Shown here one piece after another: positions 1 to 39,215 of a stretch of 39,215 nt of DNA (its first letter is position 1; every line of letters starts with the position of its first letter). The stretch lies in IMG/VR virus record IMGVR_UViG_3300025838_000072, positions 1 to 39,215 of that record, one strand, 5' to 3'. The position numbers were made by a program, and so were the translations under genes. The notes under the pieces are model-generated. The model had not been told where the DNA came from and did not search any database. It worked only from the letters and a program-made list of their open reading frames with translations. This stretch comes from a virus (taxonomy: Duplodnaviria; Caudoviricetes).

Positions 1-1
1 G

Positions 2-586
2 AACGGAAAGGGCATGTTGTGTTAATTGGACACGTTCAGCTAGTCCAAATGTACCACCATTTATGCGTCGACACAAGCTTTCTTCATTCCCAGCCTCGGC
101 TAATTGGTTACATCCGTGCGTAGCCCAAAACCATCCCCCACTCAATGCAGCATACATAGGGGTTTTTACTAGGTCTGGGTTTCTCACAAAATCCTGACCA
201 AGAGCTTGTCCACAGTGCCAGTAGTTATCGTGAAAGGTAAGTTGGATTGTGCCTCTTCCCCTGTACATGAACCCATCCCCACTTGCCTCATTCCTGTTCC
301 CCCCTCGATTGGCGTAAATTCTGTTGGCAATCTTCTGGGGATTGTGGGCAAAAAGGACGTACTCCTCTGGCTTGAAGTGAGTATGGAAGAGAGCTTGAAG
401 GGTTTCGGCTCTGTAGTTAAGATTCTCTTCCAGTGTTCGGAAGTGGTTGCACTCGTGTGAAAGCTGTCCGATAAAGGCGGCCTGCTCTTTGACGGTAAAA
501 ATGCTGAACTTTTGGATCGTTGCATTGAGTGGCTCTACCCATTCTGGCCCAATCTGTAGGGCATGAAGTTTTTCTGCTGTGATCAT
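2..586 (-). CDS. Endolysin, glycoside hydrolase family 19 (3' end runs off the window)
   Basis: Not in the ORF track because it has no stop in the window. Manual translation from ATG 586 (ATGA overlap with Rz): MITAEKLHALQIGPEWVEPLN...AAFIGQLSHEC..F..LEENLNY...IANRIYANRGGN..EASGDGFMYRGRGTIQLT..DNY...WFW...RRINGGTFGLAER. These are typical phage GH19 motifs. Confidence 0.93.
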   Translation of the reverse strand, partial: MITAEKLHALQIGPEWVEPLNATIQKFSIFTVKEQAAFIGQLSHECNHFRTLEENLNYRAETLQALFHTHFKPEEYVLFAHNPQKIANRIYANRGGNRNEASGDGFMYRGRGTIQLTFHDNYWHCGQALGQDFVRNPDLVKTPMYAALSGGWFWATHGCNQLAEAGNEESLCRRINGGTFGLAERVQLTQHALSV

Positions 587-1155
587 TTCACACCCTCATT
601 AACAGTCTGCATCACTTCGTTGTATTGACTGATACAGGCGTTGAGCTTGACGATTGCTTTGTCTCCGTCTGAGGCGATTGCGACAATATCTTTAATAGTC
701 TGTCGGTCAGATTCGGCTCCATTGGCTTGATTTCCATTGGTGGCATCTGCACTGGCTTGTACACCACAGGAGGAGGGGAGGCGCAACTCGCCAGAGTCAA
801 TGCGAGCATCAATACTAGCTTGCTTGGTCTTAATGTCATTTTTAGCCTGTTTCAGTTGACTGGTGGCTCTTGCGAGCTTTTGTCCGAGTTCGACTTCTTT
901 TGCACGAGCTTCTCCATTAAGGCGCTCAATTTCTGCTTTATCTTCTGCAACCCGTCTTTCATAGCCGTGATGATCTGAGACATAGTAACCTCCTGATATA
1001 ACCAACAACAAACCCACTGCCTTCATGATGAGAGCGTGGGGCTTTAACATAGGTAGGAATCCTACCAAGTAACTTAATACATAGGCCACTGCTCCTACTG
1101 CCAGAGCAATGACCGCTATCCAGTAAAACAAATCATCAAAGAACCAAGCAATCAT
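583..1155 (-). CDS. Rz: Rz-like inner-membrane spanin
   Basis: N-terminal TM helices followed by a coiled coil and a C-terminal ...LNACISQYN motif. Lies directly upstream of the endolysin and contains an embedded lipoprotein ORF. Confidence 0.8.
   Translation of the reverse strand: MIAWFFDDLFYWIAVIALAVGAVAYVLSYLVGFLPMLKPHALIMKAVGLLLVISGGYYVSDHHGYERRVAEDKAEIERLNGEARAKEVELGQKLARATSQLKQAKNDIKTKQASIDARIDSGELRLPSSCGVQASADATNGNQANGAESDRQTIKDIVAIASDGDKAIVKLNACISQYNEVMQTVNEGVK
612..839 (-). CDS. Rz1: Rz1-like outer-membrane lipoprotein spanin, embedded in Rz in another frame
   Basis: Signal peptide MTLRPSKLVLMLALTLASC ending in the lipobox LASC, followed by a Pro-rich segment. Entirely inside the Rz-like gene. 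Confidence 0.8.
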   Translation of the reverse strand: MTLRPSKLVLMLALTLASCASPPPVVYKPVQMPPMEIKPMEPNLTDRLLKILSQSPQTETKQSSSSTPVSVNTTK

Positions 1156-1619
1156 ATTGCTTCTCTTCTAGCTTGAGCCATTTTTTCCCTCTCATGGTCA
1201 GGCTCCAAATAGGGTGGCGTTTGAGGAGGATATGGTGGAGTCCAATTAGTTGATGGAGCCGTCATAATAACTGGCGCTGGTGGCGGAGGAGGAGGTGCAA
1301 CATAGGCATCTTTGTTTGCCTTTGCCGCATTCATCATGTTCGTGGCTTCGTTTGTCAAGCCCTTGGTCAGAATGCCTCCTATACCGCCCACAATAAGCAA
1401 TACGATGTCATTGAGCATCTTGGTATAAGCTTGGTCAATAGGGGCCATAGCCTTGATTGGTTGGCTTACAAAGGTTACCGAATATAGGAGGGCCATCACG
1501 ATGAAGGCCAGTATCAGGGTCACAACAATGATCACAAAAGATCGTACCCTAATCTCTATCTCATCGGCAGACAGGCGTTCCTTGGGGCTGTTGAGCAGGA
1601 GCAGCAATAGTTCCTTCAA
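1152..1619 (-). CDS. Two-TM membrane protein, holin candidate
   Basis: Two hydrophobic helices (FVIIVVTLILAFIVMALLYSV; IVLLIVGGIGGIL), Pro-rich tail, TTG start, position upstream of spanin and endolysin. Confidence 0.55.
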   Translation of the reverse strand: MKELLLLLLNSPKERLSADEIEIRVRSFVIIVVTLILAFIVMALLYSVTFVSQPIKAMAPIDQAYTKMLNDIVLLIVGGIGGILTKGLTNEATNMMNAAKANKDAYVAPPPPPPAPVIMTAPSTNWTPPYPPQTPPYLEPDHEREKMAQARREAI

Positions 1620-1830
1620 TTTTCTTCTCCAAAATAGGTGCGACTAAATACTCAGGACAATCTTGATTAAACTCACATCGAGGCTTTTGACAACGTTCTT
1701 TGCCAAAGTTATCAGGGTCTTGGCAATAATATCTGTAAGAATCGTTGCATGAAGTAAAAAGAAAAGAAAATATATATATTGAAAACAATATGTATAAATT
1801 TAGCCGTTTTCTATACACATAACTTATCAT
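1561..1830 (-). CDS. Small Cys-rich putative lipoprotein
   Basis: Basic N-terminus, hydrophobic stretch, lipobox-like FTSC, then CQDPDN...CQKPRC...CPEYL. Confidence 0.6.
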   Translation of the reverse strand: MISYVYRKRLNLYILFSIYIFSFLFTSCNDSYRYYCQDPDNFGKERCQKPRCEFNQDCPEYLVAPILEKKIEGTIAAPAQQPQGTPVCR

Positions 1831-2073
1831 TTATTTTCCTTCAATCCTTGTCAAAGCTTTGTTGACCCTCAGCTCCATCTGCCTCACATCTACATACATC
1901 CAAGCAATCAACGGAATCAACAACAACAAAACGACCAATAGAACAACAATCAGTAGGATGGCGAGTGTGTCATGCTGAGAATCATTAGCCATATCCACAT
2001 CAGCATCAGCACTGTAATTGCTGTAGCCGCCATTCTTCCCTTTATTAGATCCGCCTTTTGCTCCCGTTGCCAT
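1831..2073 (-). CDS. Single-TM membrane protein (start uncertain)
   Basis: TM segment LAILLIVVLLVVLLLLIPLIAWMYV. Stop abuts the next ATG at 1830. Confidence 0.6.
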   Translation of the reverse strand: MATGAKGGSNKGKNGGYSNYSADADVDMANDSQHDTLAILLIVVLLVVLLLLIPLIAWMYVDVRQMELRVNKALTRIEGK

Positions 2074-2666
2074 TTTGCCCTACGCTCCTTCAGCATTTCC
2101 TCTCGTCTTGCTAGCGCTTGCACATTGGCAATGTGACCAATTTGCTGATTGACCCGAGTATACAAGTCCTTCAATTCATGTGGAACGTGGTACACCATGT
2201 AATCACTCAACTCCTGATTCAGCTTCTCCATCTGCAAATTGGCAATCGTGATCTTGATTGCGGCCTCTTGGCCTTCGTCATTGTTTGCATGGAGAGCAAA
2301 TTCTTCCTGTTCTTTGACGTAATTCTTCAGTGAGTTATACGCTTGGAAGAACTTGATGAGAGCATCACTGACCTGCTGGTAAATGAGGTTTTCGTCAAAC
2401 TCTGGCGGTGGCTCTTTCTTTTTCTTGACCTTCTTGGCGGGTTGAGCAACTTGTGGCTGCTCTTCCTCTTTCTTGCCAAAGACGCTACTTAAGAACCCAA
2501 GAAGACCTTTGGCTTTCTTTTGTGCTGTCTTAACGTCTTTGACAACTCCATCAACTTCATGGGCAATGTCAGTAACGATTTGCCTCCCCTCTTTATACAT
2601 TTCACAAGCATCTTTACAGAGCTTAAAAGCCCCGCTTGCAAGTGCAACAAGAGTAAATGGGTCAAT
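1950..2666 (-). CDS. Coiled-coil membrane-anchored protein, likely ATT start
   Basis: The ORF track starts at ATG 2600, but the frame is open to ATT 2666 (IDPFTLVALASGAFKLCKDACEMYKE), which has GGAG 6 nt upstream. C-terminal TM helix. Confidence 0.65.
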   Translation of the reverse strand: MDPFTLVALASGAFKLCKDACEMYKEGRQIVTDIAHEVDGVVKDVKTAQKKAKGLLGFLSSVFGKKEEEQPQVAQPAKKVKKKKEPPPEFDENLIYQQVSDALIKFFQAYNSLKNYVKEQEEFALHANNDEGQEAAIKITIANLQMEKLNQELSDYMVYHVPHELKDLYTRVNQQIGHIANVQALARREEMLKERRAKWQREQKADLIKGRMAATAITVLMLMWIWLMILSMTHSPSY

Positions 2667-2669
2667 TTG

Positions 2670-3014
2670 TTACTCCGCTGCAGGTGTAGTTGGTGCAGGT
2701 GTTTCTTCAACAACTGGTGCAGGTGTTTCTTCACCGACTGGTTCAGGTGTTTCTTCACCGACTGGTTCAGGCATTTCTTCGACAACTGGTTCAGGCATTT
2801 CTTCGACAACTGGTTCAGGCGTTTCTTCGCCAACTGGTGCAGGTGTTTCTTCAAGCGCAGGAATAGGATCACCAATAGGTGCGGGTGGTGGCACTATGGC
2901 AGGCCCAGGTTCTTGATATTTAGTATGCAAGAAGTCAATAAACTTGTGTAGTTCATCTGAAACATCTGTTTCAAAGTCTTTTAAGTGCTCTCTAATGTCT
3001 TTTAAAAATTGCAT
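2670..3014 (-). CDS. Acidic Pro/Glu tandem-repeat protein
   Basis: AGGAG RBS. 8-aa repeats P[EA]PV[VG]EE[TM]. Confidence 0.75.
   Translation of the reverse strand: MQFLKDIREHLKDFETDVSDELHKFIDFLHTKYQEPGPAIVPPPAPIGDPIPALEETPAPVGEETPEPVVEEMPEPVVEEMPEPVGEETPEPVGEETPAPVVEETPAPTTPAAE
2691..2853. repeat. 24-bp tandem repeat, about 6.8 copies, coding
   Basis: Unit tggt[gt]cagg[tc][ga]tttcttc[ag][ac]c[ag]ac at 2691, 2715, 2739, 2763, 2787, 2811 and 2835 (partial). Confidence 0.9.
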
Positions 3015-3017
3015 AAA

Positions 3018-3164
3018 TTACTCCTGTGGTAGTTCAATGGGTGATTCTTTAGGCTTAGCAGCATCTTGAATTGCTTGAATGAGTTGATATACTTCCTGAT
3101 AAGGACGTGTACCAAGATAACCAAGTACTTGATTAACTGTTTCAATCGGTAGTTTAAGTTCCAT
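3018..3164 (-). CDS. Small hypothetical protein (48 aa)
   Basis: Manual translation MELKLPIETVNQVLGYLGTRPYQEVYQLIQAIQDAAKPKESPIELPQE. Fills the gap between neighbours. Confidence 0.7.
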   Translation of the reverse strand: MELKLPIETVNQVLGYLGTRPYQEVYQLIQAIQDAAKPKESPIELPQE

Positions 3165-3181
3165 CTTTAACTTACTATAGT

Positions 3182-3409
3182 TTATTCTTTAGGTTTTACA
3201 TCAGTTACAGATTCAGTTAAAGACTGCTTTAGCATATTTACAAAAGCATCACGACCAACTACAAGTTGATCTACATTGAATTTTGCAGAATTTGTTTTTC
3301 TTTCTAGATCATCAATATGAGCTACAAGAATTTTTTGTTGTTCACTAAAATTATCATAGTCATACTCAACGCCATCAATCGTGATTTGGGGTTTTGTGTT
3401 GTTGCCCAT
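3182..3409 (-). CDS. Small hypothetical protein downstream of tail fibres
   Basis: AAGGA RBS. ITIDGVEYD motif followed by a coiled coil. Confidence 0.75.
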   Translation of the reverse strand: MGNNTKPQITIDGVEYDYDNFSEQQKILVAHIDDLERKTNSAKFNVDQLVVGRDAFVNMLKQSLTESVTDVKPKE

Positions 3410-3468
3410 TTCATTTTCCTTTGATTTGACACCAAGATCAGGTGGTGACTTCCTGTTTTAATTTTTGT

Positions 3469-3870
3469 TTAGCTCCATGTTGCCGTTGGAACAGTTGGAA
3501 ATGTTGCAGGTGTTGTTGGGGGATTAACACCAATTGCACGAACAACACTTCTATATGTTAAAAATTCTGCTTGATTTGTCAAATGTGGATTTGAAACAGC
3601 AGGGTCAGCAACACTAGCAATTGCAGTCCAATCAGTCGCAGACAACAATGCAGAGGCTTGTGCGATATTTTGGGCTTGAATTTGTTGACCTTCCCATACA
3701 GGATAAGCTGCATCAAGTTGTGCTTGTGTTGGTTGTGCGCCTAATTTTTCAGTATTCCAATAAGATATTTCTTCTGGATTATCTCCAGTTTGAACAACTG
3801 TAAAATCAGTGCTTACATAAGAAATATTGTTTACACTTAGATAAGCTTTAATTTCATCATTAAGTGACAT
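3469..3870 (-). CDS. Putative tail fibre assembly chaperone (XkdW-like N-terminus)
   Basis: ISYWN..KLGAQPTQAQL and LLSATDW...YRSVVRAI...FP.VP..W motifs. Directly follows the tail fibre. Confidence 0.6.
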   Translation of the reverse strand: MSLNDEIKAYLSVNNISYVSTDFTVVQTGDNPEEISYWNTEKLGAQPTQAQLDAAYPVWEGQQIQAQNIAQASALLSATDWTAIASVADPAVSNPHLTNQAEFLTYRSVVRAIGVNPPTTPATFPTVPTATWS

Positions 3871-3882
3871 ATTTTTTCCTTT

Positions 3883-5421
3883 TTAGTTAGAGATGCCATA
3901 TAAAGAAATTGTGCCAGATGACATATTTCCAGAAGCAGTTAATACTTTTATAGCTGTAACATTCAAATTAACATTAGCACTTCCACCAAAAGTTTCTGCT
4001 ATGTGATAATCTCCAGATTGATGATAATAACTACTAAACCCATTTATTTCAGCAACATATGAGGAAGTTACACCTGTGACATAAAAAATACCACTTGTTT
4101 GAACGGCAGCATTTAGTTGTGTTGTTAAATACATTCCAGATGCTCCTACGTTGTTAGTAGCATTGATAGTACCACCAGAAACACGAATACCAGTTGTGTT
4201 ATATCCTGAAGTTGTATATGTAGGTCCACCCCCAGAACCAAGTTGTACAATTAAATTTGGTGAGCCTGTATTTGCTACATTGAAATTGAAAATAACAAAA
4301 TAATAAAGATAGCCACTTAATCCAGTAAATGCAAAAGATGATGAACTAGATGCAGTTAAGGTGCTAATTAAAGTCATAGCACCAGAACTAGGACTTGTCC
4401 ATGTTGGCGCTGATCCTGATCCTTGCGATGTTAATACTTGACCTGATGAACCGTAGTTTGCGCCAGCAATTCCTAATTGACCTGCTGTACCAACACGAAA
4501 ACGTTCGTTATTATTAGTTGCAAAAATTAACGGGATAGAGGTAATTGTATAAATCCCTAAAGAAAGAGATGATGCATAAATTTGCGCAACGTTTGTACCA
4601 CTTGAATTGAAATCAAGCTCACCACCAGAAGAACCATTTAATGTAATAGTTGAGTATCCTGCATAACTATTAGGGCTTGTTGTTCCTAGTCCCAAGTTAC
4701 CACTATTATTTAGTGTCATTGCTTGGGTAAAAGTTTGTCCATATTTGGTTGTGCTTGTACCAGTTTCAAAAATCAACTGACGAGTTGAACTTTCCCGTAG
4801 ACGCCAAGCCAAACGATTACTACCACCGTCACTTCTGTCAAACCAAACAAACGGGTCATCACTAGATTGTCCAATTGCAATAGAAGCAGCGGGATCTGCG
4901 GTAATGTCTAAAGGATAACTAGGACTACTTGTACCTATACCTAGACGATTGTTTGTTGAATCCCAAAACAAATTTGCTGAACCACCAAAAGCACCGCTAT
5001 TGTTGTATTGAACATAACCGTTAGATCCACCTGGAGATGATGTTGAAACAGTAGCCCAAGTACCGTCACCCCTTAGATATGTGCTAGAAGATGGTGTTCC
5101 TGTCACTGCTCCTGATAGTGCAGTCACGCTAGAGATGATTGTTCCACTTGTAGGCAATGTCACAGAAGTGTTTGCAGTGGCTGTGAATGTTTGAGTGTAT
5201 GCGCCAGCATGAGTTACATTGCCTGAAATTGTAATTGAGCTATTGTTAGCCAATGACAATAACGTTTTGTATGTTCCTGATCCTGTACCAACATACAAAT
5301 TTCCATCGGTAATGTTGATGGCCAACTCACCTGTGGTAATGGTTCCAGTTCCTGTTAACGGATTATGACCAGTTGTAGAACTGTTATATGTGATGATTGG
5401 TGTATAACCTGATGCTGCCAT
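3883..5421 (-). CDS. Tail fibre / receptor-binding protein
   Basis: G/S/T-rich. GELAINITDGNLY N-terminal module, GGSNGYVQYNNSGAFGGS, RLGIGTSSP and GQVLTS motifs, C-terminal GTISLYGI. Confidence 0.8.
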   Translation of the reverse strand: MAASGYTPIITYNSSTTGHNPLTGTGTITTGELAINITDGNLYVGTGSGTYKTLLSLANNSSITISGNVTHAGAYTQTFTATANTSVTLPTSGTIISSVTALSGAVTGTPSSSTYLRGDGTWATVSTSSPGGSNGYVQYNNSGAFGGSANLFWDSTNNRLGIGTSSPSYPLDITADPAASIAIGQSSDDPFVWFDRSDGGSNRLAWRLRESSTRQLIFETGTSTTKYGQTFTQAMTLNNSGNLGLGTTSPNSYAGYSTITLNGSSGGELDFNSSGTNVAQIYASSLSLGIYTITSIPLIFATNNNERFRVGTAGQLGIAGANYGSSGQVLTSQGSGSAPTWTSPSSGAMTLISTLTASSSSSFAFTGLSGYLYYFVIFNFNVANTGSPNLIVQLGSGGGPTYTTSGYNTTGIRVSGGTINATNNVGASGMYLTTQLNAAVQTSGIFYVTGVTSSYVAEINGFSSYYHQSGDYHIAETFGGSANVNLNVTAIKVLTASGNMSSGTISLYGISN

Positions 5422-8411
5422 TAGAATGTTCCTCCTGAGATGCCAGATGTGGCAGTAAGTGATGTAAATTTACCAGTTGATGCTGTTGTTGCACCGATTG
5501 GTGTGCCATCAATTGATCCACCTGTGATTGCCACGCTACTAGCATTTTGCGTTGACATTGTACCTAATCCAGTGATTGCTGTACTAGGTATTGTGGTTGA
5601 CGCTGTCATCGTGCTTGTGCCATTACCGTACACATAGCCCGATAATGTGGTTGCACCAGTTCCGCCGTTAGCAACTGGTAATGCAGTACCTGAATAAGAA
5701 ACTGCCAAAGTCCCATTTGTTGTAATAGGTGAGCCAGTTACAGATAAAAATGATGGTACAGTCAAAGCCACACTAGTTACAGTACCGCCTGAAGCAGGTG
5801 TTGCGCTAATTGTGATTCCTCCTGCAGTATTACTAATTGATACATTAGTACCTGCAGTTAGTGTTGAGAGCGTATAACCTGTGCCATTACCAATAGCTAA
5901 TTGACCATTTGTGGGCGTTGCTGTTAATCCTGTACCACCATAAGCTACACCAATTGCTGTGGCATTCCATGTACCTGCTGCTAAAGTGCCTACACCGGTG
6001 ATACCTGTATATGAGCCACTTAAACGTGAAGTACCAAGCGTGCCTGAAGTAATATTCGATGCATTAGTTGTGTCAGTTGTAGCTGATGCTGCCAACCCAG
6101 ATACAGCACCTGCAGCAATTGCAATTGATGTGTTTGTAACTGAAGTAACACGACCATAAGTATCAACAGCCAAAACTGGAACTTGTGATGCAGAACCATA
6201 TGTGGCAGCCGTTACACCAGAAGTTGCTAAAGCAATTGTAACAGCAGATGCACCAGTATAGCTTGTACCTGTTAGTCCTGTCCCAATGGTTAAAGCATTA
6301 GGATTAGCTGCAGTAATTGTACCAGAAGCCCCTAGTGCAATAGATGTACCATTAACAGTAACTGAACTATTAGTTAAAAATGCATTACTAAATGTTCCTG
6401 AAGTAACTTGACTTGCCGCAATAGCAATTGATGTGTTACTTGCACTTGTAATTTGACCTTGAGCATTAATTGCTAAAGTAGGCACAGATGATGCTGTGCC
6501 ATATGTTGTAGCAGTTACACCTGTATTTGAAATGCTAAACTGTGTACCAGTAAGAGTTAATCCTGTACCTGCTGTATAAGCACCTGGGCCACCAATTTGT
6601 ACAAAAACTAAAGGCGTTGTACCAATAGTAATAGGTAAATCAGTACTTTGTACCCATTGTGTACTTGCATTAACAGTTCCACTAATGATAAAAGTTGTAT
6701 CACCAGGAGCTACTTCATTAGTTCCAGAACCTGACTGATCATAATCAGTTGCACGAGTCAACACCCAACCAACTGACCCTGATCCTACACTGGTAACAGT
6801 ATAAATACCATTGTATTGTCCAGAAGTTTCATTCTTAACTAAAATTCTTTGGCCGACATTTGGGTTCGCACCATCAATTGCTAAAGTAGCAAAAGGACTT
6901 GTTTTAGTAATTGTGGCACCAACACCAGACGTACCATTGTTATACGTAACAGTGCCTAAGTCGGCGGTTGTTGCATAATTACAAGCAGCATGATAGTTAA
7001 CGCCTGTTGCAATAGAATCAGCATAAGACTTATTAACAATATCATTTGCATTTACAGGTGTCGTGGAAATTGTTCCACTTGTCATAGCTACACTAGTAAA
7101 TGTACCTGCTCCAGGTGTTGAGCCACCAATTGTGACACCATTAACTGTTCCGCCTGTGATGGCAACTGAACTAGCACTCTGTGTTGACATTGTGCCAAGC
7201 CCAGAAACTTGTGTGTTAGCAATTGCAATAGGCGTATCGGCTAGTGCAGTTAACTGACCTTGTGCATTGACAGTTGCTGTTAAAGTCTTAGATGATGAGC
7301 CATAAGACCCTGCAGTAACTGCAGTATTTGCAAGACTAATTGTGACAGCCGCTGATCCGGTGTATGACCCTGAATTTAACCCTGTGCCAAATGTAAGAGC
7401 ATTTGGCGTTGCAGCCGTAATTGTTCCTGACCCACCTAGTGAAATAGTTGTGCCATTAACAGTAAGCGATGAATTGGTTAGTTGCGCATTTGTAATTGTG
7501 CCGCTTAATGCGGTTGTAGGAATCGTAGTACTGGCAGTCATTGCACTTGTACCATTTCCATACACATAGCCTGTTAAAGTACTTGCACCTGTACCTCCGT
7601 TTGCAGCATTTAATACACCTGATAAAACAATATTACCTGATGTTGCAGATGCTGGAGCAAATCCAGTAGTTCCTGCGCTAAATGTGCTTACACCACCTGC
7701 TTGAGTAAACTGTTTCCATACCCCATTAGCAAACCCATAATATGTGTTTGTGTCTGTGTTATATCTAATTTGACCATTAGTACCTACAGGCTGTTGAGCA
7801 GTAGTACCTACAGGGATTGTAATTGCCCCTGTTCCTGGGACAACAATGTTATTGTCAAGACCTATTGTAGGATTAGTAGATCCGTCACCCCCACTAACTA
7901 CAATTTGACCACTTGTACCGGCTATTTGTCTTAATCCTGCGCCACCACCACTTACAGCAACTAATCCTGAACCAGAAAGAGCCGCAATAGCAGCGGCTAT
8001 GCCATTTAATGAAAAAGTAGGGTTACCACCTGTACCATCAGCATTTGATACTGATAAACCATTTCCTGTGACTGCTAATTGTCTTGCTGCAACAGTGGTT
8101 GCACTATCTTTGACAATAATACCGCCTGATGCATTGTCTAAACTAAGTGCTGCGCCTGTTAGATTAATTCGATAATAAGAATCTGATCCACCGTCAGTAA
8201 AGTTTATCCCCGTCCCTGAAGATAAATATCTACTATTTGGAAGTGTCAACTCTTGATTGACAGTAAGAAATGTTTGTGTTTGAACAGGACTGTTTGCAAT
8301 AGCAGAAACTGTAGTTTGTACAGTTTGTCCGTTTTGAACAACCGGCACTAGTTCCGCACCTGTAATAGCACTTGGGGCTGTTGGTAATTGTGATATTCGA
8401 ATATTAGACAT
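5421..8411 (-). CDS. Long tail fibre protein with internal repeats
   Basis: 996 aa, G/S/T/A-rich. N-terminal RISQLP, GQIRYNT, RILVKNE..GQYNGIYTV...LTRATD, and repeated VNAQGQLT-type motifs. Confidence 0.8.
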   Translation of the reverse strand: MSNIRISQLPTAPSAITGAELVPVVQNGQTVQTTVSAIANSPVQTQTFLTVNQELTLPNSRYLSSGTGINFTDGGSDSYYRINLTGAALSLDNASGGIIVKDSATTVAARQLAVTGNGLSVSNADGTGGNPTFSLNGIAAAIAALSGSGLVAVSGGGAGLRQIAGTSGQIVVSGGDGSTNPTIGLDNNIVVPGTGAITIPVGTTAQQPVGTNGQIRYNTDTNTYYGFANGVWKQFTQAGGVSTFSAGTTGFAPASATSGNIVLSGVLNAANGGTGASTLTGYVYGNGTSAMTASTTIPTTALSGTITNAQLTNSSLTVNGTTISLGGSGTITAATPNALTFGTGLNSGSYTGSAAVTISLANTAVTAGSYGSSSKTLTATVNAQGQLTALADTPIAIANTQVSGLGTMSTQSASSVAITGGTVNGVTIGGSTPGAGTFTSVAMTSGTISTTPVNANDIVNKSYADSIATGVNYHAACNYATTADLGTVTYNNGTSGVGATITKTSPFATLAIDGANPNVGQRILVKNETSGQYNGIYTVTSVGSGSVGWVLTRATDYDQSGSGTNEVAPGDTTFIISGTVNASTQWVQSTDLPITIGTTPLVFVQIGGPGAYTAGTGLTLTGTQFSISNTGVTATTYGTASSVPTLAINAQGQITSASNTSIAIAASQVTSGTFSNAFLTNSSVTVNGTSIALGASGTITAANPNALTIGTGLTGTSYTGASAVTIALATSGVTAATYGSASQVPVLAVDTYGRVTSVTNTSIAIAAGAVSGLAASATTDTTNASNITSGTLGTSRLSGSYTGITGVGTLAAGTWNATAIGVAYGGTGLTATPTNGQLAIGNGTGYTLSTLTAGTNVSISNTAGGITISATPASGGTVTSVALTVPSFLSVTGSPITTNGTLAVSYSGTALPVANGGTGATTLSGYVYGNGTSTMTASTTIPSTAITGLGTMSTQNASSVAITGGSIDGTPIGATTASTGKFTSLTATSGISGGTF

Positions 8412-8412
8412 G

Positions 8413-8784
8413 TTATGGGCTCAAATTGTCTAGGTTTCCATCGACTTGATCTTGTGAAGTCTCTGGGGCGATACCAAATTCACCAGCACTACTAGGCACT
8501 GCAGACTGACCTGTACCATTTACGATATTAGGATCAGTTGTGATAGCATCATTATACTGAGAAATATCAGCATCAGGCCTAGGAAAGCGAATAGATATTT
8601 TTTCAGGCTGACGTGCAGGTAGTCTGTAAGGGTCTCTTTCATCATTGCAACCAAAATTACAAACACGTAACCCAGGAATGTTCCTGTCATTACCTATATC
8701 ATCATATGCACGCTTCATTTTGCAGCGATCGCAGATGGCAATAGATAAGACAGTATTTCCTCGAGTATTAAGCCATATGCTCAT
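8413..8784 (-). CDS. Hypothetical head-tail region protein with Cys motifs
   Basis: AICDRC...GLRVC..GC.D...RFPRPD. ATGA overlap with the upstream gene. Confidence 0.65.
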   Translation of the reverse strand: MSIWLNTRGNTVLSIAICDRCKMKRAYDDIGNDRNIPGLRVCNFGCNDERDPYRLPARQPEKISIRFPRPDADISQYNDAITTDPNIVNGTGQSAVPSSAGEFGIAPETSQDQVDGNLDNLSP

Positions 8785-9839
8785 CTTGTGTATGGGGAAA
8801 TATTAGGTGCAAAATAGATGGGAGACTTATCTCTTTCTTCTTGTTCTGCTTGCATCCAAGTCTCATTTGATTCAGCTTTTAAAAGTTGAATTCGAGTTGG
8901 GTCAACTGCAGGCAGTTCAAGAGCCATTTCATACGCAAGTAGGTTCTGAATGGCCAGATACCATCTCTGTGGGATTTCTATTTGTCCTTGTAATGAACCG
9001 ACATCTTGTATGTAGCGATGGCACCAAGCCACAATCTGAGGACTATAAATTCCTGGTGCAGGCCACAAGTACATGGACGGCTGAGGAATAGTTCTGTCAA
9101 ACCAATACTGCAGTGGGTAATTGTTTGTGAAATTCTTGTTTGGCAAGTTGACATAGTCATCTCTATTCATTCTTGCCATCGGAATTTCAGTTAGATTAGA
9201 TCCGAACACAACTTGATAAACTGCCATGTTCACACCGGCAGTTTGAACAATCCGCCAATACGGTTGGGTTGCAGATGGGTCGAGATCATAGTATAACCAT
9301 GTACCTGATACCCAATTAACAGCTCCTGGGCTAGCTACTGTAGTCCACGTAACACCATTGCTTGAATATTGAATCTGAATGGTTACAGAACCGCTGACAG
9401 CCGGCAAAATACCAACTGTACCCATATAAATACCATTTCCAGTACCTAGATTAATACCGATTGAGCTAGTATTGTTTGTACATTGGCAAATATTGGTGTA
9501 CTGACCATCAAATGCATAACTTCCATTACCTGTAGTTGAATAACCACCTGTAGTATTGGCTGTAAGTGTTCGATAATTGGCATTTAGTACGTCTACAACA
9601 CCTGAATCAAGATAGTAAATGTAGTGATCAGGCACCATGCCTAAAACAAGCTTCTGAATACACCAATATTGGATACCTCTATTGGCTAGATGAGACAAAA
9701 CATAGTAAAGACTGTCTTTCGAAGCTGCTACTTGCTCATCTGTCAACTCTTCAGCTAATTTACCGGCTCTGCGTGCTCCGTGATCAATTAGTTGTTGAAC
9801 TGATATGACTGTCTGAGAAACAGTGCCACTTGTAGACAT
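8781..9839 (-). CDS. Putative head-tail adaptor with inserted carbohydrate-binding-like domain
   Basis: MSTSGT...LANRGI.YW N-terminus and R.NRDDY.NLPNK...QYWFDR...YLWP.P C-terminus. Central AFDG...QYSSNGVTWT...YWRI segment resembles F5/8 type C/discoidin. Confidence 0.55.
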   Translation of the reverse strand: MSTSGTVSQTVISVQQLIDHGARRAGKLAEELTDEQVAASKDSLYYVLSHLANRGIQYWCIQKLVLGMVPDHYIYYLDSGVVDVLNANYRTLTANTTGGYSTTGNGSYAFDGQYTNICQCTNNTSSIGINLGTGNGIYMGTVGILPAVSGSVTIQIQYSSNGVTWTTVASPGAVNWVSGTWLYYDLDPSATQPYWRIVQTAGVNMAVYQVVFGSNLTEIPMARMNRDDYVNLPNKNFTNNYPLQYWFDRTIPQPSMYLWPAPGIYSPQIVAWCHRYIQDVGSLQGQIEIPQRWYLAIQNLLAYEMALELPAVDPTRIQLLKAESNETWMQAEQEERDKSPIYFAPNISPYTR

Positions 9840-10391
9840 TTACCATCCTTTAATGTCATGTTTCTTAGTTTGACCACCTGTGGCACAATGCCATCTTTTT
9901 AGCGATGCTGCTTTACGAGTAGGACGACCTTTTTCATCTTTCATCGGTCCTTTCATTCCGCTCATTCTAGCACAAAAGCTATCATGTCTTGGTCCTTTTT
10001 CTTGTGGTGCTTTAAGATGACTTCCGGTTTCTCGATTGACTTTATCTCGACCTTTTTGAGTTAATCCTGCACCTCTATCTGTAGGAAGTTTTTCACCTCG
10101 TTTAACAGAAAGATGGACATCACCACCATGCTTTTTGCTTTGTGAATGCTTTAAGTCATAGTCTGTAGGAGCACCTTTGCTGCCAGGTTTACGCATATGT
10201 TCGCCTGACCCATGCTTGATTCGTTCTTGCTTAGCATGTATATTGTCCCATAAGCCACCAGATTTCTTTCCCACAGACCGCTTGGTAGCATATGCAATTG
10301 CAACGGCTTGCTTAACTGGTTTGCCGGCTTTAACTTCAGCGGACACATTCTTACTAAAAGCCTCTTTTGATTTACTTTTAATAAGTGGCAT
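9840..10391 (-). CDS. Highly basic modular protein (C-terminal module DUF6321-like)
   Basis: Lys/Arg-rich. Modules MPL.K...KQAVAIAY, GLWDNIHAKQERIK.GSGE.MRKPGSKGAP and GLTQKGR...R.DSFCARM...RW.C. Confidence 0.75.
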   Translation of the reverse strand: MPLIKSKSKEAFSKNVSAEVKAGKPVKQAVAIAYATKRSVGKKSGGLWDNIHAKQERIKHGSGEHMRKPGSKGAPTDYDLKHSQSKKHGGDVHLSVKRGEKLPTDRGAGLTQKGRDKVNRETGSHLKAPQEKGPRHDSFCARMSGMKGPMKDEKGRPTRKAASLKRWHCATGGQTKKHDIKGW

Positions 10392-10393
10392 GA

Positions 10394-11164
10394 TTAAGTT
10401 CCTACACCAGTTACATTGTTGTTAGCTTGAATCAGCTTACCGTTTACAACCAATCCAGCGCCAATTGTGCTTGAACTTGCTTTCAATTGAAATTGAAGAT
10501 CAGTTTTTTGAGTATACCTAAAAGGGTTCGGCCTTGTAATTGTAAAGATCGAAACAAAAGGTTGTTGCAACACGCTTAAAGTCACACCAGTCACGTTGTT
10601 TGTGGCTTGTACGTTATAGGTTATGATAACACTACTTGTATAACTATTGCTTGTATTGATCTCAACTTGATCTAAATAAAAATCATAGTTTGCAGGCACG
10701 CTGTACCAAGCATTTTGAGACTTACCAATACCTACGTTGATTTGACCGTAAGTTGTTGTGCTTACTTTAATTGTAATTTGACCAACATTTGTTGTTTGGC
10801 CGGATGCCGGAGTTGTCAAAAACAAATTGTTGATCCTCAAATAACTATTCACTGTGGTTGTTCCACCAGTTGCAATAGTTACTGTCTCTGAAATTTGGTT
10901 CCAATTTGCATCTAAACCAACTACAAGTACTGTAGCTCCATTGTCAGTTGCAGAGCCACTTGCCACAACCATAGTGGAAGCTGATGCTGGAAAAGTATAC
11001 GCTGAAGCATTTTCCCAAACTGCAATTGATGTAGTACCAACAGAAGGCTGATACCCAAAAATATTAACTGTGCTATGGCCTGCAATTTGACCACGAGCAA
11101 CTTGCAAGTCAAATGGCTCATACGCACCATTTCTAGTGACTGACGCAACAATATTATTACTCAT
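10394..11164 (-). CDS. Putative virion structural protein
   Basis: GAGG RBS. FDLQVARGQIAGH..VNIFG motif, beta-rich composition, in the structural operon. Confidence 0.65.
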   Translation of the reverse strand: MSNNIVASVTRNGAYEPFDLQVARGQIAGHSTVNIFGYQPSVGTTSIAVWENASAYTFPASASTMVVASGSATDNGATVLVVGLDANWNQISETVTIATGGTTTVNSYLRINNLFLTTPASGQTTNVGQITIKVSTTTYGQINVGIGKSQNAWYSVPANYDFYLDQVEINTSNSYTSSVIITYNVQATNNVTGVTLSVLQQPFVSIFTITRPNPFRYTQKTDLQFQLKASSSTIGAGLVVNGKLIQANNNVTGVGT

Positions 11165-11176
11165 GTCTAATCCTCA

Positions 11177-11205
11177 ATAAAAGAGAGGGGCCGAAGCCCC
11201 GCCTC
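11177..11205 (-). terminator. Intrinsic terminator with UUCG tetraloop
   Basis: Minus strand AGAGGC-GGGGC-TTCG-GCCCC-TCTCTTTT directly after the stop at 11206. Confidence 0.75.
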
Positions 11206-12228
11206 TTAATAGTTACACTTACCGCCGGCTTTTTTATGAGTCGACATTTTTGAAGTATGGTGCTTAGCATGTCCACCATGCTTCATAGGATGGCCTTCCA
11301 TTTTTTCATGACCACCGTGTGCATGCTTTGCTGCATGCTTATGCATGTGCATATGACCTTCTTCATGATGACCATGAGTAGTGTGGTGTGCTGCATGACC
11401 ATGGTGTACTTTGCCGCCATGCTTGTATGCATCAATCTTTCTATTCACTTCACCAGTGCCAGACTTTTTGGTGGGCATTTTTTCGCCGTCATGCATGTCA
11501 TTCAAGTATTTGTCAGCAACACTTTGTGACACTGTTCCACCTTTAGCATAGTGATGTTTCTTAGTGTGGCCACCATGTTTGTAGCCTTTACCTTCAACAC
11601 CACTAGTCTTTGTCTGCTTAGCAAGACCTTGCTTGGCTTCATGCACTTTATCTTGTACATCAATCTTAGGTTTCAATGCATCACGTGCTTGAAACTTATC
11701 ACCTTTAGCAGCTAAACCGCCATCAGCATAATGATGTTTCTTAGAATGACCGCCATGCTTATAGCCAGGTGAACGTACACCACCTGTGCCTGCTGGTTTT
11801 GTAGGTCCTTTATCTTCTACACCACCAAGCAAACCACCGGGAACTGCACGTTGCATACCGCCTTTAGCCATGTGAGCTTTACCGCCATGCTTAAGACCGT
11901 GGTGAGCTTTACTAGCTTTCATGCCTTCATGATGCTTAAGTTCTTTTTCGATCTTGTGCATTTCATGCATTTCAGCTTTGTGCTCTTTACCGCCTTCAGC
12001 CATGTGATGTGCTTTACCACCGTGTTTACGCATTAACATTGCAGGAGGTCTAGCTGCCATCATTGGCGCACGTCTTGGCATTGCAGCAGCCATCATAGGC
12101 GCACCACCCATTGCCATATGCTTTTTGTGCTTGGCATGTCCACCACGTTTCATACCATCACCAACTTCATCAGCTGAAGGTTCAGTGGTCATTTCTTTAG
12201 GCTCGCGGCCAAATGAGGATTTTGACAT
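11206..12228 (-). CDS. His/Lys/Gly-rich low-complexity protein with repeated xKHGG / xAxGG motifs
   Basis: AGGAG RBS. 14 x-[KA]-x-GG motifs and a His-rich C-terminus. Confidence 0.8.
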   Translation of the reverse strand: MSKSSFGREPKEMTTEPSADEVGDGMKRGGHAKHKKHMAMGGAPMMAAAMPRRAPMMAARPPAMLMRKHGGKAHHMAEGGKEHKAEMHEMHKIEKELKHHEGMKASKAHHGLKHGGKAHMAKGGMQRAVPGGLLGGVEDKGPTKPAGTGGVRSPGYKHGGHSKKHHYADGGLAAKGDKFQARDALKPKIDVQDKVHEAKQGLAKQTKTSGVEGKGYKHGGHTKKHHYAKGGTVSQSVADKYLNDMHDGEKMPTKKSGTGEVNRKIDAYKHGGKVHHGHAAHHTTHGHHEEGHMHMHKHAAKHAHGGHEKMEGHPMKHGGHAKHHTSKMSTHKKAGGKCNY

Positions 12229-12240
12229 TTTTAAGCTCCT

Positions 12241-13281
12241 TTAAGCTTGGGTGATGCCGAGCAAACCTGTTGCTGTGGCGTTAGGACCAACCTGAATTGC
12301 TGTCAAACCTAGAGTAATGACAAGCTTATTATATCCATTCAGTGTTCCTGCAGGAATATAAGTTCCACGAACATCAGGTGTTACTGAACTAGACACAAAC
12401 TGAGGAACCATACTTGCAGCACTAGCAGTATAAGAACCTGTGGCTGCCAAATATGTACCAGCAAGATAGTTGGCTTGTGTGGATGAAAGCTTACCTGTGG
12501 TTGAAGATACATATGTCCACCAGTAAGTTGTACCTGTACTAATACCAGTAGGGGGTGTACCAGTAAACTGTACCAAAGTGCCACTAGGAGGAGCATAGCC
12601 AACAGTTAAAACTCCTGGCGTTGCAATTGTCCAGCCAGTAACAGCTTGTGTGTTGTAATTGGTTGTATTGCCATAGTAACCATATGCCAATGTACCAACA
12701 TCCACGTCAACTGAACCAGTGAACCCGGTGTCAACAACATAGGCTTCATCACTAATACGGCAAGGCAAACCCATAGTAGTAGTTGTGTCAACTGATACAG
12801 CAACTGCTGTAGCTGCTGAGAATGCAACTGAGTACACTTGGAAGAAAGCTTTGCGGCCTTTAGTGGTTGTGGACTGAACAGTGCCTGTCTGAATAATTTC
12901 AGTCATTGACTGTCCATAGTAATCATAACCAGTGATTGTCACTTGAGAATTGGTTGGTGAACCAGATCCGGTAGTCACTGACAAAGCACGAGGATAGTCC
13001 AACTGAGTAACTGTCAAACCATTGTTCAACAATACTTGAGTTGTACCACCTGTACCATAGGCAAGTGCTGTACCGCTATAGGTAGTTGCTTGTGTAGGCG
13101 TTTTGGCAGCCAACACAGCAGCAGTTGTAGCAGCAGCAGGTGTTGTGTCATAAAGGTAAACACGACCCATTGGGCCGAAACCTAATGACATAGGAGAAGG
13201 ATTTCCTAATGCACTGTTGGAATTTGTACCAACATATGATTGTGCGGACCCTAGGAAGAGGTCATCTGAAAATTGTGGCAT
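12241..13281 (-). CDS. Putative capsid decoration / minor structural protein
   Basis: Follows the major capsid gene. GGAG RBS. T/G-rich with LDYPRALSV..., GYDYYGQ.MTE and DVRGTY motifs. Confidence 0.6.
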   Translation of the reverse strand: MPQFSDDLFLGSAQSYVGTNSNSALGNPSPMSLGFGPMGRVYLYDTTPAAATTAAVLAAKTPTQATTYSGTALAYGTGGTTQVLLNNGLTVTQLDYPRALSVTTGSGSPTNSQVTITGYDYYGQSMTEIIQTGTVQSTTTKGRKAFFQVYSVAFSAATAVAVSVDTTTTMGLPCRISDEAYVVDTGFTGSVDVDVGTLAYGYYGNTTNYNTQAVTGWTIATPGVLTVGYAPPSGTLVQFTGTPPTGISTGTTYWWTYVSSTTGKLSSTQANYLAGTYLAATGSYTASAASMVPQFVSSSVTPDVRGTYIPAGTLNGYNKLVITLGLTAIQVGPNATATGLLGITQA

Positions 13282-13314
13282 TTTGTCTGCTCCATGAAAA
13301 GTATGACAAGTTTT

Positions 13315-13343
13315 AAAAAAGGGGAAGGTTTTACCCTTCCCCG
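13315..13343 (-). terminator. Intrinsic terminator after the major capsid gene
   Basis: Minus strand GGGGAAGG-GTAAAA-CCTTCCCC-TTTTTT. Confidence 0.85.
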
Positions 13344-13349
13344 CTTGGC

Positions 13350-14264
13350 TTAAGCGCCGGGTGTACCATACATGGCACGTGGATCAGTCCAGTTAGGGAT
13401 GTAACGCTCAGTGGCTTTATAGCGCATTGAGTCAGTTTCAAAATCACCTTCCATGGTCTTCTCCAAGGCACGACGCATCATGAGTTTCATACCCTCAGGA
13501 GCATCGGTCTGTACCCACCAGTTAGTGGACGAAGTCAAACGGCTGATCACGGTAGCGCCTTCAGGCAACAAACCAATTGATTTAATTGGGTTGATGTCGT
13601 TATTGGCTGTACCGGTACGCAACACTGACTTTAACAACACTTCAGCTTGGAACACGTTACCAGGGGCAACCACAAGCTTCAAAGGTTGGAGACGGATTTT
13701 CTTACCGTTGTTGTCAACGGCTTGACGAATCTGAATCAACATTTGCTCAAGTGACGTCTGGCTAAGAGCAGCAGCTGTTGCCAACTGATTGCTGAATGAA
13801 CCAACTGCAATGGGGTGTGCTGTGTTAATCAAAGATACGCCGTCACCACCTGTGTAAGAGCTATTGAAAGCTCTGTTCAAGATGTTAGCACACAACAACT
13901 CTTTGGTTTCCACCAAGGATTGTGCCAAGTGCTTAGCATAAATTTGACCAATACGAACGTGGTCGCCATCTTCAACCAATACTTTGGTCAATGCAAAAGC
14001 AAGACCGAAGACTTGGTAGACATAGCGTTGTAAGAACAACACGCCGCCTTGTTGATAAGTAACGGGGCTGCCATCAGGGAGCTGAGGAGCTGCACCGAAA
14101 CCGTATAGAACGGGTTCTTCGTGGTAGTTACGAGGAATACCGGCTTGTTCACGGAAAACTGTTGACCACTCGTCTGCACGTTGATCATACACACCGTCAA
14201 AGGACTCATTAAGGATCGGTTCAACAATCGATCTAAAGTCCGTACTTCGCATTGGGGCTGCCAT
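13350..14264 (-). CDS. Major capsid protein (Mu gpT-like, HK97 fold expected)
   Basis: 304 aa. AAGGAG RBS, downstream terminator. E.VL.GFG.AP...G, GGDGVSL..TAHP and EGDFET..MRYKATERY...W.DPR motifs. Confidence 0.85.
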   Translation of the reverse strand: MAAPMRSTDFRSIVEPILNESFDGVYDQRADEWSTVFREQAGIPRNYHEEPVLYGFGAAPQLPDGSPVTYQQGGVLFLQRYVYQVFGLAFALTKVLVEDGDHVRIGQIYAKHLAQSLVETKELLCANILNRAFNSSYTGGDGVSLINTAHPIAVGSFSNQLATAAALSQTSLEQMLIQIRQAVDNNGKKIRLQPLKLVVAPGNVFQAEVLLKSVLRTGTANNDINPIKSIGLLPEGATVISRLTSSTNWWVQTDAPEGMKLMMRRALEKTMEGDFETDSMRYKATERYIPNWTDPRAMYGTPGA

Positions 14265-14276
14265 AGCTTATTCTCC

Positions 14277-14858
14277 TTAAATAGCGTTAACAGAAGAAAC
14301 AAACTGAGGATTGCTGATCTGTACACGAACTACAGTGTAAGCATCGCCCCAAGCATTGTCTGGATAAGGTGCTATATCAACAATACGGAATTGTCCGTTT
14401 GAGCCTGAACCAACCAAAGTTGATGACAGAGTCATTTGTGACAAACCTGTGGTTGTTGAACCAGCGGTGAAGTTTGAGAGATTGGCTTCATTGCCAATTG
14501 CAGTTTGCGCAATTGAGCCATCACTTTGGATCTCATACACGATCTGTTGATCATTGTAGAAATACGCAATGATGTTGGTGCCAGTTGTGCTAGCAGGCCA
14601 ATAGTTAGAAACTCTACGACGTCCGGTAGTGTCTGTAAACTCAACTCCTTGGAATGAGCCAGATACTTTACCTGAGTTAGTAGATGTGTCAACAACAGGA
14701 AGAATTGTTCCGTTGTTAGGATTGTATTGCACAGCTTGTCCTTTAAGGATGTTGCTGGAATACCCGGATGGGATTCCGTTCGTTAGCGCCTGAGCACGTT
14801 CCAACCCTGTAGGAAAATATGCGGGGCGCAAACCAAACGGAGCTGATACTGATGACAT
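14277..14858 (-). CDS. Putative capsid cement/decoration protein
   Basis: APFGLRP N-terminus, G.FQGVE.TD and YEIQSDG motifs. Directly upstream of the major capsid gene. Confidence 0.6.
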   Translation of the reverse strand: MSSVSAPFGLRPAYFPTGLERAQALTNGIPSGYSSNILKGQAVQYNPNNGTILPVVDTSTNSGKVSGSFQGVEFTDTTGRRRVSNYWPASTTGTNIIAYFYNDQQIVYEIQSDGSIAQTAIGNEANLSNFTAGSTTTGLSQMTLSSTLVGSGSNGQFRIVDIAPYPDNAWGDAYTVVRVQISNPQFVSSVNAI

Positions 14859-14872
14859 AGTGTGCTCCTTGC

Positions 14873-15412
14873 CTAGTTAAAAACAGGCGTTTTAATGGTT
14901 TGGTCAAAATTCATGCCATTACCTTCAATGGTAACCAGTGGACGACCTTTCGCATCGCGAGCTTGCTCTTGTAACATTTCTTGTTGGACACGAATCTTTT
15001 CTTGCTCGTCTTGAGGAGCGTAGTGATGCATTTCCAACATCATTTCTTGATAAACATCTTCTGGAAGCTTATACAAGACCATTTCATTACAAGCCACAAA
15101 GCCTTCTAGTTCCCCGGACTTAACTCTGTATGCATCAAAGCCTTCTATTTCAGAAGCTTTTACAGGCGTATATCCAAGTCTCATGCGCTTATGGATAGGG
15201 TCATATTGGTTAGTTGTAGATAACCAGCATAAGTGAAAACCCGGTATTTCGGGTGGGTTCGGAAGTGCCTCTGGTTGCCATTCCGAGCGGAACGTTCTAC
15301 GACGCTCCTGAGATGAAACTAAACTATCTTCTGCAGGTTGACGCATTTTGTCTTCCGTGGCTCTATCTTCACGACCTGCTCTAACATTTTTCTTTAATCT
15401 GTCATCCATCAT
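14873..15412 (-). CDS. Conserved head-module hypothetical protein
   Basis: LP.PP.IPG.H..W...R.R.GY.PV motif. Between scaffold and capsid genes. Confidence 0.65.
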   Translation of the reverse strand: MMDDRLKKNVRAGREDRATEDKMRQPAEDSLVSSQERRRTFRSEWQPEALPNPPEIPGFHLCWLSTTNQYDPIHKRMRLGYTPVKASEIEGFDAYRVKSGELEGFVACNEMVLYKLPEDVYQEMMLEMHHYAPQDEQEKIRVQQEMLQEQARDAKGRPLVTIEGNGMNFDQTIKTPVFN

Positions 15413-16395
15413 TGGCTCCTTTGTTTATTTTCACGATCCCATTTGGCATAATTCGCAATTGCTTTTTGACGAGCAGATGGGTTATCCCATAAACCTGCTT
15501 CTTTCATGGCAGCAACACGCTGTGGACTAAGTCTAAATTCATTAGATTTAGTACTAGCGATTGAATCTCTACCAGAACTTGTCACCATGGATCGAGGCCT
15601 CTGACTTTTGACGTTTGGCGGATTATAACCACGATCAGCGCGATGTGGTAAATATTTTGCAACTCTATCGTCCAACTCTTCCCAATAATCCTCAGACCGT
15701 GGATCAAACCCTTCCTCAGTAAGGCGTTTGTCAATCTTTTGGGCAATTTCGGAGTCCAGATCCTTACCCTCTGGGTCATACCATGGGTTTCTTTCTACCC
15801 AGTCAGAGGCCATCCGTTTAACATCAGGGTCTGATTGAATATTAGGAGTCTGTCCTGTCGTTTGACGAGCAGAAGTTTCACGCATGTTCTTTAATGACTC
15901 AAGCTTTCGCTGTGCGTCATACCAGTCTTGCTGAGCTTTTGTAAGAGCTTCTCCGTTAGAATGAGTAACCGCTTCTTTCATTTGAAGTTTGGCATACTCA
16001 ACCTGGACGGCAGCATCCTCAATTGCTTTGTCAACTCTTGCAAGCTCAGCACCAGAAGTCTTTTTCTCCATAATTGCAACACGCTCAGCAAGTTGTTGGT
16101 TTTGCTTTTTAAGCGCCGCAATTAAATGGTTTGATTCTTTTGCTTTTTCGCGATGAAGTTGTTTCTTAAGTTGACGCTCTTCACGTCTAGCTTGTCTAAT
16201 GGCTTCCCTATCAGGATCGCCACCACTATCATTTTGACCGTCATTGTCATCACTATTAGAAGCGGCTTCTTCTATAATGTTAATGAGGTCATCATTTTTT
16301 GTTTGCAGTGATTCATCTGCAGTGGTTACTTGAACTGATGCACTACCATCTTGGTTCTCTTCCACTTGAAGTTCTAACTTTTCAGTGCTATTCAT
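15409..16395 (-). CDS. Putative capsid scaffolding protein
   Basis: Acidic N-terminus, long coiled coil, W.ERNPWY...Y.EELD.R motif. ATG 16395 follows AAGGA. Confidence 0.65.
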   Translation of the reverse strand: MNSTEKLELQVEENQDGSASVQVTTADESLQTKNDDLINIIEEAASNSDDNDGQNDSGGDPDREAIRQARREERQLKKQLHREKAKESNHLIAALKKQNQQLAERVAIMEKKTSGAELARVDKAIEDAAVQVEYAKLQMKEAVTHSNGEALTKAQQDWYDAQRKLESLKNMRETSARQTTGQTPNIQSDPDVKRMASDWVERNPWYDPEGKDLDSEIAQKIDKRLTEEGFDPRSEDYWEELDDRVAKYLPHRADRGYNPPNVKSQRPRSMVTSSGRDSIASTKSNEFRLSPQRVAAMKEAGLWDNPSARQKAIANYAKWDRENKQRSQ

Positions 16396-16413
16396 AAAGT
16401 TTCCTTTCAAAAC

Positions 16414-16836
16414 TTAGATAAATGCTTTAATGTCACGAGGGTCACCAGTGACTTTACCAATGAGTTCATGATCATTAAAGAAAGTAAACAGACATTTGCC
16501 ATTTAGTCCATTCGCATCTGTAAAATCAATTTCCCATCTATCACCACCCCACTTAGGCACACGAACATATTCACCCACTTGTGCCCATGAGCCCTCAGGC
16601 CATGACTCCATGGTGTCACGTTTCTTAAATGCCAAAGGACCAAGAGCAATTACTTTTCCGACTTGTGTATTCCACTTTTCGGTTTCTTTGGTCTCTTCAG
16701 GCAATACAATCCCAGAAGCAGTCACTTTGTCTTTCACAGCTCTAAGCTGTACAAGTACTCTGCCACCATAGGGTGCCATTAATGGATCTATACTTGGAAA
16801 CGCTTCTTCAAGCGTCTGTTCGATATCATTCGACAT
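16414..16836 (-). CDS. groES: GroES-like co-chaperonin
   Basis: P.GGRVLV...TASGIVLPE...GKVIALG...VGEYV...K.GG...NDHELIG matches the Cpn10 pattern. Confidence 0.85.
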   Translation of the reverse strand: MSNDIEQTLEEAFPSIDPLMAPYGGRVLVQLRAVKDKVTASGIVLPEETKETEKWNTQVGKVIALGPLAFKKRDTMESWPEGSWAQVGEYVRVPKWGGDRWEIDFTDANGLNGKCLFTFFNDHELIGKVTGDPRDIKAFI

Positions 16837-17011
16837 CTTGATTTTCCTCTTCTATGAGTTGGTTGATTAAATTCAAGGCTTCATCCAAGCCTTGGTGTTG
16901 ACCGACTAGGCGCTGGTAAGTCTCAAAATTGATGGCATACCCTTGTACAAGGGAGTCAGCAATCTCGACTTGCTTTTGCTTTATCCGTCCGATGAGATCA
17001 GAAATCCGCAT
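16826..17011 (-). CDS. Small helical hypothetical protein
   Basis: 61 aa with YQRLVG..QGL. Translationally coupled to both neighbours. Confidence 0.7.
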   Translation of the reverse strand: MRISDLIGRIKQKQVEIADSLVQGYAINFETYQRLVGQHQGLDEALNLINQLIEEENQDVE

Positions 17012-17301
17012 TAGCGGCCCCGACCAGATGACTTCTTCATAGGCGCAATAATGACTGCCATACCGCCTTTGGCATGACCACCTTTTTTCATTGTAGCAAT
17101 TTTACCTGTGGGCTTGCCAATGATTGGTGTTTTTGCCACTGCTGGCAGATTAGCCACTTTAGACTCAGGGATTGCACCCTTGTTTGCTATACCACCTTTG
17201 GCATAATGATGCTTTTTGGCAACACCGCCTTTTTTCAAATGGTTGGCTTCACCCTCGCCATGCATAGCGATACGTTTGTGCATGTTAATTGCTTCAGACA
17301 T
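17011..17301 (-). CDS. Small basic protein with KKGG/AKGG motifs
   Basis: LKKGG, YAKGG, MKKGG, HAKGG. Directly after the portal gene. Confidence 0.7.
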   Translation of the reverse strand: MSEAINMHKRIAMHGEGEANHLKKGGVAKKHHYAKGGIANKGAIPESKVANLPAVAKTPIIGKPTGKIATMKKGGHAKGGMAVIIAPMKKSSGRGR

Positions 17302-19822
17302 TTGGATTTCCCCCTAAGTTTGTTTGGAGTTGGTTTTGAGCATCGAGGACAGTTTGCAGTTGCTCATGTTGCAATTGTGCCGCATCTCTAGTTAGCTCTG
17401 CGGACTTAATTCTCTCGGCAGTTAGATTATTCTCTGTATTCATCACTACATCGGACTGTAATCTAGATTGCTTCTCTTGTGCAATGGTTTGCATGTCCTG
17501 AGCCTTCAACTGAATCTCAGCTTTATCACGAGCCGCTTTCCGTTGTGTTTCAGCCATAGAAGTTTGGACCAGAGCTTGTACAGATGGGTCAGTTGGTTGC
17601 TGTGATTGCTGCAATTGTTGCATCATCTTCACGAGTTGTGCAATCTGAGGCTGCAGTTGAGCAAATTGCTCTTCTGTGTCCTTATTAACATGCTGCGCAC
17701 TTACAGCCAACAACTGCTGAGCTTCTTTCATCATCGGTTGGACTTTTAATGCGTTAAAAGGTTCATGAAGGGCCACAGATGCATACGTGTCAATCTGATT
17801 TAAGTACCATAAGGTAATATGTTGTTTTATGTGCTCTAATGCTGCAGGGATGAATTTCGGGGCAATAATTGGGTTAGATCCAAGTACTGGGTTCATCGCA
17901 TAGGCCAAATGTGTTTGCAAATGTGCCATATGGTCCTGATGTGGGTATGCGCCGGCTGGTTTTCCTAGTGTCATGGACACATTTTCCAATGCAGGGTTCA
18001 TATCTTTCACTTCTTCAGGGTCAGGAAGCACTGCATTGACATCTGGGAGCTTAATTTGCTTCAGAATCCGCTTCTCTACTTCAAGTCGGTTGTAGAGATC
18101 GGGGTTTGCTTGTGCTCTTGCCGCAAGTGTTTGAATCTGTGCATACCTCTGACTCTCTGCGAAGATATGAGGGTCAGAAACCGGAACAATGTCCGTATTG
18201 GACTCAAAATCATCAACCGAAATGTCGAGATCTCTAACAATTTCACCTTTTCTTTGCTCATCGAGGTACCACCTGTTCAATCTAGCTAAGATCTTTAAGA
18301 CTCTCTTTTGACTGTCATGCAATCTGGCATGAATTGAGCTAAAAACTGCTGCACCTTGCTCAATCAATGCTTGAGCAGTGCCGACTGGCATGTTATTGCT
18401 AGCATCGGCAATCTTTTCTTCACTTGTAGTTACTACGCCCTTGGCTGCATCAGTTAGCCAGCCTAGAAGTTGGAACAGAACAGGTGAAGGTTGTGGGAAA
18501 GGTACTTGCATGGCAATCTTACGAATGTCATCTACTCCTGGAGCCCCCTCAATCTCGGCAACTTGTGTAGGTTCGATAACTGTAGTTTGCCCAGAGATCT
18601 TTCCGCCTTTAAGCTTTAACATTGTAGGAGCAGTTACAATGTGTGCTGAGTCTAGTAGCGCACGTAATGCTCCGGTAAGGGCTGCGGACAATCCGCCAAT
18701 GAGATGAGGGAGACCAATCGCATATGCTCCCCTCCAAGGTATAAACTTGAACTCAACCAGCCAATCCAAGTTAGACATTGTTTCATCGCCGTCCTCCCAG
18801 TTACGATACAAACCAACAACCGCACGCTCATTTTCATCGATCATTAGTATGTAAGGAGCTCTTTCACTCTTTGAGTAAGTATCATCCTCTAACTCTAACC
18901 AAGTACGAATGTGAAATACACGTCTAACACCATCAATGTTAATGCTTTGTGGCGTCTTACCTTCAATCTTATTAGTGGCTTTTTGTGCTTTAGTTTCATC
19001 AGGCTCTTGTGGCAATCTATAGATGTCTAAATCACGATATAAGCCTGTATTGACACGAATCTCATACATCTCTTGAGTAATGTCTTGGACTTCAGTGACT
19101 CGTGATGCTGTATAGAAATTACCTGCAGCAAATGGCAAATAAATGTTATCAATAGGTACAAACTCGGCACATGGGCGTTTCTTTTGTTCGTCCCACCATA
19201 GCTTGATGTATTGACTACCACCAAGAGGCAACTGTGTAAGCATTTGTTCTTGCTCATCACGATACTCTTCAATCTGCTCAGTCAACTGCCAGTTCATATA
19301 GTCACGTTTGCGCTCAGCCTTAGCTGTCTTGGCATCATCAACTTCACCGATAATCTTAGTTTTAACAGGACCATCTGGCGGAAAGAGTTCTTTAATTGCT
19401 CTTGCCGCAAAGTCCACACAAGCCTCAGCCATAACAGGGTGCACAACTTTAGATGCACCCATGAACTGTGCACCACCTGGGGCATCATGCCCTAGTCCAG
19501 TACGGCGAATACCATCTTCATATTGCTTATCACGATCTTCACGAGCTTCTTTATCTTTCTCAATTAGATCTAAGTACTTTAGAGCAATAGAATTAAGCTC
19601 TGAAATATCAAGCGATTCGGCAAGATTTTCGTAAAAGTCAGGCGACTCTTCAGGGCCTTTAAGGTCATCCATTCGCACAATGGCAGATCCGTCAGGCAAT
19701 TCCTCAACATCAGGAATCTCCTCAATGATCTCCATAATGGATTCATCTTCATTAATCGAAGGCTCTTGCTCAGGCCCGATAAATCGATTGAAGTCTTGAG
19801 GGATAGGCATTTCTGTAGCCAT
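17294..19822 (-). CDS. Portal protein (podovirus-type, long C-terminal helical region)
   Basis: 842 aa. GAS.V.HP..AEA.V.F.ARA..EL.P..GPVK and PVGT..AL.E.G..V.S.IH.RLH motifs, Gln-rich C-terminus, downstream of terL. Confidence 0.85.
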   Translation of the reverse strand: MATEMPIPQDFNRFIGPEQEPSINEDESIMEIIEEIPDVEELPDGSAIVRMDDLKGPEESPDFYENLAESLDISELNSIALKYLDLIEKDKEAREDRDKQYEDGIRRTGLGHDAPGGAQFMGASKVVHPVMAEACVDFAARAIKELFPPDGPVKTKIIGEVDDAKTAKAERKRDYMNWQLTEQIEEYRDEQEQMLTQLPLGGSQYIKLWWDEQKKRPCAEFVPIDNIYLPFAAGNFYTASRVTEVQDITQEMYEIRVNTGLYRDLDIYRLPQEPDETKAQKATNKIEGKTPQSINIDGVRRVFHIRTWLELEDDTYSKSERAPYILMIDENERAVVGLYRNWEDGDETMSNLDWLVEFKFIPWRGAYAIGLPHLIGGLSAALTGALRALLDSAHIVTAPTMLKLKGGKISGQTTVIEPTQVAEIEGAPGVDDIRKIAMQVPFPQPSPVLFQLLGWLTDAAKGVVTTSEEKIADASNNMPVGTAQALIEQGAAVFSSIHARLHDSQKRVLKILARLNRWYLDEQRKGEIVRDLDISVDDFESNTDIVPVSDPHIFAESQRYAQIQTLAARAQANPDLYNRLEVEKRILKQIKLPDVNAVLPDPEEVKDMNPALENVSMTLGKPAGAYPHQDHMAHLQTHLAYAMNPVLGSNPIIAPKFIPAALEHIKQHITLWYLNQIDTYASVALHEPFNALKVQPMMKEAQQLLAVSAQHVNKDTEEQFAQLQPQIAQLVKMMQQLQQSQQPTDPSVQALVQTSMAETQRKAARDKAEIQLKAQDMQTIAQEKQSRLQSDVVMNTENNLTAERIKSAELTRDAAQLQHEQLQTVLDAQNQLQTNLGGNPNV

Positions 19823-19840
19823 GTTTTACCTTTGTGTTTG

Positions 19841-22800
19841 TTAATCAGGTTCATTATATGGATCATACCCATGATCACGAATATAATTTGCTAAGCGTCG
19901 TCTTTCATCATTAGTAAGACGGTTTAACCTTCTACTTATTGTGTTGCGCTCGACCATATCTGCAAGTTCTTCATCAGTGTACTCATTAGGGTCAAACTCA
20001 TCATTCTCCATTGCATGACCAATTGCATCGTTTAACATATGATGAAGATCTTGCAATGATCTACCTTGTTCTGGTTGTGGTATAGCACCTATGACTTCAC
20101 CTAAGTCATCTATTGCTCGACGTAATAGTTGTAAGTAGTCATCATAAGCACTTCGACTAACCCTTAATGCTCCAGGCGTTGTCGCTGCAACTTCATTTCT
20201 TCTAGTGTTGAGTTGATCTAGTGCAGACTGAGCTATTTCATCTACACTATAACCACCTCCAAACATGTTGTTTACCATGTCAGTAACTTGATCAATAGTT
20301 GACTGCATTAGTCTATGGCCATCAGGTGTAGAGGCAAGTTGCAAAGGCTCTGTATACGCATTTACGACATCTCGATTTTGCTGATTTTGCCCAAACGCTG
20401 CAGGTGTTGGAGTTCCGCTTATTCTATTCAAATGACTATGTAAGTCTTCTAAATCTGAAATAGCTCTTTCTTGTTCTTCTAGGTCAAATCCCATATCCCC
20501 AGGAATTACTTGAATATCAGTGATTAGTCCTGCAATATGGTCTTGCAATGATTCAATTATTTCTGGAATAGGGGTTCCTGCCGTAATGCCATCATCTAAC
20601 ATCTGATTGTACATTTGTGACATATCATCCCAACGCTCAAGTGTGTCATTGATCACTTGACGGATTTCTCGATGTTCTTGTGTAGCTTGTGGCAATTGCT
20701 GATTAGCGCCATGCATGTTATCAGGCTCAAAGTTAAATTCATCTTCAGGCACAGGAAGTCTGTGTTGTAATTCACGAGCTAGCAACTCCCGTTGACGCAT
20801 CGAAAAATCTTGATAAAGCTCATTACCAGGCACTTCATCCCCATTACGAAGTGAATGTATGATGTCAGCAACTTCATTATGGTCAAAGCGACCAAAAATA
20901 TTATTAGCTGTCTGATCAACTTCATCAGCCTGTCTATGACCCATTGCATCGCGTAAATGTGGAGTAGTTTGGACTTGCAATCTTTGCATGGTCTGTTGTA
21001 GTGCTGTAGGCTCACGATAAGGCTCTACAGCTTGATCCTCATTGCCTGTATGCAAGAACATAATGTTGTTTGCAAGATCATATAGAGCTGCTCTTACAGT
21101 CTGAGATTCTTGAATTGAAGCTGCATCTCTAACCAGCGTGGCAGTTCGAACAGGGTTTGCAAACGTATCATGCTGTGTTGCCGCTTGCATAAGCACATTT
21201 CTAATAATATCAGCGCCTAAATTGCCTTCGGGTGTGCCAAGATTTTCAAGCCTCGAAATACTACTATTAACACGATCGCCAAGTTGACGATAGAAAGCTT
21301 CACGCGGTGTTTCATTAGCTGGTTCATTTCCAGCTTCAGGCGCATGCTCTTCATTCATATGAGTTGCTGTATTAACAGCATCTAAATGCGCTTCAAGCAT
21401 TTCACGCAATTGTGTTAAACGTTCAGGGTGTTGTGCTGCTCGTAACTCCCATCTAATGTTTTGACCTGCATCTGGGTCATCTAGCATACGTAACATAACA
21501 CCAAGATGCTCAGCCATGTTAGGAAGATCTTCATTCGCCATTTCTTGAATAGTGTCTTGATAAGCGCTTCGTACACGAGCAGAATCAGCCATTGCTCTAA
21601 TAGCAGGAATAGGCTGCATTGCTCTTTCGAGAACTAGGTTGTTTGATAATTCAACAAACCGACGATGTACTTGCTCTTCAGCTTGTTCACGAAGCCCAGG
21701 AGGCAATTGACGAAATGTGGGGTGATCATATTGCCCATTAGCCAACAGAAACCTAGTTGTTTGCAATCCTTGAATATTATGGTCTTGATCTGTACGCTCA
21801 ACGTTAATTAGCTCACGAGCTAATTGATCAACTTGCTCAGGCGTAAATGAAGGCGGTTGAGCTGGTGGTGCATTAAGATGATGAATATGTTCGCTAAAAG
21901 CATCGCCATGTCGACCAAGCATATCAGCAACTTCACTAAGCTCATCATTTGTTCGAACGCCCATTTCTTGAGGATCCATATATTCAGGATTCATATGACT
22001 ACTTGCGCCTAGCAAATTAGTCTCAAGATCTTCGCTGTCAAGACCCTCTTGGCTTAAGTCTTGTAAAAAAGTTATATATGCTTGTCTGACTCGATTATTA
22101 GATGCACTTGCCAAAATATCTGGAATAGGCTCAGTTGGACCGTTAAGACGAATAGCTTGAGCATTAGGGCTTAAGCCTGTTAAGTCTTGCGCCGCTGCCG
22201 TATCAATCATACGATTGATTCTTAAGTCTATATCATGTAGTTGATGATATAAATCAGCATGATGTGTGGCATAATCAGGATCATCTCTATCAAGCTCGAC
22301 TATTTGCTGACTTAAGCTTTGCTGTTGTGCTCGTAAGTAGTTAATAGAATCTGCTTGTCTTGCATTTGTAGGTGCAGGTATTTCTTTATTCTTTAGCGCA
22401 ATTAAGTCTGAATCTAGCACAAAGCGTGGAAGTGGGTGAGCTGCAACTGCTCTTTGGAAGTCTTCCGTCTTCATACCGGCTCTAATTGCTAATGATCTTA
22501 CTGGCGTTCTTGCTGTGTCATAAACACCAGACTTACTATCATCGCCTAAAGACCGAATCTCATTTGAGTGCGCATTTAAAACATCTCTAAAAGCGGCTCT
22601 ATACTTTGGATCGATTTGCGCATTTCGATATTGTGTAGCAAAACCAACAATATATGTAGGACCACCTGGTGAGTCTGATTTATTTTTAAGCTCAATGTTT
22701 CCAACAGGCCAACCAGTCTCGGCATCCCTCATTATCAATTGCTTAGAATGCCCATCAATCACATCCCGAATATAAGATGTCATAGGTGCATTTTGTGTTG

Positions 22801-24913
22801 TTGGAAACCGCTTACCTGTGGCTACATCAAGAATCGGTGTGTAACGTCGTGTATCGCCTGTCCACAAATGCTTATAGTTGCAGCTATCAAGCCCTTTAGC
22901 CGCACAAAAATCATTGATCTCAGTTTCCATTGACAAATGATGAAGCACATCGTCAGGGTTTGTGCTTTGATCAAGAGTAAGAAGCTTGACATTGCCAAAC
23001 CGCTGAGAATCAGGGATTGCATTTAAGTCTTTCTTAAGACGATCTTCGACGGCTATCTTACGCCCTATTGATGCTTTCTTTTCAGCCAGTTCTTGAGCAA
23101 TTCGATCTTTTGTTTGATCAACCACAAACTTATCAATTGGGGTTCTTGCAAGCTCATTTGCACTCATCTTACCCGTTAAGATGTTATCAAACAAGCCTTT
23201 ACCAACTGCTGACAACCCAAGTGAATATAAGCTAGTCGGATTTATGTCATAAACAGGTGCATTCGGTGTATTGTCAACTATATTCTTAAGCTGTGGATAA
23301 AACTGCTTTTCATAAACAGGAATTTCATCCCACATCTTTTGTGCTGTTTTCATTGTCAAACTAGAATCAGCAATGTTCTCATAATCATGAGCAAGCTTTA
23401 AGTTGTCAATGTCGCCATGTTTTGATTGTATTTGTGACTCAAGCTTTTTGATTTGCTTAAGTAAATCTTTTTTCCCAGGAAGCGAAATAGCAGTAACGCC
23501 TTGCTCTTGTGCTTGACGATCCAATGCCGTACTTTGAGTTTGTAGATCATCTAGCTGTTTATGCAAATCTCTAAGTTCAGTTTGTTTAGCATCTAGCTTA
23601 GGCTGAACTGTGCCGAACGGCATATCAGGATTAAATGCTCGTCTGCTTTTTTCTATACTACCATTTGGAACAGTAGAGTTGACAATATTATCACGAGTCA
23701 GCATTGTAATGCCTTTGCCTGCTTGAGTAAGCAAAGGATCTTTTTCAGTTCCTACATACTTCATGATGTAGTTCTTAAATGGGCCTTGCAATGCTTTTAC
23801 AGCAGTATCGTAATTGTCTTTAAACTGATCAAGTGTTGGCAAACCATTCTTAGTGGCATATTCATTTAAATGCTCAGCTCGTTTTTGCTCACTCTCGTCA
23901 TGCGGATACTTTAAGTCAAATGCATGACGAGCATCGAATTGGCTTAAACCAGGAAACTCTTGCTGTATTTTTTGATTTCTAAAATCGATAAATTGACTAT
24001 CATGCGGAGTATCTTCAAGTATCTTACTTTGATACAAATCATTAAGCTCATAAGTTGTAGGTGTTGAGCTATAAGGCATGATATCGCGAATAACGCTATC
24101 AATACCGCCTTTCCCTAACGGAACTTTATTTGTAGTTGCCGAAACGACGGGTGATCCCTCAGGTCTTACAGCATACAAACTTGTCGTAGGTTGCAAAGCA
24201 CCAGGAACACCTGGAACAGGCGGTAAGCCTTGCATCTTGCGCTTAGTCATAATATCGCCAATTGTGTCCGCAGTCTTTTGTGCCTTAACACCTAATGTAT
24301 CTTCGCCAAGTATGTTTTGTCTTTTAACGCCTGATTGTGCATTCCTAAAGTCTTGTGGTAAGTCTTTAAGCTCTTGACCGACAATTTGCGCTTTACCGAT
24401 TGTGGCTCTTACGTCACTTGGCGATACAAGTGGTCTACGTTCTTCAAGCCCAGTTATATTGCCAATTACGCCGCCTCTTGGGCTCATAGGCATCATAGGA
24501 ACGTCTTCCAGCATTGTGCCAAGATTACTTTCAAACTGTTGGCCAAGTGGGGTTTGTGGCGGCTTAGCATGCATTTTGCTAAAATCCGTCGCCAATTGAG
24601 TTGCTGTATCGAGTCCTGTTGTGCTTACTTTGCCTGTGTTAACATAGTTGCCAATGTCACTAGCAATCTCAGGAGCTGATCTAACAAGCCCTTGAGCAGC
24701 GCCTAATGCGCCAATTGCCGGATTTACAACAGTCGTTCTTGCTAAGTCTTGCATGGACTTAACAAGCATTAGTGGATTGTAGTTTGCGGCTACATTTTTA
24801 ATTGTGCTTATAGCTGAATCTAATGGTGAAGCCGCTGGTTGTGGAGTCGATAATCCGCCAGCCAAAGGTGGCACTGATTGAGTACTATTGTCATCCCATT
24901 CATTAAGCGGCAT
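19841..24913 (-). CDS. Large (1690 aa) multidomain protein, candidate internal virion/ejected protein, with PcfJ-like central domain and Lys-free C-terminal half
   Basis: Long intact ORF between terL and portal. The function is inferred from position and composition only. Confidence 0.6.
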   Translation of the reverse strand: MPLNEWDDNSTQSVPPLAGGLSTPQPAASPLDSAISTIKNVAANYNPLMLVKSMQDLARTTVVNPAIGALGAAQGLVRSAPEIASDIGNYVNTGKVSTTGLDTATQLATDFSKMHAKPPQTPLGQQFESNLGTMLEDVPMMPMSPRGGVIGNITGLEERRPLVSPSDVRATIGKAQIVGQELKDLPQDFRNAQSGVKRQNILGEDTLGVKAQKTADTIGDIMTKRKMQGLPPVPGVPGALQPTTSLYAVRPEGSPVVSATTNKVPLGKGGIDSVIRDIMPYSSTPTTYELNDLYQSKILEDTPHDSQFIDFRNQKIQQEFPGLSQFDARHAFDLKYPHDESEQKRAEHLNEYATKNGLPTLDQFKDNYDTAVKALQGPFKNYIMKYVGTEKDPLLTQAGKGITMLTRDNIVNSTVPNGSIEKSRRAFNPDMPFGTVQPKLDAKQTELRDLHKQLDDLQTQSTALDRQAQEQGVTAISLPGKKDLLKQIKKLESQIQSKHGDIDNLKLAHDYENIADSSLTMKTAQKMWDEIPVYEKQFYPQLKNIVDNTPNAPVYDINPTSLYSLGLSAVGKGLFDNILTGKMSANELARTPIDKFVVDQTKDRIAQELAEKKASIGRKIAVEDRLKKDLNAIPDSQRFGNVKLLTLDQSTNPDDVLHHLSMETEINDFCAAKGLDSCNYKHLWTGDTRRYTPILDVATGKRFPTTQNAPMTSYIRDVIDGHSKQLIMRDAETGWPVGNIELKNKSDSPGGPTYIVGFATQYRNAQIDPKYRAAFRDVLNAHSNEIRSLGDDSKSGVYDTARTPVRSLAIRAGMKTEDFQRAVAAHPLPRFVLDSDLIALKNKEIPAPTNARQADSINYLRAQQQSLSQQIVELDRDDPDYATHHADLYHQLHDIDLRINRMIDTAAAQDLTGLSPNAQAIRLNGPTEPIPDILASASNNRVRQAYITFLQDLSQEGLDSEDLETNLLGASSHMNPEYMDPQEMGVRTNDELSEVADMLGRHGDAFSEHIHHLNAPPAQPPSFTPEQVDQLARELINVERTDQDHNIQGLQTTRFLLANGQYDHPTFRQLPPGLREQAEEQVHRRFVELSNNLVLERAMQPIPAIRAMADSARVRSAYQDTIQEMANEDLPNMAEHLGVMLRMLDDPDAGQNIRWELRAAQHPERLTQLREMLEAHLDAVNTATHMNEEHAPEAGNEPANETPREAFYRQLGDRVNSSISRLENLGTPEGNLGADIIRNVLMQAATQHDTFANPVRTATLVRDAASIQESQTVRAALYDLANNIMFLHTGNEDQAVEPYREPTALQQTMQRLQVQTTPHLRDAMGHRQADEVDQTANNIFGRFDHNEVADIIHSLRNGDEVPGNELYQDFSMRQRELLARELQHRLPVPEDEFNFEPDNMHGANQQLPQATQEHREIRQVINDTLERWDDMSQMYNQMLDDGITAGTPIPEIIESLQDHIAGLITDIQVIPGDMGFDLEEQERAISDLEDLHSHLNRISGTPTPAAFGQNQQNRDVVNAYTEPLQLASTPDGHRLMQSTIDQVTDMVNNMFGGGYSVDEIAQSALDQLNTRRNEVAATTPGALRVSRSAYDDYLQLLRRAIDDLGEVIGAIPQPEQGRSLQDLHHMLNDAIGHAMENDEFDPNEYTDEELADMVERNTISRRLNRLTNDERRRLANYIRDHGYDPYNEPD

Positions 24914-26336
24914 ATGGGTTCACCCTTCTAGGCTTGGTATCATCCACATAAAGATCTGGGTCATTATACAAATAATCCAAGACAAGGAAACCACTGTCTC
25001 GCAAATATCGTAAAGCTTGGCTGGTTGAGTCTACAAGGTCGTCATGTCGGACTTCAGGGAAAGCACAAAGCTGATTGATCAACGGTTCGGCCCAGTCACG
25101 AGCCATGCCTTCACGCGACATAGACTCAGGAATATACACCAAGCCTTTTTGAATCAGAGGCGCCACGATATTCAGTCGCTGTGTTTTGTCTGCATTCCCT
25201 GGGTTATAAGCACGGACTGGCAATCCGGCTCTTTGTAGGTCTTGAATCAGTGAAATACCTGCTGACTTGTCCTCAATCAGAACTAAGTCAACCTTCTTGC
25301 CTTGTCCGAATTCGTCATTGTCACCGTAAATCGTACCGAACTCTTCAAGCACACGAGGCCGAAGGTCTGGGTATTTCATGTGCTCGTCCCATGCATCGAT
25401 TAGCATAACAGACATCGGCTTGTCGGTTGGTTTAAAGATCCCCCAAACTGTGCAAGCAGTCGGGTCATTGGCTGTCTTATCAGATGTAGCACAGTCGTAG
25501 CTTTGTATGACGTACTGAAACTGAGGCAACGGCTTTTCGGCCGGCCAAAGTCTTAGCCATTGACGTTTAACGATGCCTGATTCTTCTGGGTCGATAATCT
25601 CAGCATGAATCTCTTGTCGGCCAAGCGTTGTGCCTTCATACTGTAAGATCTGCTGTTGGAACGATGGAGCTAAGTTCTTTAAGTTGTCATACGTTGATGC
25701 TGTTGTGTAGCATACGTCTTCACCGTCACGATTTGCTAAGTCAACAATCAAAGGCTTTGGCTTTGGTGTTGTTGTACAGATGAGACGAGGCTGCTTACCG
25801 AGACGCATGCCGAATTGCAGCATGTTCCATGATTCGTCAAGGTAATGCCAAGCTGCAAGCTCATCAAGCCACCCGCCATGAAACTGCGGACCGCGAAAGC
25901 GCTCAGGCTCTGATGCAGGAATGCCTTTGATGATTGAGCCGTTCTTTAAGTTAATCTCATGCAGAGATTTATAGTAAAAGTCGATAAGCTCAGTCGGCAT
26001 AACGTTTAGCAGCCCTGAATCGCCCTCAAAGCACACATCACGAACGTCACCGCTCGTTGGAGCCGAAACTAGCCATCTTGTCTTTGGTTGTGTCCAAGCT
26101 GCCCACCAAGTCCACTCAGCCGCGCACCGAGTTTTGCCAGCACCACGACCTGCTAAAAGTAACCAGATACTCCACCAATCGCCCTTAGGCGGTATTTGAT
26201 GATCACTAGCTATAGCAAGCCATTTGTTTCGTGCTTTCAGCGCTGCTTTCCATTCCGGGGACGCTGTACTTAGATTAGGTCCGGTTTTTAGACGTTGATC
26301 AACGTGCTTAGCTATTTTCTCGATTGTCGTTGTCAT
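24903..26336 (-). CDS. terL: Terminase large subunit
   Basis: Walker A AGRGAGKT, Walker B WLDE, TTTP motif, nuclease domain with SYD...IEDKSAG...HDDLVDS. Confidence 0.95.
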   Translation of the reverse strand: MTTTIEKIAKHVDQRLKTGPNLSTASPEWKAALKARNKWLAIASDHQIPPKGDWWSIWLLLAGRGAGKTRCAAEWTWWAAWTQPKTRWLVSAPTSGDVRDVCFEGDSGLLNVMPTELIDFYYKSLHEINLKNGSIIKGIPASEPERFRGPQFHGGWLDELAAWHYLDESWNMLQFGMRLGKQPRLICTTTPKPKPLIVDLANRDGEDVCYTTASTYDNLKNLAPSFQQQILQYEGTTLGRQEIHAEIIDPEESGIVKRQWLRLWPAEKPLPQFQYVIQSYDCATSDKTANDPTACTVWGIFKPTDKPMSVMLIDAWDEHMKYPDLRPRVLEEFGTIYGDNDEFGQGKKVDLVLIEDKSAGISLIQDLQRAGLPVRAYNPGNADKTQRLNIVAPLIQKGLVYIPESMSREGMARDWAEPLINQLCAFPEVRHDDLVDSTSQALRYLRDSGFLVLDYLYNDPDLYVDDTKPRRVNPYAA

Positions 26337-26772
26337 CTTGTCTTATGCTAAGAATTTCGTTCATTAATTCCTCAGCAAAATCATGTACAACATCGACCTG
26401 AATAGCCCCGTTGTTTTTGCCTGTAACTTCAAGCTTATTGTTTTCGCGATATTTATGTGGAAAACGAGCTGCCATCGACCGCGACCACAGCGCTGTGTTG
26501 ATTCTGTTCCCGCCCGGTCTCTCGATCATATGATCTAAAGCAAGTTTTTCAAAGAAAAGCATCTCTTCTTTTTTAGCTTCTTCTAAGGCCGTGAAAAAAT
26601 CTGGATTCGCTTCAGCCCAATTGCCTAAAGTTTGCCATGTAATGCCAAGCTCAGATGAAATAGCTTCTCGGCTATAACCTTTTTTGCCTAAGTCAATAGC
26701 AATTTGGCAAAACGACGGATCATACTTAGATGGCCGTCCAACTGGTTTTTTGGGTATAGGTTGTGTGCTCAT
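26308..26772 (-). CDS. terS: Terminase small subunit
   Basis: GRPSKY followed by an HTH (ISSELGITWQTL.NW...PDF..A) and LEVTG.N.G.I. Directly upstream of terL. Confidence 0.85.
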   Translation of the reverse strand: MSTQPIPKKPVGRPSKYDPSFCQIAIDLGKKGYSREAISSELGITWQTLGNWAEANPDFFTALEEAKKEEMLFFEKLALDHMIERPGGNRINTALWSRSMAARFPHKYRENNKLEVTGKNNGAIQVDVVHDFAEELMNEILSIRQDDNDNRENS

Positions 26773-26869
26773 GTGTAAGATTGTACATCAAACTTGAGAA
26801 AAGTGTGGAAAAACGGCAATAGTTGTAAGAGAGAAACTTTAGTATTATACGGTAAACTAAAGTAATAAT

Positions 26870-27155
26870 AGTTACATCTAAAGTTACATCTAACCAGAAA
26901 ACTATATACGACGACGTATATATCTATATATAAATAATATTTAAATATATATGTAATTATTGTAACTATGTATTTATCGTTTAAAATCAACAACTTGGCT
27001 AGCATTTTGATGTAACTTTGATGTAACTTTAGATGTAACTTTTAATACTATAGTTCTATTTCTCTCTTGATCGCAGCATCTGTATTTTCTGACAATTTTG
27101 ACAGATCTCCGTGTTTTTGAAAGTTACATAATTTAGCCTTTGAAGATGTAACTTT
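26870..27155. repeat. Iteron-like GATGTAACT(TT) repeats in both orientations around an AT-rich core, candidate replication origin
   Basis: AGTTACATCTA at 26870 and 26882. GATGTAACTTT at 27009, 27020, 27032 and 27145. AAAGTTACAT at 27120. Nearly pure A/T at about 26915-26960. Confidence 0.65.
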
Positions 27156-29147
27156 GAAAATGGTAAATCTATGTGATTTTCCATTTAATCTTATGACTTT
27201 ATTGGCTTCGACTTCACCATGGCTTAACAAAGCTTTACGAATATATTGAGCTTTTGCTCTAACTTCATGGCCCCAACGTTCGCATAGTACCTCCAAATGC
27301 GATGGTGTAAATGCTGCTATTCCATCAAGATTCTCAACTACCCAGTCGGCAAGTTCACTTGCAAAGGCTTCGATCGGACTCTTACTGGCTTGTATAGCAA
27401 CTTGTTTGTACTTAGTTTCTGGTGCTGGTTTGGCAGGATCAAAGTTACTGATGTCTCGGTTGTAGTACCAATTTAGCACAATCCCAAAGCCATTTTGCTG
27501 TCTTGCCCATTGCATCAGCTTTACAACTTTAGGGTGTGTCTCGGCATTGGTTAAAGTTTCAGGCTTAAAGATGGCTTCACGTCTTGCATTGTCACCCATT
27601 CTTGTGATGTAAGGCTTATTTGACGTAAAGATAAAGTTCATAAAATTCTCAATATTGTATTGAGCGCCATACTTGTTATTGATGGCAATTTCTTTGCCTG
27701 TGATCATGCTCTTTAACTGTGCTGAGTGATCCTCACGATCCGATGATGGCTCATTGATCACAATCAGAATCTTATTTTTAAAGATGCCATTGAAATTACC
27801 AAATAGCTCATCCGGTCCGATAATGATGGCTGGACCGTTTTCACCGAGACCTAGCATTTCGGCTATAAATTCAGCAACGGCTGACTTACCAATACCCTCA
27901 ACATTACTCACAAACTGTGGGGTTGTGTTATTTCTTTTGTGCGGAAACTGGACTATGTTAGCAACCCAGTCATGCCAATAATCAGCAAAAGACGGTTCAT
28001 CTCTAAAAAAGTACTTACAAAATTCCAAATACTCAGTTGGATCGCCCTCAATCGGATCATGAAGCCAATTTCCTAAATAGTTATAACAGCCGTCTGGTGT
28101 GATCTTTAAACCTTGGTATTGCGGAAAAACACCAACTTTCCTGATATCGCATCTTTTGCGCCACTTTTTATACTCTTCCATCAACACATATTCACGTGTC
28201 ACTACTTTTGGCGGTTGATTAGGTCTGGTCTGTACTTGTGTAGACTGCAAAAAGATATGCTGAGCACTATCTATCTTTGCCTTTTGGAAGCTCATGATAT
28301 GGCCATCATCGATACGAATCACATCGCCATTGTACAGCGCATACTTAGTGCTAAACTCATGAAGCCTAACATCCAAGCTGTCAACACCATTCATCACAAC
28401 TGACGTACTGGCTACCACATCGGACAAAGCCTTACCATCATTTAGATGATCATCAATTGCATACTTACTGCCTTTACCTGGGCCAAAGCGGCCGACGCGG
28501 CACAAATGCACTTCAGCACCAAGTCCACGTAGCACAATGGCTAGCTTAGTCTCGGCCAAAGCTACCTGCTCATTTGGCTCACCATCATCCTTGGCACCAT
28601 CATAGTCAAAAATGATATGCACTTTTCTATGTGTAACATTGAAATTAGTTTTCTTTTGCCATTGTATTTGCATCAAGTCTTTGTGCAATTGCAAGCCACG
28701 TTTATCGGTCCAACTAGTCACTCCAGCCAAGCCAACACATGCATAGTTCGAGCCCTCGGCTTTAACAGCCTTTGTGATTGCCCAAGCTTTGAATTCACCC
28801 TCTGTGATGATGATTGGTATATCAACATTTGAGATGACTTGCCGCCATTGTGTTGTTGGTGGAAAATAAATGTGACTGCCACTAGCCCTTGCTTGGCTGT
28901 ATTTCATCTTAGTGCGTGGCACTAAAAGCCTGACACGTGTAAAACCGGTGTCATTGCCATCGATATCAAAGTACGGTATTTTGACCGCCCATTCATGAGT
29001 GTGCCCTAAAAGGGACTTGGTCTCATCCTTATCAAGAAAAGTTAAACCTAAAGTTTTAATGTCATTATCGTCGAATTTTCGTGCATTTAAGAAGTCATGA
29101 TATAATTCTAATGGTTGTGTTGTATGAGACGAAAATCCCATTGACAT
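27048..29147 (-). CDS. Primase-helicase (DUF3854/TOPRIM-like domain plus DUF5906/SF3-like helicase)
   Basis: IIITEGEFKA and IIFDYD TOPRIM motifs, Walker A EGIGKS, VINE Walker B-like, IFTSN...DNARR. Confidence 0.85.
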   Translation of the reverse strand: MSMGFSSHTTQPLELYHDFLNARKFDDNDIKTLGLTFLDKDETKSLLGHTHEWAVKIPYFDIDGNDTGFTRVRLLVPRTKMKYSQARASGSHIYFPPTTQWRQVISNVDIPIIITEGEFKAWAITKAVKAEGSNYACVGLAGVTSWTDKRGLQLHKDLMQIQWQKKTNFNVTHRKVHIIFDYDGAKDDGEPNEQVALAETKLAIVLRGLGAEVHLCRVGRFGPGKGSKYAIDDHLNDGKALSDVVASTSVVMNGVDSLDVRLHEFSTKYALYNGDVIRIDDGHIMSFQKAKIDSAQHIFLQSTQVQTRPNQPPKVVTREYVLMEEYKKWRKRCDIRKVGVFPQYQGLKITPDGCYNYLGNWLHDPIEGDPTEYLEFCKYFFRDEPSFADYWHDWVANIVQFPHKRNNTTPQFVSNVEGIGKSAVAEFIAEMLGLGENGPAIIIGPDELFGNFNGIFKNKILIVINEPSSDREDHSAQLKSMITGKEIAINNKYGAQYNIENFMNFIFTSNKPYITRMGDNARREAIFKPETLTNAETHPKVVKLMQWARQQNGFGIVLNWYYNRDISNFDPAKPAPETKYKQVAIQASKSPIEAFASELADWVVENLDGIAAFTPSHLEVLCERWGHEVRAKAQYIRKALLSHGEVEANKVIRLNGKSHRFTIFKVTSSKAKLCNFQKHGDLSKLSENTDAAIKREIEL

Positions 29148-29172
29148 GATCGTTTCCTTTGCAGTTGTCTTT

Positions 29173-29205
29173 AAAGGCCCTAGTTGTGAGCTAGGGCCTT
29201 TTTTT
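29173..29205 (+). terminator. Perfect hairpin with T-tract on the plus strand, between DUF932 and primase genes
   Basis: AAAGGCCCTAG-TTGTGAG-CTAGGGCCTTT followed by TTTT. The minus strand gives only TTT after the GC stem. Confidence 0.7.
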
Positions 29206-29214
29206 CTATTATAT

Positions 29215-29217
29215 TTA
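29215..29217 (-). other. Stop codon of the DUF932 gene, about 10 nt from the hairpin
   Basis: TAA (tta on plus) ending the 29215-30195 ORF. Confidence 0.6.
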
Positions 29218-30195
29218 GACGGTGATCAAAGATTCAGCCAATGTGATGGCTTTTTCCTTAGTGCTAATTCCGTCCCCAAATAAAGCTCTGTCCATCCTAA
29301 CATCGGCTGTACGGCCGCGGTGGTGGTCAATGTACTCGGTAACAGAGTTAATCAAGCCCCATACAGTATTCTTGGCAGATTTTAGCTCACTGCCTCGGCC
29401 TTGCCCACTATATAGTGCCATTAACTTTTCGCTGATCTTTTTGCTAACTACTACATCACCATCTGTGGTTTCATAGGTTGACATAGTATCGCAAAACTGT
29501 TGTGCCTGTGCTTGTGTCACATGCGTGTCGCTCCAATGGCTGACACGTGATAGGAATGATGACCATGAAGTGCCGGCCAAACCAAGTTGTGCCTTAACTT
29601 GCTCATCATCAAACACTGATCTATGACTAACACGAACTACGTTCTTAGCTTTACCTGATTCAGCTTCATTCATTGCAAAACCAAGTGTGTTATTGCAAAC
29701 TACGCGAACTGATGTGAACATAGCTGTTGTTGCCATTGAGCCATCACAAGCTGTACCTAGCAATAAATAGCCTTTGATTGTATCATCCATGATCTTAGCT
29801 TCTTTACCCATGCTAGCCAAAGCCCAGTATTTACGACCACCGCGTAAGACACCGGCTGTTTCTAGCTCAAAGCCTGCCTTGGCAGTTAAATCCCTATAAA
29901 ACTCCAACACCTCTTTAGGTTGGACCACTTTATAACCATTGGACACAATTGCAAGTGAATCACCACTATCAGAGCGAACTAAAACTTTTTTGCCTGAAAC
30001 ACGGTAAATGTTTGAATCGGCTTTTGTACGATAAAGTGCAGGCACTTCATCAATTTGGAAATCCATGCCAGCGGCTGTTTGCCATTGCTCAATGGTCTGA
30101 CCGGCCTGCATTTGCTGACCTAGTTTGTGCCATGGTGTGTCGCCTTTATAGGCAATTGCTGAAAAACCCTTTGTGTTGTCGATTTCGTGAGCCAT
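29215..30195 (-). CDS. DUF932 family (TIGR03299-like) phage/plasmid protein
   Basis: MAHEID...PWHKLG, Y.VVQP, ETAGVLRGGR.YWAL, TSVRVVCNNTL and T.WGL.N.VTEY.DH motifs. Confidence 0.88.
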   Translation of the reverse strand: MAHEIDNTKGFSAIAYKGDTPWHKLGQQMQAGQTIEQWQTAAGMDFQIDEVPALYRTKADSNIYRVSGKKVLVRSDSGDSLAIVSNGYKVVQPKEVLEFYRDLTAKAGFELETAGVLRGGRKYWALASMGKEAKIMDDTIKGYLLLGTACDGSMATTAMFTSVRVVCNNTLGFAMNEAESGKAKNVVRVSHRSVFDDEQVKAQLGLAGTSWSSFLSRVSHWSDTHVTQAQAQQFCDTMSTYETTDGDVVVSKKISEKLMALYSGQGRGSELKSAKNTVWGLINSVTEYIDHHRGRTADVRMDRALFGDGISTKEKAITLAESLITV

Positions 30196-30310
30196 GATGT
30201 TAATCCTTTTATATTCAGAAAGTTAAGAAATTTAAGTTTGTGTGTTTCCACATGTCACATTATACTAGGATTTTTAAAAGTAAACATCTTTTTTAAAAAT
30301 ATTTTCAAAT
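30196..30310 (-). promoter_or_regulatory. Leftward sigma70-type promoter with U-rich leader
   Basis: AT-rich UP-like tract, GTTTAC (30285-30280), 15 nt, TATAAT (30264-30259), leader TTCTTAACTTTCT, AAAGGA RBS. Confidence 0.7.
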
Positions 30311-30325
30311 TTATTTATAAAATTA

Positions 30326-30355
30326 TGTACTCAAATTAAAAATATAGTGTACAAT
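30326..30355 (+). promoter_or_regulatory. Possible rightward sigma70-type promoter
   Basis: TGTACT, 18 nt, TACAAT in the divergent AT-rich region. Confidence 0.4.
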
Positions 30356-30463
30356 GCAATCATGCTAACAAAAGCATCCTTATTTTTAAATGGTTTGAAA
30401 ATAAAGGTATTACATTTAAACAATTGTGAAAACACAAGTAAACAAGCAAAGGAAAACATCAAG

Positions 30464-30832
30464 ATGTCATATCTTACACACAATGAAATAAGCGTAAATA
30501 GAAATGGTACTAGTCTAAAAGGCTATATTGAGTGTGACTACTATTTATTAGTGACCTTATTTGGTCAGCCTTTTAATGGTGACACCACTAAATCAGATGC
30601 TGAGTGGCTAGTTAAATTTGATGATGGTGTGGTAGCATCCATTTATAACTACAAAGACGGTTATAACTATTGCGGTCATGCCGGTACACCAACCGAAAAA
30701 ATTAAAACTTGGCATGTAGGTGGCTTTAGTGATACTGCCGTCTATCATGTACAGCATGCAATTGATGAATACGTTCTGGATTGCTTAGAAAGCACATACA
30801 ACAGCAATCATTCTATGTTTGAGGAGGCATAA
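30464..30832 (+). CDS. Hypothetical early protein
   Basis: ATG 30464 after AAGGA is preferred over GTG 30347. GTSLKGYI...FG.P..GD..K.DAEW...IYN.K...W.VGG. Confidence 0.7.
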   Translation: MSYLTHNEISVNRNGTSLKGYIECDYYLLVTLFGQPFNGDTTKSDAEWLVKFDDGVVASIYNYKDGYNYCGHAGTPTEKIKTWHVGGFSDTAVYHVQHAIDEYVLDCLESTYNSNHSMFEEA

Positions 30833-30918
30833 TGAAACAAACAATCTTAGATCTGACTTTGGCCTTTGTCATCGGAGTCTCTTTGGCTCTATGTTTAGTA
30901 GCATGGTGGAGCGCATAA
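30832..30918 (+). CDS. 28-aa single-TM peptide
   Basis: MKQTILDLTLAFVIGVSLALCLVAWWSA. GAGGAGG RBS, TAATG overlaps at both ends. Confidence 0.6.
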   Translation: MKQTILDLTLAFVIGVSLALCLVAWWSA

Positions 30919-31205
30919 TGACCCCTTTATATTGGCACAAAAAACGAACCGCTGTTGACATGCCGCCAACAGCCGAGCTTTTAATGAACATCATAGTTAA
31001 GTATGACACAACTGAATTTTCAGTAATGGAATTGCTAAGCTATGCCGAAAACTTGAAGGTTGCATCATCTGCCACACTTCATAGATCCTATGATTGGTTA
31101 ATCAAAAATAAATTCATTAAAGCCTATCATCATGAAGGCAACCAACGAACTAAGTTTGTAATGCCATCAGAAAAAGCTAAAAGATATTTTGAGGTGACTA
31201 AATGA
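30918..31205 (+). CDS. Putative winged-helix DNA-binding protein
   Basis: ASSATLHRSYDWLIKNKFI....GNQRTKFV resembles a MarR-type wHTH. Start reassigned to the coupled ATG 30918. Confidence 0.55.
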   Translation: MTPLYWHKKRTAVDMPPTAELLMNIIVKYDTTEFSVMELLSYAENLKVASSATLHRSYDWLIKNKFIKAYHHEGNQRTKFVMPSEKAKRYFEVTK

Positions 31206-31369
31206 AAACAATTCAAGAAATTAAAGATGAGCTGAATGAGCTATATGGTGCAACCATGGCATTATCACATGCCTTATCAACTATTCATGATCAGCAAATG
31301 GAAAAAACAAAGCAAATGTTCGCATTAAACCAACTGTTAAGAGAAATGCAGGAGAAAAGAGATGATTAA
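31202..31369 (+). CDS. Small coiled-coil hypothetical protein (55 aa)
   Basis: GAGG RBS. MKTIQEIKDELNELYG...QLLREMQEKRDD. Confidence 0.6.
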   Translation: MKTIQEIKDELNELYGATMALSHALSTIHDQQMEKTKQMFALNQLLREMQEKRDD

Positions 31370-31529
31370 TGGCTACTATTATGATGAGGAAGAGGCTTAT
31401 CAATTGCGGATGCAAGAACAAGCATATAAGCAATATCAAAGACTTTTATGGGCACATCCTGATTGTAGGGATCCCGATCATCCTGGGTGCGAAGACTGTG
31501 AAGAGGACTGGATTGAAAATGACGAATAA
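31362..31529 (+). CDS. Small acidic protein with HPDCRDPDHPGCEDC metal-binding-like motif (55 aa)
   Basis: Manual translation, below the ORF-track length cut-off. AGGAG RBS. Confidence 0.65.
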   Translation: MINGYYYDEEEAYQLRMQEQAYKQYQRLLWAHPDCRDPDHPGCEDCEEDWIENDE

Positions 31530-31755
31530 ACTTAAAACACCCCCACTTGATTTTGTCTGGACACCGGCAGGCACTGATATTACCGAGCGTTGGCGTACGC
31601 ATCATGGTTGGATCCCGCCATCCGAGCTGCCTGAGTATCAGCGTAAATGGACGATCTATCAAGAACTGCCACTTCGAAAACTAACCGACGAAGCCAAGAA
31701 AGAGATTGAGCAATTGCTAACGGTCAACAAAGTAAAACGTTGGAAGGTTAAATGA
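31519..31755 (+). CDS. Hypothetical protein
   Basis: MTNKLKTPPLDFVWTPAGTDITERWR..GWIPPSE. Start reassigned from 31369 because that part overlaps the gene above. Confidence 0.6.
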   Translation: MTNKLKTPPLDFVWTPAGTDITERWRTHHGWIPPSELPEYQRKWTIYQELPLRKLTDEAKKEIEQLLTVNKVKRWKVK

Positions 31756-31934
31756 AATGTCCAAAATGTGGTACATGGTCTATTGTGCTAAGTACAAGAT
31801 CCACACAAAAGAACACATGTACACGAAGACGTGAATGTGCCAACATGCACCGATTTACAACAACTGAACTTCTTAAACTCGATTTGAAAGAAAACTATGT
31901 ACCAAAAAGTCAAACAATTCCGCCAAAAGCTTAA
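31752..31934 (+). CDS. NrdR N-terminal-like zinc ribbon protein
   Basis: MKCPKCG...V..TR......RRREC...HRFTT.E. Confidence 0.75.
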   Translation: MKCPKCGTWSIVLSTRSTQKNTCTRRRECANMHRFTTTELLKLDLKENYVPKSQTIPPKA

Positions 31935-32277
31935 CCTTCCTGTTTCAGATAGACCGCAATTGCTAAGATCGGCTGAAATCAGCTTTTATGCACGGTTCAT
32001 CATGGAGGAACTAAGCGAACTAATGCGAGCACATGAAAAGAACAACTTGGTGGATGCAGCTGATGCAATCACTGATCTAATCTATGTGGCCATGGGTTGT
32101 GCCCATCATATGGGTATGCCATTGGAAGACATCTTTGATATTGTACACAATGCCAATATGCAAAAGAAACCTGGGCAAACTAACCGAGGCGTGCAAACAG
32201 ATGCACTAAAACCTGAAGGTTGGGTACCACCTGAAAGAGAAATTGAACAAGTACTTGATGCACTAAAAATAATTTAA
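31897..32277 (+). CDS. MazG-like / PRA-PH nucleotide pyrophosphohydrolase
   Basis: EELSE...DAITDLIYVAMG...VHNANM.K...KPEGW.PP. Confidence 0.85.
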   Translation: MYQKVKQFRQKLNLPVSDRPQLLRSAEISFYARFIMEELSELMRAHEKNNLVDAADAITDLIYVAMGCAHHMGMPLEDIFDIVHNANMQKKPGQTNRGVQTDALKPEGWVPPEREIEQVLDALKII

Positions 32278-32377
32278 AAATATTTTAAAAATAGTGTTTA
32301 CTTTTCAAAAAGTACAGTATAATCCAATTGTTTACTTCGGTAAATAACTAAACTTCTTAACTTCTAAAAGGCTTAAT
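32271..32377 (+). promoter_or_regulatory. Rightward sigma70-type promoter, paralogue of the 30196-30310 element
   Basis: AAAATATTTTAAAAA, GTTTAC (32296-32301), 16 nt, TATAAT (32318-32323), leader TTCTTAACTTCT, AAAAGG RBS. Confidence 0.7.
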
Positions 32378-32878
32378 ATGAACATCTTTTTTCTACATCA
32401 TGTACCACAAATTGCGGCTTTGTATCATTGTGACAAGCATGTGGTAAAAATGGCAGTTGAAACGGCACAACTGTTAGCAACAGCACATCATCACTATGGC
32501 AATGGCGATAATGTGACATACAAACCAACACACAAAAATCATCCATCAGCAATATGGGCACGTGAATCAAGATTGCACTATGATTATTTAGTGGATCTTG
32601 GTATTGCCTTATGCAAAGAATATCGTCGTAGATATGACAACACTCATGCTTGCCACCAATTGTTTGTTGGTGAGTTAATGTATTGCCCTCCTGAAATGAA
32701 CAAACTGCCTTTGCTATGGCAAGACCCACCACAATGCATGCCTGATGAGTGCAAACGTGATAGTTCACTTGAAGGTTATCGTGAGTATTACCGCCATAAG
32801 CATACTATCATGGACATGGTTTGGTATAAAAATGATGGCTCATATACACCACCTTTTATGGAGTTAGAACATGCTTAA
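32378..32878 (+). CDS. Pyrimidine-dimer DNA glycosylase-like protein
   Basis: MNIF.L......A..HCDKHVVKM..E.AQLL, YK.TH.NHP..IW.R, EY..RY...H and PQCMP...YR.YY motifs. Confidence 0.75.
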   Translation: MNIFFLHHVPQIAALYHCDKHVVKMAVETAQLLATAHHHYGNGDNVTYKPTHKNHPSAIWARESRLHYDYLVDLGIALCKEYRRRYDNTHACHQLFVGELMYCPPEMNKLPLLWQDPPQCMPDECKRDSSLEGYREYYRHKHTIMDMVWYKNDGSYTPPFMELEHA

Positions 32879-33326
32879 TCAACAAAAATGGGATTTAAGA
32901 TACTTAACTCTTGCTAAACTAGTTGCATCTTGGTCTAAAGACCCATCCACTAAGTGTGGTGCTGTTATTGTTAATCCTAATAATGAGATTGTTAGCATTG
33001 GCTTTAATGGCTTTCCAAAAAGTGTAATTGATTCAGAAGAACGGCTTAACAATAGGCAAACCAAACTACAAATGATGGTGCATGCCGAGAGAAATGCACT
33101 TATCTTTGCAAAACAAGACTTGCACAAATGCACAATTTATACGTATCCTATGATGGCATGTAGTGAATGTGCAGCTATGATCATACAGGCAGGCATCAGC
33201 AGGCATGTGTCAATGATCACAACAAATAAAAACTGGAAAGAAAGCTTTGTATTGGCTAGTCAAATGTTTGATGAAGCCGGTGTTAATGTTGACATGTACT
33301 TACAAAATGAATTGGAGAATGTATGA
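32871..33326 (+). CDS. dCMP deaminase
   Basis: WSKDPST..GAVIV, GFNGFP, HAERNA and C..CA..IIQAGI motifs. Confidence 0.9.
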   Translation: MLNQQKWDLRYLTLAKLVASWSKDPSTKCGAVIVNPNNEIVSIGFNGFPKSVIDSEERLNNRQTKLQMMVHAERNALIFAKQDLHKCTIYTYPMMACSECAAMIIQAGISRHVSMITTNKNWKESFVLASQMFDEAGVNVDMYLQNELENV

Positions 33327-33697
33327 ATATCTCAGATCTAATCGACCAAATCGTAGATGTGAAAAGCCAACGCGAGGCTTTAACTAAAAAAGATAGTGAA
33401 CTATCTAAATTACAATCACAAATTGAAGCTGATCTTATGCATGCTATGACTGAGGCAGGTACTTTAAAAGCCGCCAATGAAGCTGGCCATAGTGTGACTA
33501 TGAAAAAATCAGTACATCCAACCATTATTGATTGGGATCAGTTTTATGCTTATGTGACACAAACAAATAGTTTTGACCTGTTGCATAAGCGGTTAAGTTC
33601 TACAGCATTTAAAGATCGCTGGGAAGCAGGTGAAGAGATACCCGGCTCTTCATCAGCAGAAGTTTGGGGTATTTCATTAACTAAATCACGTAAATAA
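33323..33697 (+). CDS. Conserved replication-module hypothetical protein
   Basis: N-terminal coiled coil, DWDQFY.Y.....FDLL.KR.S....D....G..IPG. Confidence 0.65.
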   Translation: MNISDLIDQIVDVKSQREALTKKDSELSKLQSQIEADLMHAMTEAGTLKAANEAGHSVTMKKSVHPTIIDWDQFYAYVTQTNSFDLLHKRLSSTAFKDRWEAGEEIPGSSSAEVWGISLTKSRK

Positions 33698-33708
33698 GAG
33701 GTTACATC

Positions 33709-34446
33709 ATGTCTAAAAATCAAATTGCTTTATTCGAATCCGAACTTGAAAAACTAGCTAGTGCTTCTTTGGAAGCCGAGCGTAGTGCAACTGGCATTAC
33801 ATTCCTTAGCACAAAAGGCGGTACTTTAACGTACAAAGATCAACCTATTTCAGGCAATGCTTTGAATGTTGTGATTCTTAGCTCACCTGTTGAGCGCTTG
33901 TATTACACAGCTAGATACGATCCTACAGATCCAGCTGGTCCAGTTTGTTTTGCACTTGGTCAATCAACGACAGGACTTAAACCTAATGCATTGTCCGAGC
34001 AAAAGCAAAGTGAAGCATGTATGGGTTGCCCTAAAGACCAATGGCGCAGTGCTACGAATGGTGGTAAAGGTAAAGCTTGTGCCGAGAAACGTAGGCTATT
34101 GATTATGACAGCAGATTCTATTGAATCAATTGACAGCATCAACATGGCTGAAGTTGCAGCATTAAGAACACCTGTTACATCGGTTAAGCCATTTGCTTTG
34201 TACTTGCAAAAGATTGCCAATGCCGTAAAACGACCATTGTCAGCTGTTGTGACTAAAATTAGTTTAGTTCCAGACCCTAAAACACAGTTTAGATTGGAAT
34301 TTGACTTTGTCAAAGCAATCGATGATATTGAGGTTGTAAAGGCGTTAATTGCAAGAGGCGAAAAAGAGCTTGCTAATGCTATTGAGACTGCAGGCGTTGG
34401 TGAAGAAGCAGGTGAAGAAGCTGCACCACAATCATCAAAGTACTAA
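33709..34446 (+). CDS. Putative ssDNA-binding protein
   Basis: Directly upstream of the DNA polymerase. Acidic C-terminal tail and C..C(x2)C..GKGKAC motif. The function is inferred. Confidence 0.45.
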   Translation: MSKNQIALFESELEKLASASLEAERSATGITFLSTKGGTLTYKDQPISGNALNVVILSSPVERLYYTARYDPTDPAGPVCFALGQSTTGLKPNALSEQKQSEACMGCPKDQWRSATNGGKGKACAEKRRLLIMTADSIESIDSINMAEVAALRTPVTSVKPFALYLQKIANAVKRPLSAVVTKISLVPDPKTQFRLEFDFVKAIDDIEVVKALIARGEKELANAIETAGVGEEAGEEAAPQSSKY

Positions 34447-34447
34447 T

Positions 34448-36268
34448 ATGACAGATCCAATCTTCTTAGACTTTGAGTCAGAAGCAATCGGCCCACGTCC
34501 TCACCAATATCCGCCTAAGCCAGCAGGTTTAGCTGTTTTGGATAGGACTGGGCAGTTTGAATCAGGCTATTTCTCATTTGCCCATGACTATAGCAATAAC
34601 ACTAGCTTTGAAGCTGTAAAACGACTGCTGATTCGCATTTGGGAAAGTGGTAGACATATTTGCTTTCATAATGCAATGTTCGATATGGCAATCATTATTG
34701 AGCATTTTCATTTACCTTTCCCACAGCCACCAAGAGTTCATGATACTTTAGTGCTTGCCTTTTTACATGACCCATATGCAAAGAGTTTGGCATTGAAAGA
34801 GCTATGTAAAGAATGGCTTGATGTACAACCGGAGGAGCGTGATGAACTATTTGATTGGCTTACATTGCACATACCTGAAGTTAAACGAAAGCCTAAGAGT
34901 GCAGGGGCTTATATTGCACGCGGACCAGCAGATCTTGTGGGAAAGTACGCTAGTGCTGATGTTCGATTAACTGCTGGGTTGTTTGACTTTACAAAGCAAG
35001 TACGCGACTCTATGCCAGAAGCCTATCTTCGTGAAATAGCTTTAATGCCAATGCTACTTGAGAACAGTATGCTAGGGGTTAGAGTTGACCGTGAAGGCAT
35101 GAAGGCTTGCTTGCATAAAGCAAATGCTGACATTGCCTTGTGTGAAAAGTGGCTGTATGAGTATTTTGGTGATGGCAACATCAACTTTAACTCTGGCGGT
35201 CAACTGGTTGCAGCAATTCAGCTCAATGGCTGTTATGACAAGACCAAAAAATGGCCTGAAAGTGACAAAGGTACACCATTATCCGACAAAGACACTTTAA
35301 AGGAAATGATAACCGATGAAACCTTATCATCAGTCCTACGGCATAGGGACGTGTTGGTTAAACTAACAGGAACCTATATTACCCCTTGGCTAGAACAATC
35401 TGAATCAACCGGAAGGATCTACACGGAATGGAACACGGTCAGAGGTGAAGCTGGCGGAACCAGAACTGGTCGGCTATCGGCAAAACCAACTTTACAGACC
35501 ATGCCGACACGTGGGCCAAAGACCCCATTGCCTACAGAACTGCAAGGCTTGGTTATACCTAAAGTCAGAACTTTTATCTTACCTGATGAAGGTCATATGA
35601 TGGCAGCTGCTGACTTTCAGGCACAAGAGTTAAGGTTGTTTGCACATTTTGAGGACGGTAAATTAGCTGAGCAATACAGACAAGACCCAATGGCTGACTT
35701 GCACACATTTGCATCCAACTTAATGTCACAAAGAGCTGGTAGACCGATCATCAGAGATTATGCCAAGACATTGTCATTTGGGATTTTGTATGGTGCAGGA
35801 CCTAGAAAGATCAGTGATATGCTTGGCATACCTTATGTAGAGGCCAAAGAATTGATTGACATTTATAAATCAGAGGTAGCTCCTGGGTTAGACAAAATCA
35901 ATAATGATTTGATGACTAGGTACAAAATGAGAGTACCATTTTCTACAATTGGTGGTAGACTTGTAAAAGGTGAACCTGCAAAGCTAATCAATGGTAAGTA
36001 TATGGAATTCGGATTTAAGTCATTAAACACTTTAATTCAAGGTTCAGGCGCTGATATGGCAAAGCAGGCAATGATTGACTATTATGCTATTGCTGAAGAT
36101 AGTCGATTGCTATTGTCATTGCATGATGAGTTAATTATCTCAGCAAAAGCGGATGTTGTGCAACGTGAAGCTGATAAGCTTGAAAAGTGCATGATTAATT
36201 CATTTAAGTTAGATGTGCCACTTATTGCAGAGTCTAAGATTGGCAATAATTTTGCAGAGGTTAAGTAA
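34448..36268 (+). CDS. polA: DNA polymerase family A with 3'-5' exonuclease
   Basis: Exonuclease motifs LDFE, HNAMFD and YASADV. TRTGRLS, motif A DFQAQELR, motif B RDYAKTLSFGILYG, IQGSGAD, motif C LHDEL. ATG 34448. Confidence 0.95.
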   Translation: MTDPIFLDFESEAIGPRPHQYPPKPAGLAVLDRTGQFESGYFSFAHDYSNNTSFEAVKRLLIRIWESGRHICFHNAMFDMAIIIEHFHLPFPQPPRVHDTLVLAFLHDPYAKSLALKELCKEWLDVQPEERDELFDWLTLHIPEVKRKPKSAGAYIARGPADLVGKYASADVRLTAGLFDFTKQVRDSMPEAYLREIALMPMLLENSMLGVRVDREGMKACLHKANADIALCEKWLYEYFGDGNINFNSGGQLVAAIQLNGCYDKTKKWPESDKGTPLSDKDTLKEMITDETLSSVLRHRDVLVKLTGTYITPWLEQSESTGRIYTEWNTVRGEAGGTRTGRLSAKPTLQTMPTRGPKTPLPTELQGLVIPKVRTFILPDEGHMMAAADFQAQELRLFAHFEDGKLAEQYRQDPMADLHTFASNLMSQRAGRPIIRDYAKTLSFGILYGAGPRKISDMLGIPYVEAKELIDIYKSEVAPGLDKINNDLMTRYKMRVPFSTIGGRLVKGEPAKLINGKYMEFGFKSLNTLIQGSGADMAKQAMIDYYAIAEDSRLLLSLHDELIISAKADVVQREADKLEKCMINSFKLDVPLIAESKIGNNFAEVK

Positions 36269-36912
36269 TGACATACCCTTATTCATACTCATCCATAAAA
36301 ACTTACGAAGAATGTCCGGCTAAATACAAGTTTAGTCGTATTCTTAGATTACCACAGCCAAGCGGTCCAGCCGCTGAACGTGGCACGTTAATTCATGCCG
36401 AGATTGAAGAAGCTTTAAATGGTGGACTAGTTTTACTATCAGCTGATGTTGAGCATTTAGCCAATAGTATAGAAGTTTGGCGAAAAAGTGGTGCACAATC
36501 AGAGCTTGAATTTGCATTTGACAAGCATTGGCATGAGGTTTCATACAAAAGCGATAGTGCAATCTTTCGTGGCATTATTGACCTGTATATGGAGCATGAT
36601 GATCAAGCGGTTGTAATTGACTTTAAGACCGGTAAAGAACGTGATTATCAAGATCAGGTGAAGGTGTATTCAGCTGCTATTTTAGCAACTAAGCCACACA
36701 TTAACTCAGTCCGTAATATCATTGAGTTTATCGACCAAAAGAAGACTAAAGAGTATGTGCCTGTAAGACGTGAAAACTTAAGTGAGCTTAAATCATTGTT
36801 AATTGGCAGACTAATGGCTGTTGAGTTGGATAAGATTTATGCACCAAACCCAAACCAGTTTTGTAGATGGTGTCATTATCGTAAAGACAATGGTGGCCCA
36901 TGTAAATGGTAA
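36268..36912 (+). CDS. PD-(D/E)XK (Cas4/RecB-like) exonuclease
   Basis: SYS...Y..CP, RGT.IH, RGIIDL, IDFKTG and C-terminal CRWC.....C. Confidence 0.85.
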   Translation: MTYPYSYSSIKTYEECPAKYKFSRILRLPQPSGPAAERGTLIHAEIEEALNGGLVLLSADVEHLANSIEVWRKSGAQSELEFAFDKHWHEVSYKSDSAIFRGIIDLYMEHDDQAVVIDFKTGKERDYQDQVKVYSAAILATKPHINSVRNIIEFIDQKKTKEYVPVRRENLSELKSLLIGRLMAVELDKIYAPNPNQFCRWCHYRKDNGGPCKW

Positions 36913-36922
36913 AGGATGAACA

Positions 36923-37129
36923 ATGAACAAGACTGAAGTAGTACCACTTAAACGCGCCAAAGTTAAACGTATTACTGTGTATGTGCCTACAGAGATTGAC
37001 CGTATTAGGGATAGACTGCAGGATGACACAGGTGTCAAAATGTCATATGTACAAGTGTTTAGATTTCTAATTCACTTTTACATGCAAAGAGCTAATGAAC
37101 CAAAAACACGATGGGCAGCACTAAAATGA
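36923..37129 (+). CDS. Small putative DNA-binding protein (ribbon-helix-helix-like)
   Basis: KRITVYVP beta strand followed by two helices. AAGGA RBS. Confidence 0.45.
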   Translation: MNKTEVVPLKRAKVKRITVYVPTEIDRIRDRLQDDTGVKMSYVQVFRFLIHFYMQRANEPKTRWAALK

Positions 37130-37278
37130 TTACACCAGACTTTAAGTTTGAACTATGGTTATCCGTTGAGAGTATTAGATTTATTTGTGCAACTATTTGC
37201 ATTTCTTTTGTTGTTCTATTTGCTATTATCGCAATGATATGCAAAGGAAATAAAAATGACGAAAAAGCAAAAGATTGA
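37126..37278 (+). CDS. 50-aa single-TM protein
   Basis: ATGA overlap. FICATICISFVVLFAIIAMIC. Confidence 0.5.
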   Translation: MITPDFKFELWLSVESIRFICATICISFVVLFAIIAMICKGNKNDEKAKD

Positions 37279-37417
37279 ACGTCTTAACTATTCATTAGGT
37301 CACTTGTATTTTTCATTGTGCTCTTTCTCAATGAATGAGCGCTGGGAAAAGTATATTTTGTGTGCCATGCTAATTCATGAATTTGAAGCGCTTATTAAAG
37401 AATTGGAATCATCATGA
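37256..37417 (+). CDS. 53-aa hypothetical protein
   Basis: AAGGA RBS. MTKKQKIERLNYSLGH...LIKELESS. ATGA overlap with the next gene. Confidence 0.55.
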   Translation: MTKKQKIERLNYSLGHLYFSLCSFSMNERWEKYILCAMLIHEFEALIKELESS

Positions 37418-37596
37418 CTAAAGAAGAAATCATTAAGATGGTTAAACAAACTCAATTTTTTAAAATGATCACAATTCAAGCAAATGGAGAAGCTATATAC
37501 ACCTTTGACATAAATGCTCTTGAATCTTTTGCTAATTTGGTAGCTCAAAAAGAACGAAGAGAGATTATTGAGTGGCTTTGCTATTACAAGGATTAA
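37414..37596 (+). CDS. Cassette-family small protein (MTKEEII...LESFANLVAQKER)
   Basis: Paralogous motifs with the 37829 and 38122 genes. Confidence 0.7.
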   Translation: MTKEEIIKMVKQTQFFKMITIQANGEAIYTFDINALESFANLVAQKERREIIEWLCYYKD

Positions 37597-37598
37597 AC

Positions 37599-37832
37599 AT
37601 GACTAAAGAAATAGTTTTAATGAATGGATTCGGATCAATAGCAAAAACTGCTTTTGTTGTTGTTAAAACCTCAGACGATCAAATTCAATTTTCAACTGAA
37701 ACTGGGTTTGGATCATTGTTTACAGATAAAGTAAAAACAGGCAATGGTCAAACAGTTGGAGAAAGAAACAGAGCTAATCTCCATGCCATGTTAGATGCAT
37801 GGATTGACAAAAAAGAATGGGTGCAAGAATGA
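37599..37832 (+). CDS. Hypothetical protein (77 aa)
   Basis: AAGGA RBS, ATG 37599. Ends in the CAAGAATGA junction. Confidence 0.65.
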   Translation: MTKEIVLMNGFGSIAKTAFVVVKTSDDQIQFSTETGFGSLFTDKVKTGNGQTVGERNRANLHAMLDAWIDKKEWVQE

Positions 37833-38125
37833 CTGACAAAGAAATCATAGAGATGGCTAAACAGACTGGATTGGCTATTGGCGTTGCTTTGGATGGCTCA
37901 AAGTTCGTTGGAAAGCATGAAGACAAATCGTTTGCTGTTGGTCGTTTGCCACTAGAAGACTTTGTGGCCTTTGTTAAACTGGTAGCAGAAAAAGAACGTA
38001 AGGCGTGTGCTGAAATTTGTGATGGTTTTTACTTATCATGGATAGACATACAAGGTAGATATGAATTCATGGGTGAGGGAGCAAGTGAATGTGCTGGTGC
38101 AATCCGAGCAAGGGGACAAGAATGA
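37829..38125 (+). CDS. Cassette-family small protein (MTDKEIIEMA...AIRARGQE)
   Basis: ATGA overlap and shared N-terminal, middle and C-terminal motifs. Confidence 0.75.
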   Translation: MTDKEIIEMAKQTGLAIGVALDGSKFVGKHEDKSFAVGRLPLEDFVAFVKLVAEKERKACAEICDGFYLSWIDIQGRYEFMGEGASECAGAIRARGQE

Positions 38126-38331
38126 CTAACGAAGAAATTATAGAGATGGCTAGAGAAGCAAATTTACCAAGTTGTTTAGCAACGTATCCAAAAGCACTTG
38201 AACGATTTGCAAAACTGATAGCAGAAAAAGAACGTGATGAATGTGCAAGGATTGCAGATGAATGGGTGCTTGCATACCCACATCCATCAAAAACTATTGC
38301 TGAAACAATCCGAGCAAGGGGACAAGAATGA
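38122..38331 (+). CDS. Cassette-family small protein (MTNEEIIEMA...TIRARGQE)
   Basis: ATGA overlap and AGGGG RBS inside the junction repeat. Confidence 0.75.
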   Translation: MTNEEIIEMAREANLPSCLATYPKALERFAKLIAEKERDECARIADEWVLAYPHPSKTIAETIRARGQE

Positions 38332-38534
38332 CTAATGAACTACCAACTGCATTTCCTTGGACGCATAAAGACATTACTTGTACAGGTATGACATTGCGTG
38401 ACTACTTTGCGGCAAAGGCTATGCAAGCAATTATTGGTAGAGAAGACAACAGATTTACAACAACTCTTGAGTTTGTGGGTGGTAAGGCTTACCAGTATGC
38501 AGACGCAATGATAAAAGCAAGGGGACAAGAATGA
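38328..38534 (+). CDS. Small phage protein of the GMTLRDYFAAKAMQ family
   Basis: AFP...GMTLRDYFAAKAMQ...AY..ADAM.KAR. Confidence 0.75.
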   Translation: MTNELPTAFPWTHKDITCTGMTLRDYFAAKAMQAIIGREDNRFTTTLEFVGGKAYQYADAMIKARGQE

Positions 38535-38884
38535 AAACCAATTATCCATCTTATTGTTGCCAAAAATGTGGTGAATTGATTGGCTGGATTGGTCGTGTTA
38601 TGCCGTTTCATAAATGCAAAGAGAAAAACATGAATCCATTACCAAGATATAACGAAAAAGGTGAGTTAGACACTAGATTAAGGGTAGACCCAGTAACTGG
38701 TGATGTAGGCATAGGAACGGCTAAAGAATTTGTTACCTTTTACAAACCTCCTGAACCTGTTGGTTATTGGTGTTTATATGGTGGCTCACCAACAACAACA
38801 TTTGCAATGTATCAAAAGCCAACTGATGAACAAATTAAAAACACAACTGAGTTGTTGGGATGGATTTGGAAGGATGCGAAATGA
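38531..38884 (+). CDS. Hypothetical protein, N-terminal Cys/His zinc-finger-like module
   Basis: CCQKCGE.IGW.......HKC followed by an unrelated-looking region. Confidence 0.6.
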   Translation: MKTNYPSYCCQKCGELIGWIGRVMPFHKCKEKNMNPLPRYNEKGELDTRLRVDPVTGDVGIGTAKEFVTFYKPPEPVGYWCLYGGSPTTTFAMYQKPTDEQIKNTTELLGWIWKDAK

Positions 38885-39215
38885 CTAAAGATGAAGCATT
38901 ACAACTTGCATTGAAGGCGTTGGGAAGCAATCGTAGAACGCATCATTACTGCGAGGACACATGGTATTCATGCCCTAAGCATGAAGATGGATGCGCCAAT
39001 GATTCTGAGGGCGACGAGTGCAACTGTGGGGCTGATAAAGTGAATGCTGGAATTGACCAAGCCATCACCGCCATTAATGAAGCACTAGAAACAAAAGATG
39101 AGCCTGTGTCGGATAAATTAGAACGTTTGCTATGGGAGTTTATTGACCTAAAAGCCATGCATCCAAATCACAATCCTGATCCAAGAACATGGCCTCATGT
39201 TTTTGCATATGCTCC
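38881..39215 (+). CDS. Hypothetical protein (partial, runs off the window)
   Basis: ATGA overlap. MTKDEALQLALKAL...HHYCEDTWYSCPKH..GC....ECNCGAD...AITAINEALE...EPV, open to the end. Confidence 0.7.
   Translation, partial: MTKDEALQLALKALGSNRRTHHYCEDTWYSCPKHEDGCANDSEGDECNCGADKVNAGIDQAITAINEALETKDEPVSDKLERLLWEFIDLKAMHPNHNPDPRTWPHVFAYA

Follow-up and report, generated by a model that had tools for sequence, protein, structure and literature searches.

The window, the whole stretch of 39,215 nucleotides that we analysed, is a phage genome fragment (67% complete) with occurrences in freshwater and lake metagenomes and an AT-leaning composition (GC ~0.42). Among its late genes lies one for a 1690-aa protein that combines a helical N-terminal region, a PcfJ-like domain and a long arm from which lysine is entirely absent (Table 1). 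The protein belongs to a large family of giant proteins from uncultured freshwater phages. In 35 of 45 distinct homologous ORFs with a known locus, the gene adjoins those for TerL and/or portal; the other 10 lie 7 bp behind a gene for a ~1,120-aa protein at the end of the structural operon, a context that we infer from its position to be an ejection-protein cluster. As a large multidomain protein encoded in a virion operon and with variable domain content, the 1690-aa protein has the traits of the polyvalent type, and it is likely to be cargo packaged in the virion. Apart from coiled-coil noise, Pfam, PHROGs, NCBIfam and PADLOC offered no direct family name, and the INPHARED copy of cultured phages contained no match.

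The Rz-like spanin implies a host with an outer membrane, so that a Gram-negative host is probable. The closest cultured relatives of the capsid are Caulobacter phages (77%); in one of these, Caulobacter phage RW (GC 64%), just one tRNA gene separates the terminase from the next large gene. The genome contigs covered by our host search contained no relative.

Table 1. Features of the 1690-aa protein, its gene and its surroundings in the window
Feature	Position	Strand	Basis or remark
Rz-like i-spanin	583..1155	(-)	phrog_2466, E 4.8e-11
Lipoprotein-like ORF nested in the i-spanin gene	612-839		read by eye as o-spanin
Lys-rich 340-aa protein	11206..12228	(-)	13 hydrophobic-x-x-GG motifs like those ending most deserts
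Portal protein, downstream neighbour	17294..19822	(-)	phrog_1216, E 3.4e-13
1690-aa gene	19841..24913	(-)	between terminase large subunit and portal
Lysine desert, aa 844-1690	19844..22384	(-)	helical modules and Pro/Gln/Ala-rich linkers
Module m8, aa 1618-1690, end of this copy	19844..20062	(-)	42 matches, 35 proteins, 0 Lys in 2,866 aa
Module m7, aa 1515-1610	20084..20371	(-)	22 matches, 15 proteins, 3 Lys in 2,146 aa
Module m6, aa 1415-1500	20414..20671	(-)	only in the two closest proteins
Module m5, aa 1315-1390	20744..20971	(-)	63 matches, 56 proteins, 6 Lys in 4,753 aa
Module m4, aa 1200-1290	21044..21316	(-)	only in the two closest proteins
Module m3, aa 1105-1185	21359..21601	(-)	paralogue of m1
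Module m2, aa 1021-1090, four-helix unit	21644..21853	(-)	50 matches, 44 proteins, 1 Lys in 3,488 aa
Module m1, aa 935-1012	21878..22111	(-)	22 matches, 18 proteins, 5 Lys in 1,722 aa
PcfJ-like domain, aa ~640-843	22385..22996	(-)	GNAT-like strand/helix order; Foldseek, profiles
D668-F669-C670 motif	22904..22912	(-)	Cys invariant
N-terminal conserved region, aa 1-599	23117..24913	(-)	mostly helical, normal Lys; alignments
Coiled-coil hairpin in N-terminal region, aa ~437-517	23363-23605	(-)
Terminase large subunit, upstream neighbour	24903..26336	(-)	Pfam Terminase_6N and 6C

All 61 lysines of the protein lie within residues 1-843, the last being K843 (codon AAA, 22385-22387), and the 847 residues that follow contain 66 Arg and 34 His with 0 Lys and 0 Cys; the lysine-free stretch reported by the initial annotation is thus real. 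Arginine makes up 7.8% of the desert and 4.5% of the sequence before it, and Asp and Glu together account for 17% of the desert. The chance of 847 residues without lysine is 2e-28 at the rate of the N-terminal half and 3e-14 at that of the whole protein, and an exact, scan-corrected bound lies at ~1e-17. Published definitions of a desert ask for a lysine-free run of at least 150 residues or of at least 50% of the protein (PMC13696103), and a run of 847 of 1690 residues falls under both. DNA composition is no explanation, since GC is 0.37-0.44 in both halves of the gene and AAA and AAG are plentiful out of frame within the desert (67 and 37 when the other two frames are read); 287 of the 847 desert codons are one substitution away from a lysine codon. 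Nor is the reading frame an assembly artefact, since the gene is covered from end to end, without a gap and with 122 substitutions, by a contig of another run. We therefore discarded composition and sequencing or assembly error as causes of the desert.

Substitutions between relatives tell the same story. When the protein is set against two relatives, lysine is involved in 0 of 63 and 0 of 357 substitutions within the desert, against 9 of 82 and 54 of 380 in the N-terminal half (Fisher p 0.005 and 4e-17), which, together with the equal GC and the frequent out-of-frame lysine codons, upholds the earlier proposal of specific selection against lysine. Homologues were gathered by a protein search with residues 200-900 (27 matches), from viral contigs (5 and 61 loci), and with a profile of the domain alone run against 1.84 billion representatives (178 matches, of which the best 150 were used). 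A lysine-free run of 177-1017 residues lies behind the domain in 65 of 65 distinct proteins from the protein search and the viral contigs, these being the ones among 70 distinct proteins that have the full domain and at least 200 residues behind it. For the domain-only profile, lysines were counted in a fixed window 25-225 residues behind the domain, which could be scored in 99 of the best 150 matches. A desert behind the same domain in divergent homologues had been set beforehand as the test, and among the best 150 of 178 matches it was borne out: at most two lysines were present in 77 of the 82 windows above 100 bits, in 1 of 11 at 60-100 bits and in 2 of 6 below 60, and the 82 highest-scoring windows hold 61 Lys against 1,374 Arg. 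Pooling all sources gave a low-lysine window in 185 of 190 proteins, a set that takes in 90 found via a desert module and is to that extent biased towards deserts; after dereplication below 60% domain identity, the count was 61 of 65.

Across the family, lysine makes up 5.8% of the N-terminal region and 6.4% of the domain, falls to 0.3% in the arm and returns to 7.8% in the stretch that begins at the first GG motif; the arm has D+E of 16-17% and 8.7% Arg. In a set of 131 proteins, 84 deserts stop at a GG motif, an edge that is partly there by construction given that the motif often includes a lysine itself, 16 run to the C-terminus (the window copy included) and 31 end elsewhere. In these 31, lysine returns before any GG motif, in some at a further lysine-containing domain and in a few almost immediately. 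These sequence comparisons indicate that the desert is selected and family-wide.

At least eight helical modules of 70-95 residues each make up the desert as a mosaic, and lysine is missing from folded helices and linkers alike. With seeds taken from P0001 (99.8% identity to the desert of the window), the modules were found to reappear in other orders in other members, again almost free of lysine, and hhalign pairs m1 with m3 (99.9%) and m5 with m8 (96.6%) as paralogues. The structural check suggested by the initial annotation was applied to m2: AlphaFold gave a four-helix unit (pLDDT 88.3), and this unit had no specific fold match. A PDB sequence search with the modules returned nothing significant, the one row with E < 0.001 being a repeat protein labelled E8 (15-17 residues), and the ESM Atlas returned nothing for the desert. 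Of 98 carriers of m2, 86 have the domain, and are family members, and 12 start inside the arm and look like fragments by their sequence; none of the 98 is an enzyme-free protein usable as a control. In contigs of other runs, two deletions keep the frame and are about the size of a module (net 222 and 294 nt), and one joint close to the C-terminus breaks it; all three are weak observations with 30-letter sides and 85% likeness.

We considered m2 as a UBM and rejected the assignment. The m2 profile has a weak match (E 0.84) to two stretches of REV1, which we take to be ubiquitin-binding motifs; a ubiquilin-like domain was matched by a single m2 member (E 0.026). Pfam UBM (PF14377) was found in 0 of 5 records at E <= 10, and no UBM row appeared among 17 m2 members. 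A pattern written after the REV1 match occurs 22 times against 1.1 in shuffles but recounts only m2 itself, and neither Pfam nor the structure gave support.

The absence of cysteine, which the initial annotation had also remarked on, does not mark the desert. The only cysteines of the window protein are C670 and C678. The 119,202 residues that lie upstream of the domain across the family include 1 Cys. In canonical PcfJ proteins there is 1 in 27,950 residues outside the motif, and 10 of 10 neighbouring ~1,120-aa proteins are without Cys at a lysine content of 6.3-8.1%. The same lack thus holds for the whole protein outside the domain and for these neighbours, and cysteine was dropped as a signal. 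Long lysine-free runs are found elsewhere at the same loci: 12 of 201 other ORFs of at least 300 aa, a control set that includes some spurious ones, contain a run of at least 200 aa. Unlike the arm, these 12 are low in charge (D+E 5-8%) and rich in Ser, Thr, Gly, Ala, Gln and Asn, and 10 of them represent one probable virion protein of 470-570 aa from the second gene context, with lysine-free runs of 250-392 aa and 3.7-5.7% Arg. Several structural proteins of the window are low in K/(K+R). Both this and the 470-570-aa protein hint at a wider avoidance of lysine, against a purely local cause.

Immediately before the desert lies the PcfJ-like domain. An AlphaFold model of residues 150-843 (27-row alignment, mean pLDDT 82.9) places it behind a helical body and a coiled-coil hairpin, with elements in the order strand-helix-(insertion)-helix-three strands-helix. 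Among viral models, Foldseek matched the N-terminal region and domain to PcfJ-like proteins at E 3.6e-12, 8.9e-8 and 5.9e-5, and Pfam PcfJ is present in 5 of 46 distant profile matches scanned, overlapping the matched stretch in 4. The domain shares its fold and homology with PcfJ (PF14284), and these bridging matches agree with the PcfJ-like neighbour that had been proposed for the desert. The Pfam model itself matched neither the protein nor any of 27 A1 or 27 A2 members; the family is a sister clade of PcfJ and not a PcfJ member by Pfam score or motif. PcfJ proteins, which occur in phages and conjugative plasmids, resemble our family in structure, in the invariant Cys and in the GG tail of their phage members. 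The family differs from canonical PcfJ in that D-x-C replaces G-H-C, in an insertion of ~40 aa after the Cys motif and in the long lysine-free modular arm. From the Cys to the next strand there is a median of 58 residues in the desert clade, 53 in the sister group and 19 in canonical PcfJ. All 207 of the aligned domains have the equivalent of Cys670. The His before it is kept in 36 of 36 canonical PcfJ rows and 100 of 124 desert rows; in the remaining 24 it is replaced, by Phe in the window copy, and the desert is kept.

Searches of the PDB weakly suggest an acyltransferase-like fold. With the model of residues 150-843, Foldseek repeatedly returned GNATs, GCN5 first, at weak E values (at least 0.059), prob up to 0.99 and TMt up to 0.48, and the domain fold is predicted to be GNAT-like. 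VIA searches matched only the coiled coil, and neither Foldseek PDB nor VIA found a specific fold match for the N-terminal region. A PDB sequence search yielded nothing significant for the domain; the ESM Atlas gave leads at 0.88-0.89 (viral cluster, DUF2686). In alignment A2, the helix after strand 4 begins, by eye, with I-D-P-x-Y and without a Gly loop. Motif A of GNATs is a glycine-rich loop that binds the CoA pyrophosphate. This loop appears to be missing from the aligned domains, and the donor may therefore not be acetyl-CoA; GNATs that use charged tRNA exist (PMC13219725).

What the desert accompanies can be read from a tree of 207 domains. In this FastTree phylogeny, which is midpoint-rooted and carries long-branch warnings, one branch of 132 rows with support 99 contains 122 of 124 desert rows. 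Among sister proteins that carry long extensions, 12 of 14 have a lysine-free run of at least 100 aa, versus 1 of 13 canonical PcfJ proteins, and none of these 13 has a run of at least 150 aa; domains appended to canonical PcfJ proteins are rich in lysine (273 Lys in 3,494 aa). Since canonical PcfJ proteins have no desert, the PcfJ domain alone does not require one. By these alignments, the desert goes with the insertion variant that bears helical modules, a link that rests on one or two evolutionary events, since the desert is essentially confined to one clade.

In 104 of 131 members the protein ends in a GG tail that is rich in Lys and closes with a short conserved motif; the window copy ends at m8 without one. 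We infer from the sequences that the tail may act as a signal for packaging and be cut off at maturation. Lysine is missing from many GG motifs, though those that end a desert usually have one just before GG. For the tie between desert and Lys-rich GG proteins drawn by the initial annotation, we found no functional link. Besides the 340-aa protein, the genome also encodes a 96-aa Lys-rich GG protein.

We tentatively favour an explanation that we consider plausible, if not quite probable: the protein would be an injected virion cysteine acyltransferase whose target-binding arm has shed its lysines and so escapes self-acylation. The packaged protein would enter the host with virion ejection, its Lys-rich GG tail having been removed during maturation. 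The cysteine would form an acyl-enzyme and transfer the acyl group, from a donor that is probably other than acetyl-CoA, to lysine amines, while the variable, flexible arm would grip host targets and sweep past the active site. We propose that the arm would have lost its lysines because it comes within reach of the active site; the lysines of the rigid N-terminal body could not reach it and would be harmless. The neighbouring domain looks like a Lys-directed enzyme in that its best GNAT matches are GCN5 acetyltransferase domains and its Cys is invariant. The loss of lysine is local, neither protein-wide nor virion-wide: the N-terminal region, the domain, the tail and the ~1,120-aa neighbours all keep theirs. 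The conserved start of the desert behind the domain and its link with an active-site variant, the insertion after the Cys, also speak in favour. Against this explanation stand the weak GNAT match, the apparently missing CoA loop, the Lys-rich appendages of canonical PcfJ proteins, the 31 of 131 members in which lysine returns before a GG motif, and the desert rows that keep their desert although the His is replaced.

The threat to the arm could come from the host and not from the phage enzyme. The arm would then be a bait, sponge or inhibitor of a defence that conjugates to lysine, either a Bil- or CBASS-type E1-E2-Ubl system or a host lysine acyltransferase, and would be lysine-free so as not to be tagged. 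This is the strongest competing explanation, and we regard it as possible but doubtful. It would suit an arm that is hypervariable and shuffled, as for a host-facing surface (63 non-synonymous versus 44 synonymous codon changes relative to L003), and the weak resemblances of m2 to REV1 (E 0.84) and a ubiquilin-like domain (E 0.026), though not the 0 of 5 records with Pfam UBM. Host defences that conjugate to lysine are patchy among hosts, yet the desert is near-universal in its clade, and with normal lysine in the rest of the chain and in the large neighbours, a mechanism confined to the arm would be needed. Bacterial E1/E2 systems do conjugate Ubl to lysines of their targets (bioRxiv 2023.09.26.559546); for a Ubl system encoded by the phage, a search with Prok-JAB alone was negative in all 5 related records. 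Pupylation, another context raised by the initial annotation, is highly improbable: deserts are reported to be enriched in Actinobacteria and Mycobacterium phages (PMC13696103), but escape from an actinobacterial host sits badly with an Rz-like spanin, which implies an outer membrane, with capsid relatives that infect Caulobacter and with an effect on only half of one protein.

We likewise think it unlikely that the cause is biophysical, with arginine serving better than lysine in an arm that has to unfold and cross the tail or the host envelope, or that has to avoid or seek certain charge contacts. Other probable virion proteins are indeed poor in lysine with some arginine, and such proteins occur also in Caulobacter phage RW, where no desert gene was seen. 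However, the 12 control ORFs are all of low charge, unlike the arm, and a soft preference would hardly yield 0.3% lysine with a sharp edge in a chain whose N-terminal half is Lys-rich. Quite unlikely, too, is a Lys-preferring protease, of the host or of the phage (cutting K-GG tails at maturation), that would clip an extended arm. It is true that 84 of 131 deserts stop at a GG motif, mostly with a lysine directly in front, and that Lys-rich proteins of this genome contain as many as 13 of these motifs; but many GG motifs have no lysine, so that specificity seems to lie in GG, the folded helices are as free of lysine as the linkers, and Pfam and PHROGs revealed no protease in the window. As a long shot, the PcfJ-like domain might be a CoA-independent cysteine transpeptidase that would cut GG-ending tails and Lys-rich GG-repeat proteins of the phage itself and ligate the pieces onto lysines of host proteins caught by the arm. 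If so, this would be virion-delivered, ubiquitin-like tagging by a single enzyme with no need of E1 or E2, and a San1-style desert would have evolved independently in a phage.

The proposed acyltransferase, with an arm that would lie outside its own chemistry, invites comparison with the yeast E3 ligases San1, Slx5 and Hrd1, which have lysines near the catalytic module and none in their flexible substrate-binding regions, as shown experimentally (PMC13696103). As far as that account goes, the arrangement is alike, with lysine at the catalytic module, long appended regions without it, and arginine kept. The phage arm differs in being built of folded helical modules rather than disordered, its neighbour is a GNAT-like Cys domain and not a RING, the genome is AT-leaning, and no ubiquitin machinery was identified in the search for Prok-JAB. 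Our desert falls under both published definitions, like those reported for Actinobacteria and Mycobacterium phages (PMC10665810, as discussed in PMC13696103), but ours is free of confounding by GC, has a probable Gram-negative host and is a single region with sharp, conserved edges. Whether phage deserts are selected or a by-product of GC is named as an open question in a 2026 review (PMC13696103). The desert family offers a natural test without the GC confound, comprising ~190 proteins from AT-leaning and mid-GC genomes, in which the region with sharp bounds is flanked, within its own chain, by sequence of normal lysine content. In the literature on phage lysine deserts and PcfJ, supplements aside, we found no description of a desert-bearing family, which thus appears to be undescribed as far as these searches reach. 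Lysine-directed chemistry, if correct, would give the PcfJ-like domain, which is widespread and uncharacterised, the first functional hint to come out of our searches.

Phage proteins of the injected polyvalent type include GNAT domains (Iyer et al. 2017, PMC5512222), such domains are known in host-takeover factors as well (PMC7824862), and phiKMV Rac also has one (PMC7552054). The consulted main text of PMC5512222 contains no word PcfJ and describes no desert; its supplementary domain lists might name the domain. The GNATs of polyvalent proteins and of phiKMV Rac are described, in the parts consulted, as RimI-like, whereas the domain studied here has an invariant Cys and seems to be without the CoA loop. 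Like injected polyvalent proteins, the 1690-aa protein is a large multidomain product of a late operon, with a GNAT fold tentatively predicted, and its relatives add further C-terminal domains, such as the InPase in P0109, as polyvalent proteins do.

Most members of the PcfJ-like family end in a Lys-rich tail that is opened by GG and closed by a short conserved helix-like motif. This GG-introduced tail is common to the desert-type members, which carry the Lys-free helical arm, and to canonical PcfJ proteins, and the domains lying between the GG motifs of family C-termini (DUF6973, InPase and PF18760) are swappable. The tail with its conserved end motif is a candidate capsid-targeting signal. 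Two proteins encoded on long contigs, P0212 (400 aa, on 54 kb) and P0251 (620 aa, on 31 kb), consist of arm and tail without the enzyme domain; they represent either split genes or stand-alone arms, and the arms are still Lys-free.

Several relatives carry a variable gene of ~300-380 aa between the terminase and PcfJ-like genes that is absent in the window, and at one homologous locus (L057) two ORFs (1542-2141 and 2232-7085) correspond to a family gene broken after ~200 aa.

Three further window proteins combine hydrophobic-x-x-GG motifs with a Lys content of 15-17%, and the 96-aa example is kept downstream of the portal in many relatives. These proteins are possibly cleavable core or scaffolding proteins; a search among the window genes found no protease. 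In a second probable virion protein, stretches of 250-392 aa lack Lys, with Arg at 3.7-5.7%. Caulobacter phage RW, like relatives, conserves the GroES co-chaperonin gene.

Features of the window and of homologous viral loci (L-numbers)
Feature	Location	Strand
Lys-rich protein, 13 hydrophobic-x-x-GG motifs	window 11206-12228	-
Lys-rich 96-aa protein, 4 such motifs	window 17011-17301	-
Lys-rich protein, 2 such motifs	window 9840-10391	-
Phage-encoded GroES co-chaperonin, within head module	window 16414-16836	-
Two overlapping ORFs that encode short peptides repeated in tandem, close to lysis genes	window 2489-2875; 2670-3014	-
Gene cluster for nucleotide metabolism (PRA-PH/MazG-like, pyrimidine-dimer glycosylase-like, dCMP deaminase)	window 31897-33326	+
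Family members with GG-introduced Lys-rich tail (examples)	L028:9926-15514; L048:3895-11166	
Inserted ~300-380-aa gene (examples among others)	L008:8393-9451; L010:8778-9923	
Second probable virion protein, rich in Gln, Gly, Ala and Ser (470-570 aa)	L013:4502-6205; L014:4973-6538; L017:4988-6415
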